Shown piece by piece: positions 1 through 64,000 of a stretch of 64,000 bases of DNA (within the stretch, counting starts at the first letter, position 1; each line of letters begins with the position of its first letter). The stretch is taken from assembly GCA_030619765.1 (NCBI GenBank), contig JAUXAU010000002.1, forward strand, positions 1,724 through 65,723, given 5' to 3'. Under the pieces are notes generated by a model. It saw only the letters and a program-made list of their open reading frames with translations. It was not told where the DNA came from and did not search any database. A program made the translations under genes and the position numbers. This DNA is from Thermoplasmatota archaeon (GTDB lineage Archaea; Thermoplasmatota; E2; DHVEG-1).

Positions 1-65
1 GTTGACACATTTGGTACCTCTACTGTTGATTCTATCGGGAAAAATCGAAAAAGAGGAAACTGAAA

Positions 66-731
66 ATGATCGGTGTTGAATGTTTTTTGTACTGTATCAC
101 AGAAGCGAGTCTGTTATATCCTTTAATGGGATTAATATCGATAACTGCTATATGTTTATTTATGTTCATATTTAAACGAAATTATGAATCATTATTGGCA
201 AGTCAATCTTCCATGACGGTCATAATCTCACTTAACCTTTTTTCTATGAATTGTGATATGTTTACATGGGTTTGGATATATCTTGGAATAATTATTATTG
301 GCACATTATTGATAGGATTGGTAAAACATTACCTTGAATTGCAACTCGACAGTAATATTATCAGATCGCCACCCTATCTTTCAAAGATCAGACAAAAGTT
401 CAAGGTCGATATTAGCGTACTTGATACACAGAAAATAAAGGCATTTACGTATAAAAATAGAATCTATCTTTCGGTTGGACTACTTGAACGACTTGAGAAT
501 GATGAGATAATGGCTGTAGTTGCGCATGAAGTATATCATTTGAATCATAGTCCGAATAAATTCCTGTCATCCCTGCTTGCACTTACTTCACTAACGTTCC
601 GCCGGTTTAATGATGAACATTATGCAGATCAATATGCTGTAAAAACTGCAGGCATTCAAAATTTGATTAATGCACTTAAGAAATTAGAAATTAGAGATTA
701 TGAAAAACGTGCTATGAAACTATCTGCGTAG
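66..731 (+). CDS. membrane Zn-metalloprotease, peptidase M48 (HtpX-like) family
   Basis: 221-aa ORF with several N-terminal hydrophobic helices. Contains KAFTYKNRIYLSVGLLERLENDEIMAVVAHEVYHL (HExxH) and downstream EHYADQYA, matching the M48 layout. Confidence 0.6.
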   Translation: MIGVECFLYCITEASLLYPLMGLISITAICLFMFIFKRNYESLLASQSSMTVIISLNLFSMNCDMFTWVWIYLGIIIIGTLLIGLVKHYLELQLDSNIIRSPPYLSKIRQKFKVDISVLDTQKIKAFTYKNRIYLSVGLLERLENDEIMAVVAHEVYHLNHSPNKFLSSLLALTSLTFRRFNDEHYADQYAVKTAGIQNLINALKKLEIRDYEKRAMKLSA

Positions 732-837
732 AGTTATATGGAAATATAGTGTGTTTTTTTACTTACATCGAAAGAAATACTAAATAACACTTATTTGTTA
801 TATTTTGAAATCCCATATTCCATAGAAGGTATAAATT

Positions 838-1848
838 ATGTTTGTAAATGATAGATATAGCAGACAGATATTGCTAAAAAACATTCAGAGTGATGGACAG
901 GAGAAACTGGAAAAAAGTCATGCAGTTGTCATTGGGTGTGGTGCACTTGGTACCACTATTGCGAATAATTTGGTGAGAAGCGGTATCGGTCATATAAAAA
1001 TTGTTGATAGAGATATAGTTGAGTTAAATAATCTTCAAAGACAAAATCTTTTTGATGAAGATGATATTGGACTCCCTAAAGCTTCAACTGCAGCAAAGAA
1101 ACTTGAAAAAATTAATTCCAATATCAAAATCGAATGTATTGTGGATGATGTAAATCATGAAAATATCGAGCATGTTATCAAAAACATGGATGTAGTTATA
1201 GATGGGACAGACAATATGCTTATTCGTTTTTTGATAAACGATGCCTGTGTAAAACATGGTATTCCTTGGGTATATGGTGGGGCCATCGAGACCTATGGGA
1301 TGACCATGAATGTTATTCCACACAAAACACCGTGTTTTAGATGTGTAATCCAGGATCTTCCAGACGCAGGGTCGTTGCCCACCTGTGATACAGTTGGAGT
1401 TCTGAATTCTATTCCAGGGATTATTGCCTGTATAGAAGGTACTGAAGCGCTAAAAATTCTTCTCAAAAAGGATATCAATAGGGATCTTTTAATGTATGAT
1501 GTGTGGAGTCATGATTTTCATAAGATAAAGATAAAAAAGAGAAAAGATTGCGAATGTTGTGTTAGGCATAACTTTGAGTTTTTGAATGCAAAAAATAAAG
1601 AAACATTAATTTCGTTATGTGGATCTGGTGCAATACAGATCACACCAGCCAAGAGTTCGAAAATTTCTTTTGAAGAATTGGCAGAAAAGTTACAGAGATT
1701 AGGTGATGTGTACATACATGAAGTCGTTCTTAGATTTAGAATTCCTGGTTATGAGTTTAATATTTTCAGGAATGGCAGAACAATTATCACAGGTACAAAT
1801 GACAAAAAAATTGCAAAATCACTTTATGCAAAATATGTTGGTATTTAA
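838..1848 (+). CDS. ThiF/MoeB/HesA-family E1-like adenylyltransferase with about 85-aa C-terminal extension
   Basis: Nucleotide-binding motif VIGCGALGTTIANNLVRSGIGHIKIVDRDIVELNNLQRQNLF. Two Cys pairs (CFRC, CECC) typical of MoeB/ThiF zinc sites. An extra C-terminal domain follows the second pair. Confidence 0.8.
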   Translation: MFVNDRYSRQILLKNIQSDGQEKLEKSHAVVIGCGALGTTIANNLVRSGIGHIKIVDRDIVELNNLQRQNLFDEDDIGLPKASTAAKKLEKINSNIKIECIVDDVNHENIEHVIKNMDVVIDGTDNMLIRFLINDACVKHGIPWVYGGAIETYGMTMNVIPHKTPCFRCVIQDLPDAGSLPTCDTVGVLNSIPGIIACIEGTEALKILLKKDINRDLLMYDVWSHDFHKIKIKKRKDCECCVRHNFEFLNAKNKETLISLCGSGAIQITPAKSSKISFEELAEKLQRLGDVYIHEVVLRFRIPGYEFNIFRNGRTIITGTNDKKIAKSLYAKYVGI

Positions 1849-1896
1849 GAATAAAGTAAAAAAGAGATGATGGATTTCAGTTAGTAGTTTGATATC

Positions 1897-2874
1897 ATGA
1901 ATGATCGTGGGACCATAAAGGCAATAGGTTTACTTTCCGGTGGATTAGATAGTACTCTAGCTGTTAAACTTATGATTGATCAAGGAGTGGATGTTACTGT
2001 TCTGAATTTTGTTACTCCCTTCTGTACTTGTACAAGGAAAGGATGTGAACATGAGGCTACTCGTGTGGCAAAGCTTTTTGGCCTTTCCCTTAAAACCATT
2101 TCTGGTGGACGAGATTATATTGATATGATAAAAAGTCCAAAATATGGATATGGTAAGAATATGAATCCCTGTATTGACTGCAGGATTTTTATGTTCCGAA
2201 AAGCAAAGCAGTTTATGGAGGGGAGTGGTGCACTTTTTATCTTTACAGGCGAGGTGCTTGGTCAAAGACCGATGTCCCAATATAAAAAGGCATTAAAGAT
2301 TATAGAAATGGAGTCAGATTTAGAGAATCTTGTGGTTAGACCTCTGTCGTCAAAACTGTTAAAGCCTACCATTCCTGAGGAGAAAGGGTGGATAGACAGA
2401 GAAAAACTATTGGCAATCCAAGGAAGAAGACGCCTTCCTCAGATGGAGCTGGCAGATAAACTAGGAATTAAAGATTATCCCTGCCCTGCTGGCGGATGTC
2501 GACTTACTGATTCTACTTTTGCTAAAAGATTGAGAGAATCGTTTGATTACAGTGAAGATTCTATTAAAGACATACAGCTTCTAAAGTATGGTCGGCATTT
2601 TAGATTAGATAATGGTACAAAAGTTGTTGTTGGTAGAAATGAAGAAGAGAATAAGATTCTACTAAGATTTTTTAGTAAAGATGATATTATGATGGAAGTC
2701 ATCGGAGTTGGTAGTCCAATAGTTTTGCTGAAAAGAAGTAGACATAAAGAAGACATTAAGAAAGCTGCAGCTCTTTGCATCCGTTATAGTGATCTGGATG
2801 ATGCAGCAGATGCAGATCTGAAAATAAAATATAGTGAAACCAATGAAGAAGTGGTAAAGTTATCCTCCTTATGA
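1897..2874 (+). CDS. PP-loop ATP pyrophosphatase, ThiI-type tRNA/sulfur-transfer enzyme (no THUMP domain)
   Basis: SGGLDS PP-loop near the N-terminus, NPCIDCR, and TGEVLGQRPMSQ resembling the ThiI TGESLGQVASQ signature. Lies 48 nt downstream of the ThiF-like gene on the same strand. Confidence 0.6.
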   Translation: MNDRGTIKAIGLLSGGLDSTLAVKLMIDQGVDVTVLNFVTPFCTCTRKGCEHEATRVAKLFGLSLKTISGGRDYIDMIKSPKYGYGKNMNPCIDCRIFMFRKAKQFMEGSGALFIFTGEVLGQRPMSQYKKALKIIEMESDLENLVVRPLSSKLLKPTIPEEKGWIDREKLLAIQGRRRLPQMELADKLGIKDYPCPAGGCRLTDSTFAKRLRESFDYSEDSIKDIQLLKYGRHFRLDNGTKVVVGRNEEENKILLRFFSKDDIMMEVIGVGSPIVLLKRSRHKEDIKKAAALCIRYSDLDDAADADLKIKYSETNEEVVKLSSL

Positions 2875-3158
2875 TTTATTTTCATTGACTATATAACACT
2901 GTTGATATCTGTAGCAAGTTGCCAACTATCTGCTATTTTTCGGCAAAACCTTATTGTTTGTTTAAGTTTTTTCACTTTAATACTTTTTAACCTTGCTCAG
3001 TCATAGTTACCAATGCCTATAGATTTTATAAAGGAATAGTTGTTATGAAATTGTAGTTTATAGGAAGAATGAACACCAGCTGCATAGTAATCAGATTGTA
3101 CGGCAGTATGGAATTTTACATCAACAATAAAGATAAGATGAAATAAACCTAACAAAAA

Positions 3159-3680
3159 ATGATGGGTACAACTATGGGAAAAACATTATCATTAAAATTG
3201 AATGATGAGGGGGAGAAAAAGATAGATCGTTTTCTCGAGGGGGAAGGGATAACTCCTAGTGAGTTGCTCCGAAAAGCATTATGGCAGTATATCAACGAGG
3301 TAAACCCTGAGGTAAACCTCCCACAACAGAAGAAAAACCATAAAAAGGTAAACCAGGTAGACCTAAAGGTAAACCTCAAACAACAGAAGAAAACCGGTCA
3401 AGAGGTAAACCATGAGGTAAACCAGGTAGACCAAAAGGTAAACCTCAAACAACAGAAGAAAACCGGCCAAGAGGTAAACCATGAGGTAAACCAGGTAAAT
3501 CACCCTGTTCAGATTGTGGAAAACTACGAGCTCCTGCGCCATTATAAAGAAGAGATCGAATGGTTACGCAACCGTGTTGAATATTTTGAAGGATTCTGTA
3601 AAGATCTTCGACAGGATATGTCTTCAAAGATAGATATCAAGGCAAAAAAGGAATCAGCAATATCACGGTTTCGAATGTAA
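3159..3680 (+). CDS. ribbon-helix-helix (CopG/Arc-like) protein with internal xVNx tandem repeats and coiled-coil tail
   Basis: N-terminus KTLSLKLNDEGEKKIDRFLEGEGITPSELLRKALWQYI fits the strand-helix-helix pattern. The middle is a 23-aa tandem repeat, KVNLKQQKKTGQEVNHEVNQVDQ. Start may be one of the internal Met codons (MMGTTMGK). Confidence 0.45.
   Translation: MMGTTMGKTLSLKLNDEGEKKIDRFLEGEGITPSELLRKALWQYINEVNPEVNLPQQKKNHKKVNQVDLKVNLKQQKKTGQEVNHEVNQVDQKVNLKQQKKTGQEVNHEVNQVNHPVQIVENYELLRHYKEEIEWLRNRVEYFEGFCKDLRQDMSSKIDIKAKKESAISRFRM
3299..3501 (+). repeat. in-frame tandem repeat (69-bp unit, 12-nt sub-period) built on the octamer GGTAAACC
   Basis: 9 exact GGTAAACC, plus 2 GGTAGACC and 1 GGTAAATC. 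The unit starting at 3365 recurs at 3434, a 69-nt period. Confidence 0.9.
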
Positions 3681-3721
3681 GTTGCACCACAATCTTGATT
3701 TTTCTTTCATGTTGAAATTAA

Positions 3722-3794
3722 CGCCGTCTGCCGGACTCGGACCGGCGACCGCTCGGTTAACAGCCGAGTGCTCTACCAACTGAGCTAAGACGGC
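3722..3794 (-). tRNA. tRNA-Asn (GTT)
   Basis: Reverse complement GCCGTCT-TA-GCTC-AGTTGGTA-GAGC-A-CTCGG-CTGTTAA-CCGAG-CGGTC-GCCGG-TCCGAGT-CCGGC-AGACGGC-G. Perfect 7/4/5/5-bp cloverleaf, anticodon GTT, no encoded CCA, no intron. Confidence 0.9.
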
Positions 3795-3894
3795 ACATCT
3801 CTGTGGCACAACAGAATTAAGGTTTTATATTAAACCTTTTTCCTTAGAAATGTTTTTCTTTCCCAAATGCCTTGTGTAATTATTTTAAGGGATT

Positions 3895-3962
3895 AAAAAA
3901 GAAAATGCGTTAGAGGGATTATTTCTGCCTGTTATGGAATTAAAAAAAGGAAAAAGAGAGAA
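3895..3962 (-). repeat. conserved 3'-flank element (copy 1), immediately downstream of the 3977..5716 gene
   Basis: The reverse complement is about 90 percent identical over about 68 nt to 45841-45912: CTCTCTTTTTC.TTTTTTAATTCCATAA.AGGCAGAAATAA.CCCTCTAACGCATTTTCTTT. Confidence 0.8.
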
Positions 3963-3976
3963 GGTTTAGTGTAGGT

Positions 3977-5716
3977 TTATAGTCCTAGCATGTGCCTGAG
4001 TATTGGGAACATATTTGGGTGATTTTCTAGGAATCTTAGGAATAACAAATTTATGTTGAATGCTTTGTTTTTTGGTGTTGAAAGAGATACATCAATGGTG
4101 CAGAAGTCACTGCTGTCATCTTTATTTACTATTTTCAATTCTCCTGTGAACTCTGAATTTGGTTCATCTGGTGCTACAACAGACACTCCAACTGTATATG
4201 CTCCATGTTCTGGGGTCAGGTCATATCCTTCTTCTGGAGTGAACGTCCAGAAACCCCAATCTGGTTTGGATTCTATCTCCCAATCGAGCAATGAGGATGT
4301 TTCACCGATATTTTTAACGACGAAGGTACCGGTTTGGGTTGATCCCGCTGGTACTTTGGTCCAGATAAGGCTACCATCACCATCTAGATTTGGGCCGTAT
4401 TGTGGTTCTAGGGGGATGTAACAAATTTTGAATACTTTATTCCGATTAAAACTAGGATAGGGGTTTATGTATTCCCAAATGATTTCTTTTTCAGGAGTTA
4501 CTTCAAAAAAGATACCATTTACTCCGTTGCAGATGAGGGTGTTACCATTCGGGAGTCGTTGGCATCCTGACATAATACTTGAATAAAAAGCTGTTGGGAT
4601 GTTGGCAGTATAGATCCATAGTGGGTTTTCTGGTCCATAGGGTAAACCAGGAGTATGCATATAGGTACCGTTTGGGGTTACGGGAGGAAGGATTTCTTCT
4701 ACTGAGGAGTATTTTCCTTCGGGGCGATCTAATCCGTTGTTAAAAATGAGGATATTGCCGGTTCCTGGGCATCCAGATTCAATCCATTGTGCATCGTGTT
4801 GTGCAAAGAATTGTTGATCCGTAGCTGTTCCAACACGGTAGGTTTGTGAATTGCCCCAGCGGTATAGGAGATCACCACCTTTACCAGAATTTCCACCGGT
4901 ATGTCCTGCTGCTTCTTCGGTAGTGGTGCTATGATCAATTACCCAAATTTCATTGAAATACCAGGAACTCAGAAGGATTTGATCCAGGTTTTCATTATAG
5001 TCAATAGAGTTTACGTGTGTCCAATCTACTGTCTGAAATGGATGTCCACCGGCAAAATTAATGTCGATTAATTCAGGATGATCAGCTACTATACCATAGT
5101 TATTTTTTGAAGGATCATAATCCTGAATGAGATGATCCCAAACATGCCATTCCCAGACAATATCTCCGTTTGTCGAACCGGTTGGCTTAACCTCGATGAT
5201 GTGATCTGGTGTTAATTTAAAAGGTGGGAGATATGGTTTATGTCCTGCAGCGATTGCCTCAGCAATTGTTTTGAAACTCCAAGCGATCATGAGGACGTTG
5301 CCGTTGGGTAGTGGTTCGATATCATGATGGCTGAGATACTCATCGGAAACGTAGGTGAATTCCCATATGATATCACCGTCCCATGTTATTTCCTGAACCA
5401 TACCGCCTGAGTTTAAATAATATTTAGCTGTTCGTAAGATGTTACCATTTTCTAGTGGATATACTGAATAGCCGGGTGGGTTACTGTTTGGCCAGGTGTG
5501 CATGATCTCCCCATCATAATTTAATAGATAGGTTGTTGTAGAGCTAAAGGGACTGAAGAGGATATTTCCATCAAAATGATTTGTGATAAAACGATATTGT
5601 TCTGCAGGTTTACTCATAGTGGAAGGTGTTAGGGATATACTGAGTAGCAATATAATCACACCATAAATTATGTAATTATGATATATTTGAGTAGTCATCG
5701 GATTTCCTCTGAACAT
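3977..5716 (-). CDS. secreted beta-propeller protein, arylsulfotransferase (ASST)-like, with shared C-terminal cassette
   Basis: N-terminal hydrophobic anchor/signal. Repeated NGN/HHD-type propeller motifs (HHDIEPLPNGNVLM, WHVWDHL, DWTHVNSIDYNE) as I recall for ASST families. The last ~135 aa are homologous to the C-terminus of the 61855 gene. Confidence 0.5.
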   Translation of the reverse strand: MFRGNPMTTQIYHNYIIYGVIILLLSISLTPSTMSKPAEQYRFITNHFDGNILFSPFSSTTTYLLNYDGEIMHTWPNSNPPGYSVYPLENGNILRTAKYYLNSGGMVQEITWDGDIIWEFTYVSDEYLSHHDIEPLPNGNVLMIAWSFKTIAEAIAAGHKPYLPPFKLTPDHIIEVKPTGSTNGDIVWEWHVWDHLIQDYDPSKNNYGIVADHPELIDINFAGGHPFQTVDWTHVNSIDYNENLDQILLSSWYFNEIWVIDHSTTTEEAAGHTGGNSGKGGDLLYRWGNSQTYRVGTATDQQFFAQHDAQWIESGCPGTGNILIFNNGLDRPEGKYSSVEEILPPVTPNGTYMHTPGLPYGPENPLWIYTANIPTAFYSSIMSGCQRLPNGNTLICNGVNGIFFEVTPEKEIIWEYINPYPSFNRNKVFKICYIPLEPQYGPNLDGDGSLIWTKVPAGSTQTGTFVVKNIGETSSLLDWEIESKPDWGFWTFTPEEGYDLTPEHGAYTVGVSVVAPDEPNSEFTGELKIVNKDDSSDFCTIDVSLSTPKNKAFNINLLFLRFLENHPNMFPILRHMLGL

Positions 5717-5806
5717 AAAATAATATGATGTATTCTATATATATAAAGCCATGATTTATAAAAGTTTCGTGTTAAAAGGGAACCGAGGTGCATTAATTTT
5801 TAGAAT

Positions 5807-6010
5807 TTAATTCATTAATATCGAAAAAAGTGAGAGAAGATAATGAAGTAGTGGAAAGTGTTCGATGAGTCTTTGAATGAAGGTGAGGGTGAGTGATCTG
5901 AAGGTTATATTGGGGTGTGATGTCGTGAGAGCGACGGGGATGAGTTCGTAGTCGCTGGGGTCGTCGGTGTTGATGACTTTGATGTTGCCGCTGAAGTCTG
6001 AACGGGGGAC
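5807..6010 (-). pseudogene. start-less remnant of the secreted-protein C-terminal cassette
   Basis: Open frame without a start codon: VPRSDFSGNIKVINTDDPSDYELIPVALTTSHPNITFRSLTLTFIQRLIEHFPLLHYLLSLFSILMN*. It aligns with EFTGE[LV]K[IV]VN..D....IPV.L.TP...F..RFL...P..FPILR..LGL of genes 3977 and 61855. Visibly more GC-rich than its flanks. Confidence 0.6.
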
Positions 6011-6016
6011 AATTTA

Positions 6017-6061
6017 ATTTAAATGTTTTCCATGATATTCTTATTGCAACATCTGTAACAA
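6017..6061 (-). promoter_or_regulatory. promoter-like repeat module (copy gamma): TTGTTACAGATGTTGCAATAA..N..TTTAAAT
   Basis: Reverse complement TTGTTACAGATGTTGCAATAAGAATATCATGGAAAACATTTAAAT matches 44439-44483 and 44799-44843, with the same 38-39 nt spacing to the TATA-like TTAAAT. Confidence 0.5.
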
Positions 6062-6186
6062 TTTGCTCCAAATTATTTTTATATTAAAACATTTTGTAGG
6101 TATATATCCAATTTTTAGGATTGTAGTAAAATTACAATTATCAGCAAAATAAATCTTTAAATACAATTCTATAATGCTCCTAAGGT

Positions 6187-6606
6187 ATGAATTATAAAAG
6201 ATTTGGAAATAAAGTTATTGTAAGAATAGATAGCGGTGAAGAGATCGTTAAAACACTAGAACAGTTATGTAAAAATCTGGACATTAAACTTGGAACAATC
6301 TCTGGAATCGGAGCAACCGATAAAGTTACAATCGGTCTTTTTGATATAAAGACAAAAACATACCATTCAACAGAATTTATCGGAGATCATGAAATTTCAC
6401 CAGTATATGGAAACATCTCGACGATGGAAGGAAAAGTATATTTACATTTGCACGCAAACCTATGTAATGCAGAACACAAGTCTTTTGGCGGTCATTTAAA
6501 TTCAGCTGTTGTGAGTGCGACGTTTGAAGCTGTAATAGATACTATAGATAGTGAAATTGATAGAGTATTTGATGGAAAAATAGGATTAAATCTCTTGAAT
6601 ATCTAA
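6187..6606 (+). CDS. PPC (DUF296) domain protein
   Basis: 139 aa. Pattern RIDSGEEIVKTLEQLCKNLDIKLGTISGIGA...GNISTMEGKVYLHLHANL resembles the PPC/DUF296 fold family. Confidence 0.5.
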   Translation: MNYKRFGNKVIVRIDSGEEIVKTLEQLCKNLDIKLGTISGIGATDKVTIGLFDIKTKTYHSTEFIGDHEISPVYGNISTMEGKVYLHLHANLCNAEHKSFGGHLNSAVVSATFEAVIDTIDSEIDRVFDGKIGLNLLNI

Positions 6607-6752
6607 AATTAACAAATTACTTCTCAAAAAATAAATATTGCCGATTTAGAAGAATTTTTTAAAAAAGGTTTAATAAGAAACTATTTATTCAATCCCCTGT
6701 GGTGAGATAAACGAAACCTAAACAAAAAAATCTTTATGTAATCTTAAGCCTG

Positions 6753-7394
6753 ATGATTTTGGGACTGTTGTTTTTAAGTGGCTGCGAAGAAACGCCCCCC
6801 AATCAGGAAAGCAATGAAAACAGAGTTTATATTAAGAATGACAATGATGATGGCAATGTCGCTATTTTAACTGATTCTATTCCGGATTTTTCGGGTTATA
6901 TTATAGGTAATAGTGATCAGCAGCTCATAGTTGGCTTATTTACTTCAGGTTTTTTACCAGATGGAGATAACCTTACCTCTAGAGGGATTTTCCGTTTTGA
7001 TATCTCAGAATGGAATGAAACGGACATAATATTTTATTTAAAATGTGTAAATATCATAGGGAATCCAGGCGAATTAAAGGTATATCTAACAGATAAATTG
7101 GAACCTCTATCCGATCAGTCTGAAATAGAAGATGTTTCAGCAATATGGAATTTGATAGAATCATCAGGTAAAGAAATAACTGAACTAACCCCACAGGTAG
7201 ATAAATGGATGAATGTAACTATTTCAAAAGGTACTGTTAATGAGATGTATTCAGGAAAAGGCTACATGACAATTATGTTAAAACTATCAGATGAGAACAT
7301 GGATTCAAACACCGATTACTATGGATTTGCATCCGTTGATTACACGCCCTCAGTGGAAAATGACCAGCCATATCTTTTTTATGTACAGGATTAA
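6753..7394 (+). CDS. predicted lipoprotein, unknown function
   Basis: Short signal ending in lipobox-like LFLSGC. No recognisable catalytic motif. Confidence 0.4.
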   Translation: MILGLLFLSGCEETPPNQESNENRVYIKNDNDDGNVAILTDSIPDFSGYIIGNSDQQLIVGLFTSGFLPDGDNLTSRGIFRFDISEWNETDIIFYLKCVNIIGNPGELKVYLTDKLEPLSDQSEIEDVSAIWNLIESSGKEITELTPQVDKWMNVTISKGTVNEMYSGKGYMTIMLKLSDENMDSNTDYYGFASVDYTPSVENDQPYLFYVQD

Positions 7395-7750
7395 ATAATT
7401 TCCTCATCTCTCGAATGCCAGGGAGGGGCAACTACACAAAGAAATTCTAACTCTCTATTTCCTATATTTTTTATAAATTGAACGGAACGAGATGGAATAT
7501 ATACTGCACAATCTTTCCCAATTTCTTTTGATTCATCATTGATATGCATAACTCCTTTTCCATTTAAGATAAAATAAATCTCCGTTGATCTCAATCTATG
7601 TGGTAAGGAAGAATCACCAGGTTTAAGTTTTGCATAGGCAATACTACAACTTAAGTGAACATTATCATTTTTTGGATGAAGAATCTCTCTCAGTGTTGTT
7701 TTATCCTTTCCAATAAATTCCTCACACTCTTTTAAATTTTTAATCAACAT
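7391..7750 (-). CDS. cupin-domain protein
   Basis: 119 aa. HRLRSTEIYFILNGKGVMHINDE...YIPSRSVQFIKNIG fits the two-motif cupin pattern. Confidence 0.6.
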   Translation of the reverse strand: MLIKNLKECEEFIGKDKTTLREILHPKNDNVHLSCSIAYAKLKPGDSSLPHRLRSTEIYFILNGKGVMHINDESKEIGKDCAVYIPSRSVQFIKNIGNRELEFLCVVAPPWHSRDEEII

Positions 7751-7792
7751 GATGTGACAAATAAACCTAGCTTAAATAATCTTAATGGTAGA

Positions 7793-8752
7793 TTATGTAG
7801 TCTCGATACGTTGTTTGTTCACTACATATAAACCAAGAATCACCAATGCGCCGCCAAAAATAAACAACCAAGTTATTTTATCTTGGAAGAGAATATAGCT
7901 AATTATCGTTGACAATACCGGAATAAAATAAAGATAAACACTAATTTTAGAAGCACTTTTTATTTCAAGTGCCACATACCATAAAACATAACTAATAACA
8001 GTTGAGAATATTCCAAGAAATATTACTACACTCCAACCTGTAACTGACATAGCTGCAACTTCTTCAAAAAGTGAGTTGCTAATAAACGGGATTAATCCAA
8101 GACTTCCAAATAAAAATGCATAAACAGTAAGTGAAAGAGCCGAATAACGAGATAGCATCTTTTTACCGGCAACCGTATAGCCTGCACCCACTAATGCTCC
8201 AATAAGAACCGCAAAAGCACCAGACACATATTTTATTTCCATAGGAATATCAGGTTTAGCAATGATTGAAATGATTACTACTCCTACCAAAGAGAGAATG
8301 ATCCCTAAAACTATTTTTAACGTAATTTTTTCTTTTAGAAATATTGCTGCTAAAACAACGACAAATATCGGAATTGTGGCAATAATCAGGCTTGCAGCAC
8401 TGGCTGAAATGTATTGTTCACCATAATTAAGCCCTAGATGATATATTACTATACCTGTAAAACCGAGTAGGAAAATGGGAAGTATATCTTTCTTATGTAG
8501 TTTTGAAAATTTATTAGGTATTGTTGGTAGTAGAATGAGAAAAACAATACAAGCTACCAAAAGACGCATTATTGTAAGATTAACAGGTGAAAGTTCTTCC
8601 AATCCAATTTTTATTAATGGAAATGCAAAGGCCCAGAAGACAATGGGTATTCCAATTATCAAAAAGAAATATTTTTTTGCAAATACATCTTTTTTTACAC
8701 TATAATCTGACATTGTATGATAGGGGCATATGCAAAGCTGATTTAAAATCAT
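7793..8752 (-). CDS. EamA/DMT-superfamily transporter
   Basis: About 10 predicted TM helices in two similar halves. The likely start is the internal Met at 8713 (MSDYSVKK). Confidence 0.65.
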   Translation of the reverse strand: MILNQLCICPYHTMSDYSVKKDVFAKKYFFLIIGIPIVFWAFAFPLIKIGLEELSPVNLTIMRLLVACIVFLILLPTIPNKFSKLHKKDILPIFLLGFTGIVIYHLGLNYGEQYISASAASLIIATIPIFVVVLAAIFLKEKITLKIVLGIILSLVGVVIISIIAKPDIPMEIKYVSGAFAVLIGALVGAGYTVAGKKMLSRYSALSLTVYAFLFGSLGLIPFISNSLFEEVAAMSVTGWSVVIFLGIFSTVISYVLWYVALEIKSASKISVYLYFIPVLSTIISYILFQDKITWLFIFGGALVILGLYVVNKQRIETT

Positions 8753-8956
8753 TTTTTAAAAAAATTTCAAAGATGACTTAAGAAATATAATCTCTTTTAA
8801 AACTTATTTTAAATTTATGAAGAAGGATTATTTCTTTAAGATTGTTAATAAATATTGCCCTGCACATGTAGATGAATATATAGATATTGATGTATCAGGT
8901 TGTTTACATAAGAAAATAGTTTATTAACAAAAAGAAAGTATCAGTTAATAGAAAAG

Positions 8957-9304
8957 ATGGTGGACGGGATGCAAAGAGTAGAGAAATTAGGATCTTCTCT
9001 CGAAATAAAGAGGCCTCTTGCTATTAGAGCTTTGAGAAGGAGCAATGTTAGGAAAAGGATTGCGGAATATCTTTTTGATATTAGTCCAAGTTATAGCTAT
9101 ACCTCTGATATAGCATATCATGTTAGAACAACACCATCTAATGTAATTGGCGCTATGAGAGGTATACAAACAAGATATAAGGAAGAAGAGTCGCTTCTAA
9201 CTCTTGATATGGTTGAGGAAAAGAATTGTGGCAATAATATACGATTATATGGAATAACGGATTTTGGAAAAGAAATGTTAAAAACCATAAAAGATAGGAG
9301 ATAA
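8957..9304 (+). CDS. small winged-helix DNA-binding protein (putative regulator)
   Basis: 115 aa. RKRIAEYLFDISPSYSYTSDIAYHVRTTPSNVIGAMRG resembles an ArsR/TrmB-like wHTH. Confidence 0.35.
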   Translation: MVDGMQRVEKLGSSLEIKRPLAIRALRRSNVRKRIAEYLFDISPSYSYTSDIAYHVRTTPSNVIGAMRGIQTRYKEEESLLTLDMVEEKNCGNNIRLYGITDFGKEMLKTIKDRR

Positions 9305-9415
9305 AAACAGCCTTTTATTATTTTTTTTTAATATTCTACCAGTATGACAAATAAAACTAACATGCGTTAAGTTTATTAATGTTAGACATATTATAAAAAT
9401 AAAGGGGTTTAAAAT

Positions 9416-12175
9416 ATGAATAAAAAAATTAAATTGATTTTAAGCGTAGCAATATGCATGTTTTTAATTGCTACAGCTTTTAACGCAACTGGCAACACAC
9501 ATAAAAGCGATGAAATATCTTACTACGAAAATACTGGTGAGATAATTAACGAACAGGTTATTACCGTGCCCGGCTCATCGATTCTACTCACACTATGGGA
9601 TGAGCAGCTAGATAGCGGCGAAATCGTTCCTTATTACAGTATTAGCCTTGACGGAGGACAGTCTGTTGTACGGACAGTGCAACCTTCTTACGAGCTTGGA
9701 CTAAGGTATGCCCATTTCGACCCATTGGAATGGGTACCGACGGTAGAGCCATTGCTGGCTGCTAATGTTGATACCAACCTATTCATCGTACAATTCGTCA
9801 CGCAGCCTTTAGAAGAATTTAAAAATGCAATTGAATCTTTGGGCGGTTTTGTTCGTCAATATATTGCACAATATGCATATCTTATAGAAATGAGTGATGA
9901 TGTAAAATTACAAGTTGAGTCGCTCCCATATGTTCGCTGGATTGGTGATTATCATCCTGCATATAGACTTGAAGAATATATGATTGATAATTTTGAAAAT
10001 GCAGAACAAATGTATCCACTTCAACGCTATAATATACAGGTTCATACTGTTGAAATGAAAGAAATTGTTGCAAATAAATTAAATGACATTGATGGAACGC
10101 AAATTAAAGCAAATGCTGGAAAAGTTCTAGTTGAAGCAACTCTTACACCTCAACAATTATTTGAAGTGATACGGTGGAATGAAATTAACTTTGTTGATCG
10201 CTGGAGTGAATATGAGGTTGATATGGACATCGGTCGTGAGATAGGCGGTGCAAACTACATAGAATCTGTTGGTGGATACACAGGTAACGACGTTAGAGGG
10301 GAATCATTTGATACTGGATTTAATCTTAACCATGTTGATTTTCAACAAAATCCATTAATTGTCCATGGACCTTCTTGTGGAAGTGATTCTCATGGAACAG
10401 CTACTGCTGGGATTCTCTTTGGTACAGGTACTGGTAATCCAGATGCCCGAGGGCTACTCCCTGATGGTCAAGGTATTGTTGCAGATTATAGTGTAATTGG
10501 TCTGGAAGGACAAAACCGTTATGATCATAGTGGAGAACTTATTGAAGATCCATATTATGCAGTTTTCCAAACAACTAGTGTCGGAAGTGGCCGTACAACA
10601 CAATATACCACGGTTTCAGCTGATACAGATCAGGCTATTTTTGATTTTGATCTTGTACATTGTCAATCACAAAGCAATGCTGGAGATCAAATGTCAAGAC
10701 CTCAGGCCTGGGCAAAAAATATGGTCTCCGGTGGCGCTGTTTATCACTATGATACACTTGACAAGTCAGATGATATGTGGAATTATGGTGCTAGTATTGG
10801 ACCTGCATCTGACGGAAGAATAAAACCAACTTTTGCATTCTTTTATGACAAAATTTTAACTGTTGGATACCCTGGAAATAATGATTATACTTCTAGTTTT
10901 GGGGGAACAAGCGGTGCAACACCAATGACTGCAGGTCATGTTGGTCTATTTTTTGAGATGTGGGATGATGGAATATTTGGTAATGAGGTAGTTCCCGGCG
11001 GTAGCGTATTTGAAAATAAAGCTCATTTTACAACAGCCAAAGCAATGCTTATAAACACTGCTGAACAATACGATTTCTCTGGTCCCAGTCATGATAAAAC
11101 CCGTATGCATCAAGGCTGGGGAATGCCCCATGTTGGGAATCTATATGATCTCCGTGAGAAGATATATGTCATCGATGAGACCGACATATTAGAACCTTTT
11201 GACGTAGAGCAACATATTGTCGCGGTGGAGACGGGTGAGCCCGCCCTAAAAGTGACAATGACATACGCTGATCCACCTGGTAACCCAGCAGTTCAATCTC
11301 AACATCGAATCAATGATCTGACACTAAAGGTTATTTCACCCACAGGCACCATTTACTATGGAAACAACGGCCTACTAGATGGAGTTTGGTCGACACCTGA
11401 CGGCAATCCAGACACGAAAAACACTGTCGAATGTGTCTTTGTTGAGAATCCAGAATCAGGTGCCTGGACAGTAGAGGTCCATGCCGACGAGATCATCGAG
11501 GACAGCCACGTTGAAACACCTGAGCTAGATGCTGATTATGCACTCGTGGTCAGTCCCGTAATGTCTGGACCTTTTCCACCAGAAATAAATGGTCCCATCG
11601 ACGGAGACTTGGAGGAGGAGTACGAGTTTACAATCATGACCACGGACCCTTCAGGCGAAGATGTATATTATTGGATAGAATGGGGGGATGGAACAATGGA
11701 AGAATGGATTGGTCCTTATGCTTCTGGTGAGATTGTAACGGTGAGTCACGCATGGACTGAAAAAGGAACGTATTCCATTAAAGGAAAAGCCAAGAACGCC
11801 GTAAATGCTGAAGGCGCCTGGTCAGAACCTTTCAATATTACGATTTTTGCACCTGAACTTGATGCAGGCCTTATCACTGGTGGATTATTCAAAGTAAGTG
11901 CAAAAATCATAAACAAAGGTGGCGCTGAAGCAACCAGCATAAATTGGAGCATCACCTTGGAAGGCGGTATTATACTTCTTGGTGGAGAAACAACCGGCAC
12001 GACTCCAAGCATCCCTGACGGTGGCGAAGTAATAGTTAGTTCATCGCTAATATTGGGATTCGGAAATACAAAAATAACGATTACTATGGAAGAGCCACAT
12101 GGATCTTCAGATACCAGAGAACAAGGTGGAAAGTTATTGCTATTCTTTATCAAGGTTAACCCCAGTGGCGGTTAA
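9416..12175 (+). CDS. secreted subtilisin-like serine protease (S8) with P-domain-like, WGDG/PKD-like and C-terminal beta-sandwich modules
   Basis: Signal peptide present. Catalytic triad contexts FDTG (Asp), DSHGTATAG (His) and GGTSGATPMTAG (Ser). RINDLTLKVISPTGTIYYGNNG resembles the convertase P-domain. Also contains YYWIEWGDG. Confidence 0.8.
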   Translation: MNKKIKLILSVAICMFLIATAFNATGNTHKSDEISYYENTGEIINEQVITVPGSSILLTLWDEQLDSGEIVPYYSISLDGGQSVVRTVQPSYELGLRYAHFDPLEWVPTVEPLLAANVDTNLFIVQFVTQPLEEFKNAIESLGGFVRQYIAQYAYLIEMSDDVKLQVESLPYVRWIGDYHPAYRLEEYMIDNFENAEQMYPLQRYNIQVHTVEMKEIVANKLNDIDGTQIKANAGKVLVEATLTPQQLFEVIRWNEINFVDRWSEYEVDMDIGREIGGANYIESVGGYTGNDVRGESFDTGFNLNHVDFQQNPLIVHGPSCGSDSHGTATAGILFGTGTGNPDARGLLPDGQGIVADYSVIGLEGQNRYDHSGELIEDPYYAVFQTTSVGSGRTTQYTTVSADTDQAIFDFDLVHCQSQSNAGDQMSRPQAWAKNMVSGGAVYHYDTLDKSDDMWNYGASIGPASDGRIKPTFAFFYDKILTVGYPGNNDYTSSFGGTSGATPMTAGHVGLFFEMWDDGIFGNEVVPGGSVFENKAHFTTAKAMLINTAEQYDFSGPSHDKTRMHQGWGMPHVGNLYDLREKIYVIDETDILEPFDVEQHIVAVETGEPALKVTMTYADPPGNPAVQSQHRINDLTLKVISPTGTIYYGNNGLLDGVWSTPDGNPDTKNTVECVFVENPESGAWTVEVHADEIIEDSHVETPELDADYALVVSPVMSGPFPPEINGPIDGDLEEEYEFTIMTTDPSGEDVYYWIEWGDGTMEEWIGPYASGEIVTVSHAWTEKGTYSIKGKAKNAVNAEGAWSEPFNITIFAPELDAGLITGGLFKVSAKIINKGGAEATSINWSITLEGGIILLGGETTGTTPSIPDGGEVIVSSSLILGFGNTKITITMEEPHGSSDTREQGGKLLLFFIKVNPSGG

Positions 12176-12358
12176 TAATACTATAAATTAGAAGACTTTC
12201 TCTTCTTTTTTTTATTTTTTAATTTAAACTAAAAATAGGTTGTCCGACGAGCAAGTAATTAGATAGTCAATTGGTAATATCAGCTATAATTTGATAATAT
12301 TTATTTATATACACAAACATAATATATATCTAAAACATTCAAATATCGGGGAACAAAA

Positions 12359-13900
12359 TTGAATAAAAATGATTTGTGGAAGAAAGTTTTAGTCTTTGGA
12401 ATACTATTTGCATTTATTGGTGTGAGTATTGCATCAGCATCATTAATTCCAAAAAGTGCTGAAAAAACTAGTAACAGCGATATACCTACATGGTATGAAG
12501 GAGATGAATGGATATATACTGCCGATCCTGTGTTTTATTCGGGAGAAAATGGATCTTTTTCTGGAAAAATAGAGAATTTAAAAAACAAAGTGTTGAACAT
12601 AACAAATATTATGCATGATGGCAAGCAATATAAGGTTTATGGAGTTGAGATAACTGGGGACATAAGTGGAGATTTTTCATTTAACGAACTCTCTGGTGAT
12701 CTTGTTGGTGAAATTATCGGAACAACCTTTATACGAGTTTCTGATCTTGCTCAAATAAAAACTGAAATATTATCAGAAGGAACCATTAAAATATTATTTG
12801 TAGACCTAGACTATGAGGCAAACTTTGACACAAATTTTTTCCCTCCGTTGGAATTGTATGACTTTCCTTTAAATGTAGGTGAACAATGGGATATATCCTG
12901 TGAAAGTGTCTCATCAGGAGCATTTAGTTTAGAAGGATTGATCAATGACTCGTTCTCTGGAAGTCAATGGATAATTGGAACGATGTATTGCGATAAGAAG
13001 GAGGATGTGAACGTTCCTGCTGGAGTATTTGAATGTTATAAACTCAATCGTACTGACAATGCCGTCTGGTATTCTCCAGATGTCGGTAATTCCGTTAAAT
13101 CAATTGTGGACATGAGTGATGAAAATACAACATTCCTTGCAACTCTTTCTCTCGAATCGTTTTCCCGGAGCATCCAACCTATTACCATTACTCTCGATAT
13201 TGATCCACCCGAAACGGTTTCTGGTGAAATGGTGAATATTTCTGGCCAAGCAATAGAGTCGGGAACGGGCAATCCTCTTCAAAATGCAGATATTTCAATA
13301 GAAATTCCATCAACAGGTGATATTTGGGTTACAACTACGGATATTGATGGATATTATTCGGAAACCATTGTAGCCCCTGAAATAACAGATGATACACCAT
13401 CTGCTGACGAAATCGGTTCTGATGGAGTCATCGTACAGTGCTTGTCACCTCCTCCATTTGGCATTAGAGTGAAAACACTAGTAATAATAGAAAATACTTC
13501 TCCAGATACACCAACTATAGATGGTTCCACAAGTGGCAAAGTAGGAACGGAGTATGACTATACATTTTCCTCGACAGATCCTGATGGAGATGATGTATAT
13601 TATTACATCGACTGGGGTGATGGCGAGTTTGAAGACTGGTTTGGCCCATTTAATTCTGGTGATCCACAGATAAAAAGCCATTCCTGGTCTGAACAAGATA
13701 CTTATACAATTAAAGCCAAAGCTAAAGATACAAAGGGTTTGGAAAGTGATTGGGGTACATTAGAAGTCACTATGCCAATGAACCATCAGTCAACAAACAT
13801 GTTGTTTTTTCAATTTCTAGAAAAAATTCTACAGCGTTTTCTGCTCTTTGATTGGATACTATCATCGTTTCCAGCCTTAAACAGAATATTAACTCTCTAA
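12359..13900 (+). CDS. secreted multidomain protein (CarboxypepD_reg-like + WGDG/PKD-like module + FPxL tail)
   Basis: TTG start after a GGGGA RBS, followed by a signal peptide. Contains ISGQAIESGTGNPLQNADISIE...DIDGYYSETI and YYYIDWGDGEFEDWFGPF. The C-terminus is LFFQFLEKILQRFLLFDWILSSFPALNRILTL. Confidence 0.6.
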   Translation: MNKNDLWKKVLVFGILFAFIGVSIASASLIPKSAEKTSNSDIPTWYEGDEWIYTADPVFYSGENGSFSGKIENLKNKVLNITNIMHDGKQYKVYGVEITGDISGDFSFNELSGDLVGEIIGTTFIRVSDLAQIKTEILSEGTIKILFVDLDYEANFDTNFFPPLELYDFPLNVGEQWDISCESVSSGAFSLEGLINDSFSGSQWIIGTMYCDKKEDVNVPAGVFECYKLNRTDNAVWYSPDVGNSVKSIVDMSDENTTFLATLSLESFSRSIQPITITLDIDPPETVSGEMVNISGQAIESGTGNPLQNADISIEIPSTGDIWVTTTDIDGYYSETIVAPEITDDTPSADEIGSDGVIVQCLSPPPFGIRVKTLVIIENTSPDTPTIDGSTSGKVGTEYDYTFSSTDPDGDDVYYYIDWGDGEFEDWFGPFNSGDPQIKSHSWSEQDTYTIKAKAKDTKGLESDWGTLEVTMPMNHQSTNMLFFQFLEKILQRFLLFDWILSSFPALNRILTL

Positions 13901-14591
13901 TGAAATATCAATAAACCATTTTTCTTTTGGCCATTTATTTGTCTTTTTGTCACACATAAATTATTTTACTAGTTTCATTTATTTTACATTTCCAAATTGC
14001 GATTCTGTAGCACTCTCTCTGTTTATAAATTATTACTGCCCTACTTTTCCACCTGAACATAGGAGTTTACGATTGAAAAACACCCCATCCAAGCAGCATG
14101 ATATGGGAGAAGATCTTGTGGACGGAAGGGGAACTGGGAGGAAAAAATGAAAAAGAAGACTTAGAGGTAAAAATCCCCTTCCTCCACTCAACCGTATAAT
14201 TATATGTTTTAAGGTTATTTAAATATTGCCGTATAGTTTATCGACAATTGCCGAATATACTCGATACCTAAGATGTTCTAAACCACGTCAATAATTTAGT
14301 ATCAAAAGAAAAAGAAAACAAGCCTAACTTTGCTTATAATGTTTTATTTACGCTATTTTAAAAAGATAAGATGGTTTTAGATTGCAACCTATGGCATATC
14401 AACGGTTTTTGGCTGGACTCATTATTATGATAATTGGTTTGGCTAATAAAGACAAGTGGGAAAAAAAATTGATTGCAATGTAATAAATCATCCTTACATC
14501 CATCAGACAAATAACAATTTTTAAGGTTCAGATCCCCTACATGAAAAATGACGTTTTAACGTGCTTAACAGGAGGAAATTACTCCTAGATT

Positions 14592-14663
14592 AGCCGCTGG
14601 GGGGAATTGAACCCCCGACCTATTCCTTACCAAGGAATCGCTATACCTCTAAGCCACAGCGGC
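14592..14663 (-). tRNA. tRNA-Thr (GGT)
   Basis: Reverse complement GCCGCTG-TG-GCT..AGC-..-ATTCC-TTGGTAA-GGAAT-AGGTC-GGGGG-TTCAATT-CCCCC-CAGCGGC-T. Anticodon GGT, canonical T-loop, no CCA, no intron. Confidence 0.85.
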
Positions 14664-14753
14664 ATATTTTACTCCCTGAATGGAGAGGGGGTTTATTTTA
14701 ATTTTTGGCAAAATTGGGTTGAATAGGAATGTTTTTTAGAAGGATGTTCATTT

Positions 14754-15650
14754 TTGAAACAGATGAAATTTATAAAATCAATCGATTTGCCCGACGTACA
14801 ATCCCGACTTTCTCCATCAAAATTCAAGATAACTAGAGTAGGAGTAACCGGTGTTAAAAAACTTGTTCATATAAAAAGGCCTGATAAGGAATCTGTACTT
14901 CCGTTAGTTGTTAAAATGGATCTTTTCGTTGATCTTCCTGCATCACAAAAAGGAAGTCACATGTCCAGGAATTTAGAACTTGTGTCGGATATAATTGACC
15001 TAAATCTTCAGAAACCTGTCTCTGATTTGGAATCTTTTTGTGCTAAAACTGCTAAACTACTTCTTGAAAAACATGATTATGCAACGTTTTCAGAAGTCAA
15101 GGCAGAGGCAGACTACTTTTTGGATGTTACATATCCATCTGGCAAAAAGGGATCAGAACCATACAAGCTTGTAGCAGAAGCAAGAGCAAAAAGTAATGGG
15201 GAGATTAAAAAACTAATTGGTGTAAAAGCAATAGGCATGACAGCATGTCCTTGTGCAATGGAAGTGGTCAAGAAGTTAGACTCTCGTGATAAATATTTTC
15301 CCTCTCCTACTCATAATCAGCGAAATATTGGTACATTGATAATAGAGGTTCCACGTGATGTACAATCAGTTGATGCAGACGATCTAATTAATATCGTAGA
15401 AAAATCATTTAGCAGCCCAACCTATAGCATTTTAAAACGTAAGGAGGAAGGAGAGTTAGTTTTAAGTGCACATAGAAAACCTAAGTTTGTTGAAGATGTT
15501 GTGAGAGACATGCTAAGTGACGTTTTGAAGAGATATAAGGATCTTCCTGATGACGTAGTCGTAATATCTAGAAGTGAAAGTGAAGAATCAATCCATAAAC
15601 ATAATGCGTTTGCTGAACGTGTTACAACACTTGGTGAACTGAGAAAATAA
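14754..15650 (+). CDS. mptA: GTP cyclohydrolase MptA / FolE2 (type IB) family
   Basis: DLPDVQS, ITRVGVTGVKK, DLPASQKGSHMSRN and GMTACPCAME match the FolE2/MptA family pattern. Start is TTG at 14754 or ATG at 14763. Confidence 0.7.
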   Translation: MKQMKFIKSIDLPDVQSRLSPSKFKITRVGVTGVKKLVHIKRPDKESVLPLVVKMDLFVDLPASQKGSHMSRNLELVSDIIDLNLQKPVSDLESFCAKTAKLLLEKHDYATFSEVKAEADYFLDVTYPSGKKGSEPYKLVAEARAKSNGEIKKLIGVKAIGMTACPCAMEVVKKLDSRDKYFPSPTHNQRNIGTLIIEVPRDVQSVDADDLINIVEKSFSSPTYSILKRKEEGELVLSAHRKPKFVEDVVRDMLSDVLKRYKDLPDDVVVISRSESEESIHKHNAFAERVTTLGELRK

Positions 15651-15775
15651 TCAGAACATAAAAATAGCCATTAAAAATCAATATCTTCTAATAGTTCTGA
15701 TGTGTATTATTTTTAAATCATTATGTTTCTCTCCATAAAAAACATTTAAAAACAATTGCTTGATTACAGCCCCCC

Positions 15776-16900
15776 ATGCCAAAATATCATATTGCATATC
15801 TTCCTGGAGATGGCATCGGAAACGACGTAATGGATGCAGCAAAAATTGTTCTTGATGCAATAGACCTTGATGCAGAATATATTCATGGGGATATTGGTTG
15901 GGAATTTTGGAAAACAGAAGGAAATCCTTTACCAGATCGAACTGTTGAATTGTTAAAGGAAACAAATTGTTGTCTTTTCGGTGCAATAACATCGAAACCA
16001 AATGAAGATGCTGAAAAAGAATTGATACCTGAGCTGAGAAATAAAGGAATTGTTTATTCAGGTGCAATTGTAAGACTGCGTCAGGAATTAAATTTACATA
16101 CAAATTTACGACATTGCAAAGCTTATCCTGGAAATCCATTGAACTACAGAGATGATATAGACTTGGTTGTTTTTAGGGAAAATACCGAAGGGCTTTATGC
16201 CGGTGTTGAGTTTAGACCTCTTAGTAAAGAAGTCTTTAATGCACTCATGACTCATAAAAAAATGAAGAAGTTTGAGAATATATCGCTTGATGATATGGCT
16301 GTTTCTTGTAGAATTTTTACTAGGAAGGCATGTCAAAATATTGTAAGACAGGCTTTTGAATATGCAAAAGAGCACAATCGTAGTTCAGTAACTCTAGTTG
16401 AAAAACCAAATGTTATTAGGGAAACCAGTGGAATGATGGTACAAGAAGCGCGTAGAATAGCTAAGGAGTATCCAAATATTGAATTGTGGGAAACAAACGT
16501 TGATGCAATGTGTATGTGGCTTGTAAAAAACCCGCAGGATTATGATGTACTGGTATCTTCAAACATGTTTGGCGATATCATCTCAGATCTTGCTGCTCAG
16601 CTTGTAGGGGGTCTAGGATTTGCGGCCAGTGAAAACATAGGTGATAACTATGCAGTTTTTGAACCTATACATGGCTCTGCACCCAAATATGCAGGACAAT
16701 ACAAGGTTAACCCAATTGCCATGATTCGTTCAGTGAAATTAATGTTGGATTGGCTTGGTGAAAAACAATATGCTGAAAATCTGGACAAGGCAATAGCTTC
16801 TGTAATCAAAGAGAGAAAAATAACAACCTATGATCTTGGTGGAACAAATACATCTTTAGAGATGGCAGAAACAATAGCAAAAAAATATGAGGAACTCTAA
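15776..16900 (+). CDS. isocitrate/isopropylmalate dehydrogenase-family beta-decarboxylating dehydrogenase
   Basis: YLPGDGIGNDV N-terminus, LRQELNLHTNLR, FRENTEGLYAG and NMFGDIISDLAAQLVGGLG. Substrate cannot be assigned by eye. Confidence 0.75.
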   Translation: MPKYHIAYLPGDGIGNDVMDAAKIVLDAIDLDAEYIHGDIGWEFWKTEGNPLPDRTVELLKETNCCLFGAITSKPNEDAEKELIPELRNKGIVYSGAIVRLRQELNLHTNLRHCKAYPGNPLNYRDDIDLVVFRENTEGLYAGVEFRPLSKEVFNALMTHKKMKKFENISLDDMAVSCRIFTRKACQNIVRQAFEYAKEHNRSSVTLVEKPNVIRETSGMMVQEARRIAKEYPNIELWETNVDAMCMWLVKNPQDYDVLVSSNMFGDIISDLAAQLVGGLGFAASENIGDNYAVFEPIHGSAPKYAGQYKVNPIAMIRSVKLMLDWLGEKQYAENLDKAIASVIKERKITTYDLGGTNTSLEMAETIAKKYEEL

Positions 16901-17123
16901 GGTCAAATCAAAGATTATACTTAAGATAAACCAGTGAGTACTCTTTAATTTTTAAGCTATGCGTAATTAATTGGCAATATTTTGTAGCTGACTATTGGTA
17001 AAAAGTCATAATGAACTGTGTATAATATAACTAGAATATTTACAAATGTAAATAGAATTAAAAATAAAATTAAAAAAGAGATTTGAATTGAATGTTTTTA
17101 GGTTTTGTTATCGTGCGCCTATT

Positions 17124-17498
17124 TTACAGAATTTGTATTCCGCCTTCGAAGAACCCGAACACGTATGTGAATAGGCCAAGTCCTACTTCATACATTCGTC
17201 CTAAATAGGCTGAATCCTTGAATATTACTGTGTTCAACGTTACCCATCCTACGGTTCTCTCGGTTGGAGTAATCTGGATGTAGAATAGCCTGATCGCCAT
17301 CGCGTGATTGAGGTTTCCCTTTCGGAGTCGATGAAATAGCAATCCCTTGAGGAACACTCTGCCAACGGAAGTTTGTTCTGGATCATTTTCTGTCTCTGTC
17401 ATCCCTGCTGCCAGGGGTATTGTTGTCAACATCAGCATGCAAACAAGTAGGCCGATTATTTTCTTTTTCATAACCTTCATAATTTTTTCCCCATTCAC
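17124..17498 (-). CDS. small secreted protein, paralogue family A (with 48548 and 49672)
   Basis: Signal LLVCMLMLTTIPLAAGM, then VGRVFLKGLLFHRLRKG...AMAIRLFYIQITPTERTVGWV...YLGRMYE..GLF.YVFGFFEGGIQIL. Collinear with the 48548..48937 product. Confidence 0.55.
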   Translation of the reverse strand: MNGEKIMKVMKKKIIGLLVCMLMLTTIPLAAGMTETENDPEQTSVGRVFLKGLLFHRLRKGNLNHAMAIRLFYIQITPTERTVGWVTLNTVIFKDSAYLGRMYEVGLGLFTYVFGFFEGGIQIL

Positions 17499-17533
17499 TA
17501 ATATATCAATCAGTATATAAATGTTTTGTTAAT

Positions 17534-18139
17534 TTAACCAAAAATATTCCTCAATTTGTCCTCAAAGCGTAATAGTTTATCTATAGATTTCTCAAGAATT
17601 TGGTTTGAAATATCTACTAAGAGCTGTAGATAGTTCTCCTTACAAAATAAAAATCCATCTCTTCCGATGGGTGCATCAAGACGTTCGGTACTACAAACCT
17701 CGACAACGATTTTTCTTCCAATAGATTTTATTCCTGAGTTTTTAAATCCGCTTGCGATTGCAGTTTTTACTATCTTATCTGCTGTTTTACTTGTATCAGC
17801 TACGATGTGTATAATGGGTGATTGTGCAATTAACCATAACAGACCATTTTTCGCTTTTGCTGCTGCTGTTTCTACTTCGCTAGGTTCTATGGTTCTATGC
17901 CATTTTCCAAGAAATTTCGCTCTTTTTTTATCTCCTATGCTAGGTATTTCCAACAAAACAATTCTGCCGGCACAACTACTCGAGGTATAACATTCTTCAG
18001 AATCATTAATTAAACTGAGTATTGGTAAGATTTCTTTATCTGCTTTTTTTTCAGTGCAGGCTTTTTCTAGAGATTTGAGAGCTTTCTCTTTTGCATCCAA
18101 AAACTCTTTTTTTATCATTTTCACTCTTATTTCAGGCAT
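17534..18139 (-). CDS. taw3: tRNA wyosine-derivative methyltransferase Taw3/TYW3
   Basis: 201 aa with SSSCAGRIVLLE, matching the TYW3 S-[ST]-C-[SA]-G-R-I signature. Confidence 0.6.
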   Translation of the reverse strand: MPEIRVKMIKKEFLDAKEKALKSLEKACTEKKADKEILPILSLINDSEECYTSSSCAGRIVLLEIPSIGDKKRAKFLGKWHRTIEPSEVETAAAKAKNGLLWLIAQSPIIHIVADTSKTADKIVKTAIASGFKNSGIKSIGRKIVVEVCSTERLDAPIGRDGFLFCKENYLQLLVDISNQILEKSIDKLLRFEDKLRNIFG

Positions 18140-19281
18140 TTATGCTGAGTTCCTATTATAATATCTCGCTTATTGAGTTCATCAAAGAAAGGCGTACAAG
18201 GAACAATCTCTTCCGGGCAAAAAACACCACGTTCTTTGATTACACCGCGTTCAATCATCTGAGCAATAATTGAAACAGGATATCCAGTTGTACGCATCAT
18301 CGCAGTGATATCTTTCTCCTCATCGTAGTAATCTATCATTGTATATTCTAAACAAATTTTTTCACGATCTTTCATTCCCTCACTTGAAACCTTGAGCAAT
18401 ACCACATCCTTCTCATTACAAGGTAGATTATTCATAAGAATCGTAGCTAATAAATCTCTTGGAACAACTAGTTGTTTACCAATTTTAATTTCTCTTTCTT
18501 CCATAAGTCCAAGGTCTAGAAAGGTTTTAAACTTTTCACAATGACCAGGATAGCGAATTGTTTTATAATCCAAGTAATCTATTTTATTCTTGTATGTATA
18601 AGGGAGAGTGGAGCAACCACCTGAAGTTAAGAAAGCCTCCATTTCTCCGAAAGGTTTAGGAAACATTATTTTTTCAAGATCTATCATGGGCTTTTTTTTA
18701 ATAATTCTTCCATGATCAAGAACTATTGCGTCTTCGACATACTCATTGATAAGACCATATGGTGAGAACACAATCTGATAATTAAGGGGAGGTCTTGGAT
18801 GGATAGGTAGTCCTCCGACTCTTATCTTTACAAAATCAATATAATCCATTTGTTCAACAATATCTCTGGTGATAACTGATGTTAAACCAGGTGCAAGACC
18901 ACAGTCTGGGATTACAACGACATCCTGTTTTCTAGCGTTTTCAGAAAGACTTCGTTCTCTTTTTACAATGTCGTTGTTTCCCCCAAGATCAATAAAATGG
19001 GTTTTTGTCTCTATTGCTATTTTTGCTAAAATATAGTTGAACTTGTAAGGAACTGCAGAGATTGCTACATCATAGTTTTGGAAATTTTTCTTTACATCAT
19101 TTGTTTTTTCTATATCTAAAATATGAAAATCTATCTCTTCTCTTTCTAGAAATTTTTTAGCGGATTGTATTGTTTTTTTATCTTTGTCTGCAATGGCGAT
19201 ATTGTCGAAATTTGAATGTTTGCATAGGTCATATGCGATTGCCCGCCCCATCATCCCAGAGCCAAGAACGAGAATTTTCAT
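18127..19281 (-). CDS. saccharopine dehydrogenase-family NAD(P) oxidoreductase
   Basis: MKILVLGSGMMGRAIAYDL Rossmann N-terminus and family-like length (384 aa). Overlaps taw3 by 13 nt. Confidence 0.6.
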   Translation of the reverse strand: MKILVLGSGMMGRAIAYDLCKHSNFDNIAIADKDKKTIQSAKKFLEREEIDFHILDIEKTNDVKKNFQNYDVAISAVPYKFNYILAKIAIETKTHFIDLGGNNDIVKRERSLSENARKQDVVVIPDCGLAPGLTSVITRDIVEQMDYIDFVKIRVGGLPIHPRPPLNYQIVFSPYGLINEYVEDAIVLDHGRIIKKKPMIDLEKIMFPKPFGEMEAFLTSGGCSTLPYTYKNKIDYLDYKTIRYPGHCEKFKTFLDLGLMEEREIKIGKQLVVPRDLLATILMNNLPCNEKDVVLLKVSSEGMKDREKICLEYTMIDYYDEEKDITAMMRTTGYPVSIIAQMIERGVIKERGVFCPEEIVPCTPFFDELNKRDIIIGTQHKCLK

Positions 19282-19411
19282 GGTATCCTTCTGCCAATTA
19301 ATATTTTTTGGAATGTTGGATACCGTTTAAAACCGTTTCTCTAAGATATTATATAATCATTAATTATTAATCATTAATATTATTTCGTGCTGCTAGCAAA
19401 GGAGACCAATT

Positions 19412-19810
19412 ATGACTAAAGAATTATGGGATAGTAGGATAGAGGCAATGCCTCTTGGTGAATTGAGAGAATTGCAGTTGAAGAGATTAAAAAAACTATT
19501 TAGTTTAAACCATGAAGACGAAGAAAGGGACCATTGGCCTTGGATTAGAAACATTTTCTTACTTACTGTGATCATCACCCCGCTGGTCATAACTGTGTTT
19601 TTTAGCTTACTTTTTGTCCTAAATGCCATTCCAACTGGATGGTTTGCTGTAATAGCTATAAATTCATTTCTTCCAATTACAAGTACTAATATGCTTCTCG
19701 TTTCCTATGGAATTGATAAAAAAACAACTATTCTAGCAGTAACTTGGACCACCATAGTTTGCGTACCTCTCTTTGTATTGTCTATTTTCGCTTTTTCGAT
19801 GTATTTGTGA
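19412..19810 (+). CDS. chimeric ORF: PaaK-like N-terminal about 32 aa fused to an AEC-transporter-like C-terminal membrane segment (possible gene relic)
   Basis: MTKELWDSRIEAMPLGELRELQLKRLKKL resembles phenylacetate-CoA ligase N-termini. The rest (SFLPITSTNMLLVSYGIDKKTTILAVTWTTIVCVPLFVLSIF) resembles the last helices of auxin-efflux-carrier-type permeases. Confidence 0.3.
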   Translation: MTKELWDSRIEAMPLGELRELQLKRLKKLFSLNHEDEERDHWPWIRNIFLLTVIITPLVITVFFSLLFVLNAIPTGWFAVIAINSFLPITSTNMLLVSYGIDKKTTILAVTWTTIVCVPLFVLSIFAFSMYL

Positions 19811-19972
19811 TTTGTGTGGAGAGATTGTAGCCCATCGTAAAAGTCTATATGCTCCGAAAATTCGATTTAGAGAAGATATTTAGGAACTGGCTATTTTGCT
19901 AGGATGAGATAAGAAAAATTTAAATTCTGGTATACCATCTTAAACAAAACTTAAGATAAGGAGATAACAATT

Positions 19973-20524
19973 ATGTTATATAAAAAATATTTTGCCCCAA
20001 TGATAATAACAATCATAATAGGATGTATTTTTATAAGCGGTTGTTTGGATATAATGAATGGAGGTGATCAAACAAATGCGTTTATTACCTATGAGAATGC
20101 AAAATACGGAGTAGTCATAAAATATCCAGATACGTGGGCTAAACTAGAAAATCCTACAAAGGATGTTTTTATTGTTTTTATGCCTGATGAAGATGATGTT
20201 TTACGGGGAGTGTTTAATGTATCTATTTTGACAGATGATTCATTAGATATGGAGTTATTTAAGAAAACGCATATTGACTCTTTGTATGATATGTTTACAG
20301 ATTTAAATATGTCCTATGAAAATTCAACAACTCTAGCTGGCAAAGAGGCATATACAGTACTTTTTACGTTTAGAGATGGTGGACATACGTTTAAACGCCT
20401 TGAGACATGGACGTTAGAGAATGGTAAAGCGTATCTGTTGGTATATCAGGCAGATATAACTTATTATGATGAATATATTAGTATTGTTGAAAAGATGGTT
20501 GATTACTTTGAGATAACACAGTAA
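19973..20524 (+). CDS. predicted lipoprotein, unknown function
   Basis: Signal with lipobox FISGC. No motif recognised. Confidence 0.45.
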   Translation: MLYKKYFAPMIITIIIGCIFISGCLDIMNGGDQTNAFITYENAKYGVVIKYPDTWAKLENPTKDVFIVFMPDEDDVLRGVFNVSILTDDSLDMELFKKTHIDSLYDMFTDLNMSYENSTTLAGKEAYTVLFTFRDGGHTFKRLETWTLENGKAYLLVYQADITYYDEYISIVEKMVDYFEITQ

Positions 20525-20749
20525 TTAAAAGATTTTAGGAATTGGGATAGTAAAAGTAGTAACAGCGAATTTGATAATATTTTTTGATATATATTAAAAG
20601 AGGGAAGAGTAAAATTGGAGAAATGTGCCACATATTTTGTAGTGATAAAAGCCCTCTAGGTTTAAAGAGAAACTAGGGTGTAAGCAATCACATTTATATA
20701 TTATAATTACATATAGTAATATAATAAATTATAAATTTGGGGGATAAAA

Positions 20750-21547
20750 ATGATAAATAAGAATTTACAAAAAAAAGGCCTAGTTTTTGTAACAATTGCT
20801 TTGTTTTTTGGAATAAGTGCCATTCCAGCAGCTGGGAATATCGAAACGGAAAATTTTCCATACGCAGAAGATTCCTCATCGGGTTTTCAAATGACATTGA
20901 ACGTTGATCCATACCCTGTTTTAGAGGGGACCCTAGGTGAAAATGATTGGTATATAAGTTCTGTTTGGATAGGTTTTGTGTATGACCCTCACGAAGTGGC
21001 AGAAATTTATTACGCCATTGATGGAGGAAATTGGGTGCTGTATCCCGGGGATCCAGTCGAAGTCTCAGATGATGGAATGCATATGTTAGAATGGTACTGG
21101 GTCGATGAAGATGGAAAACAGTATACGGGAACGCCAAGGTTTTTCAGGATAGATAAAACTGCACCTACTATTGTCCTTAAGAAATTTAATGTTCCTTTAA
21201 ATAAAGATAAGCTTAGATTTGAAGCTGATGTTAGCGATGCTGCTAGTGGTGTAGAGAGAGTGGAGTTCTATTTAGACGATGTGCTTCAGGAGACTTTAAT
21301 GAGTCCGCTTTATGAATGGGAATATGAAAAAACTGATGAGGATGAACATTTTGTTTTTGCTATTGTTTACAATAACGCAGGGCTTTCAGAAAAGAGCGAG
21401 ACGCTTAGTACACCTCTTATCTCATCCTATGACGCCATGATCTTCAGCAAATTTATTCTGAGAATACAAAGCATGGTCGTGTGGAATCAAAACGTTTTAA
21501 AATTAATCTTCTATCTTTTTTCTTCTATGATGATTCATGAGAAATGA
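20750..21547 (+). CDS. secreted protein with the surface-protein modules also found at the C-terminus of the 21922 gene
   Basis: Signal peptide after a GGGGGA RBS. GENDWYISSV...IYYAIDGGNW...DDGMHMLEWYWVDEDG...IDKTAPTI and GVERVEFYLDD parallel GENGWYVSDV...IEYRVNGGSW...DGEHTVQYKAIDNVGN...IDQTVPIV and MDYVEFLLND. Confidence 0.55.
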   Translation: MINKNLQKKGLVFVTIALFFGISAIPAAGNIETENFPYAEDSSSGFQMTLNVDPYPVLEGTLGENDWYISSVWIGFVYDPHEVAEIYYAIDGGNWVLYPGDPVEVSDDGMHMLEWYWVDEDGKQYTGTPRFFRIDKTAPTIVLKKFNVPLNKDKLRFEADVSDAASGVERVEFYLDDVLQETLMSPLYEWEYEKTDEDEHFVFAIVYNNAGLSEKSETLSTPLISSYDAMIFSKFILRIQSMVVWNQNVLKLIFYLFSSMMIHEK

Positions 21548-21921
21548 TGGGAGAGATTAATTCTTCTTCATGATTCTCTTTCAACAATTATGTACATGAT
21601 GTAGGAAAATAACTGTGTGAGAATGATATTTCTATTCGTCTAGATTATTAATATCTTTGATTTAACAGTTTCTATATGTTTGATACATATCTATATATAT
21701 CTAATTATATCTAACATATATCTAATTAATTTTAACTTTCATAATTTTGACTGTGTTACTAATATATTAAACACTGTTACGTAATGTCTACTCCTATTAA
21801 ATCCCTTTTTTTACATTATTTCTTTAAATACTCTGCATAATTCTATATTTCAGCCGAAATATTTATAAATGAACACACAATATATTAAACCATACCGTTG
21901 AAAAACGGGGAGGAACAAAAA

Positions 21922-24900
21922 ATGAAGAAACAAAAGTTTTTATCTAGAAGAAAGCTGGTGAAGACAACGACTATTACTATGGCGTTACTTATTGCCGCTA
22001 CTCTTATTTCTGGTAGTGCAGTATCAGTAACAATGGTCGGTAATACAACGAATTTGAACGTAAAAAATACTAGCCCTCTTACAGAGTTTTCAGTGGCAAC
22101 CGAATGGTTGACAGCTGCAGAGTCAGCAACAAGTCAAGCCATGCAACCATTGCCTCTATCAATGTTAGACTGGTTACACTACGATGATGGTACCTGTGAG
22201 AACGCTCTTGGTTTAACGGCCGGGGGAGAACTAACTGAGGCTATAAGGTTAACACCGACCGAGCTTGCCGGATATGATGGCTTCGAGATTCAAAAGGTAA
22301 AAGTCATGCATGGTTGGCCAACTGGTACACCACAACCTGCTCATGATGGTTTTGTACGTATATGGGAAGCAGGCACAACAACAGAGCCTGGAGCACTTGC
22401 AAAAGAGCAAGCATTTTCCGCACCTGCAGGCAACGATTGGGTTGAGATAGACTTAGTGGATCCATACACAGTTGACGAGACCCAGGACGTTTGGGTTGGT
22501 GTAGCTTGGACTCATGGTGCCGGTGATTTTCCGTGTGGTTTTGATACAGACACCGTTACTGTTGACAAGGGTGGATTCCTTGTGTACCCTGGAGCTGCCT
22601 GGACGCAACTTAGCGCTATTGGTTATCCCGGAAACTGGAACCTTTGGGCCGGTTTGGAACCAGGAGGACCTGGCGGTGAGCATGATGTAGGTGTCCAAAG
22701 CATCAATGAGCCATCAAGTGGTCCTGCAGGAGTAATTACACCTGAAGTTACCGTAAAGAACTTTGGTAATAATTCAGAGACAACTGATGTGCAACTCATG
22801 ATTGGACAATTTGCACCTCCAGTTATTGTATGGTCATATGGTTTCGAAGATTGGACTGTTGAAGGCTTTACACACCCAGGATGGACAAATGAGAGATTAG
22901 TTGGAACAGATCCTGATTGCTATTGGCAAGGACATGACTCTGTACACTACATATATCCAGATGCTGACCCATATGAAGGAAGTGTTTGTGCACTTGTTGA
23001 CACCGGTATGATAACCAATTATGGAGAAACTAGAGCTTATATGAATACTCCATTTGACTTCTCAAGCTATGGAGCTGACGCGCTCGTATTAAGTGGTATG
23101 TTCCATAAGAGAGCGTATGGTGGAACGGCCCAAGCCGGAGAGATTCAAGTTCAGGTTTCACTAGATGGTAGCACTTGGACCACTGCAGGAACCATAGACA
23201 TGTATGATGCAGCTTATACCAATGGATTATGGCAAGAAGACTCAGTTGATTTGTCAGCCTATAAGGATGAGACCGCTGTTTACCTCGGATTTCTTGGAGT
23301 AGATGGAGGATACAGTGACATCTTAATGGATGATCTGAAATTAGGTACAGTTTCATTTGTAAGCGAATATGACCAGACTGTAACAGGTGTGACTGTTGGT
23401 GTTGGAGCAACCGTAGATGTAACGTTCCCAGACTGGACACCAGATGACTGGCAGGTATCAGAAAATGTTGATATCACCTACGAGGTTATAGCAACTACAT
23501 TACTTGCTGATGATGACCCAGGAAATGATCAAAAGACCAAATCAGTCACATTGAATTATCCTTACTTACATGACATAGCAGTTTTAAGTATTAACGATCC
23601 AACAAGTGGACCTGCTCAAACATTACCGGTAGAGGTAATCATCAAGAATGTCGGTCAATTCGATGAATGCTGTTACAAAACGAATGTACAGATAGGAGCG
23701 TTTGATTATGTTATAACCGGATTCTTCAGTGACTTTGAAGCAGATGACGGTGGATTAACTGTATCCGGCGGAGTCTGGGATTGGGGTGAACCAACCTCTG
23801 GACCAATGGGTGCATATTCAGGTACTAAACTCTGGGCAACCGTCCTTGGCGGGAACTACCCCACATATGCGAATTGTCAACTCGTAACCACTTCCATACC
23901 TGTTCCGGTTGATGGGGATCTCACCTTCTGGCATTGGTACGACATCGAAGCTTCTTATGATGGTGGTAACGTCAAGATATCCACAAACGGTGGAACATCC
24001 TGGACAGTGATTACCCCAATTGGCGGCTACACAGGTACCGCAAACAGCGCAAACCCACTGTACCCGGAACCCATATTCTGTGGACATGTTCAGGGGTACT
24101 GGGAAGAAGAAACCTTTGACCTTGTAGCCTATGAAGGCATGTCGGTTATGTTCCGGTTCGATTTCGGATCAGATGGTTCTGTCCAATATCCAGGATGGTA
24201 TATTGATGATGTCCTCGTTGGCGAAGTAACAGTTACCGTTATATCAGAATACGATGAAGATATATGTACAATCTTACTTGATCCTGGAGAAGAGGCAACA
24301 CTTACCTTCCCAGACTGGACACCAGATGCTCTAGCATTAGGAATTTCTGGTGGGATAAATTACGGCATAATAGCAGAACAACAACTGTCAGGTGATACAA
24401 ACCCAGCAAACGACCAAGTATCAGAAGGCATAACACTGGACTATTGGCATGATGTCAAGGTTGAAGATATAACATCACCTGCTGGAGATAACCGTGCTAT
24501 TTGGGATCTACAGTTCGAATTTGATGTAGCTGGAGCTAGCGGAGCTGCTGGTAATACTGGTGTTGAATGGGATGGAGATTATTTCTATTCCTGTCGATGG
24601 GCAAGTAACCTAATGCATCAATATACCGACACTGGTGCCATGCTTAAGGAGTTCTCTATACCTGGTGTTAGCGGTAGTCGTGATTTTGCATATAACGATG
24701 ATGACGGCTATATGTACAGTGGTGCAGCGGGAACTACGGTATGGGAATATGATGTTATTAGTGAAACGCTAATTAACAGTTATTCCTGGCCGGTTGCAGT
24801 TAGAGCTCTTGCATACGATGATATCGAGGATGCATTTTGGTGTAACAACTGGGGTAACGATATCACACTAGTAGATACATCTGGTACTATACTTTACACG

Positions 24901-26136
24901 ATACCTAACACGATAAGCCTCTACAGCTTGGCATTTGACAATGAATGCGGTGATCCAACCCTGTGGTTGTTCTCAGGAACCAGTGGCGGCCTCGGCTGTC
25001 AGGTTGAACAATATGTCGATATTTATACTGGAGGAACACTTGGCCCAGAAACACATACCGTAGGAGCCCCTGGCGATCTAATAGCTGGTGGTTCAGGTTA
25101 TACCGATAGCTTTGTCGATGGTTTCTCAACTCTTATGGTTCTAGGACAGGGTGACGGAGGCCTTCCGGATACAATACGCTGTTACGAGATTTGCGTAACA
25201 GGACCACCAGGAGCACCAACACCAGATATATTCATCTTACCAGGAACCCAATCGATTGAAGCACTCGTGGAAAACGCTGGTGTATTCGTAGAAGCTGGTA
25301 TGAATGTAAACGCTGAAATCTACGAGTATATCACTAATACAACTTCTGGAACTTTAGTCTACGATGAAGATTACACTACTGGAACTATTGACCCGTTAGG
25401 TGGTCAAGAAACAGCTACGTTCCCAGATTACACATTCGATAACATAGCTGGAGTCTACCTTCTTACCATCACCGTAACACTACCGGCTGATGACATGCCG
25501 AACAACAACATAATGGAGTTGGGAATAGGGGTAGACAATGTAGCACCAAACTCACAACATACAATTGACCCAGCAACTCCAGACGGTGAAAACGGATGGT
25601 ATGTCAGCGATGTAACACTTGATTTCACGGCAAATGACGGCACTGAGGTTTGGCAATCCGGCCTAGATCATATCGAATACAGAGTTAATGGTGGCTCATG
25701 GCAAACCGGTATTTCTGTTACAGTAACAACAGATGGAGAACACACTGTCCAATACAAAGCAATCGACAACGTTGGAAACGAGGAATCAGCAAACTCAGTT
25801 GATTTCAAGATAGATCAGACAGTACCTATTGTAGACCTGCAGTGGGAAAGTCCAGATAATGTCCACGTAGATTTCACAGCAGTTTGCAGTGACGCCACAA
25901 GCGATATGGATTACGTAGAGTTCTTACTAAACGATGGTTTGATGTTCACCGATAACGCAGCGCCATTCGAATGGAGTATCGTGTGGACACCGTCCTTAAA
26001 AACCGCAATATTCAAATCTATAGCATACGACATGGCTGGAAACAACGCTTTCGATACCGAAACAGGCATTGAAGCATATCCAGTTCCGCATTCAACGCCA
26101 AATCCAGTAGTACGACAAACCAACCCTCTATTATAA
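21922..26136 (+). CDS. giant (about 1400 aa) secreted adhesin-like protein with a duplicated about 295-aa super-repeat
   Basis: ATG at 21922 follows a GGGGAGG RBS (the track ORF starts at TTG 21898). N-terminus MKKQKFLSRRKLVKTTTITMALLIAATLISGSA. MAM/jelly-roll-like blocks (GVWDWGEPTSGP...NVKISTNGGTSW...GWYIDDV). Contains FPDWTPD modules. Confidence 0.75.
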   Translation: MKKQKFLSRRKLVKTTTITMALLIAATLISGSAVSVTMVGNTTNLNVKNTSPLTEFSVATEWLTAAESATSQAMQPLPLSMLDWLHYDDGTCENALGLTAGGELTEAIRLTPTELAGYDGFEIQKVKVMHGWPTGTPQPAHDGFVRIWEAGTTTEPGALAKEQAFSAPAGNDWVEIDLVDPYTVDETQDVWVGVAWTHGAGDFPCGFDTDTVTVDKGGFLVYPGAAWTQLSAIGYPGNWNLWAGLEPGGPGGEHDVGVQSINEPSSGPAGVITPEVTVKNFGNNSETTDVQLMIGQFAPPVIVWSYGFEDWTVEGFTHPGWTNERLVGTDPDCYWQGHDSVHYIYPDADPYEGSVCALVDTGMITNYGETRAYMNTPFDFSSYGADALVLSGMFHKRAYGGTAQAGEIQVQVSLDGSTWTTAGTIDMYDAAYTNGLWQEDSVDLSAYKDETAVYLGFLGVDGGYSDILMDDLKLGTVSFVSEYDQTVTGVTVGVGATVDVTFPDWTPDDWQVSENVDITYEVIATTLLADDDPGNDQKTKSVTLNYPYLHDIAVLSINDPTSGPAQTLPVEVIIKNVGQFDECCYKTNVQIGAFDYVITGFFSDFEADDGGLTVSGGVWDWGEPTSGPMGAYSGTKLWATVLGGNYPTYANCQLVTTSIPVPVDGDLTFWHWYDIEASYDGGNVKISTNGGTSWTVITPIGGYTGTANSANPLYPEPIFCGHVQGYWEEETFDLVAYEGMSVMFRFDFGSDGSVQYPGWYIDDVLVGEVTVTVISEYDEDICTILLDPGEEATLTFPDWTPDALALGISGGINYGIIAEQQLSGDTNPANDQVSEGITLDYWHDVKVEDITSPAGDNRAIWDLQFEFDVAGASGAAGNTGVEWDGDYFYSCRWASNLMHQYTDTGAMLKEFSIPGVSGSRDFAYNDDDGYMYSGAAGTTVWEYDVISETLINSYSWPVAVRALAYDDIEDAFWCNNWGNDITLVDTSGTILYTIPNTISLYSLAFDNECGDPTLWLFSGTSGGLGCQVEQYVDIYTGGTLGPETHTVGAPGDLIAGGSGYTDSFVDGFSTLMVLGQGDGGLPDTIRCYEICVTGPPGAPTPDIFILPGTQSIEALVENAGVFVEAGMNVNAEIYEYITNTTSGTLVYDEDYTTGTIDPLGGQETATFPDYTFDNIAGVYLLTITVTLPADDMPNNNIMELGIGVDNVAPNSQHTIDPATPDGENGWYVSDVTLDFTANDGTEVWQSGLDHIEYRVNGGSWQTGISVTVTTDGEHTVQYKAIDNVGNEESANSVDFKIDQTVPIVDLQWESPDNVHVDFTAVCSDATSDMDYVEFLLNDGLMFTDNAAPFEWSIVWTPSLKTAIFKSIAYDMAGNNAFDTETGIEAYPVPHSTPNPVVRQTNPLL

Positions 26137-26145
26137 AACACAGAA

Positions 26146-26163
26146 AAGGAGTTAACACTCCTT
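26146..26163 (+). terminator. hairpin plus T-rich tract downstream of the giant gene
   Basis: AAGGAGT-TAAC-ACTCCTT is a perfect 7-bp stem. It is followed by CTCTCTTTTTATTTTTTT. Confidence 0.5.
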
Positions 26164-26424
26164 CTCTCTTTTTATTTTTTTAGTAATTTTTGACAACCTC
26201 TTTTTAACAACAACGTATTGATTAGAATCATTGGACATTTATTTTAAAAACCATCCTCTATTAATTAGAACAATCTGATAACCATATTACGAATCATACT
26301 ATAAGATCAGCACATTATATCTGAATCTAATGTCTAAGGGGCCGTAAAAGCCTACTAGGCAGCAATAACCCAGTGGCTAACGAAATATATATTAGTAAAA
26401 TAGAAACGCCGTATCCCTCTTCTT

Positions 26425-27177
26425 TTAAGGCTTCTTCAGTATCAACTCTGCCGCTTTTTTACCTGAAAGAAGCATACCACCAAAAATAGGACCCATACGT
26501 GGTGCGCCATATACTGCATTTGCTCCCATACCTGCAACAACAAGACCAGGATACACCTCTTTTGTGTTTTCAACAACGGTTTTTTCTCCCATTTCTGCAC
26601 ACATGGAGCGTTCTTTTTCTAGATCTCCACTAGGAGTATTAAGAAGTCCTACTTTTCTCCTGACAATATTGCAGATCTCAGCAGCATGACCAGTAGCGTC
26701 GATACAATACTTAGCGCGAATTGATATAGGGTCAACATGTAGCTTTGCAATTTCTACCGCACTCCAATTAATGACAAAACCGTTTACCTTTTTCCCTTTG
26801 AGAAGTACGTCTTCTACAGAGATCGTATTAAAAACTCTGGTGCCAGCATCAATTGCAGAAGAACATAGCTTTGTAATTGCCTCGATAGAATCAGCACTAT
26901 AGTATCCATTTCCCTCACCCTTAACGTTAATTTGTGCCTCCTCCAAGATATATTTGGACCCCTCTTGAACAACAATTACCGGGAATGTCATACCTCCACC
27001 CCACATGCCACCTCCAATCGAAAGTTTTCTCTCAAACAAAACGACCTTCTTCCCTGCGTTAGATAAATATTTTGCAGCAGTTAAACCAGCAGGACCTCCA
27101 CCAGCAATAGCAACATCTACTTCAAAACAATCTTGAAATTCCTTAGAGAACCTGTCAAATATAATTCTTGTTACCAC
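26425..27177 (-). CDS. thi4: thiazole synthase Thi4 (archaeal, non-suicide type)
   Basis: DVAIAGGGPAGLTAAKYL...ERKLSIGGGMWGGGM. The active-site region reads DATGHAAE, without the Cys of the yeast suicide enzyme. Confidence 0.8.
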   Translation of the reverse strand: MVTRIIFDRFSKEFQDCFEVDVAIAGGGPAGLTAAKYLSNAGKKVVLFERKLSIGGGMWGGGMTFPVIVVQEGSKYILEEAQINVKGEGNGYYSADSIEAITKLCSSAIDAGTRVFNTISVEDVLLKGKKVNGFVINWSAVEIAKLHVDPISIRAKYCIDATGHAAEICNIVRRKVGLLNTPSGDLEKERSMCAEMGEKTVVENTKEVYPGLVVAGMGANAVYGAPRMGPIFGGMLLSGKKAAELILKKP

Positions 27178-27261
27178 AACATCGTCAATTCCTATAATAA
27201 CACCCCTTGTTGACCGATAATTACACTAGCATTATTAAAGATACCGCTAATAATTTATACT

Positions 27262-27729
27262 ATGTTTTCTTGTAAAAGTTTAGTGTTTGAGATTAGACAT
27301 GTTCAACCTGGGGATATTTTTTCTGTTATTAAAATTGCATATGAATCGTTACCAGAACGCTACAGTCCAGAGGTTTTTAATAGGTTTTATGAGTCATTTC
27401 CTGAAGGGTTTTTGGTAGTTGAAAAACTCCATAAAGTAGTGGGTTTTATTGTAGGTATAAAAACGAGTAATGAGATGGCAAGAATAACCATGCTCTCTAT
27501 CAATAAAAAGTATAGAAAACAAGGTATAGGATCTGCCTTGTTAACTCAATTTTTAAAAGAAATGTCTTTACAAAACATCAGACAAGTTGAACTTGAAGTA
27601 AGAATAAACAATGATGCTGCAATAAAATTCTATAAAAACCACGGATTTGATATAATAGATACTGTATCAAGCTTCTATCAAACTGGAGAAGACGCGTGTA
27701 TTATGAAACGAGTTTTACGGTCGCGTTAG
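27262..27729 (+). CDS. GNAT N-acetyltransferase (RimI/Ard1-like)
   Basis: SINKKYRKQGIGSALL (Q/RxxGxG/A acetyl-CoA motif) and FYKNHGF. Confidence 0.65.
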   Translation: MFSCKSLVFEIRHVQPGDIFSVIKIAYESLPERYSPEVFNRFYESFPEGFLVVEKLHKVVGFIVGIKTSNEMARITMLSINKKYRKQGIGSALLTQFLKEMSLQNIRQVELEVRINNDAAIKFYKNHGFDIIDTVSSFYQTGEDACIMKRVLRSR

Positions 27730-28089
27730 CTCTTTTTCTTTTTCTGTCATGAATCGTAGAGCCATCTGATCAAGACGATTAGCAATTTTTCCAAGTCCCA
27801 TATCCCCGTTGTTGCTTGAAATGATTCCTGCAATATCTTTACTTAGTGTGAATACAGCTAGTTTGTGCTCTCTTTTTGACTTGTGAATTTGATAAGGAGT
27901 AATGTCCAGTTTCTCATAATAAGTAGGTTCGAATCCATGGTTTTCACACATCTGCACCAACTGGGTTCTCATCTGGTATAAAAACGTGTGGAGTTGGATT
28001 AGCTCATCTTTCTGCATATTACAGGCCACCATTTTCAGAATAGTATATAGAGTTTTTATATTTTTTCTAAGTTTGTGAAGCTGTGTCAA
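27715..28089 (-). CDS. UPF0058-like small protein
   Basis: MQKDELIQLHTFLYQMRTQL...YQIHKSKREHKLAVFTL resembles the UPF0058 pattern as I recall it. Unverified. Confidence 0.4.
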   Translation of the reverse strand: MTQLHKLRKNIKTLYTILKMVACNMQKDELIQLHTFLYQMRTQLVQMCENHGFEPTYYEKLDITPYQIHKSKREHKLAVFTLSKDIAGIISSNNGDMGLGKIANRLDQMALRFMTEKEKELTRP

Positions 28090-28116
28090 TGCCAGATGAG
28101 TACAATTTAGGTAATA

Positions 28117-29355
28117 CTACTGGAAATCACTTTTTGTGAGAACCTTTACAGATCTAGGCATTTTTATGACATTGCCTATTTTGATGCCTATAATCTCTTT
28201 CACGCCTTTATTGTTTGCAATATCTAAGAGACGTTGCGTAACAATGCCGTCAAATACCACTGTAGAGACTTTCTCACCCTTCTTGATCTCGTCAGTTAAT
28301 TCTCTGACAGGTATCTTCTTTAATTCTTTTCCGCTTTCATCAAGCAGTACTGCCTTAAGAGAACCTGAAATTTCATTAAGGATAGATTCATAATTTTTCT
28401 GTTTATCAGTAATAAGCCTACTCTCATCTTCCCTTTTTTCTTTTATTTTAGAGAAGAATTCCCTTTTAATCTTCTGAGGTTTTTCTCCATTTGCTTTCTT
28501 ATTTTCCCCTATCTTTATGTTATACATATCCATATATTGCTCTTTTGGTATTTTGTTTTTTAATGACTTCATGATAAGCTTCTGAGAAATCTCTTCGACT
28601 TCTCTTGTTTGAGGTGCCCTAGCAACAAAATCTACATCTGCCACTTGCAACAGCTCTTTAAGAATAAGTTCACCACCTCTATCTCCGTCAACAAAGACAG
28701 TTGTAATTTTTTCTTTACTCAAATCAGTGACTGTTTTAGGAACATTGGTTCCACCCACAGCAATGACATTTTTTATACCATATTTTAAAAGATTGAGCAC
28801 ATCTCTTCTGCCTTCGACGACAACAATGGCATCACTTTTTTCAATATTGGGTCCAGCTGGACAATGATCTGGACCGTAGTTCGTGATTTCTTCAACTTGG
28901 ACTGCCTGTCTAACATTATCTGCAATACTTTCTCCTTCAATTTTGCTCTTTTCCATTACTTCACTTAGCAGCTCTTTGGCTCTATCTATAACGTTTTTTC
29001 TCCTTGATACTCGTACGTCTTCGACTTCTCTTACTGTAATAACTGCTTTACAGGGACCTACTCTGTCTATACTTTCAAAAGCAGCAGCAAGGATGACAGT
29101 TTCTACCTTGTCAAGTGATGTAGGTAATATTATTGTACCTTCGCTTTTACCGCCTTTTGATTCTAATTCAACCTCTATTCTTCCTACTCGTGCAGATCGT
29201 TGTAATTCTCTTAAATCTAATTCTTCTCCGAGAAGACCTTCAGTTTGACCAAATATCGCTCCTACAACATCTGATTTTTCAATCACCCCATCTGCCTTAA
29301 TAGTAGCCTTAATCATATATTTTGTAGTTGATGGATCAATTACCATTATTTTCAC
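28117..29355 (-). CDS. dnaG: archaeal DnaG-type primase (Toprim domain)
   Basis: Toprim motifs VVVEGRRDVLNLLKYGIKNVIAVGGTNVP and VFVDGDRGGELILKEL. The 412-aa length is typical. Confidence 0.85.
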   Translation of the reverse strand: MKIMVIDPSTTKYMIKATIKADGVIEKSDVVGAIFGQTEGLLGEELDLRELQRSARVGRIEVELESKGGKSEGTIILPTSLDKVETVILAAAFESIDRVGPCKAVITVREVEDVRVSRRKNVIDRAKELLSEVMEKSKIEGESIADNVRQAVQVEEITNYGPDHCPAGPNIEKSDAIVVVEGRRDVLNLLKYGIKNVIAVGGTNVPKTVTDLSKEKITTVFVDGDRGGELILKELLQVADVDFVARAPQTREVEEISQKLIMKSLKNKIPKEQYMDMYNIKIGENKKANGEKPQKIKREFFSKIKEKREDESRLITDKQKNYESILNEISGSLKAVLLDESGKELKKIPVRELTDEIKKGEKVSTVVFDGIVTQRLLDIANNKGVKEIIGIKIGNVIKMPRSVKVLTKSDFQ

Positions 29356-29598
29356 CTCGTTAAATCAACTCTTTAAAAAATAGCACCTTATTCTGCCTTT
29401 ACAGCAGAGTATAGGCATTTGTTTGTCATTTGCCTAACAATTTTGCATATACCACTTGAGTAATTAATAATTTGAATCTCAATATGAGAGCACATTACTT
29501 ATTAAGTGCCATTTTTCTTTAAGTTGATTATTGAATAGTAATATAGAGGTTTCCGTCATATTTAAATGTTGTGCTTAGTATTCACGTTGAGGTTTTCC

Positions 29599-31953
29599 AT
29601 GAGTGACAAAATCTTCATCGGCGTAGCTTGGCCATATGCAAATGGTTCATTACATCTGGGGCACATAGCTGGTTGTTACCTTCCAGCAGATATCTTCGCA
29701 AGATATAATAGAATGAAAGGTAGGGATGTTTTAATGGTATCAGGGAGCGATGAGCATGGCACTCCAATTACCATTACTGCAGAAAATGAAAAGACCACGC
29801 CCCAATCAATAGTAGATAGATACAACAAAGAACATACCGACAATATGGATCAACTGGGTATTTCTTTTGATTTATTTACACGTACCACTACGAAGAACCA
29901 CGAATCTGTTGTGCAAGATATATTTTCAACATTATATGAGAAAGGACATATCTACAAGAAAACTATAGATGCTTTTTACTGTGAGAACTGCTCTCGTTTT
30001 TTACCAGACAGGTATATCGAAGGAGTTTGTCCACATTGTGGTAACGAAAAAGCACGTGGTGACCAATGTGATGAATGTGGAATGCTGTTAAACACTAAAG
30101 AGTTATTAAAGGTAAAATGTAAATTATGTGGCGGAACACCAATAATTAGGACAAGTGATCATCTATTCTTTGCATTAAGCAAATTCGAATCTAAACTTCT
30201 TGATTGGATAGAAGATAAAAAACATTGGAAATCGAATGTGATTAAATTCACTCGCAACTGGCTCAAAGATGGGCTTAAAGATAGAGCAATAACAAGAGAT
30301 TTAAGCTGGGGTGTTTACTTACCAGCCTCCTCTGGTTTCTATGGCATAGATCAAAAATTACCACCAGAGTTTGATTACTCGAAAGTAGATCTATGGTATG
30401 ACCCCAATTTTATTTCCTATGATGAAGGGAAACAAAAAAATGAAGAACCTCGTATAGTTGAAGAAGACGGTATAAAAGACCCCTTTAAATTTGGAAAAAA
30501 TTTGAAATATGTTCGATTTGATGAAGATGAATGGGGCAGGATTCCACCTATTTCAGGGTTTGAAAATAAAAGAATCTATGTCTGGTTTGATGCGGTTATC
30601 GGTTATCTTGCTGCAAGTAAAGAATGGTCCCAAAAACAGGGTGAATCATCAAAATGGGAGGAATGGTGGAAAAACAAAAATGCCAAGCATTACTACTTCT
30701 TGGCAAAAGATAATATTCCGTTCCATTCTATCATATGGCCGTCTATACTGATGGGGTATGATGAATCATTAAACCTACCATATGATATACCAGCAAATGA
30801 GTATCTCTGCTTAAGTGGCGAGCAGTTTTCTAAAAGCAGAAGCGTTGCGGTATGGGTTCCAGATATTCTTAAGAAATTTGATCCAGATGCAATTCGTTAT
30901 TACTTGTCAATTAATATGCCCGAAAACAAAGATTCCAATTGGTTGTGGAACGATTTCGTAGCAAAGAATAATGATGAATTAGTTGGAACATACGGAAACT
31001 TTGTTCATAGAGTTATTACATTTACCCAGAAAAATTTCGCTAGCATCCCTAAAAAAGGCAACCTTAAAGATCTCGATAGCAAGGCCCTTAAAAAGATAGA
31101 AGAGGCCTACAAAGAAGTCGGGGATTCTATAGGTAATTGTAACTTTAAAAAGGGACTAAGAACAACCATGAATCTCGCACAATTTGGCAATTTTTATTTC
31201 GATCAGAATCAACCGTGGAACCTAATAAAAAATGAAAAAGAAAGATGTGGCTCTGTTTTGCATATATGTATTAAACTCGTTCAGGCTTTAGCTGTATTTA
31301 TGGCACCGTATCTGCCATTCTCTTCAGATGTTATATGGAAAATACTTGGAAACACAGACTCTATCAAGAGCTGGGATGATTCACTATCAGAGTTAAAAGA
31401 AGGAACTCCTCTAGAAAAACCAGTGCCCTTGTTTAAAAAATTTATTTTAGAAGATATAGTTGAAGAAGCCGATCCTTTTTCAAAGCTTGATTTACGTGTT
31501 GCAAAAGTCATTGATGTAGAAGATCATCCACAGGCAGATAAATTATATGTAATGCAGCTAGACCTTGGCCCTCTTGGAAAGCGATCCATAGTTGCAGGGA
31601 TAAAGCCATGTTACTCAAAAGAAGAACTCAATGGAAAATCTATTGTAATTGTAACAAATCTTAAACCAGCAAAGATTAGAGGAATAGAATCTAAGGGGAT
31701 GCTGCTTGCAACAGAAGATGAACAAGAGATTATTTCTCTTCTTAACCCAAAAGATGCAACTCCAGGAGCAGAGATATTCGTAGAAGGAATACCAAGAGAG
31801 CCTGTTTCAGTTTTAGAATTTGATGATTTCAAACAAGCGATAATGACCATAGGAGACAAACAAGAGGTTGTATACAATGGAAAACCACTTAAAAGTAAAA
31901 ATAATACAGTTGTAACCGATAAAAAAGTGAAGATAGGGGCTAAGGTATCGTAG
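29599..31953 (+). CDS. metG: methionyl-tRNA synthetase with C-terminal Trbp111/EMAP-like domain and an about 80-aa internal insertion
   Basis: WPYANGSLHLGH (HIGH), Zn knuckles CENC/CPHC/CDEC/CKLC, FSKSRS (KMSKS) and the C-terminal LDLRVAKVIDVEDHPQADKLY tRNA-binding domain. Preferred start is ATG 29599 (track ORF from 29566). Confidence 0.9.
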   Translation: MSDKIFIGVAWPYANGSLHLGHIAGCYLPADIFARYNRMKGRDVLMVSGSDEHGTPITITAENEKTTPQSIVDRYNKEHTDNMDQLGISFDLFTRTTTKNHESVVQDIFSTLYEKGHIYKKTIDAFYCENCSRFLPDRYIEGVCPHCGNEKARGDQCDECGMLLNTKELLKVKCKLCGGTPIIRTSDHLFFALSKFESKLLDWIEDKKHWKSNVIKFTRNWLKDGLKDRAITRDLSWGVYLPASSGFYGIDQKLPPEFDYSKVDLWYDPNFISYDEGKQKNEEPRIVEEDGIKDPFKFGKNLKYVRFDEDEWGRIPPISGFENKRIYVWFDAVIGYLAASKEWSQKQGESSKWEEWWKNKNAKHYYFLAKDNIPFHSIIWPSILMGYDESLNLPYDIPANEYLCLSGEQFSKSRSVAVWVPDILKKFDPDAIRYYLSINMPENKDSNWLWNDFVAKNNDELVGTYGNFVHRVITFTQKNFASIPKKGNLKDLDSKALKKIEEAYKEVGDSIGNCNFKKGLRTTMNLAQFGNFYFDQNQPWNLIKNEKERCGSVLHICIKLVQALAVFMAPYLPFSSDVIWKILGNTDSIKSWDDSLSELKEGTPLEKPVPLFKKFILEDIVEEADPFSKLDLRVAKVIDVEDHPQADKLYVMQLDLGPLGKRSIVAGIKPCYSKEELNGKSIVIVTNLKPAKIRGIESKGMLLATEDEQEIISLLNPKDATPGAEIFVEGIPREPVSVLEFDDFKQAIMTIGDKQEVVYNGKPLKSKNNTVVTDKKVKIGAKVS

Positions 31954-31971
31954 AGCTCCGAGGAGAACAAT

Positions 31972-32871
31972 ATGATTTCTGATATCGTGACGCAAACCGA
32001 TTTACCTTTAAATGTATTAAATAGGGGAAAAGTCCGGGATATCTACGATCTTGAAGATAATAAACTACTCATAATAACAACTGATAGAATATCTGCTTTT
32101 GATTATGTACTTCCTAGTTCGATACCATCGAAAGGCGTCTGCCTTACTCAACTATCTAAATTCTGGTTTGATTATACAGAAGATATTGTGAAAAACCATC
32201 TGATCTCTACAGAACTTTACGATTTTCCGGATAAACTCCGAGATTACAGTGGATATCTTGAATATAGGACCATGTTAGTTAAAAAAACCAAGGTTATCCC
32301 CATTGAATGCATAGTAAGAGGCTATATCTCTGGTTCAGCATGGAAATCATATAAAAAAGATGGAACAGTATGTGGAATCAAACTACCGAGTAGTTTGCAA
32401 GAATCAGAACAATTTGATGAACCGTTGTTTACTCCTTCAACCAAAGCCGAGACTGGACATGACATCAATATCTCATTTGAGAAGATGAAAGAACTCGTTG
32501 GAGGGGGCGTTGCAGAACAGCTTGAAGAGCTTTCTTTGGATCTATACAAAACTGCTTCAGAATATGCACGGAAACGAGGTATAATTATTGCAGACACAAA
32601 GTTTGAATTTGGGCTGTTAAATGCTGAAATAATTCTGATTGATGAGGTATTGACTCCCGATTCCTCTCGTTTCTGGCCTGCGGATAAATACGAACCTGGA
32701 AAGTCTCAGCCAAGTTTTGATAAGCAGTTTGTACGAGATTATCTGAATTCTACAGGATGGGATAAAAATTCTGCTCCGCCAGAGTTACCTGATGAGGTTA
32801 TTAAGGAAACCCAACGAAAATATCAGGATGCATATGAAAAGATAACCGAGAAGAAATTTATATTCCAATAA
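31972..32871 (+). CDS. purC: SAICAR synthetase
   Basis: GKVRDIYDL...LLIITTDRISAFDYVL and IIADTKFEFG motifs. Long (299 aa) form. Confidence 0.85.
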   Translation: MISDIVTQTDLPLNVLNRGKVRDIYDLEDNKLLIITTDRISAFDYVLPSSIPSKGVCLTQLSKFWFDYTEDIVKNHLISTELYDFPDKLRDYSGYLEYRTMLVKKTKVIPIECIVRGYISGSAWKSYKKDGTVCGIKLPSSLQESEQFDEPLFTPSTKAETGHDINISFEKMKELVGGGVAEQLEELSLDLYKTASEYARKRGIIIADTKFEFGLLNAEIILIDEVLTPDSSRFWPADKYEPGKSQPSFDKQFVRDYLNSTGWDKNSAPPELPDEVIKETQRKYQDAYEKITEKKFIFQ

Positions 32872-33109
32872 GTATTGTAAAGTTGCAAAGTAAGCGTGAT
32901 AAGAGGATTGAGAAAATGGAAAATAAGAATCAATTCATCAATATTTCCCGTTACAATTTTATATAAAGAACATATTTCTATTATTTACATAGCTAAGTTG
33001 GATGGGATAAACGAATGGTTAATGGATATCCAGTTTGTTATAGGCTAAAACCTGATGTTATTTCAAGACGAAAGCATATAGAACAGATTTTGAAAAAGTT
33101 ATTTTATAA

Positions 33110-34297
33110 GTGGTTCTTATGAGAGATGAACCTGAAATTGCGAATGAGTTGAGGAAAATAGACAACATTGAAAACCATAACGGTCAATCAAAGATTAGGA
33201 AAATGAAATTTCGAAAATTTACAAAATCGAAAGATAATTTTTTTAGAAAAAATAAACAAGAGCATATCTACCATATCAAAAAAGTAGCAATTAAAACAAT
33301 TGGAGTAGGTATCTTTTTAACAATAGTAATAGAATCATATTATATCTTTGCAATTAAAGATATGACTCTTTTTAATGTTATTAGTAATATTGCCCTTGTT
33401 ATTATTGTATTTTTGCTAGGCACAGCTTATGTATTACAAGAATTTGAGAAGGTAGAGAAAAATTTAAGAGAGGCACATAATCAACTTAACGAGTTGAATA
33501 GAAATCTTGAACGAAAAGTCAAAAAAAGGACAGATGAAGTGGTACAACTCTTAAATGAAAAGCAGGAATTTATTAATCAGCTTAGTCATGATCTTAAGAC
33601 ACCATTGACGCCGCTTGTAAGCCTACTACCTATCCTTGAAAACACAGAAAAGGATCCTAAATCAAAGGAACTACTCAAGGTATTACATAGAAACGTTGAT
33701 CACATAAAGCATCTTGTAGTTAAAACCCTCGATCTTTCACGGCTTAATACACCTGGCACTATGCCTGATATGGAAGATATACACTTGTGGGAATCGGCTG
33801 AGAATAGTATCAAAGATCAACAGCTTCTGTGTGACGAAAAGGAGTTCACGGTTGATAACAAAATTGATGAAAATATCTTTATTAAAGCTGATAAACTACG
33901 ACTGGGCGAGGTGTTTAGTAATCTTATAAATAATGCTGTCAGATATAGCCCATATGGTAGTACTATTACAGTTAAAGCACATGATGATGGAGATTTCGTT
34001 AAAGTTTCGATTATAGACTCTGGTATTGGCATGACTGTGGAACAAATTGATCACGTCTTTGACGATTTCTATAAGGTTGATAAATCCCGTCATGATTTTA
34101 GTTCTAGCGGTCTTGGTTTATCTATTTGTAAGTATATTGTTGAAAAACATGGTGGTAAGATTTGGGCTGAAAGCCCTGGATTAGGAAAAGGCTCAACTTT
34201 TTATTTTAAACTCCCAAAAGATTATAAGAAAAATGAAATAAAAAGTAGAGAAGGCTTTCATCAAGAAATTGATATGGTTTTAAATTCAAAAAAATGA
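33110..34297 (+). CDS. membrane sensor histidine kinase
   Basis: Two TM helices, coiled coil, H-box LSHDLKTPLTPL, N-box NLINNAVRYSP, DSGIGM and GLGLSICKYIVEKHGG. No adjacent response regulator. Confidence 0.8.
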   Translation: MVLMRDEPEIANELRKIDNIENHNGQSKIRKMKFRKFTKSKDNFFRKNKQEHIYHIKKVAIKTIGVGIFLTIVIESYYIFAIKDMTLFNVISNIALVIIVFLLGTAYVLQEFEKVEKNLREAHNQLNELNRNLERKVKKRTDEVVQLLNEKQEFINQLSHDLKTPLTPLVSLLPILENTEKDPKSKELLKVLHRNVDHIKHLVVKTLDLSRLNTPGTMPDMEDIHLWESAENSIKDQQLLCDEKEFTVDNKIDENIFIKADKLRLGEVFSNLINNAVRYSPYGSTITVKAHDDGDFVKVSIIDSGIGMTVEQIDHVFDDFYKVDKSRHDFSSSGLGLSICKYIVEKHGGKIWAESPGLGKGSTFYFKLPKDYKKNEIKSREGFHQEIDMVLNSKK

Positions 34298-34491
34298 ATT
34301 AGTTGAAAGATAATAATTTACCTTCTTTATTTAAAAGCTGTTTTTTTATGATATTTCCAAATATAAAATTTTTTTACATAAATCGCCTAATTTGCGTGTA
34401 CCTATTCATAGTACATAATTTATACTAACTATGGTGACTTCATCCTTGGTTAAGAGTGCCATTCAATCAAAGCCCTATTTTCAACATCTTT

Positions 34492-35331
34492 TTATCCTTC
34501 TTGAACAGGTGCGCGCCAATCCAGACCAGGCGTTCTTAATCCTATCTTGGGAATAAGAGGCGTTCTCCTTTTATGTTGGCTTTTGATTCTCATTTGCCGT
34601 ATCCGTTCAACATCAGATTTTTTTACGTTTGCAATCCTTTGTATCTCTTCAATATCTAATTTCTGTTCTAATCCATGGAGAATTTTATCTAAAGTCTCAT
34701 AATTCATACCCAATTCTTGTTCATCAGTTTGACCCTTCCATAGCCCTGCTGTTGGTGGTTTAGAAAGAAGATATTTTGGTAGTTTGAGATATTCTGCCAA
34801 TTGATATACTTGAGTTTTGTAAAGATCACCTAATGCTTGAAAGTCGACCCCGCCATCTCCATATTTTGTAAAATATCCGATTAATAATTCTGATTTGTTT
34901 GATGTTCCACATACAAGGCTTTTTGTTTTATTTGCATATTCATAAAGGAGAATCATTCTTGCTCTGGTTTTTATATTTGCCAAGGCCATTTTATCTGGTT
35001 TTTCCAAACAAACTGTTTGAATTTGATTGACAAGTGCCGCTATGTTAATTTGCGTAGATTTTAGATCAAATTTTTTTACCAAACTCTCATAATGCTTTAT
35101 ATCGTCTTCTGGTGTGGTTTCATCTGGCATAAAAATACAAAGTACATTTTCTTTTCCTAACACTTCTTTGCATAGTACCGCTGCAACCGCTGAATCAACG
35201 CCGCCCGATAGTCCTAGGACAATACGCTTACATCCTGAACTATTAACGTATGTTTTAATAAAATCCTTGATGATGATGGAAACTTCTTTTGTATCTATTG
35301 CAAGAGATATTGTATCACACCCATGTTTCAA
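34492..35331 (-). CDS. nadE: NH3-dependent NAD+ synthetase
   Basis: LGLSGGVDSAV PP-loop and TSNKSELLIGYFTKYGDGG. The 5' end overlaps the upstream AAA+ gene by 17 nt. Confidence 0.85.
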   Translation of the reverse strand: MKHGCDTISLAIDTKEVSIIIKDFIKTYVNSSGCKRIVLGLSGGVDSAVAAVLCKEVLGKENVLCIFMPDETTPEDDIKHYESLVKKFDLKSTQINIAALVNQIQTVCLEKPDKMALANIKTRARMILLYEYANKTKSLVCGTSNKSELLIGYFTKYGDGGVDFQALGDLYKTQVYQLAEYLKLPKYLLSKPPTAGLWKGQTDEQELGMNYETLDKILHGLEQKLDIEEIQRIANVKKSDVERIRQMRIKSQHKRRTPLIPKIGLRTPGLDWRAPVQEG

Positions 35332-36646
35332 TCGATTCTTTTACTATTTTTCCTGCCTCTCGAACGACATCATCATCCACGGAAGAAAACGATGATCGCG
35401 CGATAGCAAATGGTATTCTTCTGATATAATCTGACATACGAAGGTCTCTCCTCAAGCTTGTATTATAATATTTTTCAACAATCTCGTTCATATCATGTAT
35501 ATATTTTTCTACTGTTTTTTCAGAAGCGGTTATTTCCGGTTCATGCATTCTTGCTAGTTTTACCCATTGATCATAGTATTCGTGCTTTTCTTTTATCTCT
35601 CCTCCACCATAGAACTTTTTATGGAACAGGTCAATTCTTTCTTCCTTACTAATATTTTGCACTTTAACAATAAGAGCACATCTGCTTGTGAGAAGCGGAG
35701 ATAGGCCGACGTCCGAAAGCGCATGTTTCCCAAATACCTTTGACCGCGGATTTGCAAACGCTATCATAATAAACTTACTTTCGATATTTTGATGAAGCTT
35801 TGCAGAATGGACACTACATTTGCCATTCGATAACAGCTCATAACAATACTCGATGTCTTCGCGGGGGATTTTATCGAACTCATCAACTAACACTAGCTTT
35901 TTATTGGAGTGTGGTAGTGCACCAAGAGCGCCTGTTCCTAAATGACAGACGAGTCCTGATCGTGTCGTGTTTGCACCGATAGTTGTAATACCAGAAAATT
36001 GCTCTCCTATAATTTCCTTTGCCATTGTTTTGCTACTACCCGGCTCTCCAATTATTAACGAATGTACTGGTTCCTCATATGTTGAAAACATACTGGTTGC
36101 AATAATTTTCTTCATTATGTCATTGCCACGTATTTCCCGGAAGACGTTTTCCCAAAAACCCTTAAAACCCCTTTTCTTGGCAAATTTTCTCAGCTCTTCA
36201 TCAGGTAAGAAAATACCGCTCTTTTCACGTTCTTCAAGCTTTTTGAACTCTATTATTTCTTGAAGAGATCCGGCTTTACTGATAACTTTGTTAAATGCCT
36301 GCGATTTTCTTGAAAGTTTTAAAACATTCCCTTCAACTTTTAGTGCTGCATTGCCCCATCCGACTGAATATACATCGAGTACATTCAAAACTGATTTGAC
36401 AACGGCGTTATCTGTTCTGTCGACTGTTATCTCAATAAGGTCTTCGTTTATTATTTTTATATCTTTTATATTCTCGTTTGCTAAGATATTGCGCGCCCTT
36501 TGAATAAGCATATTTCCTTTGCTGCCACCCATCCCTAAAGAGGCTGTCGACATTATTGCAATCTGTTCAAGTTTTGTTATTCCCATGTTCTCCAGTTTTT
36601 TTCTATCCGAAGGAACAACAGCTAGTAAAGTTAGATCATCTTCCAT
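35315..36646 (-). CDS. MCM-like AAA+ ATPase with N-terminal helix-hairpin-helix domain (no OB/Zn N-domain)
   Basis: Walker A GEPGSSKT, Walker B LVLVDEFDKI, sensor-1 AFANP and LLTSRCALI at the position of MCM SRFDL. TTRSGL...GALPHSN parallels MCM SSAAGLT...GALVLAD. N-terminus LENMGITKLEQIAIMSTASL...LIQRARNIL resembles the Rad51/RadA N-terminal HhH. Confidence 0.55.
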   Translation of the reverse strand: MEDDLTLLAVVPSDRKKLENMGITKLEQIAIMSTASLGMGGSKGNMLIQRARNILANENIKDIKIINEDLIEITVDRTDNAVVKSVLNVLDVYSVGWGNAALKVEGNVLKLSRKSQAFNKVISKAGSLQEIIEFKKLEEREKSGIFLPDEELRKFAKKRGFKGFWENVFREIRGNDIMKKIIATSMFSTYEEPVHSLIIGEPGSSKTMAKEIIGEQFSGITTIGANTTRSGLVCHLGTGALGALPHSNKKLVLVDEFDKIPREDIEYCYELLSNGKCSVHSAKLHQNIESKFIMIAFANPRSKVFGKHALSDVGLSPLLTSRCALIVKVQNISKEERIDLFHKKFYGGGEIKEKHEYYDQWVKLARMHEPEITASEKTVEKYIHDMNEIVEKYYNTSLRRDLRMSDYIRRIPFAIARSSFSSVDDDVVREAGKIVKESIETWV

Positions 36647-37102
36647 AATTTCACACTTGACAGGAATTATCCTTCTCTATAACTAAACATATCTAGCCAA
36701 AGTTTTAATAGCAAAATTTGACTAAATTTAGTTATTTTTGTAAAGGACGTATGAAAGTGAATAAAAAAAGGAGATTAAAAAGGTATTTATAGCTCTTTCA
36801 CTTGAACATGGAAAAATGTCAAATTTAATTGATAAAACAGGAGACAAGAGAAAAAAGATGTTGGAAAGCCGATGGAGGGCTATAGCAACGTGGAGATGAA
36901 ATCAGTATGATGTGTATGTCTATTTTTAGGTCGAACATTATATTTAAAATAAATATTTAAATATTGATATTTACTTTGCTTATATATGTTTGAGGGAAAA
37001 TTATGAAAAAGAAAGTAATTGGAATGGTAATTAAAATCACTGAGAAAGGGGAAAATTTAAAGTGTTAGTTGTATTAAAATATTGATTCTGAGGCGAAAAT
37101 AA

Positions 37103-37912
37103 ATGAAAAAACAAGTGACAAGTATAGCTATAATTTTTCTTTTCCTAATCGGAGTATTTAGCGGATGCGTAGAAGAAACTCCCGAGATTAAAAAAAATAA
37201 AATTTATGTAAATAATGATGGAACATCTGATTTTATAAGTATTCAAGATGCAATAAATGCTTCAAGTGACAATGGTTTTATATATGTAAGTAAAGGAACA
37301 TTTTATGAATCATTGACTATTAATAAACCAATAAAGCTTATTGGTGAGGGTAAAGATAGCACTATTATTAGTGGGAGATATATTGAAGAAGGAATTGAAA
37401 GCTTAATTTCGATTATGACTGAAAATTGTAGTATTCAAGGATTTACACTAAAAAATGGTAATAATTCTCTTTTAGACGGAATTAATGCAGTTTATTCATC
37501 TAACATTTCAATTATAAACAATAGTGTTGTTGGTTTTAATAATGGTATTTATCTAACTACTAGCTCAAATATGAATTCTATTAGTAGTAATTTAGTTTTA
37601 AGCAATACGTACGGTATTAGAATTCAACTTTCCGAGTATAATACTGTTAGTGAAAATAATTTAATTAATAATACCCGTGGTGTATTTGTTTGTTGTTCAT
37701 CAGAGTATAATGAAATCCATTTTAACAATTTTTTTGAAAATCATGGATTTAATGGATATGAAACCCATGAACTAGTGAATCACTGGGATAATAATTATTG
37801 GGATGATTATACTGGCATTGATGAAGATAATGATGGTTATGGTGATACTCCGTATAATATTCCAAGTGGTACAAACAACGATTCAAAACCGTTAATGAAT
37901 CCTTTTGAATAA
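37103..37912 (+). CDS. lipoprotein with right-handed beta-helix (NosD/CASH-like) repeats
   Basis: Lipobox VFSGC. IYVNNDGTSDFISIQDAINASSDNGFIYVSKGTFYESLTINKPIKLIGEG, then repeated N-x-I/V-x-x-N turns. Confidence 0.6.
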   Translation: MKKQVTSIAIIFLFLIGVFSGCVEETPEIKKNKIYVNNDGTSDFISIQDAINASSDNGFIYVSKGTFYESLTINKPIKLIGEGKDSTIISGRYIEEGIESLISIMTENCSIQGFTLKNGNNSLLDGINAVYSSNISIINNSVVGFNNGIYLTTSSNMNSISSNLVLSNTYGIRIQLSEYNTVSENNLINNTRGVFVCCSSEYNEIHFNNFFENHGFNGYETHELVNHWDNNYWDDYTGIDEDNDGYGDTPYNIPSGTNNDSKPLMNPFE

Positions 37913-38112
37913 ACAATATTACAAAAATTTCGTTCCTGTAAGCATCCTAGTATCTATTACACCTTCTATGATTCCCTATTTACATGATCTATATTTTTTA
38001 TCGTACTTTGACCCATGGAGTGGGTTGTTTGACCTATAGACCGACGTGCAAAAGAATACAAAGGTGTGAAAAACAGGTTATGTTATCCCTATAAAAAGAT
38101 TGTTTGTTAGAA

Positions 38113-38658
38113 TCAAAACTGTTGACCCCTCCTTATTTTTTTCATTTCTCTTTCAACAAACCTATAAACGTTGGAATGTTTGCTGCCACTCAGTAGCATA
38201 TCTATCGATTTTTTTGCTATATCGATTGATTCAAAATCTGCAATAACCGATACTGTGTGTCCATATATTGATATATCTGCTCCTGTTAAACTCTCTATGG
38301 TGTGTTTCGTTTTTCCGTCTCTACCAATGATCCTGCTTTTTAGTCTTCTAACATGTGTGGCTTTTTTTCCAACGTAGTCATGAACATCAAATATAAAAAA
38401 ATCGGTATCTTCTTTGAATAATCGCATGGCATGTTCTGGAGAAAATCCACGCCCGATGGCACGCACAACATTTTCTACTTGTAAGGCAAGGAGAGGATCT
38501 TTTGCCTTGTGTTCTTCAATTATTACTTCTCCCTCAACAGAATCAATCTCTATATGTAGCTGTGCCATCTTTTCGATCATTTTCTTTGTCTCTCCATCAT
38601 GACCGATGAGGATACCAACCCGTTCTTTTGGAATTTTTAGATATTTCATGCAAATCAC
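38113..38658 (-). CDS. KH-domain RNA-binding protein (archaeal Dim2/Pno1-like)
   Basis: Two KH-like units (IGHDGETKKMIEKMA; IGRDGKTKHTIESLTGADISIYG). Conserved position downstream of rio1. Confidence 0.7.
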   Translation of the reverse strand: MICMKYLKIPKERVGILIGHDGETKKMIEKMAQLHIEIDSVEGEVIIEEHKAKDPLLALQVENVVRAIGRGFSPEHAMRLFKEDTDFFIFDVHDYVGKKATHVRRLKSRIIGRDGKTKHTIESLTGADISIYGHTVSVIADFESIDIAKKSIDMLLSGSKHSNVYRFVEREMKKIRRGQQF

Positions 38659-39431
38659 TTTTTGATAATGCGTTCAAAAATTTCTTTTTCGTCTTCTTTT
38701 ATACCAAATTTGCTGAAATATTGCACAACATTGTGAATATCTCTTTTAAGAAACTCAAGTGATGACGGATGTTCCAAGAGTACCCCCTGACCAACGTCTA
38801 TTACGTAGGGTTTATCTTTATACATTAGTACATTATAAGCGCTTAAATCTGCGTGTACCAATTTCGCTCTCTCATACATGCGTGAAATGAAGGTAAGTAA
38901 TTCATCCAATATTTTTTTTGGATCCTTTAACTCTACATCTTTTAGCAAAGGTGCCGATTTTTCTGAATCCCCTATATATTCCATTATTAATATATTATTA
39001 ATTTTTTTTATAGGAGCGGGGACCCTAACTTTTGCTTTCTTTAGTCTTTCTAGATTTTTAAACTCCTTTTTTGCCCACTCGTAAATAATCCCTCTGCGAG
39101 TTTTATTGGTGCATATAAAACGCGGATCTCCTTCAATATACTTTGATATATGTTTAAACGTTAGATTAGAAGTACGGTATATTTTAATTGCAACAAATTT
39201 TTTATCTGGTGTAACGCCTCTAAAAATATTTGCTTCTTTTCCTGTAGAGACTGGAAAATCCAAATACTCAATTACCTTATCAGAAATAAGCTTACCAAGG
39301 CTGAGAAGTGTAGATTTATCAAAAACCTCATCGAGTGTTTTTCTATCAAGACCTATTCTGTCGCTTATAACCCTTGTTTGCCGATCTAGCTTTTTAATCC
39401 ATTTTTCATCTAAAAAAAACTCAGAAGACAT
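38655..39431 (-). CDS. rio1: RIO-type serine protein kinase (Rio1)
   Basis: STGKEANIF, LVHADLSAYNVL and IDVGQGV motifs. Internal Met 39431 is preferred because the track ORF (to 39503) would overlap aIF-1A by 83 nt. Confidence 0.8.
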   Translation of the reverse strand: MSSEFFLDEKWIKKLDRQTRVISDRIGLDRKTLDEVFDKSTLLSLGKLISDKVIEYLDFPVSTGKEANIFRGVTPDKKFVAIKIYRTSNLTFKHISKYIEGDPRFICTNKTRRGIIYEWAKKEFKNLERLKKAKVRVPAPIKKINNILIMEYIGDSEKSAPLLKDVELKDPKKILDELLTFISRMYERAKLVHADLSAYNVLMYKDKPYVIDVGQGVLLEHPSSLEFLKRDIHNVVQYFSKFGIKEDEKEIFERIIKK

Positions 39432-39756
39432 CAATTTCCTCTGGCAATATTTTTCTTCTACTAAGGGTATTTGCCTGGGTTCTCGTGTATCTATACACAA
39501 CATCGGCTTTTTCGTTTTGTATCTCCCAAGGTTGTATTATAAGCAGATCACCTGCACGAACCCTCGCCCTTCTTTTCATTTTGCCGGGTATACGTGCCAT
39601 CCTTGATTTACCATCTTCACATACAGCATTGATTCTAGATCCGCCCATAAGTCTATCTGCAATTGCAAACATTTCTTTTTTATGTTTTTTTGGTAACCGC
39701 AGCCGTATATATTCTCCTTCGTCTCCATTTTTTCTAGTGATGTTTTTTCTATTCAC
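39421..39756 (-). CDS. eif1a: translation initiation factor aIF-1A
   Basis: S1/OB pattern GEYIRLRLP...MFAIADRLMGGSRINAVCEDGKSRMARIPGKMKRRARVRAGDLLIIQPWE. Confidence 0.85.
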   Translation of the reverse strand: MNRKNITRKNGDEGEYIRLRLPKKHKKEMFAIADRLMGGSRINAVCEDGKSRMARIPGKMKRRARVRAGDLLIIQPWEIQNEKADVVYRYTRTQANTLSRRKILPEEIDVF

Positions 39757-39804
39757 ACGATCATCCCTCTATACATATACTTATATTAAATAAAGTTGCT
39801 GTAA

Positions 39805-40359
39805 CTAAAGCCCCAATGTATCTGCAATACTATTCAGGGCATTAAGACTCACTTTAAGAAATTCATTAAGCTCTATTCCAACATCTGCGCAAAGTGCAAT
39901 TCTTCTTCTGTCACATGCTCTTGCAAAGGATTTGTCTTTAAATTTGTTAATCAGTGTTTTTAGTTCAACATCAGAGAGTTTTTTCGATGGCACAACAAGT
40001 GCTGTTGCAATAATAAGACCAGAAACCGCATCTGCAGCAATGAGGGATTTATCAAGTGAAGTTTCAGGAGCTTGTATGGTATGTTGATAATTGTGAGATT
40101 TAACGGCATTTATTACTTCTTTTGGTACCAGCCCCTCTAAAATTTGGGCAGTAAGCGTTGTATGTTTTTCTGGCTCATCTTTGGTATAATTGTAATCAAG
40201 ATCGTGAAGCAAGCCAGTCAATGCCCATAGCTCTTCGTCTTCATTCAGTTTTTTTGCCATTTTTCCTAATATTGCTTCTACTGCTAGAGAGTGCTTTATC
40301 AGATTTTCATTTTTGAGATACTTGTTTAATAACTTGAAACTTTGTTGTCGACCAATCAT
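39805..40359 (-). CDS. HD-domain metal-dependent phosphohydrolase
   Basis: H...HD signature (IKHSLAVEAIL...LTGLLHDLDY). Internal Met 40359 is preferred (track ORF to 40422). Confidence 0.6.
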   Translation of the reverse strand: MIGRQQSFKLLNKYLKNENLIKHSLAVEAILGKMAKKLNEDEELWALTGLLHDLDYNYTKDEPEKHTTLTAQILEGLVPKEVINAVKSHNYQHTIQAPETSLDKSLIAADAVSGLIIATALVVPSKKLSDVELKTLINKFKDKSFARACDRRRIALCADVGIELNEFLKVSLNALNSIADTLGL

Positions 40360-40443
40360 ACTGGTTTGATGTAAATATACATATAATTTAAACTTTCCTA
40401 AAAAAGAAAGTTTTAAGTTCAATAAGCGTTATTTGATGTAGAG

Positions 40444-40752
40444 GTGAGAATAATAAAATCTATAATGATAGTTGATGATGAAGTTGCTATTCTTGAAAAG
40501 GTAAAATCTTTTCTAGAGAGTGACGAGGTAGGTGTTGTTACTGCAAATAATAGCCGTCAGGCGTTAGAACTTATGGAAAAAGAAGGAAACTTTGATTTGA
40601 TTCTAATTGATACCCAAATGCCTTGTAGTGATAATACTGCTCTTTTCTCAATGAAGCCTGATTCCAAGTTAGCTACTAGCAAAATAGATACCTTTTTACA
40701 AAAACCTTTTACCAAGGAACAGCTAGTTAATTTTGTAAAGGAAAAAATCTGA
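40444..40752 (+). CDS. stand-alone CheY-like receiver domain (short)
   Basis: IMIVDDE, LILIDTQMP (phospho-acceptor Asp context) and LQKPF. Only 102 aa, so the alpha4 region appears shortened. Non-ATG start. Confidence 0.55.
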   Translation: MRIIKSIMIVDDEVAILEKVKSFLESDEVGVVTANNSRQALELMEKEGNFDLILIDTQMPCSDNTALFSMKPDSKLATSKIDTFLQKPFTKEQLVNFVKEKI

Positions 40753-41475
40753 GAATGGCAAGGTTTTTTAAGCTAGCACTTACCTACTGGTGTTGATAAG
40801 CCTAGACTGATACATCATATTAGCAAAAATAGAAGCGATATCAGCATCAAAATAAATAGAAGTAGCATTGTAGTAGCTGAAGTCAGATATCCTTATAGTT
40901 CTTACAAAAAATAACAACCCTATGGCAGAAATGCTAAAGAAGGAATGGGAAAAAATTATGGGAGGAAAAATAAAAATTTAAAAAACCTTCCTTCTTTGAC
41001 ATGTTGGGAGATATTAAAAATAATGAATGATTGAATGCGAATACTTTAAGGTGTGTAACTATAAGTGACACCAACGGATTTTCCGTCATCTCTCCCAAGA
41101 CAAGTTATGCTTAATCGTTATATAAATGTTGCCTCAAAGTTATATTTGTAATATAAGATGCGTTATTATACTGATTTGAGTTCTCCAGTACATCTACATC
41201 TTGTTTCAGTAATTTCTCCGCAATTACATTAATCTGTATTTTGTAACCCCTGGTCACTTTAAAAGATATATGTTATTTTTTATTTCAAAAAGAGTAAAGC
41301 ACCTTATAACATTTGTCATATTGAAATACTGAACGATAATATCTCCGTTTTGTACTAACATCATCTCAACAATAATACATTAAAAACCATTTTTTAAAAC
41401 AAACTCTTACAATAGTAGGGATATAGAATTGTAGGGTATGTTTTTATAAGAATCGGCAGTTACGAGGATGAAAAA

Positions 41476-41619
41476 ATGATAGAAGAATGTAATTTTAAAT
41501 CAAGAATCAGACATCGTGATTCACCCGGATGTCGTTTAACTCCTCCTGATGTTGTGTGCTCCGGTGAAGAAAACTGTATTCTTTATCAAATCTATAAAAA
41601 CTTGGGGATGAATAAATGA
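41476..41619 (+). CDS. possible 47-aa Cys-containing small protein
   Basis: Below the ORF-track cutoff. MIEECNFKSRIRHRDSPGCRLTPPDVVCSGEENCILYQIYKNLGMNK, preceded by GAGGATGAAAAA. No homology recognised. Confidence 0.25.
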   Translation: MIEECNFKSRIRHRDSPGCRLTPPDVVCSGEENCILYQIYKNLGMNK

Positions 41620-41642
41620 ACATGGGGGACATGAGAGTATAA

Positions 41643-41679
41643 TTTTCATTTTGACATTTTTACACGCTATATTTAAATA
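41643..41679 (+). promoter_or_regulatory. conserved 18-nt motif TTTTCATTTTGACATTTT plus TATA-like box (copy 1)
   Basis: Exact 18-mer at 41643-41660, then ..CACGCTA and TATTTAAATA. The ATG of the Zn-ribbon gene lies about 40 nt downstream. Confidence 0.45.
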
Positions 41680-41714
41680 GCCTTCAAGGCAAAATAATAA
41701 CTCAGGAAGAGACG

Positions 41715-41939
41715 ATGGAAGTAGAAAAACTATTTTGTGGTGGTTGCGGAAAACAATTATTAACAATTAATGAGATAGATTTGGGCAATTGTGATAATTG
41801 CAAGGCATCTAAGATTGAAATAATTAAAGAGGGAGCCTTCCTTTGTTGGGCATGTGGGAAAAAAATAGCCACAATGAATGAGATAGCACAGGGTGTTTGT
41901 CATAATTGCAAGGCACATATTATCCGAAAGCTTAGATGA
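41715..41939 (+). CDS. small protein with two tandem 4-Cys zinc-ribbon repeats
   Basis: CGGCGKQLLTINEIDLGNCDNCKA and CWACGKKIATMNEIAQGVCHNCKA form an internal duplication. Confidence 0.6.
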   Translation: MEVEKLFCGGCGKQLLTINEIDLGNCDNCKASKIEIIKEGAFLCWACGKKIATMNEIAQGVCHNCKAHIIRKLR

Positions 41940-42110
41940 TCCCACCCAATTAAGACTTCTAATATCCCCTACTTTTCTGAGCCTTAGTTAATCTGCATCC
42001 TTCATCTATACAAATTCCGTCTGTACAGATAAAAATATAGGGTTCTAGGGATATAGTTTTATAAAGAGATAGATGTTATTGTTATAAAAATTGTAGATTG
42101 ATGAAGGAGA

Positions 42111-42443
42111 ATGACTATGGCAGAAGAAACAACAAAAAAGGAAACCACTGAAGAAAGAAGAACAGATGAAAACGTAATATATGTTGGAAGCAAACCGCCA
42201 ATGAGCTATGTACTTGCTGTAGTAACTCAGTTTAATAGCGGTTCTGACGAGGTGGTTATAAAAGCTAGAGGCAGGGCGATAAGTACGGCGGTAGACACTG
42301 CAGAAATTGTGAGAAACAGATTTGTTACAGATGCAAAACTAAAAGAGATAAAAATTGGTACTGAGAGCATTACCAATGAAGAAGGTAGAACATCTAATGT
42401 ATCTACAATGGAAATATGCTTAACTAAAAAGACAAGCAAATAG
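42111..42443 (+). CDS. albA: Alba DNA/RNA-binding protein
   Basis: [51 protein letters not shown]. Start is probably the second ATG (42117), given the GAAGGAG spacing. Confidence 0.85.
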
Positions 42444-42501
42444 CTTTGTAATGTTAAATATTGGAGCTCTCTTTCAATTTTACTAAAAGAATGAGAGATA
42501 A

Positions 42502-42960
42502 ATGAAAAAACAACTTTTGATACTTGGAATGGCTTTTCTGCTCTTGGATGCCGTGTTAAGTGGTTGTATTACTTCAATCGATGACAATAATAGTTACCAA
42601 AAATCTATAATTCTAGATGATGATCTCTTTCAAAATGCTTCACGAGACCAATATAAAATTATTAACATAGGAATTGAAGTAGACATATTAGAAATTAATG
42701 TGTCATATAGTGGAGGATGTGAGGAGCACGAATTTTCTCTTTTTGGATCGTCTTCTTTTAAGGAGAGTTTACCGGTTCAGATAAAAGTTGTACTTTCCCA
42801 TAATGATAACGATGATCCATGTGATGGAATTTGTTCTGAGGAACTGGCTTTTGATCTCTCACCGTTAAAAGAAAAATGGCAAGAGGCATATCAGCAAAAT
42901 TCAGGAACTATAATTATATGGCTTGAAGGTGTAGAAGAATCTTTATCCTATGAGTTTTAA
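42502..42960 (+). CDS. predicted lipoprotein, unknown function
   Basis: Signal with lipobox LSGC and several conserved-looking Cys. No motif recognised. Confidence 0.45.
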   Translation: MKKQLLILGMAFLLLDAVLSGCITSIDDNNSYQKSIILDDDLFQNASRDQYKIINIGIEVDILEINVSYSGGCEEHEFSLFGSSSFKESLPVQIKVVLSHNDNDDPCDGICSEELAFDLSPLKEKWQEAYQQNSGTIIIWLEGVEESLSYEF

Positions 42961-43115
42961 TTTCATAAGGTTAATGGCAATCTCGAAATGAAATCAGTAC
43001 CATAACGCTGTAGTATTTGTTCCTTATTTTATACTAAACATTTTTCTGCACCTTTTTATCCACTCCAAAACTCAAAACATTATCTTTATAAAACAAAGAA
43101 ATATACTGCTGTTAA

Positions 43116-43191
43116 ACGGGGGGTCTAATACTAAAGAAATGATTTTAAATAAAATATTTTGCATTTCTTCCCTCCCTCTAGACCCCTTTTT
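43116..43191 (+). ncRNA. candidate small RNA, copy A (nested hairpins, exposed CCCUCCCU, oligo-U end)
   Basis: TATA-like TTTATAAA at 43085-43092. Outer stem 43120-43127 GGGGTCTA pairs with 43179-43186 TAGACCCC. Inner stem 43134-43141 AAGAAATG pairs with 43162-43169 CATTTCTT. CCCTCCCT at 43170-43177, TTTTT at 43187-43191. Ends are predicted, not mapped. Confidence 0.35.
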
Positions 43192-43439
43192 ACAATATCT
43201 TTCTCGTAGGATATTTTTAAAGGATAATTACCAAACGTAATGTTTATAAATTACAATAAAATTACAATTATTGGTGAGGGGTGCATGTTCAGAAAATCTG
43301 TCTATTCTAGTAAACCTTACTTCTTTTTCTTTTCAGCATCTTTGCGTTTAGTGCCCGCCTCTCGCCTTCCTCCCTTTTTTCTTCTAAAATATATGGTAAA
43401 GACAAGAAGCAATAAGAAAGGCATAGTTACAGTGACATT

Positions 43440-43478
43440 TTTTCATTTTGACATTTTGGCACGGTAGGTAAATATAAC
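43440..43478 (+). promoter_or_regulatory. conserved 18-nt motif TTTTCATTTTGACATTTT plus TATA-like box (copy 2)
   Basis: Exact 18-mer at 43440-43457, preceded by a second GTGACATTT half-site. It is followed by ..CACGGTA and GGTAAATATAA. Confidence 0.45.
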
Positions 43479-43545
43479 ATTAATAACAAAGTATAACATG
43501 CCTAAACTTGCAAAATGGATGTTATGAAAATCTGCAGGGGACAAA

Positions 43546-43749
43546 ATGATTGAAAAAAAGGTAATAAGGGGCAGAAAAGAAAACGATCCAGAATGGATAA
43601 AAGACATAGCATTCTATGTAAAATCAGGGGAGGCAGACAAACACAAAAAGCAACTCCGAGAACTATATTTGGAATATACGCGAGAAGGGTTGAAACCAAA
43701 AGAAGCATGGGAAAAAGCAAAGAATGTCCTCGCTTGTTTTGGAAGGTAA
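43546..43749 (+). CDS. 67-aa hypothetical protein
   Basis: GGGGA RBS 4 nt upstream. Lys/Glu-rich helical sequence with a terminator hairpin downstream. The antisense ORFs in the track were judged spurious. Confidence 0.5.
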   Translation: MIEKKVIRGRKENDPEWIKDIAFYVKSGEADKHKKQLRELYLEYTREGLKPKEAWEKAKNVLACFGR

Positions 43750-43760
43750 TATGTCTTAAA

Positions 43761-43784
43761 CCTATGTTGAGATAGAAACATAGG
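43761..43784 (+). terminator. hairpin followed by T-run
   Basis: CCTATGTT-GAGATAGA-AACATAGG (8-bp stem), with TTTTTTT at 43799-43805. Confidence 0.45.
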
Positions 43785-43801
43785 GGGGTTAAAGACACTT
43801 T

Positions 43802-43840
43802 TTTTCATTTTGACATTTTACCACATTAAGTTTATATACA
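43802..43840 (+). promoter_or_regulatory. conserved 18-nt motif TTTTCATTTTGACATTTT plus TATA-like box (copy 3)
   Basis: Exact 18-mer at 43802-43819, then ..CACATTA and GTTTATATAC. Confidence 0.45.
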
Positions 43841-43902
43841 ATTATTGTCAGAAAATAACACGCTATGTGGTAGCATAGTAGAGATAAAAAGGAGAAAATC
43901 TA

Positions 43903-44172
43903 ATGAAAAAAATAGGAAAACCCTCGGGAAAAAAAATTGAAGAAAAAATCGATAAAGAATACGACTTTTTATTGGATGAGTCTACATTAAATGAAACAGA
44001 GGATGAAGACCACGAATATGTAAAAAAAGAAGTAATGAAAAAGAAATATGAATCTGCAGTAAAAAAAGTAGATGAGCTATTGGAGAAGCTTGAGCAAGAT
44101 AAAAAAGAAGAAAACCGATCCTCGGAAAAATACAAAGAAAATTACAAACTAGATATAGACATGATAGAATAA
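43903..44172 (+). CDS. 89-aa highly charged (Lys/Glu) hypothetical protein
   Basis: Good AAGGAG RBS and predicted coiled-coil-like composition. No homology recognised. Confidence 0.5.
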   Translation: MKKIGKPSGKKIEEKIDKEYDFLLDESTLNETEDEDHEYVKKEVMKKKYESAVKKVDELLEKLEQDKKEENRSSEKYKENYKLDIDMIE

Positions 44173-44405
44173 AATGGGTTATTAGAAAAGCTAAACGATA
44201 TACCTTTTCCCATTTGAGAGCAACTATGATAATCTGCTCTCACTCTAATATTTAAAATAATACAGGATTCCACCTATACATCTTACATTTTATTTAAATT
44301 TTCATTTAAGATAACTTCAGCAGTCCATCTAGCTGCGTTCCCAGATACAGTTGGACATTTATCAACATGAGCTCCCGCTTTTTCAAATTCTTCCATATTA
44401 CTGTA

Positions 44406-44484
44406 GAAATGAAATCAGTCCACCTACAATAATTGGATTTGTTACAGTTGTTGTAATAAAATATTATGAGGAATCCTTAAATAC
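44406..44484 (+). promoter_or_regulatory. promoter-like repeat module (copy alpha)
   Basis: GAAATGAAATCAGTCCAC...TTGTTACAGTTGTTGTAATAAAATATTATGAGGAATCCTTAAATA. Lies upstream of the 44542 small gene. Confidence 0.5.
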
Positions 44485-44541
44485 TAATCTTTAATCTACC
44501 TGATTTAAAGTTCTAATTGAACGAAAAGGAAAATTGTAAAA

Positions 44542-44682
44542 ATGTATGGAGAAAACAGAGAAATGCACAAAGTAACTTGTGCAGAATGCGGTAAGGAAAC
44601 AGAAGTTCCTTTCAAGCCAGATGGAACTAGACCTGTCTATTGTAAGGAATGTTTTCAGAAACGTAAACCAAAAAGATTTTAG
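44542..44682 (+). CDS. 46-aa CxxC-x17-CxxC zinc-binding small protein
   Basis: Below the ORF-track cutoff. MYGENREMHKVTCAECGKETEVPFKPDGTRPVYCKECFQKRKPKRF. Spacing and the PF.P....PVYC..C context match the widespread CxxC-x17-CxxC small-protein family as I recall it. Confidence 0.6.
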   Translation: MYGENREMHKVTCAECGKETEVPFKPDGTRPVYCKECFQKRKPKRF

Positions 44683-44773
44683 ATAAAATTTTCGAAATCA
44701 CCTAGATTTTAACAATCTTTATTTAAATATCTTTCTTTTTTTTTTTAATTCTAAATTCCATAGAGTAATTGTG

Positions 44774-44844
44774 GAGATGGAATCAGTCCACTAAACTTTT
44801 GTTACAGATGTTGCAATAAATATAATGAGAAAGATATTTAAATG
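44774..44844 (+). promoter_or_regulatory. promoter-like repeat module (copy beta)
   Basis: GAGATGGAATCAGTCCAC...TTGTTACAGATGTTGCAATAAATATAATGAGAAAGATATTTAAAT. Lies upstream of the 44895 gene. Confidence 0.5.
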
Positions 44845-44894
44845 AGATAATTATATCTTATACAGGAAATTTTTAATTAAGGGAGGAACAAATA

Positions 44895-45833
44895 ATGAAA
44901 AAGAAAATATTAGGTATTTTTGTATGTATGCTGTTAATTGCAACTGCTTTACCTGCAGTAGGGACAATGACTGAACAAGATTATAATTCAAGTAATCAAA
45001 ACATTGGTGACCGTGGTGGAATGTTTAGACAGCTCCCATCTCCACCAGTTGATCCCATGCCATATGGTTGGATAAGCGATTCACAGATGGGGTGGCAGGT
45101 TTATGAAGATTTCTGGGAGGTTTCCAGTCCAATCTGTGACATTCACTGGTGGGGTGGGACTCCCATATGGATGAATGAAACCTGGTATCCTTGTAATCCT
45201 GAGGGTATGACCTTCGACATTATTTTCTTTGAGGATGAAGATGGTATGCCTGGTAACGTGTCTTGTTCATATGATGACATTTCGCCGATAATAACTCCAA
45301 CTGGTATTATGTATGATTATCCTGATGAGTTCCCTGAAGGTCCCTTTGAATTATATTATTTTGAGGCAGATCTCAATCCATGTTGCAATCTGTCTAACGG
45401 GTGGGTGTCGATAATCAAAAAATATAGTCCCAACGACTGTACATTCGGGTGGCATGAATCTCCCGATGGTAACGACAAGATAATCCAAAATATTAATTGG
45501 CGCTCTACAGATGTTGCTTTTATATTAACTGATGGTGAAGAGCCTGACCTTGAAATAAATATCAAGAGTGGACTTGGTGCTACTATAGAAGTTACGAACA
45601 GCGGAAATGAAACATTAACCGGAATACCTGTTGACGTTGTAGTATATGGTGGTCTACTCAGCAAGATTAATGTACATGTTAGAGAAACCATAAGTCTTGA
45701 CCCTGATGAAACAAAACCAGTAGGTACAGGGATATTCCTTGGACTTGGGAAAATAGCAATAGGTGTAATTGCAGATGATGTAGTTGAATATCATAGTGGA
45801 TTGCAATTATTCATTTTCACCATAGTGCAATAA
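44895..45833 (+). CDS. secreted protein, unknown function, with C-terminal beta-sandwich shared with the S8 protease
   Basis: AAGGGAGGAA RBS and signal peptide. C-terminal IKSGLGATIEVTNSGNETLTGIPVDVVVYGGLL...LGLGKIAIGV parallels GGLFKVSAKIINKGGAEATSINWSITLEGGIILLG...LGFGNTKITI of the 9416 gene. Confidence 0.6.
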   Translation: MKKKILGIFVCMLLIATALPAVGTMTEQDYNSSNQNIGDRGGMFRQLPSPPVDPMPYGWISDSQMGWQVYEDFWEVSSPICDIHWWGGTPIWMNETWYPCNPEGMTFDIIFFEDEDGMPGNVSCSYDDISPIITPTGIMYDYPDEFPEGPFELYYFEADLNPCCNLSNGWVSIIKKYSPNDCTFGWHESPDGNDKIIQNINWRSTDVAFILTDGEEPDLEINIKSGLGATIEVTNSGNETLTGIPVDVVVYGGLLSKINVHVRETISLDPDETKPVGTGIFLGLGKIAIGVIADDVVEYHSGLQLFIFTIVQ

Positions 45834-45840
45834 TTAATTC

Positions 45841-45912
45841 CTCTCTCTTTTTCTCTTTTTTAATTCCATAATAGGCAGAAATAACCCTCTAACGCATTTT
45901 CTTTCTTTTTTG
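45841..45912 (+). repeat. conserved 3'-flank element (copy 2)
   Basis: See 3895-3962. Same orientation relative to the upstream gene and starts 8 nt after the stop codon. Confidence 0.8.
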
Positions 45913-46050
45913 GTGTAATACGATTAATCTACTCAAAAGTGCGTTAAAACTCATTTACGAGTATATTTTTACATTGATGTATATTTTTGTACATTGTGTG
46001 AGATCACACAACAGTTACCTTTATTAACCAAAGAAATATAACACCCGCCA

Positions 46051-46113
46051 GAGGGGGTCAAACCTTTTGGAAAAGATTTTATTAATTCCTTTCCTCCCTC
46101 CCTGACCCCTTTT
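46051..46113 (+). ncRNA. candidate small RNA, copy B
   Basis: TATA-like TTTATTAA at 46020-46027. Outer stem 46054-46060 GGGGTCA pairs with 46103-46109 TGACCCC. Inner stem 46069-46073 GGAAA pairs with 46090-46094 TTTCC. TCCCTCCCT at 46095-46103, TTTT at 46110-46113. Confidence 0.35.
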
Positions 46114-46220
46114 ACAATACCCTCTTTCTACATCATATTGCTTAGAATCATAGGTTTTCGATGAAAAGACTAAGATAACAGGGTAAAAGTGGGGGGAGTA
46201 AATGTTTTCAACTATTGAAA

Positions 46221-46565
46221 TTATTTCTTTAGAGGTATCACACAAATAAACTTCAATATCTCCGTTCCAGTATTCACAAACTGATGCCATTCCATAGATG
46301 GAACGAGGACTACATCACCAACCATTAGTTTTTCTTCCTTCTTCTCCTTATCTATTAGGATACCTTCTCCTTCAAGTATGAACATTTCTTGTTCATTCCA
46401 ATGCTGTTCAAAAGGGGTATATCCACCTTTTTCAATCTCAAAATATCTCATAGCGAAGTTTTCAGCACCATCTTTTTCATTAATTAACCATCGCAACTTC
46501 ACCTTCTTTGCTCCTTCTACATTGGGAGTTTCTAATTTTACATCTGAAAAATGCATGTGTTTCAT
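46221..46565 (-). CDS. cupin-domain protein
   Basis: GGYTPFEQHWNEQEMFILEGEG...VLVPSMEWHQFVNTG fits the cupin two-motif pattern. Confidence 0.6.
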   Translation of the reverse strand: MKHMHFSDVKLETPNVEGAKKVKLRWLINEKDGAENFAMRYFEIEKGGYTPFEQHWNEQEMFILEGEGILIDKEKKEEKLMVGDVVLVPSMEWHQFVNTGTEILKFICVIPLKK

Positions 46566-46779
46566 AATTAACCACCGAATTAATATTATAATATTAATCT
46601 TATAATTATGTTCTTCTCCTGATCATAATTTCCATGTTTAGTTAGTAACATAATAAATAGTTCAACTTAATTGCAGCCTAAAACGTTGGGGACAACTACC
46701 TAACTCCGCTTCATATTTAAACGCGAAACTATAGGCCTTATCGATTAATTCCTGCTTTGAATCCATTTATCAACAATGC

Positions 46780-47271
46780 TCAATTTAAAGGTTTTATAGA
46801 CATTTCGATTCTTTGTAATAGCTTGTACAACAATGGAAAGTTATGTGATATCGAATCTTCTATTTCTTGTAAATGGAATGTAAATGTTTGATCATCAACT
46901 ACCAGAAAATCAAACATAATAATTTGATACTCTTCGTTTACGTCATCAATAGTAACTCTATAATTAGAATCAATCTCTAATTCAAGAACACAAAATCCGT
47001 CCTCATTAGTAATATTTGAGTCGTTATGCCCCGTATCTAGTCCATATGCAACTATTGGTACATTCTCTATTGGATCACAGGCACATCCATCACCCACAAA
47101 TAGAGTGAATTCGATTTGTGCAAAAAATAAAGGTTGATTTGCTGGACGTTTGTTTTTTTGGACAATTTCTTCATCAAAACCTCCTATTGTCATAGTGGTA
47201 AATAGCGAAATCACCAAGAGTATTGTTATGCTAGCCCTTATAATTTTACTCATTCCATTGTTTGTCTTCAT
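46780..47271 (-). CDS. secreted protein, unknown function, with FPLL-type C-terminal tail
   Basis: N-terminal anchor/signal. C-terminus ...SISHNFPLLYKLLQRIEMSIKPLN. Confidence 0.45.
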   Translation of the reverse strand: MKTNNGMSKIIRASITILLVISLFTTMTIGGFDEEIVQKNKRPANQPLFFAQIEFTLFVGDGCACDPIENVPIVAYGLDTGHNDSNITNEDGFCVLELEIDSNYRVTIDDVNEEYQIIMFDFLVVDDQTFTFHLQEIEDSISHNFPLLYKLLQRIEMSIKPLN

Positions 47272-47451
47272 ATTTTCCCCTAAAATAATTAACAGGTGTT
47301 AACTATTTATATTTTCCCATCGGCTATTAAAATTTTTCACAGGTTGAAAAGGAATTATTGATTTTTGAAATTAAATATTAATTTTTAAAATACAGACGAA
47401 AAACTTTTAAATATTGCCCGTAGTTAATTTATCGCCGTTAAGAGGATCAAA

Positions 47452-48285
47452 ATGAAAGAAAAAGAAATTAAAAAAATAGTAAGAAAAGGATATGCAGATA
47501 TAGTTAAAAAGAAAAAACCTTGCTGTGGTCCTGTCAGACCCTGCTGTGAAGGTGCTAACACGGCAGAAGACATTAGTAAAAACATAGGGTACACTGAAGA
47601 AGAACTTAAATCGGCTCCAGAAGGAGCAAATCTTGGTCTTGGCTGTGGAAACCCGATTGCTCTAGCATCCCTACAGCAAGGTGAAACTGTTCTTGATCTT
47701 GGTTCTGGTGCTGGTTTCGATTGTTTCCTTGCAGCGAATAAAGTTGGGAGGAATGGGAAAGTCATCGGCGTGGATATGACGTCGGAAATGATTGAAAAAG
47801 CCAGAGAAAACGCCGAAAAAGGCAATTATAAAAATGTAGAATTTAGGCTTGGAGAGATTGAAGATATACCTGCTGCCGATAATTCCATTGACGTAGTCAT
47901 TTCGAACTGTGTCATTAATCTCTCACCTAATAAAGCAAAGGTTTTTAAAGAAACTTTTAGGGTGTTAAAACTTGGTGGAAGGCTGATGGTGTCAGATATT
48001 GTCTTGTTAAAAGAACTTCCAGATTTTATAAAAAAATCTGTTGAGGCATATGTTGGTTGTATTTCAGGCGCAATAATGAAAGATAAGTATTTAGAAGCGA
48101 TAAAAGAGGCAGGTTTCCAGGATGTAAATGTAATAGATGAAACATCCTTTCCCATTGAATTTATGGCTAATGATCCAACTGCAAAAGCAGTTATCAAAAA
48201 GATAAATATAGCATCAGAGGAATTAAAAGAGATAGGAAATATAGTCGTTAGCATTAAGGTAGAAGGAAAGAAAACAAGAGATTAG
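47452..48285 (+). CDS. arsM: arsenite S-adenosylmethionine methyltransferase (ArsM/AS3MT-like)
   Basis: N-terminal Cys pairs KKPCCGPVRPCCEG. SAM motif VLDLGSGAGFDCFLAA...GKVIGVDMT and VVISNCVINLSPNK. Confidence 0.75.
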   Translation: MKEKEIKKIVRKGYADIVKKKKPCCGPVRPCCEGANTAEDISKNIGYTEEELKSAPEGANLGLGCGNPIALASLQQGETVLDLGSGAGFDCFLAANKVGRNGKVIGVDMTSEMIEKARENAEKGNYKNVEFRLGEIEDIPAADNSIDVVISNCVINLSPNKAKVFKETFRVLKLGGRLMVSDIVLLKELPDFIKKSVEAYVGCISGAIMKDKYLEAIKEAGFQDVNVIDETSFPIEFMANDPTAKAVIKKINIASEELKEIGNIVVSIKVEGKKTRD

Positions 48286-48547
48286 GCAGAGTTTTTTTGT
48301 AAGATTCCAATAAATAACATCTTGGATTTTTTTATGACTGCGGCCTTTAATTTTATTTTTCTCTGCATATCATTTATGAATTTTCAATCCAAATATATCT
48401 ACATATCTTAATTTTCCTTTGGCATCTTGAACAGATAAGTATGTACGATGAATTAATCTTTTGTTGTGATTATTGTATACTTTTTTGACGAAAGTTTTAA
48501 ATAAGGTAGTATTATTATATAACATGAATTAATATTCTTAATGGGGG

Positions 48548-48937
48548 TTGAAAAGAATGAATAAGAAAATTACAGCCTTACTTGTATGTACGTTAATGCT
48601 ATCTACAATCCCCCTTGCAGCAGGATTAAATAATAATATTGCAGAGGAAATTGAATCAAAATCAGTGAATGGAGAATCTCCCACTCCTGATATTGTTGGT
48701 CGAGTTTGGCTTAGAGGATGGATCTTTCGTCGTATCAAGACAGGACATATCAGTAATGCAATAGCTATCCGACTACATTATATTGAATTTACTCCAACTG
48801 AAAGGACTTGGGGGGTAGTTAATTTTCAGAGAGTAGCATTTAGAGATTTCCTATATATTGGACGGATGTATGAAACACCGCTTGGGGTTCTCGGATTTGT
48901 AATTGGATTTTTCCGTGGTGGATTAGAAATTTATTAA
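48548..48937 (+). CDS. small secreted protein, paralogue family A
   Basis: Signal LLVCTLMLSTIPLAAGL, then VGRVWLRGWIFRRIKTG...AIAIRLHYIEFTPTERTWGVV...YIGRMYETPLGVLGFVIGFFRGGLEIY. Confidence 0.55.
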   Translation: MKRMNKKITALLVCTLMLSTIPLAAGLNNNIAEEIESKSVNGESPTPDIVGRVWLRGWIFRRIKTGHISNAIAIRLHYIEFTPTERTWGVVNFQRVAFRDFLYIGRMYETPLGVLGFVIGFFRGGLEIY

Positions 48938-49167
48938 AATAGTAACGACATTAGATTATGGATACCAATTGTTTAAAGTGCTTTTTTCTATTGTTTATCC
49001 TGTGACAAGTATTATTAAAAAGAGTTAATAACAATAAACTTGCCTGTAAAAATTTATAAAAGACATTTTGGCAAATTGAACCATTTACACTTTGAAATTT
49101 TCCCTAGATAATTATATATAATATTTTTTGAAAAATTAAGTTTAGGTAGTGGTGGAGAATTAAATAG

Positions 49168-49479
49168 ATGGCAAAGATGAAAGGAAAAGATGAAGGTATA
49201 TCTATTAAAGAGTTAATTGACGAACTTCTAGAAACAAGTATTTTTAAAGATATAGCTAAGAGAAACGATAAAAACTTTGCTCAAAAACTTGCTGTGTGGC
49301 TAGTTAGATATATCTTGGTTATTTCTTCAATGAATGAATCTTTAAAAATAGATCTAGAAGAGATTTTACAGGATTTACATGGAGAAAAATTTAGAGAAAT
49401 CTTGGAGATTACAGAAACAGTGTTTCATGTTATTAATGAGGATTCGAATCATCCAATATACTCTAAATACATCTTGTAA
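49168..49479 (+). CDS. 103-aa hypothetical protein
   Basis: ORF only. No motif recognised. Confidence 0.35.
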   Translation: MAKMKGKDEGISIKELIDELLETSIFKDIAKRNDKNFAQKLAVWLVRYILVISSMNESLKIDLEEILQDLHGEKFREILEITETVFHVINEDSNHPIYSKYIL

Positions 49480-49671
49480 AAAAATAAAATCTCTATTTCT
49501 CGATGTAAGCTTCCCTTTTCAAAGCCTGATTTCATGGAAAAGAACAGTTATAATAAATGGAAGACTTAGATTGGGATAATACAAAACAAAGTTTCAATGA
49601 TATTTTTATACAAAACATTTAAATTTAAGTATTTTATTACAATTTTACCAGATATATATAGGAGGAGGTAC

Positions 49672-49974
49672 ATGAACAGAATAATAGTAAGTGCTTTTGT
49701 CTGCCTGCTTTTCATAAGTATGATTCCCATAGCAGCAGGTTTAAATAGCGATATTGTAGAAGAAAGAGGTTCAGAATCAGTAGATAGGAGATTATATCTT
49801 GTTTTTGGTTTTTTTCCAGAAACAGCAAATGAAACAATTTGTTATTGGGTTATCCCTCCTTTTCTCATGGCGCAACTTTTAGTTGAAAATTTACGATTTG
49901 TATACCATGGTAGATTTTTCATAATAGGTTTTTCTACATGTAAACCAAATTATTGCCCTCCATCTTTGAACTGA
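49672..49974 (+). CDS. small secreted protein, divergent member of paralogue family A
   Basis: AGGAGGAGG RBS before ATG 49672. SMIPIAAGLNSDIVEERGSESVD matches STIPLAAGLNNNIAEEIESKSVN of the 48548 product. The rest is diverged. Confidence 0.45.
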   Translation: MNRIIVSAFVCLLFISMIPIAAGLNSDIVEERGSESVDRRLYLVFGFFPETANETICYWVIPPFLMAQLLVENLRFVYHGRFFIIGFSTCKPNYCPPSLN

Positions 49975-50233
49975 TCGTGTACAATCTTATGATGAATTTC
50001 TTTGTTTGATTGAAGATATACCTAAGGAGAAATTATCTGTTGATTGTTATCACGATTTATTGGTTAAAAAAAGCATGTGAACAACGGTTTTGACTCGATT
50101 TATAAAGGTTTGTATAATCGCCTATTTTTACTTACATATATAATGCTTCCATTTACGATTATGTATTGGAAAATAATTTAAATCAAAATCTGATTGCTTT
50201 GCTAGATTCTTGTTGTTTGGAGGAGGAATAGCT

Positions 50234-51412
50234 ATGAAAGAAGCAGTAATAGTTTCAGGTGTACGAACGGCACAGGGTAAATTTGCGGGTAGTTTGAAAA
50301 GTTTCTCTGCTCCGCAGCTTGGTGGTATGGCCATCAAAGAGGCTGTTAAGAGAGCAGGTATAAAACCAACTGATGTCGATGAAGTAATTATGGGTAATGT
50401 TGTCCCTGCAGGTCTTGGCCAGAATGTTGCACGACAAGCTGCAATAGCGGCTGGTATACCATATAAAGTCGGTGCTTTTCATGTTGATAAGGTATGTGGC
50501 TCATCACTTAAGGCTGTGGTATTAGCTGTTCAGGCTATCAAATGTGGAGATGCAGATGTTGTTGTTGCTGGTGGGATGGAGAGTATGACTAATTGTCCAT
50601 TTGCACTTCCAAAAGCTCGTTTTGGGTACCGATTGTTTGATGGAAAAGTTATTGACCTAATGATCCGAGATGGACTTTGGGATGTTTATAATGATTTTCA
50701 TATGGGTAATACTGGAGAGGTCGTAGCTGAGAAATACAATGTAACTAGACAAGACTGTGATAAGTTTGCCTTATGGAGTCATCAAAAAGCTGCGAAGGCT
50801 ACTGAAAACGGCAGCTTTAAGAATGAAATATTACCGATAGAGATTAAGCAGAAGAAAGGAGACCCCATTGTTTTTGACAAGGATGAAGGAATTAGAAAAG
50901 ATTCAACACTAGAGAAACTTGCTAAGCTACCACCGTTTTTTAGGAAGGACGGTGTGGTTACCGCAGGAAACGCCTCACAAATTACCGATGGTGCCTCTGC
51001 GGTTGTGGTTATGAGTGAAGATAAAGCAAAAAAAATGGGGATTACATCACTTGCAACAGTTAAAGGATATAACACGAGTGGTGTGGAGCCAGCATATGCG
51101 ATGGAAGCTCCTATTCCTGGTGTGAAGAGTCTTTTGAAAAAGATGAAATTCAGTATCGATGATATTGATTTAGTTGAACATAACGAGGCGTTTTCTTCTG
51201 CTTCTGTAGCGGTTATGAAGGGACTAGGTATTCCCAAGGAGAAATTTAATGTACACGGTGGTGCAGTTGCACTTGGCCATCCAATTGGCAATAGTGGATC
51301 AAGGATACTGATTACTCTTATGTATGCAATGAAAAAGTATAAGAAAACAAGAGGTCTTGCTACGATTTGTCTTGGAGGAGGAAATGCCGTCTCCATGATC
51401 ATTGAAAGGTAA
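50234..51412 (+). CDS. acetyl-CoA C-acetyltransferase (thiolase II)
   Basis: VCGSSLKAV (active Cys), [24 protein letters not shown] and [16 protein letters not shown] 50234 follows GGAGGAGG. Confidence 0.9.
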
Positions 51413-51428
51413 ATTAGGAGGTTTTTTA

Positions 51429-52283
51429 ATGAAGGCTAAGAAAATAGGCGTTATTGGTGCTGGTCAGATGGGGCATGGTATCGCTCTAGTTGCTGCAAAA
51501 GCAGGTTTTGACGTTATTTTGAGGGATATTAAAGATGAGTATGTCAAGAAAGGACTGAGTAAAATTGAACGTTTTCTTGATAAAAGCATTGAGAAAGGGA
51601 AATTAACTGCCGAAGAAAAAAAGGCAATTCTTTTGCATATAAAAGGCACTACAAAACTTGAAGATCTCAAAGACGTTGACCTCGTCATTGAAGCGATCTT
51701 TGAAAATGTAGAAGTAAAGAAGACATTGTTTAAGGATCTGGATAAGATTTGTAAGAAAGAGACATATTTCGCGTCGAACACATCAACCATTCCTATAACT
51801 GATCTTGCTTCAGTTACAGGTAGACCTGAACATTTTATTGGTATGCATTTTATGAATCCTGTACCTATAATGAAACTAATAGAAGTTATAAAGGGACTTA
51901 AAACGTCTGATGAAACTGCAGCATTTATTAAAGAACTTGCAGAAAAAATGGGAAAAATACCTGTTGAGGTGAATGACGGACCTGGATTTGTATCAAACCG
52001 TGTGCTTATACCGATGATAAACGAAGCAGTGTTCTGTCTTATGGATGGAACGGGAACTGCTGAATCGATTGACAACGTAATGAAGCTAGGTATGAACCAT
52101 CCAATGGGTCCGCTAGAACTTGCAGATCTCATCGGTCTAGATGTATGTCTAGATATTATGAATGTACTTTACGAAGGCTTTAATGATTCCAAGTATAGGC
52201 CCTGCCCGTTGCTTAAAAAGATGGTTCAAGCAGGTCAGTTAGGGAGAAAAACCGGTAAAGGTTTCTATGATTATAGTAGGTGA
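51429..52283 (+). CDS. hbd: 3-hydroxybutyryl-CoA dehydrogenase
   Basis: [14 protein letters not shown] Rossmann motif, [11 protein letters not shown], and [14 protein letters not shown]. Confidence 0.9.
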
Positions 52284-52290
52284 TCTAGGT

Positions 52291-53070
52291 ATGGCGTTTA
52301 AGAATATTGTAGTCGAGAAGAAAGATGGCATTGGTACTATAAAGATTAACAGGCCTAATGTGTTGAATGCATTAAACAAAGATACAATTATAGAGCTTTC
52401 AAAGGCTGTTGAAGAATTAGAAAAAGATAAAAACATAAAAGTCGCAATACTCACCGGTGAGGGAAAAGCATTTATTGCGGGAGCAGACATAAAACAGATG
52501 TCAAATATGACGCCATTGGAAGCAAAAGAATTTGCAGAGATGGGACATGGCATGCTAACAAAGATTGAAAACTCACGGCTTCCATTCATTGCAGCGATAA
52601 ACGGATTTGCACTTGGTGGTGGATGTGAGGTTCTAATGGCATGTGATGTCTGCATTGCCTCAGCTAGCGCTAAGATTGGACAACCTGAGATTAATCTTGG
52701 CATCCACCCTGGTTTTGGAGGTACGCAGCGATTGCCAAGGCTTGTCGGGAGAATGAAGGCAAAAGAACTTCTTTTAACAGGCCGCAATCTTGACGCAAAT
52801 GAGGCACATAGCATTGGACTTGTAAACATGGTTGTTGAAGACGAAAAATTGATGGAGGAGGTCAAGAAACTAGCAGGTAAGATAGCAAGTAAATCACCGG
52901 TACAAACAGCCTTTATCAAAGCACTCGTCAATAAAGGCATTGATATTGATCTAAATTCAGCTCGCTCATTAGAAATATCATATTTTTCATCAGGTTTTTC
53001 CACACATGATCAGAAAGAGGGCATGAAAGCCTTTTTGGAAAAGAGAAAACCAGTGTTCAAAGGAAAATAA
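52291..53070 (+). CDS. crt: enoyl-CoA hydratase (crotonase)
   Basis: KAFIAGADIKQM and INGFALGGGCEVLMACD motifs. Confidence 0.85.
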   Translation: MAFKNIVVEKKDGIGTIKINRPNVLNALNKDTIIELSKAVEELEKDKNIKVAILTGEGKAFIAGADIKQMSNMTPLEAKEFAEMGHGMLTKIENSRLPFIAAINGFALGGGCEVLMACDVCIASASAKIGQPEINLGIHPGFGGTQRLPRLVGRMKAKELLLTGRNLDANEAHSIGLVNMVVEDEKLMEEVKKLAGKIASKSPVQTAFIKALVNKGIDIDLNSARSLEISYFSSGFSTHDQKEGMKAFLEKRKPVFKGK

Positions 53071-53075
53071 TACGT

Positions 53076-54017
53076 CTACCTTAGAATCTTTCCCAGTATT
53101 TCGTCTGCAGCTGTATAAGGATCAAGTTCTTTGTTAGAAATCTGATCAATTAATGATTCAATTTTACCTTTAAATTTTGATTCGTCAAAAATAAAGTTCA
53201 TGAGTCGTTTCCTAATGATTTCAACAAGCTCAGCTTCATATCGTTTCCTTCGTTGAACTTCAAACATTTTACTTTTTTTCAGATATTTCTTATGCTTGTC
53301 GATTTCATCGATGAGCTCTACAACACCTTTGCTTTCTTTAGATATAGTTGTAAGAACAGGTGTTTTTCTATCTCTATTTGTACATGCAATATCAACCAGA
53401 CTTTCAACCTCAGCAAGAGTCTGTTCAACACCGGATCGATCAGCTTTATTCACTACATAAATATCAGCAATCTCCATAACACCTGCTTTAATCATCTGAA
53501 TAGAATCACCAAGACCTGGAACCAAGACAACAATCGTCGTATCGGCAATCTTTATCACATCAACCTCAGCCTGACCAACACCGACAGTCTCAACCATTAC
53601 AATATCCATCCCAGCGGCATCAAGGATCTCCACGACATCATACACAGCAGTAGTTAAGCCTCCAAGCATTCCGCGGGTTCCCATACTCCGAATAAAAACA
53701 CCATTATCTGTGGCAAACTCCATCATTCTAATGCGATCTCCAAGCAAGGCACCGCCGCTAAATGGGCTGGTTGGATCAATAGCAATGATACCAACCTCCA
53801 ATCCTTGCTTTCTATATTCGCGAGTAAGTTCACAAATCAATGTACTCTTACCACTTCCCATCACACCGGTGATACCAATCACATGAGCATCACCAGTATG
53901 CAGATGAATATCTTTCATCGCACCAATCGCTTCAGGAGAATTATTTTCGGCAAGCGTAATCAACCGAGCAACTGATTGAGGATCACCTTTCAAAACCCTG
54001 GACGCAATATCATTCAT
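53076..54017 (-). CDS. MeaB/ArgK-type G-protein chaperone for B12-dependent acyl-CoA mutase
   Basis: P-loop [20 protein letters not shown] and VVNKADR. Confidence 0.85.
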
Positions 54018-54409
54018 CGTTTCACATTCTTTCTAATGAATTCAACAATGTCCTCTATGCGGGTACCAGGTCCAAAAACACCAGCGATACCTGCTTTCTT
54101 CAGTGCAGGTATGTCTTCTTCAGGGATGACGCCGCCACCTACGACCAAGACATCTTCCATATCTTTCCCTTTTAAAAGTCTAGTAACGTCCATAAACAAG
54201 GTCATATGTGCTCCAGACAACAGACTAAGACCAATAACATCGACATCCTCTTGAACTGCAGTTTTCACAATCATCTCAGCAGTCTGATGCAGACCAGTAT
54301 ACACTACTTCCATACCAGCATCACGTAAAGCACGGGCAACAATTTTAGCGCCACGATCATGACCATCAAGGCCAGGTTTTGCTATCAGCACTCTAATCTT
54401 TCGTTTCAT
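54014..54409 (-). CDS. acyl-CoA mutase small subunit (B12-binding domain)
   Basis: [21 protein letters not shown] (DxHxxG cobalamin-binding motif) and [10 protein letters not shown]. Confidence 0.9.
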
Positions 54410-54424
54410 AACAAATCATCCTCC

Positions 54425-56101
54425 TTAATATATTGCAGGTTCTTTATATTCTCCAAAAACCTCCCTTAGAACGTCGCATGTTTCACCTAATGTAGCATAG
54501 GAATGAACACAATCAAGGATATATGGCATAAGATTTTCAACTCCCTCAGCTGCTTTTTTAAGACGTTTAAGATTTCTATCAAACTTTGATTGATTCCGAT
54601 CCTTACGAAGTTTCTTTAATCTGTTTATTTGACGGTGTTCTCCTTTTTCATCCATCTCCAAAATTGGAACAGATAGTTCTTCGTCCATCTTGTACTGGTT
54701 AACACCAACAATCGTACGTTCTTTTTCATCAATCTCCTTCTGATATTTATATGCACTTTCAGCTATTTCACGTTGAAAAAAACCTTTTTCAATTGCCGAA
54801 ATAACACCACCAAACCGTTCGACCTTTTCAAAATACTTGTAAGTTTCTTCCTCTATCTTATCTGTAAGCCATTCAATATAATATGAACCGCCTAATGGAT
54901 CGATAGTATCTGTTACTCCGCTCTCCTCAGCTATTATCTGTTGAGTTCTTAGAGCAATTCTTGCCGCTTTTTCAGATGGGAGCGCTAATGCCTCATCCAT
55001 TGAGTTCGTATGAAGAGATTGCGTACCACCTAGAACCGCTGCAAGAGCCTGCATTGTCACGCGTACAATATTAATTTCAGGCTGTTGAGCAGTGAGGGAA
55101 CATCCAGCAGTCTGGGTATGAAAACGCATAATAAGAGAACGGTCTTTTTTTGCTCCCAATTTTTTCAGTTCTTTAGCCCAAATCCTACGAGCGGCTCGAT
55201 ATTTTGCAATCTCTTCAAAAAAATCACTATGTGCATTAAAGAAAAAACTTAATCTCGGTGCAAACTCATCGATTAAAAGACCTCGCTCCATCGCAGATTT
55301 CACATATTCCAGTCCATCTCCTAATGTAAATGCAAGTTCTTGGACGGCTGTAGAACCTGCCTCCCGAATATGATAGCCACTAATACTAATCGTATTCCAG
55401 CGCGGAACCTGTTTAAATCCATATTCAAATGTATCAACAATCAAACGCATAGAAGGCTCTGGCGGGAAAATAAACGATTTCTGAGCAATATATTCCTTCA
55501 AAATGTCATTTTGAATGGTTCCACCAATCGTATTTTTACCAATGCCACGATTTTCAGCATTTGCGATGTAGAAGCCCCATACGATTGCAGCGGGCCCATT
55601 GATCGTCATAGAGGTTGTTACCTTGTCAATTGGGATTTCACTAAACAAAATCTCCATATCTTGGAGAGAAGAAATCGCAACACCACATTTGCCAAATTCA
55701 CCACGAGCAAGTGGATGATCAGTATCATAGCCATACAATGTTGGATAATCAAACGCTACACTCAGACCAGTCTCGCCATGTTCCAACAAATATTTGTATC
55801 GCTGATTAGTCTCCTCTGCACTGCCAAACCCAGCAAATTGGCGCATCGTCCACAAACGACCACGATACATTGTCGAGTAGACACCACGAAGAAACGGGTA
55901 ACCCCCTGGAAAACCCATATCTTTAATATAATCCAGATGTGCAATGTCCTCTGGAGTGTAGACATTCTTTATCTTAGTAGCTGACAAGTTTTCAAACTTA
56001 ATCTTACGCTCAGGGTACTCTTTTGCCATATTTGAATAACAGTTTTCTTCCCAATCAACTCGTTTATCTCTTATTTTGTTTAATTCTTTTTTTTCATACA
56101 T
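54425..56101 (-). CDS. B12-dependent acyl-CoA mutase large (substrate-binding) subunit, isobutyryl-CoA-mutase-type signature residues
   Basis: WTMRQFAGFGSAEETN, GLSVAFDYPT, TIQNDILKEYIAQKSFIFPPEPSMR and SISGYHIREAG. Phe and Gln occupy the positions of Tyr89 and Arg207 of P. shermanii methylmalonyl-CoA mutase. Confidence 0.85.
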   Translation of the reverse strand: MYEKKELNKIRDKRVDWEENCYSNMAKEYPERKIKFENLSATKIKNVYTPEDIAHLDYIKDMGFPGGYPFLRGVYSTMYRGRLWTMRQFAGFGSAEETNQRYKYLLEHGETGLSVAFDYPTLYGYDTDHPLARGEFGKCGVAISSLQDMEILFSEIPIDKVTTSMTINGPAAIVWGFYIANAENRGIGKNTIGGTIQNDILKEYIAQKSFIFPPEPSMRLIVDTFEYGFKQVPRWNTISISGYHIREAGSTAVQELAFTLGDGLEYVKSAMERGLLIDEFAPRLSFFFNAHSDFFEEIAKYRAARRIWAKELKKLGAKKDRSLIMRFHTQTAGCSLTAQQPEINIVRVTMQALAAVLGGTQSLHTNSMDEALALPSEKAARIALRTQQIIAEESGVTDTIDPLGGSYYIEWLTDKIEEETYKYFEKVERFGGVISAIEKGFFQREIAESAYKYQKEIDEKERTIVGVNQYKMDEELSVPILEMDEKGEHRQINRLKKLRKDRNQSKFDRNLKRLKKAAEGVENLMPYILDCVHSYATLGETCDVLREVFGEYKEPAIY

Positions 56102-56117
56102 ATACGAGTCCTCTTAA

Positions 56118-56654
56118 TTAGTAATCAACACCTTTCCGGGCTAACACCCCTTTTTGATAAGGATGTTTTATCTCAAGCATCTCGGTAACAAGATCTGCAA
56201 TCTTTGATAACTCAGGAGGGGCATACCTGCCGGTTAATACTAGTTCAACTTTTTCTGGTTTTTCCTCAATCAGTTTCATCACATCCTCTACTGATATAAG
56301 ATTGTAGTCGATGGCAACGTTTATCTCATCAAGGATAACCATATCATATTTTCCATTTTTTACGATTTCCTGAGCATGTGCAAAACCTTCCCGTGCGAAA
56401 TCTATGTCAATCTGCTCGGGGTTTTCTTTGGATACAAATTCATCACGACCATATTGAACAATGGTAAAGTTCGGAAGATGTTCCACAGAATCCAACTCAC
56501 TGTATCTTCGTCCTTTCATAAACTGAATCATATACACTTTAAAACCAGCACCTGCAGCCCGCAAACCTAAGCCTAGTGCAGAGGTTGTTTTACCTTTTCC
56601 AAGACCAGTATATACATGAATGTAGCCTTTTTCCAATGACATATTACAGTCCAT
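56118..56654 (-). CDS. cobO: cob(I)alamin adenosyltransferase, CobO/BtuR type
   Basis: GYIHVYTGLGKGKTTSALGLGLRAAG, ILDEINVAIDY. Start may be Met 56642. Confidence 0.8.
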   Translation of the reverse strand: MDCNMSLEKGYIHVYTGLGKGKTTSALGLGLRAAGAGFKVYMIQFMKGRRYSELDSVEHLPNFTIVQYGRDEFVSKENPEQIDIDFAREGFAHAQEIVKNGKYDMVILDEINVAIDYNLISVEDVMKLIEEKPEKVELVLTGRYAPPELSKIADLVTEMLEIKHPYQKGVLARKGVDY

Positions 56655-56733
56655 TAATTAGTTAGTTTGTTATATTTCTTTCTTTTAATACAGTATAGAA
56701 AGGTTTATTTTTGCTAATTTTATTCCCACCTCC

Positions 56734-57873
56734 ATGAAATTAGAGTTAAATGATCAGCAAAAAATGATACAGAAGATGGTGAAAGAATTCGCTGAAAAAG
56801 AGATTGCACCAATTGCTGCAGAACTGGATAAAAAGGAGGAATATCCGACTAAAATTCTTGAAAAGATGGCAAAACTCGGACTTCTTGGAACTATCATACC
56901 AACCGAGTATGGTGGTGCTGGTCTTGATACAATCAGCTACGCGATTGTTGTTGAAGAGATATCACGAAAATGTGCATCAACAGGGGTCATAACTTCTGTT
57001 CATAACTCCTTGGTTGCATGGCCAATAATGAAATATGGTACTGAGGAACAAAAAAAGAAATACCTTCCAATTCTGGCTAAGGGAGAAAAAATAGGCGCAT
57101 TTGCTGCTACAGAACCCAACGCAGGTTCAGACCTTGGAGCCATGCAGACGTCTGCAGTGCTTAAAGGGAACAAATACATTATAAACGGTGACAAAACGTT
57201 TATCACAAGTGGTTCTGAAGCAGGCATCATCATTCTTTTTGCTGTAACGGATAAGAGTGCTGGGCCAAAAGGGATTAGTGCGTTTATTGTTGAAAGTGAT
57301 ATGAAGGGTTATAAGGTTGGCAGTATTTATGAAAAACTTGGTATAAATGCGTCTAAAACCTCGGAGCTTATATTTGAAGATATGGAGGTTCCAAAGGAGA
57401 ATCTTCTAAGTAAAGAGGGTGAGGGATTCAAGATTGCATTGAGCACCCTTGATGGTGGACGGATTGGTATTGCTGCACAGGCAGTTGGTATTGCTCAGGC
57501 GGCACTTGATGAAAGCATTGAATATTCAAAGCAGAGGCAACAGTTTGGACGGCCTTTAGCAAAATTCCAAGCCATACAATGGATGATTGCTGACATGGCT
57601 ACTCGTATAGAAGCCTCACGTTATCTCGTCTATAACGCTGCTTATGTGAAAGATAATGGAGGGCATTTCTCTAAGGAAGCTGCAATGGCAAAATTGTTTG
57701 CTTCAGAGACTGCAATGGAAGCTGTGATTAAAGCAGTACAAATCCATGGAGGATATGGATATACTAAAGAGTATACTGTTGAACGTTTGTTTAGGGATGC
57801 TAAAATCACTGAGATATATGAAGGTACTTCTGAGGTTCAACGGATGGTTATTGCTAGCAGTCTCTTAAGATAA
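56734..57873 (+). CDS. short/branched-chain acyl-CoA dehydrogenase (Bcd-like)
   Basis: FAATEPNAGSD, DGGRIGIAAQAVGIAQ and ITEIYEGTSEVQRMVIA. Confidence 0.9.
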   Translation: MKLELNDQQKMIQKMVKEFAEKEIAPIAAELDKKEEYPTKILEKMAKLGLLGTIIPTEYGGAGLDTISYAIVVEEISRKCASTGVITSVHNSLVAWPIMKYGTEEQKKKYLPILAKGEKIGAFAATEPNAGSDLGAMQTSAVLKGNKYIINGDKTFITSGSEAGIIILFAVTDKSAGPKGISAFIVESDMKGYKVGSIYEKLGINASKTSELIFEDMEVPKENLLSKEGEGFKIALSTLDGGRIGIAAQAVGIAQAALDESIEYSKQRQQFGRPLAKFQAIQWMIADMATRIEASRYLVYNAAYVKDNGGHFSKEAAMAKLFASETAMEAVIKAVQIHGGYGYTKEYTVERLFRDAKITEIYEGTSEVQRMVIASSLLR

Positions 57874-57893
57874 TATTTTCATCAGGTGATGTA

Positions 57894-59513
57894 ATGGGGG
57901 AGTTCAATTACGAAAAAGAGTGTAAGAGTTGGAACTGGAGCATCCCAAAAAAGTACAATATAGGCGTTGACGTTGTTGACAAACACGCAGATTCAAAGAG
58001 TAGAAATAAGGTAGCACTTTATTGGGAGAGCGCTGAAGATACGTCAAAAAAGTTTACTTTTTGGGAGATGAAAAACCTAACGAACAAGTTTGGAAATGTT
58101 CTAAAAAAGCTTGGTTTCAAAAAAGGGGATAGATTCCTTATAAGACTTCCAAATCTTCCAGAATTCCAAGTTTCATTTCTTGGTGGAGTAAAGATAGGGG
58201 CCATACCTATTCCTTCGAGTGTTATGTTTAGGGCACATGATATAGAATACCGGATAAATGATAGTGGTGCTACGGCCGTAATTACAACATCGCGATACGT
58301 CAACGAGGTAAACGAAATCACGAACAAATGCCCAACGTTGAAGCATATCATAATCGTTGATGAGGCATATGGTGATCAGCTATCGTACGACGAATTGATG
58401 AAGGAATCTTCTAGAAATCTGGAGATGGAGCCAACAAACCGTGATGATATGGCGTTTTTCTGTTACACTTCAGGCACCAATGGTAATCCAAAGGGTGCCG
58501 TTCATTTGCATCGTTGGGTTCCAGGTAATGATCCAAGTGTGCTTTTCTGGCAACATGGAAAGAAGAATGATATATTAGCTCATACTGGTGATCTCAACTG
58601 GATTTTCCCACTAGGAAACGGATTTCTTTATCCCTGGCGATGGGGATTTTCCACGTTTATCTATGATGGAAGGTTTGACCCGGACCGTTGGTTTGAACTG
58701 ATAGAAAAATATAAAATTACTAATCTTGCATCTGTTCCAACCGTATATAGAATGTTTGTTGAAGTAAAAGATGCTGATAAGAAATATGATCTTTCGTCTT
58801 TAAGACATTGTATTTCTGCTGGTGAACCACTTAACCCCAAGATTATTAAAGAGTGGAAAAGGCGATTTAATCTTGATATCCATGATGGTATTGGTATGAC
58901 CGAAATTATGGTGTATCTCTCAAATATAAAGGGCATAAAGATTAAACCTGGTTCCTGTGGTAAACCTCAACCTGGAAAAATATGTGCAATTGTTGACCAT
59001 GATGGCAATCCTGTTCTCCAAGGGGAGCCAGGTGTCCTTGCGGTGAAACGGACCGACCCTGGTCTTTTTAAGGAATATTGGAACAAACCTGATAAGACAA
59101 ATGAGAGTTTCAAAAAGGGCTGGTTCCTTACTGGAAATGTTCTCTATCAGGACGATGAAGGTTACTTTTGGTTTAGCGACCGAGATGATGATCTCATAAT
59201 GGCAAATGGTAATCGTATTTCTCCATTTGAAGTTGAATCAACTATTATTTCGCATCCAGCTGTACTTGAATGTGCTGTTGTTGCTAGCCCTGATAAAATA
59301 CGTGGCATGATTGTTAAGGCTTTTGTTATTCTTCATGATAAAAATCTAGCATCGAATGAGCTTGCGAGAGATATTCAGGAATACGTTAAGAGTGTTGCTG
59401 CTTCATATAAGTATCCTCGTGAGATTGAGTTTGTAGAAGAACTTCCTAAGACGCAGAGTGGTAAAATAAAAAGGAAGGAGTTAAGAGAGTTGGAAATAAG
59501 AAGAAATGAATAG
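57894..59513 (+). CDS. AMP-forming acyl-CoA synthetase
   Basis: YTSGTNGNPKG (AMP-binding motif), GMTE, and C-terminal PKTQSGKIKRKELR. Confidence 0.85.
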   Translation: MGEFNYEKECKSWNWSIPKKYNIGVDVVDKHADSKSRNKVALYWESAEDTSKKFTFWEMKNLTNKFGNVLKKLGFKKGDRFLIRLPNLPEFQVSFLGGVKIGAIPIPSSVMFRAHDIEYRINDSGATAVITTSRYVNEVNEITNKCPTLKHIIIVDEAYGDQLSYDELMKESSRNLEMEPTNRDDMAFFCYTSGTNGNPKGAVHLHRWVPGNDPSVLFWQHGKKNDILAHTGDLNWIFPLGNGFLYPWRWGFSTFIYDGRFDPDRWFELIEKYKITNLASVPTVYRMFVEVKDADKKYDLSSLRHCISAGEPLNPKIIKEWKRRFNLDIHDGIGMTEIMVYLSNIKGIKIKPGSCGKPQPGKICAIVDHDGNPVLQGEPGVLAVKRTDPGLFKEYWNKPDKTNESFKKGWFLTGNVLYQDDEGYFWFSDRDDDLIMANGNRISPFEVESTIISHPAVLECAVVASPDKIRGMIVKAFVILHDKNLASNELARDIQEYVKSVAASYKYPREIEFVEELPKTQSGKIKRKELRELEIRRNE

Positions 59514-59528
59514 GAGGTCGAAATAGAT

Positions 59529-60290
59529 ATGAACATAATTGTTTGTGCAAAACAGGTTGTTGATGTTTCAGAGATGAAGGTAGATCCAAACACAAAGAAG
59601 CCTATTTTACAGGGAGTACCGCAAAAGATAAGTGATATTGATAAAAATGCCATAGAAGAAGCTATAAAGATTAAGGATAAACACGGCGGTAAGATAACAG
59701 TTGTGACTGTTGGATCTAGTGATGCAAAGGAGGGGATTAAGGAACTTCTTGCGATGGGTGCTGATGAAGGAGTTTTGATCTCGTCTCCAGATAAATGTGA
59801 TTATCGTGTTGTTTCTAGTCTTCTGGCAGAGGCAATAAAGAAAATTGGCGAGTACGATATCGTACTATGTGGTGAAGCGTCGATTGATATGTTTTCTGGA
59901 CAAGTTGGACCCAGGTTAGCAGGTTTGCTAAACATGCCCCAGATTACATATGCTCAAAATGTTAACGCTGAAAAAGACAAGACTGTTGCTGTGCGAAATA
60001 TGGGTGATAAGTCAGTGACAACCGAATCATCTTATCCCGTGCTTATCACTGTTACAAAGGAGATTAACGAACCTCGTTTGCCAAGTCTTATGCAGATCCT
60101 TGGTGCGGCCAATAAACCTATTAATGAATGGAGCGCAGACTCGCTTACAAAGGATTTGGAACCTAAAGTTGAAACACTTGAACTAAAGGGCATTCCCATG
60201 GAGCGAAAAAACATTGTCTATAAAGATGATGTTGATGACTCAGTGAAGAAACTTGTTGATAGTCTTGCTAAAGAAGGAGTGTTGAGGTGA
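59529..60290 (+). CDS. etfB: electron transfer flavoprotein beta subunit
   Basis: MNIIVCAKQVVD...DLVLCGEASID-type pattern (DIVLCGEASIDMFSGQVG). Confidence 0.85.
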   Translation: MNIIVCAKQVVDVSEMKVDPNTKKPILQGVPQKISDIDKNAIEEAIKIKDKHGGKITVVTVGSSDAKEGIKELLAMGADEGVLISSPDKCDYRVVSSLLAEAIKKIGEYDIVLCGEASIDMFSGQVGPRLAGLLNMPQITYAQNVNAEKDKTVAVRNMGDKSVTTESSYPVLITVTKEINEPRLPSLMQILGAANKPINEWSADSLTKDLEPKVETLELKGIPMERKNIVYKDDVDDSVKKLVDSLAKEGVLR

Positions 60291-60296
60291 TAGAAG

Positions 60297-61253
60297 ATGG
60301 TGCTTGTATTTTCGGATAATAAAAATCTATCCCTTGAATTACTAAACAAAGGCAGTGAACTTGCAAAGGAACTTGGTAAAAATGTTACTGCAGTAATTGT
60401 AGGAAAGAGTGACGATGCACTGGCGAAGGAATATATATCTCATGGAGCTGACAAGGTGTTTATTGCTGAGACGGACATAGATTCGTTTAAAGCGGAAGAA
60501 TATGCAGGGATTTTAGAGAAAGTGCTAAAAGAGACCGGAGCTGAGATAGTTTTAGTTGGCTCTAATAAGAACGGTAAAGATCTCGCCTCTCGTCTGGCAG
60601 GCAGACTAGATGCAGGTTGTGTGATTGATTGTACGAATCTTTATTTGAAGGATAAGAAGTTGACTGTTGAACGTGTTGTTTACAGCGGCAATGCAATAGC
60701 CGTGGAACAATTCAACTCGAAACCAAATATTGTTACCATTCCATCGAAGGTTTTTGATCCACTAGCAAAAGATGATAAGCACACAGGGGACATAGTTAAA
60801 AAGAAATTTGATGTAGAGAAATCGGCATCCAAAGTATTGAAAGTCCAAGAAATGCAGACAGGCGATGTTAATGTTGAAGATGCAGAGATTATCGTATCTT
60901 GTGGTCGTGGATTTAAAAGTAAGGATGATATAAAACTGGTTAGTGAACTGGCAGAGGTTTTAAAAGGTAAAACTGTTGGTTGCAGTCGCCCTATTGCTGC
61001 TGATTTAAAGTGGCTGTCTGAGGATCATTGGATAGGGCTTTCAGGCCATAAGGTTAAACCAAAGTTGTATGTTGCTGTCGGCATTAGTGGTCAGATTCAG
61101 CATATTGCAGGTATGCGTGATTCAAGCATAATTGTTGCAATCAATAAAGATCCTGAGGCATTAATTTTCAAATCTGCTGATTATGGCATTGTAGGAGACC
61201 TTTATGAGATTCTTCCGAAATTAACTAATATGGTTAAAGAGAAGATGGGTTAA
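60297..61253 (+). CDS. etfA: electron transfer flavoprotein alpha subunit
   Basis: IVSCGRG...RPIAAD..W......IGLSGHKVKPKLYVAVGISGQIQHIAGM FAD-binding signature. Confidence 0.85.
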   Translation: MVLVFSDNKNLSLELLNKGSELAKELGKNVTAVIVGKSDDALAKEYISHGADKVFIAETDIDSFKAEEYAGILEKVLKETGAEIVLVGSNKNGKDLASRLAGRLDAGCVIDCTNLYLKDKKLTVERVVYSGNAIAVEQFNSKPNIVTIPSKVFDPLAKDDKHTGDIVKKKFDVEKSASKVLKVQEMQTGDVNVEDAEIIVSCGRGFKSKDDIKLVSELAEVLKGKTVGCSRPIAADLKWLSEDHWIGLSGHKVKPKLYVAVGISGQIQHIAGMRDSSIIVAINKDPEALIFKSADYGIVGDLYEILPKLTNMVKEKMG

Positions 61254-61289
61254 AAACTCATTTTTATCTTTTTATCTATTGGTTAGATT

Positions 61290-61847
61290 GTGTGCAACTG
61301 GAGGTATATGAAAATGGGAAGAGATGAAGATAGAAAACTAATTGAGGAGATTCCAAAAGAAAAGATTGCGGATTTTATTTTTCTCCATCTCCGGAATCTA
61401 TGGGCTGTTGATGGATTGTATTACCTTGAAATTGAAAATACTTTTGGTAAAGAAGCTGCCACCGAGATTGATAGAAAAGTCTGGGAAATCATGGGAAAGA
61501 TTGAAGCACGCAGGTTAAAAAAGCTTTTTAATATTTCAGGTAGTGATATTCCTTCTATGATAGAAGGACTTCGTCTTTCAGGTTGGGCACTCGATCTTGA
61601 AGATAAAGAAATCGTTGTTGAAAAAGATAAAGCAATTGTTAGAAATATACAGTGTCGTGTTCAAAATACACGAATAAAAAGAGGCCTTAGTGAGTTTGGT
61701 TGTAAACCTGTCAGGTGGGGTTTCCTAAAATCTTTTACAAAGGAGTTTAATCCCAATATTGAAGTTGATTGTAAAGTTTGTCCACCAGATCGTCATCCAG
61801 ATGATTTATGGTGTGAATGGGAATTAAAAAAGAAAAAAAAGAATTAA
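61290..61847 (+). CDS. hypothetical Cys-containing protein downstream of etfA
   Basis: Same strand, 36 nt after etfA. C-terminal half has C-x17-C...C-x2-C-x10-C (CRVQ...FGC, CKVCPPDRHPDDLWC). No family confidently recognised. Start is uncertain: the track ORF begins at a GTG at 61290, and in-frame Met codons follow at 61308 and 61314. Confidence 0.4.
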   Translation: MCNWRYMKMGRDEDRKLIEEIPKEKIADFIFLHLRNLWAVDGLYYLEIENTFGKEAATEIDRKVWEIMGKIEARRLKKLFNISGSDIPSMIEGLRLSGWALDLEDKEIVVEKDKAIVRNIQCRVQNTRIKRGLSEFGCKPVRWGFLKSFTKEFNPNIEVDCKVCPPDRHPDDLWCEWELKKKKKN

Positions 61848-61854
61848 GATGGGT

Positions 61855-64000
61855 TTATAGTCCTAGTAGCTGTCTTAGTATTGGGAATGCATTTGGGAAC
61901 TGCTGCAAAAACCGTTGGAATAACGTGTTGATAACTTTGTTTCTTGGTGTTTTAAGTAAGACAGGTATTATATCGAAGTCATTACCATTTTCTCTATTAA
62001 CTACTTTTACTTCGCCAGTAAACTCTAGATTTTGTTGATCCGGTGCTACAACTTCCACTTCTACAGTAACTGATCCATCTTCAGGGGTTAGATCATCTCC
62101 GCTAGAAGGAGTAAATGTCCATTCACCCCATGTTGGGCATTCACAGATTTCCCAATCAAGCAATGAACCTGGTTCACCAATGTTTTCTACAAATATGATA
62201 GTTGTTACTGTTTCACCTGGTTTTACATTGGTCCAAGTCAGATCACCTTCACAAGTTAAATCAGGTATCAGAGGCGGTGGCAGTTCACAATCATAAACAG
62301 TAATACTAAAAGCATCAATACCTGCTTCTACAACAGAACCAGCATTAAGATCTGAGGCTTCGAAGCGAACTTTGACCTGACTAGTTGGTGTTACAAACTC
62401 TCCAACCATAAAGCTTTTTTCTTTCCATCCTGAAGAGGTCACAGGTCCAATTATTTCAACCAAATTCCAGTTGGCGCCATCATCATTTGAGACATAGACT
62501 TTAAAGAGATCATTGTGTGGGTCATTGCCAAAATCATTGGTATACCACAATGCATAGCCAACTTTCGCGTTATCGGTATCACTTAGATCTATTGTTGGGG
62601 AAATCAACCACGTAATCCCATCATCGACATCAGAGTCACCATATCTATTATCAGTCAGGTAGCATTTCCCTGAACCGTCGTAGTCTGTTGGCGGGTCACC
62701 ACGGACACCTCCACCAACAGGAACACCACGTTCCCAGGCTCCAGTAGTAAGATAGGGATCATTTTCTACTGTCCAACCAAGATCGGTTTCAAAATCATCT
62801 TCTATTATTATATCAATATCGTAAGCAAAAACAGCATTATACCATTCGTTTGGTGCTCCTGGTGGCCATAATTGGATTTGCCCATCTGTTGTCTCAGCTG
62901 AAAAGTAAAAAGAAACTTGACTTTGGCATTCGCCTCCAGGGAAAACAGCATCATAAACGTTCGGCTCAATCTCTGTCATTGGGATTTCCTCCCAGCCAGA
63001 ACCGTTGTCTAAGTGTAAAACCCCCGTATCTGGTTCTGGTACACTTGCTACTCCATTAACATTTACTCTCACTGTGGTCCCCCCACCTGGAGAGATTATT
63101 TCAGGAATTCCATCAGGAAATTCGAAAGCAAGCAGAGCTAGAGGAGGTGCATCCATGTTGTGCTCGCCAAAACCAGTCGCAATTTCCCAGTAATGTGGTG
63201 TCCCATCATAGATGTTACCATTGTCGTCATCCAAAACCAGGTAATCGATAGTAATACTTGGAGTGATCATGCTACCGGTGTGCAATAGCATAGCGTTAAT
63301 TGCTAGGTTGCTGATAATGTCAATATAAGTAGATGGATTAGTAATCTCCAATTCGTTACGAGTTTCCCAGATACAACCAGAAATCAACTGTCCGCAATAA
63401 TGAATTTCTCCACTACACGGGTACTGTATATCATTATCAGCGTCTCTAAGAGGTGAATTACAGTCGCCTAAGAAACCCCAACCTGTTCCAGATTCATCTA
63501 AAATGAGCACACCCATTGCATCACCCATACCTTCGCCATATTGTCCTTGTCCGCTACCAGCCATCGATACTAGATGATGGCCATATTCATGATGGACAAT
63601 AGTTGAAAAGGCAGTGTTAGGGCATCCACCTCCTGATGTGAAAAAGTTAATCGAGCTGTAATCGTAGAACGCATTACAATTGTCGTTAAAATTTACGTTA
63701 ACCGGGAATTCATTTTGCTGCAGGCCTGGATAACTTGGATTATAGGTGAGTGTGAAATCACGTACGATGTTGGCCTGGAGATAGCCATTGACTTCAGCTC
63801 GTTTGTACTCGTCATTGTTTAGATTGTTATGCATAAAATTAGCTGGACCTGGGGGCGTTACTGTGTTATATAGTACTGTGTTTGCCCCTGCCAGATTAGA
63901 AACCTTAAACCACTGTCCCCAAAGTCGAGATTCAACGGTCACCGAGGAAGAACCTGAGTTAGGAATCGTGAAATCCCCATTTGCATCAGCATATGCAACA
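61855..64000 (-). CDS. secreted gluzincin metalloprotease (thermolysin/fungalysin-like) with MAM-like jelly-roll and shared C-terminal cassette; 5' end outside window
   Basis: HEYGHH plus GEGMGDAMG (HExxH...ExxxD). The reading frame stays open upstream of the track's GTG at 63942 to the window edge. DDFETDLGWTVEND...CYLTDN...NWNLVE domain. C-terminus ...EFTGEVKVVNRENGNDFDIIPVLLKTPRNKVINTLFQRFLQQFPNAFPILRQLLGL. Confidence 0.75.
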   Translation of the reverse strand, partial: VAYADANGDFTIPNSGSSSVTVESRLWGQWFKVSNLAGANTVLYNTVTPPGPANFMHNNLNNDEYKRAEVNGYLQANIVRDFTLTYNPSYPGLQQNEFPVNVNFNDNCNAFYDYSSINFFTSGGGCPNTAFSTIVHHEYGHHLVSMAGSGQGQYGEGMGDAMGVLILDESGTGWGFLGDCNSPLRDADNDIQYPCSGEIHYCGQLISGCIWETRNELEITNPSTYIDIISNLAINAMLLHTGSMITPSITIDYLVLDDDNGNIYDGTPHYWEIATGFGEHNMDAPPLALLAFEFPDGIPEIISPGGGTTVRVNVNGVASVPEPDTGVLHLDNGSGWEEIPMTEIEPNVYDAVFPGGECQSQVSFYFSAETTDGQIQLWPPGAPNEWYNAVFAYDIDIIIEDDFETDLGWTVENDPYLTTGAWERGVPVGGGVRGDPPTDYDGSGKCYLTDNRYGDSDVDDGITWLISPTIDLSDTDNAKVGYALWYTNDFGNDPHNDLFKVYVSNDDGANWNLVEIIGPVTSSGWKEKSFMVGEFVTPTSQVKVRFEASDLNAGSVVEAGIDAFSITVYDCELPPPLIPDLTCEGDLTWTNVKPGETVTTIIFVENIGEPGSLLDWEICECPTWGEWTFTPSSGDDLTPEDGSVTVEVEVVAPDQQNLEFTGEVKVVNRENGNDFDIIPVLLKTPRNKVINTLFQRFLQQFPNAFPILRQLLGL

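What the first reader, a model, noticed from the sequence alone, without database searches (positions are those of the whole stretch)
3977..4385. Shared C-terminal cassette ending in an FP[IL]L[RHY]x[LM]L tail on at least five secreted-protein loci: candidate lineage-specific sorting or anchoring signal
Unrelated enzymes share this cassette: the ASST-like propeller (3977..5716) and the gluzincin protease (61855..).

Both end with a homologous ~110-aa beta-sandwich (LDWEI...W.FTP..G.DLTPE.G..TV.V.VVAPD....EFTGE.K.VN......F..I.V.L.TP.NK). It is followed by an extreme C-terminal tail: LFLRFLENHPNMFPILRHMLGL versus LFQRFLQQFPNAFPILRQLLGL. The nucleotide sequence of the tail is also highly similar in the two genes.

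Tail variants close three other loci:
- Gene 12359..13900: FFQFLEKILQRF...FPALNRILTL, at 13772-13897.
- Gene 46780..47271: HNFPLLYKLLQRI..., at 46783-46848.
- The remnant at 5807-6010: FIQRLIEHFPLLHYLLSL.

The 20750 product has a degenerate F.KFIL...LKLIFYL ending.

The four intact proteins have N-terminal signals or anchors. The tail is amphipathic rather than a TM-plus-basic anchor, so it does not look like PGF-CTERM/PEP-CTERM or LPXTG signals. No sortase- or archaeosortase-like gene is in the window.
Basis: partly seen in the sequence, partly recalled or inferred. Interest (0 to 1): 0.7.

Follow-up and report, generated by a model that had tools for sequence, protein, structure and literature searches.

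The report
New C-terminal tag on archaeal secreted enzymes
Uncultured sediment archaea (Marine Benthic Group D) end many otherwise unrelated secreted enzymes with the same roughly 38-residue tail, which matches no described sorting signal and probably keeps the enzymes at the cell surface.

Summary
The core observation is real. Two unrelated secreted proteins in the window, an arylsulfotransferase-like propeller and an HExxH protease, share a 139-aa C-terminus (58% identity, E=5e-54). It has two separable parts: an ordinary ASH/PapD-type Ig-like spacer and a roughly 38-aa tail.

The tail consensus is [M/T]P-K/R-N-K, a variable linker, then LLxWLFERFPNAFPILRxLLG[L/Y] and the stop codon. AlphaFold predicts a tethered helix-turn-helix hairpin.

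- **Position:** in 1 Mb of related genomes, 108 of 123 tail hits end within 3 residues of the stop, and none is truly internal.
- **Export:** 86 of 94 full-length carriers have Sec-type signal peptides.
- **Cargo:** C25 gingipain-like, C1, M14 and M12 peptidases, lectin-like domains and propellers, usually through a PKD domain.
- **Distribution:** essentially only Thermoplasmatota/Thermoprofundales genome bins, with at least 21 carriers in one bin.
- **Prior description:** no match in NCBIfam, Pfam, PDB or the literature searched.
- **Not a classical signal:** the tail has no transmembrane helix and no basic end.

A surface-retention or sorting function is inferred, and no partner was found.

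The parts
3977..5716 (-). Gene for a secreted arylsulfotransferase-like beta-propeller protein (579 aa) with an N-terminal signal or anchor, an ASH Ig-like spacer and a canonical tail
   Evidence: ORF. Pfam PF05935 at E=6e-21. N-terminal hydrophobic stretch IIYGVIILLLSISL.
4094..4396 (-). ASH/PapD-like Ig beta-sandwich spacer, the 'cassette' body
   Evidence: AF2 pLDDT 95+. Foldseek best hits are HYDIN, OCRL and CEP192 ASH domains at E=6e-6.
3980..4093 (-). Canonical C-terminal tail module, 38 aa: DVSLSTPKNKAFNINLLFLRFLENHPNMFPILRHMLGL. The helical hairpin is the last 29 aa (3980..4066).
   Evidence: Tail HMM 67.5 bits and ends at the stop. AF2 predicts helices at model residues 111-125 and 129-136.
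61855..64000 (-). Gene for an HExxH metalloprotease-like protein with a choice-of-anchor-J domain, an ASH spacer and a canonical tail. The 5' end lies beyond the window.
   Evidence: NCBIfam NF038128 at 3e-7. No Pfam or PDB family found for the catalytic part.
61858..61968 (-). Canonical tail of the protease: PVLLKTPRNKVINTLFQRFLQQFPNAFPILRQLLGL
   Evidence: Tail HMM 54.2 bits and ends at the stop. 58% identity to the ASST C-terminus.
5807..6013 (-). Pseudogene remnant: the last strand of an ASH cassette plus a short-variant tail (...FIQRLIEHFPLLHYLLSLFSILMN*)
   Evidence: BLASTP E=1e-10 to 1e-13 to cassette C-termini. All 8 listed phmmer hits are tail proteins.
13757..13897 (+). Divergent tail of secreted PKD protein 12359..13900 (TLEVTMPMNHQ...FLEKILQRF...SSFPALNRILTL*), with an extended first helix
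   Evidence: PKD domain in Pfam. Partial HMM hit of 12.9 bits. FPAL lies 10 aa from the stop. All 7 of its best non-self phmmer hits are tail proteins.
46783..46848 (-). Doubtful, degenerate tail-like ending (SHNFPLLYKLLQRIEMSIKPLN*) of small secreted protein 46780..47271
   Evidence: No HMM hit. Weak resemblance to the ...HPILYQLLQRFLRL* variant at E=0.02-0.1.
6041..6061 (-). Conserved 21-mer promoter-proximal motif TTGTTACAGATGTTGCAATAA upstream of the remnant. The same motif precedes secreted-protein genes at 44439..44459(+) and 44799..44819(+).
   Evidence: 3 matches against 0 expected; the motif lies upstream of signal-peptide genes in related genomes.

Best explanation
The tail is a lineage-specific C-terminal sorting or retention tag of Thermoprofundales (MBG-D) archaea.

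**Proposed mechanism**
- A protein is exported through Sec by its N-terminal signal peptide.
- Its catalytic or binding domains are followed by an Ig-like spacer (PKD, or here ASH).
- A short flexible linker then begins with a conserved [M/T]-P.
- The protein ends in a compact helix-PNxFP-helix hairpin whose last residue is the protein's C-terminus.
- I propose the hairpin is a docking handle recognised by a conserved cell-envelope partner that has not yet been identified. That partner could be a receptor or scaffold, or a sorting enzyme acting at the linker.
- The result would be that a chosen subset of the secretome stays on the cell surface instead of diffusing away. This subset includes peptidases, lectin-like proteins and propellers.

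**Shown here**
- The module exists.
- It sits at the extreme C-terminus.
- It is modular, appearing on unrelated cargo.
- Its carriers have signal peptides.
- It is restricted to one lineage.
- Selection acts at the protein level.
- It is predicted to fold as a helical hairpin.
- It has no transmembrane segment.

**Inferred**
- Surface retention.
- The existence of a protein partner.
- Any cleavage.
For: **Position**
- In 1.0 Mb of window plus related loci, 123 HMM hits were found. 68 end at the stop, 22 at +1, 9 at +2 and 9 at +3.
- In the library-wide search (1.84 billion representative proteins), all 147 top proteins have the tail, and 134 of their 148 tail matches end 3 or fewer residues from the C-terminus.
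- 1,416 representative clusters score E<=1e-10.

**Export**
- 86 of 94 full-length carriers start MKKK plus a hydrophobic stretch. A loose control gave 42%.

**Modularity**
- Cargo includes C25, C1, M14 and M12B peptidases, NosD/CBM96, Laminin_G_3, PQQ propellers, BNR and ASST.
- The tail follows two unrelated Ig domain types.
- Other secreted proteins in the window lack it, as expected for a sorting tag.

**Specific recognition rather than bulk physical chemistry**
- Conservation is near-invariant at P7, E23, F25, P26, N27, F29, P30, I31, L32 and R33, which includes polar residues and prolines.
- The distance to the free C-terminus is fixed: 5 residues after FPILR in 86 of about 121 proteins.
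- Each genome has its own flavour, in which the linker motif and the terminal residues change together across unrelated cargo. Examples are KNK...GL*, [CFL]SY...GY* and RNR...LLQRLGLQ*.

**Structure**
- AF2 gives two helices, at pLDDT about 82 with a 90-sequence alignment.
- They are joined to the Ig domain by a low-confidence linker.

**Selection and context**
- Synonymous codons vary freely, so selection is on the protein.
- The protease carries a 'choice-of-anchor J' domain. From my own knowledge of NCBIfam naming, this domain class is named for occurring upstream of different C-terminal anchors.
Against: - No partner gene was found. Nothing recurs next to tail genes in 80 loci from 34 genomes (best non-tail cluster: 4 genomes), and nothing sortase-like appeared among the 30 window ORFs scanned.
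- All carriers come from uncultured organisms, so there is no experimental localisation.
- The hairpin has broad hydrophobic stripes and could bind lipid directly.
- AF2 confidence for the tail is only moderate (60-82).
- Genome-specific flavours could reflect recent paralogue expansion or gene conversion rather than co-evolution with a partner.
- The conservation figures are inflated by ascertainment, because hits were gathered with motif- and word-based searches.
- 8 of 94 carriers lacked a recognisable signal peptide. These look like truncated or fragmented ORFs.
Confidence: 0.55

Rival explanations
1. The hairpin is a direct, non-covalent membrane anchor. Its two short amphipathic helices lie in the outer leaflet of the cytoplasmic membrane and tether the exported enzyme, as the C-terminal amphipathic helix of E. 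coli PBP5/PBP6 does. No protein partner would be needed.
For: - Helix 1 has a hydrophobic moment of 0.6-0.8.
- Hydrophobic residues recur at i, i+1, i+4, i+5 and i+8 in both helices.
- The tail is at the extreme C-terminus of Sec-exported proteins.
- No partner gene was found.
- A flexible linker precedes the hairpin.
Against: - Residue-level conservation of prolines, Asn, Glu and Arg over 15 positions is far more than lipid binding needs.
- The fixed distance to the free C-terminus and the genome-specific co-variation of linker and end are also more than lipid binding needs.
- The two hydrophobic stripes could simply pack against each other to form a soluble mini-domain.
Confidence: 0.2
2. 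The tail is the substrate signal of an unknown processing enzyme. That enzyme would cleave in the [M/T]P-K/R-N-K linker and either attach the mature protein covalently to a lipid or envelope polymer, or release it in a regulated way. This would be analogous in logic to sortase, archaeosortase, PorU or GPI transamidase.
For: - The module has three parts: a conserved P-x-N/S-x motif, a variable spacer and a conserved terminal element.
- The linker motif and the terminal residues change together between genomes.
- These organisms encode many clan-CD peptidases (C25, C11, C13) (PMC6461988).
Against: - The linker motif is not universal. It is KNK in some genomes, CSY, YSY or YEP in others.
- There is no transmembrane helix for a membrane-embedded sortase-type enzyme to hold.
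- No candidate enzyme was found.
- This explanation overlaps with the best explanation, in which the partner may itself be an enzyme.
Confidence: 0.15
3. The tail is not a localisation signal. Instead it is a C-terminal propeptide or assembly element, such as a folding aid, a latency element, or an oligomerisation hairpin that bundles different enzymes into complexes.
For: - Many carriers are peptidases, which often have removable C-terminal extensions.
- Hairpins with hydrophobic stripes can form helical bundles.
- Tail genes often lie in tandem arrays.
Against: - The same tail is on non-enzymes and non-peptidases such as lectin-like domains, propellers and ASST, so a latency role is unlikely.
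- It is tethered by a flexible linker rather than packed on the catalytic domain.
Confidence: 0.08

Closest known systems
PGF-CTERM / PEP-CTERM-type signals (archaeosortase and exosortase substrates)
   Same: - An extreme C-terminal tag on Sec-exported surface proteins.
- Many paralogous carriers per genome.
- Lineage-restricted.
- Appended to unrelated cargo.
- Co-occurs with 'choice-of-anchor' domains.
   Different: - Those signals are a short motif, then a transmembrane helix, then a basic cluster.
- This tail has no transmembrane segment and ends ...LLG[L/Y].
- It gives no NCBIfam hit even at E<=10.
- No archaeosortase was seen.
Type IX secretion C-terminal domain (CTD) of Bacteroidota
   Same: - Sits at the C-terminus of gingipain-type C25 peptidases and many other secreted hydrolases.
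- Lies behind Ig-like or PKD spacers.
- Marks a subset of the secretome for surface attachment.
   Different: - The CTD is a 70-100 aa beta-sandwich that is recognised by an outer-membrane translocon and removed by PorU.
- Here the signal is a hairpin of about 25 aa, in archaea that have no known outer membrane.
- There is no Pfam Por_Secre_tail hit.
C-terminal amphipathic helix anchor of E. coli PBP5/PBP6 (DD-carboxypeptidases)
   Same: A non-transmembrane amphipathic element at the extreme C-terminus that holds a Sec-exported enzyme on the outer face of the cytoplasmic membrane.
   Different: - The PBP5/6 anchor is a single helix with loosely conserved sequence, confined to one enzyme family.
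- Here there is a two-helix hairpin with a near-invariant 15-residue core, spread over dozens of unrelated proteins.
Dockerin-cohesin docking (cellulosomes)
   Same: A small module at the end of many different secreted enzymes, tethered by a linker and used for non-covalent docking to a surface scaffold. This is the logic I favour here.
   Different: - Dockerin is about 70 aa with duplicated Ca-binding loops.
- There is no sequence similarity, and no cohesin-like partner was identified.
ASH / PapD-like (HYDIN/VesB/CFA65-type) Ig domains
   Same: The 100-aa beta-sandwich in front of the tail in the two window proteins has this fold (Foldseek E=6e-6, TM 0.55-0.60). There is also a weak Pfam Cep192_D4 hit.
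   Different: This applies only to the spacer, not to the tail. The spacer is interchangeable with PKD in most family members.

Membership tests
Exosortase/archaeosortase-type C-terminal signals (PEP-CTERM, PGF-CTERM, PEF-CTERM etc.) | Hydrophobic transmembrane helix of about 18-20 residues after the signature motif | tested here: not met
   The best 19-aa Kyte-Doolittle window is 0.39-0.71 for canonical tails, with E, R, N, R and H inside the segment.
Exosortase/archaeosortase-type C-terminal signals (PEP-CTERM, PGF-CTERM, PEF-CTERM etc.) | Cluster of basic residues at the extreme C-terminus | tested here: not met
   Tails end ...LLGL*...LLGY* or ...LEFNH*.
Exosortase/archaeosortase-type C-terminal signals (PEP-CTERM, PGF-CTERM, PEF-CTERM etc.) | Match to a curated NCBIfam/TIGRFAM CTERM model | tested here: not met
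   No hit for the full proteins at E<=1 or for isolated tails at E<=10.
Exosortase/archaeosortase-type C-terminal signals (PEP-CTERM, PGF-CTERM, PEF-CTERM etc.) | Cognate sortase gene in the same genome | not testable with these tools
   Whole genomes could not be scanned. None was found among 30 window ORFs or as a recurrent neighbour in 80 loci.
LPXTG sortase signal | LPXTG-like motif followed by a transmembrane helix and a basic tail | tested here: not met
   No such motif or transmembrane segment in the consensus.
Type IX secretion CTD | C-terminal 70-100 aa beta-sandwich matching Por_Secre_tail / T9SS type A or B models | tested here: not met
   No Pfam or NCBIfam hit. The terminal element is helical. 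The beta-sandwich upstream is ASH-type.
Generic C-terminal protein-sorting tag (operational definition used for such signals) | Restricted to the extreme C-terminus | tested here: met
   108 of 123 hits end 3 or fewer aa from the stop. In the library-wide search, 134 of 148 tail matches end 3 or fewer aa from the end. The exceptions are read-through fusions.
Generic C-terminal protein-sorting tag (operational definition used for such signals) | Carriers have N-terminal export signals | tested here: met
   86 of 94 by a hydrophobicity heuristic, against 42% for the control. SignalP-type predictors were not available.
Generic C-terminal protein-sorting tag (operational definition used for such signals) | Many unrelated carriers per genome, confined to one lineage | tested here: met
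   At least 21 carriers in 118 kb held from one genome bin. Cargo is diverse. Of 169 pattern matches in 185,579 species genomes, 136 were confirmed. The 80 best loci listed are nearly all Thermoplasmatota.
Generic C-terminal protein-sorting tag (operational definition used for such signals) | Demonstrated processing or localisation dependence | not testable with these tools
   Needs proteomics or genetics, and the organisms are uncultured.
ASH/PapD-like Ig domain (the cassette body only) | Seven- to eight-stranded Ig-like sandwich that superposes on HYDIN, OCRL and CEP192 ASH domains | tested here: met
   AF2 pLDDT 95+. Foldseek E=6e-6 to 1e-3, TM 0.55-0.60.
Dockerin | About 70-aa duplicated Ca-binding F-hand module, with a cohesin partner | tested here: not met
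   No Pfam dockerin hit. The module is about 25-38 aa without D/N-rich loops. No partner is known.

The most novel reading that the evidence does not exclude
The hairpin tail is the address label of an undescribed archaeal protein-sorting system. It would not be a sortase-, archaeosortase- or T9SS-type system, because it has no transmembrane signal. A dedicated envelope machine or receptor would read the free C-terminal hairpin, and possibly cut at the [M/T]P linker, to display the hydrolase arsenal of Thermoprofundales on the cell surface. These are among the most abundant archaea in marine sediments.
Probability: 0.3. Interest if true: 0.8.

Novelty: new variant of a known kind. Interest (0 to 1): 0.62.

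Why it matters
MBG-D/Thermoprofundales are thought to drive protein degradation in anoxic sediments through extracellular peptidases (PMC6461988). Whether those enzymes are released or held on the cell decides who benefits from the hydrolysis products. It also affects how measured 'extracellular' activities should be interpreted.

- **Practical marker:** the tail marks the surface-directed secretome of this lineage in metagenomes.
- **Annotation:** it would annotate more than a thousand protein clusters that are now labelled 'hypothetical'.
- **Search handle:** it is a concrete handle for finding the unknown partner, by phylogenetic profiling, pull-downs or AF-multimer screens.
- **Mechanistic reach:** if a machine reads it, this would add a mechanistically new class, a helical hairpin without a transmembrane segment, to the known C-terminal sorting signals of prokaryotes.

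Tried and rejected
- **NCBIfam:** scanned with the full proteins (E<=1) and with isolated tails (E<=10). No CTERM or sorting model matched.
- **Pfam:** nothing over the tail.
- **PDB sequence profile of the tail:** only a chance hit at E=0.78.
- **Literature:** no description found using the motif strings, or 'archaeosortase' with Thermoplasmata/Thermoplasmatota, or Thermoprofundales with C-terminal terms.
- **Viral contigs:** 12 pattern matches, none confirmed.
- **Partner search by neighbourhood:** I clustered 853 ORFs from 80 loci. No non-tail family recurred in more than 4 of 34 genomes. Judged by eye from their sequences, those few look like generic genes such as a transcription regulator, an ABC ATPase, a transposase, an M14 peptidase, CBS and cyclophilin. 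No Pfam scan was run on them.
- **DNA-level element** (recombination site or RNA motif) as the cause of the tail's nucleotide similarity: rejected, because synonymous codons vary freely.
- **The 20750..21547 ending as a family member:** rejected.
- **First attempt at the genome scan:** it failed because the 61-sequence alignment was too diverse. I repeated it with 12 sequences.
It gave many C-terminal fragments but no architectures.
  - The library-wide search modelled 81 columns, including the PKD part of the first sequence. The count of 3,900 hits at E<=0.001 may therefore include PKD-only proteins. Only the top 147 were verified to carry the tail.
Full report
**1. The observation**

- ORF 3977..5716(-) encodes a 579-aa protein with an N-terminal hydrophobic anchor and a Pfam arylsulfotransferase (ASST) propeller, PF05935 at E=6e-21.
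- ORF 61855..(-) encodes a protein with an HEYGHH motif and an NCBIfam 'choice-of-anchor J' domain. It reads through to the window end, so its N-terminus is not available.
- The last 139 residues of the two proteins are 58% identical (E=5e-54). Their remaining 440 and 556 residues are unrelated (E=3.3).
- Both end in ...RFL(E/Q)xx PNxFPILRxxLGL followed by the stop.
- In all three best window cases, FP[IA]L lies exactly 10 residues before the stop.

**2. The 'cassette' is two modules**

- AlphaFold2 on the ASST C-terminus gives a beta-sandwich at pLDDT 95+, followed by two helices at pLDDT 60-70.
- The sandwich superposes on ASH/PapD-like Ig domains of HYDIN, OCRL and CEP192 (Foldseek E=6e-6). 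It is a generic spacer.
- Database relatives of the tail mostly carry a PKD domain instead of this sandwich.
- With a 90-sequence alignment of PKD-plus-tail proteins, the two helices reach pLDDT of about 82. The linker between the Ig domain and the hairpin stays low.
- The unit of interest is therefore a module of about 38 residues. Its consensus is TLEVSMPKNKAFPINPLLLRLLERFPNAFPILRHLLGL.
- That module reads as the last beta-strand, an invariant Pro, a variable linker, helix 1, a PNxFP turn, helix 2 and the C-terminus.

**3. It is a large, lineage-specific family**

- A search with cassette plus tail found 20 relatives, the named ones from 'Thermoplasmatales archaeon'. These include single-cell genome SCGC AB-540-F20, with locus tags MBGDF03_.
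- A tail profile found 120 more, all ending in the motif.
- A scan of one genome per species (185,579 genomes) with [RNQ][FH]PN[AM]FPIL gave 169 matches, of which 136 were confirmed by tblastn.
- Of the 80 loci returned, all but two carry Thermoplasmatota-type or unclassified-archaeon labels. They include SG8-52-3, SM1-50 and 3300003432D.
- PMC6461988 lists those three bins and AB-540-F20 as Thermoprofundales (MBG-D).
- One of the two oddly labelled contigs, L021 (Pirellulales), carries a near-match (2 mismatches) to the promoter motif of the window's lineage and is probably mis-binned. The other, L051 (Bathyarchaeia), was not checked further.
- My rough estimate of chance matches for that pattern in 596 Gb is a few tens. 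That is about the number left unconfirmed.
- A full HMMER pass over 1.84 billion representative proteins gave 1,416 clusters at E<=1e-10. All 147 top proteins carry the tail.
- None was found on viral contigs.

**4. Tests of the sorting-signal idea**

- **Position.**
  - Among all stop-to-stop ORFs of 1.0 Mb (window plus 80 loci) there were 123 HMM hits.
  - 68 end at the stop, 22 one residue before, 9 two and 9 three. Only 2 have 15 or more residues after the hit.
  - In the library-wide search, 134 of 148 tail matches end within 3 residues of the C-terminus.
  - The clearest exceptions are read-throughs into the next tail-protein gene. One continues straight into a signal peptide, and another has a second complete protein with its own tail.
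- **Export.** 86 of 94 full-length carriers begin with MKKK plus a hydrophobic stretch, against 42% of loosely chosen control ORFs.
- **Cargo.** Carriers include C25 gingipain-like, C1 papain, M14 and M12B peptidases, NosD beta-helix with CBM96, concanavalin-like lectin domains, PQQ propellers, BNR repeats and ASST.
- **Selectivity.** In the window, an S8 subtilase, a 1,412-aa InhA/MAM protein and a NosD-like protein are secreted without the tail. Several small proteins have lipobox-like N-termini instead.
- **Copy number.** At least 21 carriers occur in 118 kb held from one genome bin and at least 11 in another, often in tandem arrays. Short remnants like the one at 5810..6013 also occur.
- **Level of selection.** In 69 tails the conserved Leu uses six codons and the conserved Arg uses five. 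The conservation is on the protein, not the DNA.

**5. What kind of signal**

- The tail is not a transmembrane segment. The best 19-residue hydropathy window is 0.4-0.7, with charged residues inside, and it has no basic end.
- It matches no NCBIfam model, including every CTERM model in the June 2026 release. It also matches no Pfam model or PDB sequence.
- Literature searches for the motif or for such a signal in this lineage found nothing.
- Conservation is residue-specific: P7 0.95, E23 0.81, P26 0.95, N27 0.78, F29 0.97, P30 0.94, L32 0.95 and R33 0.88. These values are inflated by how the hits were gathered.
- The motif keeps a fixed distance to the free C-terminus.
- In each helix, hydrophobic residues fall at i, i+1, i+4, i+5 and i+8. 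These two stripes could pack on each other, leaving E23, R24, N27 and R33 exposed. This is inference.
- Tails come in genome-specific flavours in which the linker motif and the terminal residues switch together across unrelated cargo. Examples are P-KNK with ...GL*, P-[CFLY]SY with ...GY*, P-RNR with ...LLQRLGLQ*, and others ending ...LEFNH*.
- Shorter variants such as ERFPLLERLLSL... also close secreted proteins in the same genomes. The window remnant belongs to that variant.

**6. Mechanism**

- I favour a docking or retention tag. In this view the tethered hairpin, with its free C-terminus, is read by a conserved envelope partner, and tagged enzymes stay on the cell (confidence 0.55).
- The partner could be a receptor or an enzyme.
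- Rivals:
  - direct insertion of the amphipathic hairpin into the membrane surface, PBP5-like (0.2);
  - a cleavage and attachment signal acting at the linker (0.15, overlapping with the main idea);
  - a propeptide or assembly element (0.08).
- No partner emerged from the neighbourhoods. Among 853 ORFs in 34 genomes, no non-tail family recurs in more than 4 genomes. Any partner is therefore encoded elsewhere.

**7.

- The remnant at 5810..6013(-) is homologous to the end of the cassette plus tail, at E=1e-10 to 1e-13. It keeps a promoter motif upstream.
- 12359..13900 (PKD protein) has a divergent tail with a longer first helix. Its HMM hit is partial, but all 7 of its best non-self matches are tail proteins.
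- 46780..47271 is doubtful. Its ending resembles the ...HPILYQLLQRFLRL* variant only weakly.
- 20750..21547 is not a member.

**8. Verdict**

- The feature is real and abundant, and it is undescribed in every library and paper collection searched.
- It belongs to the known kind 'C-terminal sorting tags of secreted prokaryotic proteins'. Its architecture is new: a helical hairpin with no transmembrane segment and no basic tail. No reader is known.
- Its function is inferred from anatomy and distribution only.

Noticed in passing
window 6041-6061(-), 44439-44459(+), 44799-44819(+); also L001, L003, L005, L011, L012, L015, L020, L021, L024, L025, L027, L046: - A conserved 21-mer, TTGTTACAGATGTTGCAATAA, lies 13-25 nt upstream of a TTTAAAT TATA-like box.
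- It sits about 50-90 nt upstream of the ATG of genes that begin with a signal peptide, some with the tail and some without.
- In the window there are 3 matches against 0 expected.
- It looks like a shared operator or promoter of a 'secretome regulon' in the window's close relatives (bins JAUWBM, CP070724, CP070798, JAGLML).
   Followed up: partly
window 44700-45000 versus L027:510-820, L015:990-1270, L003:10160-10420: The 5' region and signal-peptide coding sequence (MKKKILGIFVCMLLIATA...) of secreted-protein genes is 77-81% identical at the nucleotide level between different genomes and different genes. The leader and promoter region appears to be a shared module, like the tail.
   Followed up: partly
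window 6753-7394, 19973-20524, 37103-37912, 42502-42960: Several small exported proteins have lipobox-like N-termini (…LSGC…, …FSGC…, …ISGC…). This suggests archaeal lipoprotein-type anchoring as a second, N-terminal way of surface retention in the same organism.
   Followed up: no
window 3159-3680 (+), repeats at 3297-3499: An ORF of 173 aa contains a 69-nt tandem repeat in 2-3 copies at 97% match. The repeat encodes a repeated VNLKQQKKTGQEVNHEVNQV-type segment. The protein has no Pfam family, and it lies next to tRNA-Asn (3721-3795).
   Followed up: no
P0145 and P0233 (database proteins); L035, L043, L023, L018, L058 (loci): - Tail-protein genes often lie head-to-tail in arrays of 4-6.
- Some database 'proteins' are read-through fusions of two such genes, with a tail followed directly by the next signal peptide.
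- Short tail-only remnants are common (L035, L044, L062, L070). This indicates rapid birth and decay of these genes.
   Followed up: partly
window 46780-47271(-) and L063:10389-10907(+): The small secreted protein of 163 aa has a C-terminal match in another Thermoplasmata genome bin...FVVLDNQWFSFHMKVIEESSHSFSFFQMILQKILFAKKLI* against ...VVDDQTFTFHLQEIEDSISHNFPLLYKLLQRIEMSIKPLN* (phmmer E=0.029 on the last 45 aa only). If it is a true homologue, it would be a separate small family whose ending only loosely resembles the tail.
   Followed up: no
window 50210-56101: The window also carries a block for thiolase, 3-hydroxyacyl-CoA dehydrogenase, methylmalonyl-CoA mutase and MeaB, followed by acyl-CoA synthetase and EtfAB-like genes (56734-61253). 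It also encodes an Alba-like protein (judged by eye) at 42111-42443 and housekeeping genes typical of an archaeon (MetRS, MCM-like, RIO kinase).
   Followed up: no

Follow-up and report, generated by a model that had tools for sequence, protein, structure and literature searches.

Genes and repeated units in the window

The window, by which we mean the whole 64-kb stretch of DNA that was analysed, has a GC content of about 35% and encodes Alba (42111-42443), MetRS, a DnaG-type primase, an MCM-like protein and methylmalonyl-CoA mutase. The closest named relatives of its proteins are found in "Thermoplasmatales archaeon" MAGs, including SG8-52-4, which points to an archaeal sediment lineage of the MBG-D type. 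The organism is seen in the sediment samples SRR30888626, SRR34846494, ERZ25074855 and ZHAN22-2. Between its genes lie two homologous units of about 120 bases, copy A (43084-43205) and copy B (46019-46132), the features of which are collected in Table 1. Copy A is located 125 nt downstream of a 152-aa lipoprotein-like gene. Copy B is flanked by the plus-strand gene of a 312-aa secreted protein (44895-45833) and by the 3' end of a convergent minus-strand cupin gene (46221-46565), and downstream of it there is no gene that it could lead into. The minus-strand open reading frame at copy B that was listed in a first-pass annotation of this DNA (46024..46290) does exist, in overlap with the cupin gene. 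Pfam gives no match for it, and the protein collection does not contain its exact sequence.

The two copies align over their full length with 78% column identity (MAFFT alignment), and every shared block named in the first-pass annotation is present. The pattern TCCCTCCCT..GACCCC is found at two sites in the window, which are A and B, and at none in 100 shuffles (0 expected). The motif CCCTCCCT alone occurs three times in the window, compared with 0.9 expected occurrences. A covariance model that was built from the orthologs of copy A only identifies copy B at 46048-46119 with 37.2 bits (E=3.9e-5), and no third copy in the 64-kb window on either strand. The elements of the unit follow a fixed order: a TATA box, a G-rich arm, an inner hairpin, a C/U-rich tract, a C-rich arm, a T-run and ACAATA. 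These observations support the view that the unit behaves as a gene-sized module with a fixed polarity.

As had been claimed, the stems differ between the copies and stay complementary. Copy A has GGGGTCTA/TAGACCCC as the outer and AAGAAATG/CATTTCTT as the inner stem, and copy B has GGGGTCA/TGACCCC and GGAAA/TTTCC. The oligo-T that was said to follow the last stem is a run of five T in A and of four in B.

Table 1. Coordinates of the features of copies A and B and of the neighbouring unit in the window
Feature	Position	Strand	Basis or remark
Stretch of ~410 nt holding A and the next unit	42990..43400	.	filled sites aligned with empty ones
Copy A, TATA-like box TTTATAAAA, with AAAACATT just 5' of the box	43085..43093	+	starts 33 nt before the G-run
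Copy A, predicted transcript (start just 5' of the G-run, end at the last T of T5)	43116..43191	+	ends inferred from TATA spacing and T-run
Copy A, outer stem, 5' arm GGGGGGTCTA	43118..43127	+	predicted fold
Copy A, inner stem, 5' arm AAGAAATG	43134..43141	+	predicted fold
Copy A, inner stem, 3' arm CATTTCTT	43162..43169	+	predicted fold
Copy A, C/U-rich internal loop CCCTCCCTC, anti-SD-like	43170..43178	+	unpaired in the MFE fold
Copy A, outer stem, 3' arm TAGACCCCTT	43179..43188	+	predicted fold
Copy A, T5 run and conserved tail ACAATA	43187..43197	+	sequence
Neighbouring unit, sRNA-like, directly 3' of A	43244..43380	+	TATA-to-T6 layout
Neighbouring unit, TATA TTTATAAA	43244-43251	+	sequence
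Neighbouring unit, closing helix of 11 bp, GGUGAGGGGUG/CGCCUCUCGCC	43273-43283 / 43356-43366	+	fold
Neighbouring unit, C/U-rich tail CCTTCCTCCC	43365-43374	+	sequence
Neighbouring unit, T6	43375-43380	+	sequence
Copy B, TATA-like box TTTATTAA	46020..46027	+	G-run at 46053, 33 nt from the start of the box
Copy B, predicted transcript and hairpin	46050..46113	+	fold; covariance-model match
Copy B, outer stem	46050-46060 / 46103-46113	+	predicted fold
Copy B, inner stem	46069-46073 / 46090-46094	+	predicted fold
Copy B, C/U loop TCCCTCCC	46095-46102	+	predicted fold
Copy B, T4 run	46110-46113	+	sequence
Copy B, conserved tail ACAATACCCTCTTTCTACA	46114..46132	+	sequence alignment

Relatives and taxonomic distribution

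We located relatives of the locus by synteny, as contigs with close Alba homologs. Copy A is present in the contigs L046, L047, L048 and L057, whose Alba is 96-97% identical to that of the window, and also in L059; L045 contains its left flank. It is absent from L056 (Alba 94%) and from L044 (CP070724.1, a 2.3-Mb Thermoplasmatales archaeon genome; Alba 93%). The difference between filled and empty sites is a stretch of about 410 nt, which holds A together with the next unit. Relatives with 96-100% Alba identity have this stretch, and in L044 and L056 its place is taken by 29-50 nt of unrelated sequence. A comparison of the filled with the empty sites revealed no target-site duplication and no direct repeats at the edges of the stretch. 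From its sequence and distribution the A unit appears to be young, vertically inherited since it arose and dispensable, and does not have the appearance of a MITE insertion.

A third type of the unit, type C, is found at a position equivalent to that of copy B, on the minus strand of contig L059 (L059:1396-1530). In L059 and L060, the interval from an 89-aa gene to the 3' end of the cupin gene corresponds to the place of B, with the flanking sequences TTTTGTACATTGT and ATTGCTTAGRATCATAGG in common. Type C consists of TTTTTAATAAA, GGGGA about 35 nt further on, an inner helix GGAATTA/TAATTCC, the C/U tract TCCGTTCCTC, TCCCC and TTTTACAATATCT. The model of the A orthologs scores it weakly (17.7 bits, E 0.5), and its homology to A and B is argued for by an identical 17-nt tail, CCCCTTTTACAATAT, and by UUAAUUCCU, which it has in common with B. 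The tail CCCCTTTT(T)ACAATA is common to A, B and C, with ATAATA in the orthologs of the L046 type. Three sequence types are thus known, all on contigs whose Alba is at least 96% identical to that of the window.

Outside this group we scanned large collections with patterns that were strict. Among 185,579 species genomes, which do not include the window's own genome, the pattern TCCCTCCCTN{0,6}GACCCCTTT gave 39 matches, all of them chance matches in unrelated taxa with neither hairpin nor promoter. In JGI metagenomes the pattern GGGGGTC..GATTTTA..GACCCCTT gave seven matches, of which only L054 is real and nearly identical to A. Viral contigs had no match to the pattern, and the stretch of about 410 nt was unmatched in phage and plasmid collections. 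About 120 kb of related loci contained no copies beyond the orthologs. We did not count L063:3807-3906 (26 bits, E=0.005) as a member, since it is a long, nearly perfect palindrome that lacks a C/U tract and a T-run and folds equally on both strands. Rfam at gathering thresholds finds only two tRNAs in the whole window, and at E<=10 only a chance mir-754 match elsewhere is seen for 42950-46300.

Promoter and termination signals

The TATA-like box that had been described ahead of the G-run is present in both copies, as TTTATAAA in A and TTTATTAA in B, and starts 33 nt before the G-run in each; the distance in type C is about 35 nt. The box of copy A is kept in the orthologs L046, L054 and L059 and has one T>C change in L057. 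For comparison, the TATA boxes of the two tRNA genes in the window start 39-40 nt before the mature 5' end. With this spacing and an ordinary short leader, transcription of A and B would start about 31 nt past the TATA start, about 2 nt before the G-run, and therefore the whole outer helix would be inside the RNA. The element AAAACATT is also found 5' of the TATA boxes of A, C and both tRNAs, and is too frequent in this genome to be informative (28 occurrences found, 17 expected).

Oligo-T alone is enough to terminate archaeal RNA polymerase. Two T5 runs (43041-43045 and 43053-57) lie between the upstream stop codon and A, and T5/T6 runs (about 45848-45861) between the upstream stop codon and B. 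Both units are therefore probably insulated from upstream transcription and would need a promoter of their own. Nor can B and C be 5' leaders, because both face the 3' end of the convergent cupin gene.

Fold and stem conservation

The predicted fold of both copies is an outer helix with an inner hairpin, and both fold better than shuffled controls (A: -20.0 kcal/mol, z -3.12; B: -22.0 kcal/mol, z -2.75). The minus-strand folds are weaker, with z-scores of -1.85 for A and -1.98 for B. Type C folds with -22.1 kcal/mol (z -3.70; other strand -3.09), and across the three types the plus strand has z-scores of -2.75 to -4.11, compared with -1.85, -1.98 and -3.09 for the minus strand.

Six distinct sequences were placed by hand in a structural alignment. 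As this alignment is fitted to the structure, the measure leans towards structure; a script counted standard pairs in 95 of the 100 pair cells and changes on both sides in 7 pairs. All seven of these changes are between the types A, B and C. The compensatory changes proposed in the first-pass annotation are thus seen as two-sided changes between the paralogous types, and none of the pairs is cleanly compensatory among the A orthologs. These orthologs all have the same outer helix, which is therefore uninformative on covariation. In the inner helix we find one A-U to G.U change, and two pairs are broken, A24.C53 in L046, L048 and L057 and C21.U56 in L059. An apparent compensatory change in L046 (AAAGAAATG>AAGGAAATG with CATTTCTT>CATTCCTT) does not concern partners in the register of A; it amounts to one G.U and one A.C. 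The MFE fold of L046 has a shifted register. One change favours the helix: in L059 the T-run reads TCTTT, in which the last T of the outer 3' arm is a C and the terminal G.U becomes G-C. In summary, the predicted nested architecture is kept across deep divergence, without clean covariation among orthologs.

The C/U tract and its predicted targets

The sequence CCCUCCCU between the stems had been called invariant. It is identical between A and B and varies in the orthologs, where UCCUUCCU, UCCUCCCU and ACCUCCCU are found; the corresponding variants of the whole copy A loop are TCCTTCCTC, TCCTCCCTC and ACCTCCCTC. As RNA, the tract of copy A reads CCCUCCCUC in the window, UCCUUCCUC in L046 and L047, UCCUCCCUC in L048 and L057, and ACCUCCCUC in L059, that of B reads UCCCUCCC and that of type C UCCGUUCCUC. 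All are pyrimidine throughout except for an A in L059 and a G in C, and CCUCC is usually included. The tract is mostly unpaired in the A and B types, with a mean predicted probability of being unpaired of 0.43-0.89. The UCCUUCCU tract of L046 is half buried in its MFE fold, and that of type C is partly helical.

The ribosome-binding sites given as examples of complementary sequences are present (AAGGGAGGAA before 44895 and GGGGAGG before 21922). The statement that many genes here use such sites is overstated, since an SD core is found in 13 of the 51 start regions of the window. For this reason any anti-SD role would be limited to few mRNAs. The predicted duplexes with translation-start regions have a mean energy of -7.7 kcal/mol, compared with -5.4 kcal/mol for background windows. 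The best are those of 21922 with A (-17.3 kcal/mol) and of 44895 with B (-16.1 kcal/mol), each within the lowest ~1% of background windows. Copy B matches AGGGAGGAA of 44895 perfectly over 9 nt. Both targets are secreted-protein genes, and they have a very strong SD leader, GGGAGGAACAAA(A/T)AATG, in common. An anti-RBS function of the A and B RNAs is plausible overall, if rather doubtful on these predictions.

The neighbouring unit

Within the stretch of about 410 nt, copy A is followed directly by a second unit with an sRNA-like layout, in which a single-stranded CCUUCCUCCC tail precedes the T6 run. Its fold has a z-score of -2.75 in the window, and the L046 copy alone folds no better than shuffles (z +0.59). 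In the RNAalifold consensus of four orthologs, the closing helix has four one-sided changes, GC<->GU or UG<->UA, and none of its pairs is broken. That all changes of this helix are compatible with G.U pairs points to pairing in a plus-strand RNA. The second unit mildly strengthens the picture of a small cluster of sRNA genes with C/U tracts.

Discussion

In this paper we suggest that copies A and B, together with type C, may form a family of sRNA genes that is restricted to this lineage and whose RNAs are read from the plus strand and possibly mask strong ribosome-binding sites; we regard this reading as an even call. In this Thermoplasmatales-like (MBG-D-type) archaeon, A and B would be paralogous genes, each encoding on the plus strand a non-coding RNA of about 65-80 nt. 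Its start, about 2 nt before the G-run, would be set by an archaeal TATA box located about 33 nt upstream, and transcription would stop at the run of four or five T. The RNA is predicted to fold into a G/C-clamped outer helix around a variable inner hairpin, with the CCUCC-type C/U tract largely unpaired on the 3' side between the two helices. The tract may pair with the purine-rich SD regions of a subset of mRNAs and mask their ribosome-binding sites, and the genes starting at 21922 and 44895 are the best predicted targets in the window. The transcription, the strand, the ends of the RNAs and the anti-RBS function are all inferred from the sequence. One feature of the unit is left unexplained by a transcript that ends at the T-run, and that is the conservation of ACAATA beyond it.

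The main alternative remains a neutral or DNA-level repeat, because the distribution is narrow and the conservation between orthologs imperfect. On this reading the unit is a duplicated intergenic module without RNA function, a palindrome bearing a promoter and a terminator that is either drifting or acting as DNA, for example as an inverted repeat to which a protein binds. Besides the very narrow distribution, this would fit with the dispensability of the whole stretch of about 410 nt in L044 and L056, with the pair-breaking substitutions and altered C/U tracts of the orthologs, and with a window that is full of other repeated intergenic modules. The hairpin also folds on both strands, and a perfect hairpin is strand-symmetric. 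We nevertheless find this reading unlikely. The stems and loops of A, B and C are almost wholly diverged, and yet the nested helices, the polarity, the TATA spacing and the tail are kept, a layout which neutral drift should erase. Moreover, the plus-strand z-scores are consistently the better ones. A mobile origin of such a module seems least credible of all. A miniature element of the MITE or REP type, with the outer stem as its terminal inverted repeats, would account for the presence and absence of the unit among close relatives, for the inverted repeat GGGGGTC...GACCCC and for two copies within 3 kb. The inserted or deleted stretch is much larger than the unit, however, the empty sites hold unrelated filler, and no target-site duplication is seen when filled and empty sites are compared. 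The TATA box and the tail are conserved outside the inverted repeat, and the orthologous copies have diverged in place. There are two copies in 64 kb and none in the 20 kb of L044 or at other loci, and the viral, phage and plasmid collections had no match.

Two further readings connect the unit with neighbouring or overlapping genes. It might be a 3'-end element of the upstream co-directional gene, that is, a terminator or a 3'-UTR stability hairpin with a U-tract. A plus-strand gene does precede each of A, B and C, at a distance of 125-350 nt. A hairpin with a T-run behind it resembles a terminator, and the U-run can pair with purines immediately 5' of the G-run. We consider this quite improbable, as the earlier T5/T5 (43041-43057) and T5/T6 runs should already terminate transcription of the upstream genes, and the unit has a well-placed, conserved TATA box of its own. 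A simple terminator scan did not call the A and B sites because the loop is too long. The other reading is a small protein gene on the minus strand, in which AGGGAGGG/GGAGG serves as SD, an ATG follows 5-7 nt on and the hairpin possibly controls translation. The minus strand of A has GGGAGGGAAGAAATG followed by an ORF of 30 codons, that of C has GGAGGAATTAAATG followed by one of 29 codons, and the ATG is at a homologous column in both. Copy B has ATT at this column and no start codon there. Within the A type, the G-run is 6 nt long in the window and L059 and 5 nt in L046, L048 and L057, which shifts the frame after codon 15 and leaves different C-terminal halves (…DPPFNSSIFLCFIKIMF and …DPHLTAVYFFAL). 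Similarity between the A and C peptides ends after residue seven (M-x-N-x-x-[FL]-K), neither peptide matches Pfam, no conserved TATA box is found upstream on the minus strand in B or C, and a gene is called at this place in none of the related contigs. A coding function is therefore very improbable.

Regulatory sRNAs are barely known beyond a few cultured archaea (Methanosarcina, Haloferax, Sulfolobus and the Thermococcales), and to our knowledge none has been described for sediment archaea of the MBG-D / Thermoprofundales type. If the sRNA reading is right and the units are transcribed, they would be very young lineage-specific sRNA genes, present at an Alba identity of at least 96% and absent at 93-94%, with strong SD sites as a simple and predictable target rule. 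A more far-reaching hypothesis is that a clade of sediment Thermoplasmatota (MBG-D-like) has recently evolved a small family of anti-Shine-Dalgarno sRNAs, including A, B, C and perhaps the neighbouring unit. We think this unlikely at present. If true, it would mean a trans-acting throttle on translation of a few strongly SD-led mRNAs, in particular mRNAs for surface proteins and secreted proteases (21922 and 44895 among them). It would also give this uncultured lineage its first described riboregulator family, and would be a case of the birth and duplication of sRNA genes inside a species-level clade. Rfam does not contain the family, yet masking of ribosome-binding sites would be a known mechanism. 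In practical terms the value is modest, given an uncultured organism, a tiny family and a known mechanism.

Comparison with known systems

Several known systems resemble the units in part. Bacterial REP sequences and archaeal MITEs are likewise short, imperfect intergenic palindromes that vary in presence among close relatives. The units described here differ from them in their low copy number in the window and the related loci, the lack of a target-site duplication, conserved sequence beyond the palindrome and stems that are not conserved between types. Archaeal H/ACA RNAs also consist of a single hairpin with a large internal loop and a single-stranded A[C/U]A a few nt past the lower stem. 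In the units, the distance between the base of the upper stem and the ACA/AUA ranges from 19 nt in B to 22 nt in A and is not 14-16 nt, neither the upper stem nor its loop contains a K-turn, a K-loop or tandem sheared G.A in any of A, B and C, and there is no Rfam match even at E<=10. As for box C/D sRNAs, RUGAUGA is absent from every copy, and CUGA is found only in B, inside a stem. We therefore rejected both guide-RNA readings.

In the RNAIII and Rsa-type sRNAs of Staphylococcus aureus, an unpaired, C-rich UCCC motif is complementary to SD sequences of the GGAGG type. A C-rich, mostly unpaired motif of this kind is predicted for A and B, an analogy already drawn in the first-pass annotation. 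The S. aureus sRNAs are bacterial and unrelated in sequence, with the motifs in apical loops and Rho-independent terminators, in contrast to the archaeal TATA box and oligo-T found here. Among archaea, sRNA41 and loop 2 of sRNA154 in Methanosarcina mazei are intergenic sRNAs which mask ribosome-binding sites (PMC5867862). They have no sequence or structural homology to our units, and belong to the Methanosarcinales and not to a Thermoplasmatota-like lineage. The anti-RBS sequence of the M. mazei sRNAs is in the apical loop, whereas the C/U tract is in a 3' internal loop. What A and B would have in common with them, according to our predictions, is an intergenic location, stable stem-loops and a largely exposed anti-RBS sequence that is proposed to block initiation.

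Further candidate hairpin-forming units

An additional feature of the window is a second sRNA-like unit immediately 3' of copy A, the first of the two paralogous candidate sRNA units. Its closing helix comprises 11 bp (43273-43283 paired with 43356-43366), and the changes seen in this helix among four orthologs are limited to GC<->GU and UG<->UA exchanges, with no pair broken. The copy in the related contig L046 gives a z of +0.59 when folded alone.

Hairpin-like elements are also found in related archaea. The intergenic palindrome of L063, a more distant relative, matches the copy-A model weakly (26 bits) and folds at -31.8 kcal/mol, with z of -5.5 on one strand and -6.1 on the other. It contains neither the pyrimidine-rich C/U tract of the sRNA units nor a T-run. 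In L059 an inverted repeat lies downstream of unit C, the third and diverged type of unit, and it may be another unit in the same general style.

Location of the additional elements
Element	Location	Strand	Sequence and setting
Second sRNA-like unit	window 43244-43380	+	immediately 3' of copy A; TATA box TTTATAAA, closing helix, C/U-rich tail CCTTCCTCCC, T6 run
Long, nearly perfect palindrome, 97 nt	L063:3806-3902		between two minus-strand genes; outer stem GGGTCTAGT/ACTAGACCC
G-rich / C/U-rich inverted repeat	L059:~1255-1330	-	downstream of unit C; GGAGGAAGGG ... CCCTTCCTTC, then ATTATTCCTCCTG
Repeated motif GARATGRAATCAGT	window 36893, 42985, 44406, 44774	+	intergenic in all four cases
T-rich element, 53 nt	window 45835-45887		directly 3' of the 312-aa gene
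Near-identical strong ribosome-binding context GGGAGGAACAAA(A/T)AATGAA	window 21905-21924, 44877-44897	+	two secreted-protein genes
Direct repeat TATATTTTT(G)TACATTG(A/T)TG and palindrome TTGTGTGAGATCACACAA	window 45968-46013	+	immediately 5' of copy B TATA box
TTGTTACAG(A/T)TGTTG(C/T)AATAAA..ATGAG..ATATTTAAAT	window 44439-44470, 44799-44848	+	repeated promoter-region module
	window 6012-6061	-	
	L059 ~1340-1385	-	
TTTTCATTTTGACATTTT, then TATA-like box	window 41643, 43440, 43802, weakly 49084	+	upstream of several small genes

Repeated intergenic, 3'-end and promoter-region elements

The motif GARATGRAATCAGT occurs four times in the window against an expected 0.22, on the plus strand every time. 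Two of these copies, those at about 44.4-44.8 kb, have TCCAC after them and could form short hairpins. Exact matches in the related loci searched are confined to near-identical strains. The copy at 42985 is located at the left boundary of the ~410-nt indel that holds copy A and its neighbouring unit.

The T-rich element is 87% complementary to the segment 3916-3968 of the window, which lies directly 3' of a minus-strand gene for a 579-aa arylsulfotransferase-like protein. As each follows a gene directly, and in the same orientation relative to it, the pair is best read from sequence as a common 3'-end or terminator module. A stretch related to this module is also seen at 44730-44764.

Of the two genes with the shared ribosome-binding context, one encodes an InhA-like MAM-domain protein of ~1400 aa and the other the 312-aa protein; most other genes of the window lack a Shine-Dalgarno core. 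Part of the DNA just upstream of copy B, namely TTTTGTACATTGT, is also present upstream of unit C, and these elements may constitute a regulator-binding site. The TTGTTACAG-ATATTTAAAT module is found upstream of several genes and adjoins unit C in L059. The module of TTTTCATTTTGACATTTT and a TATA-like box, which precedes genes of 74, 67 and 89 aa and is kept in the related contigs L044, L046 and L056, is probably a common regulator-binding site plus promoter.
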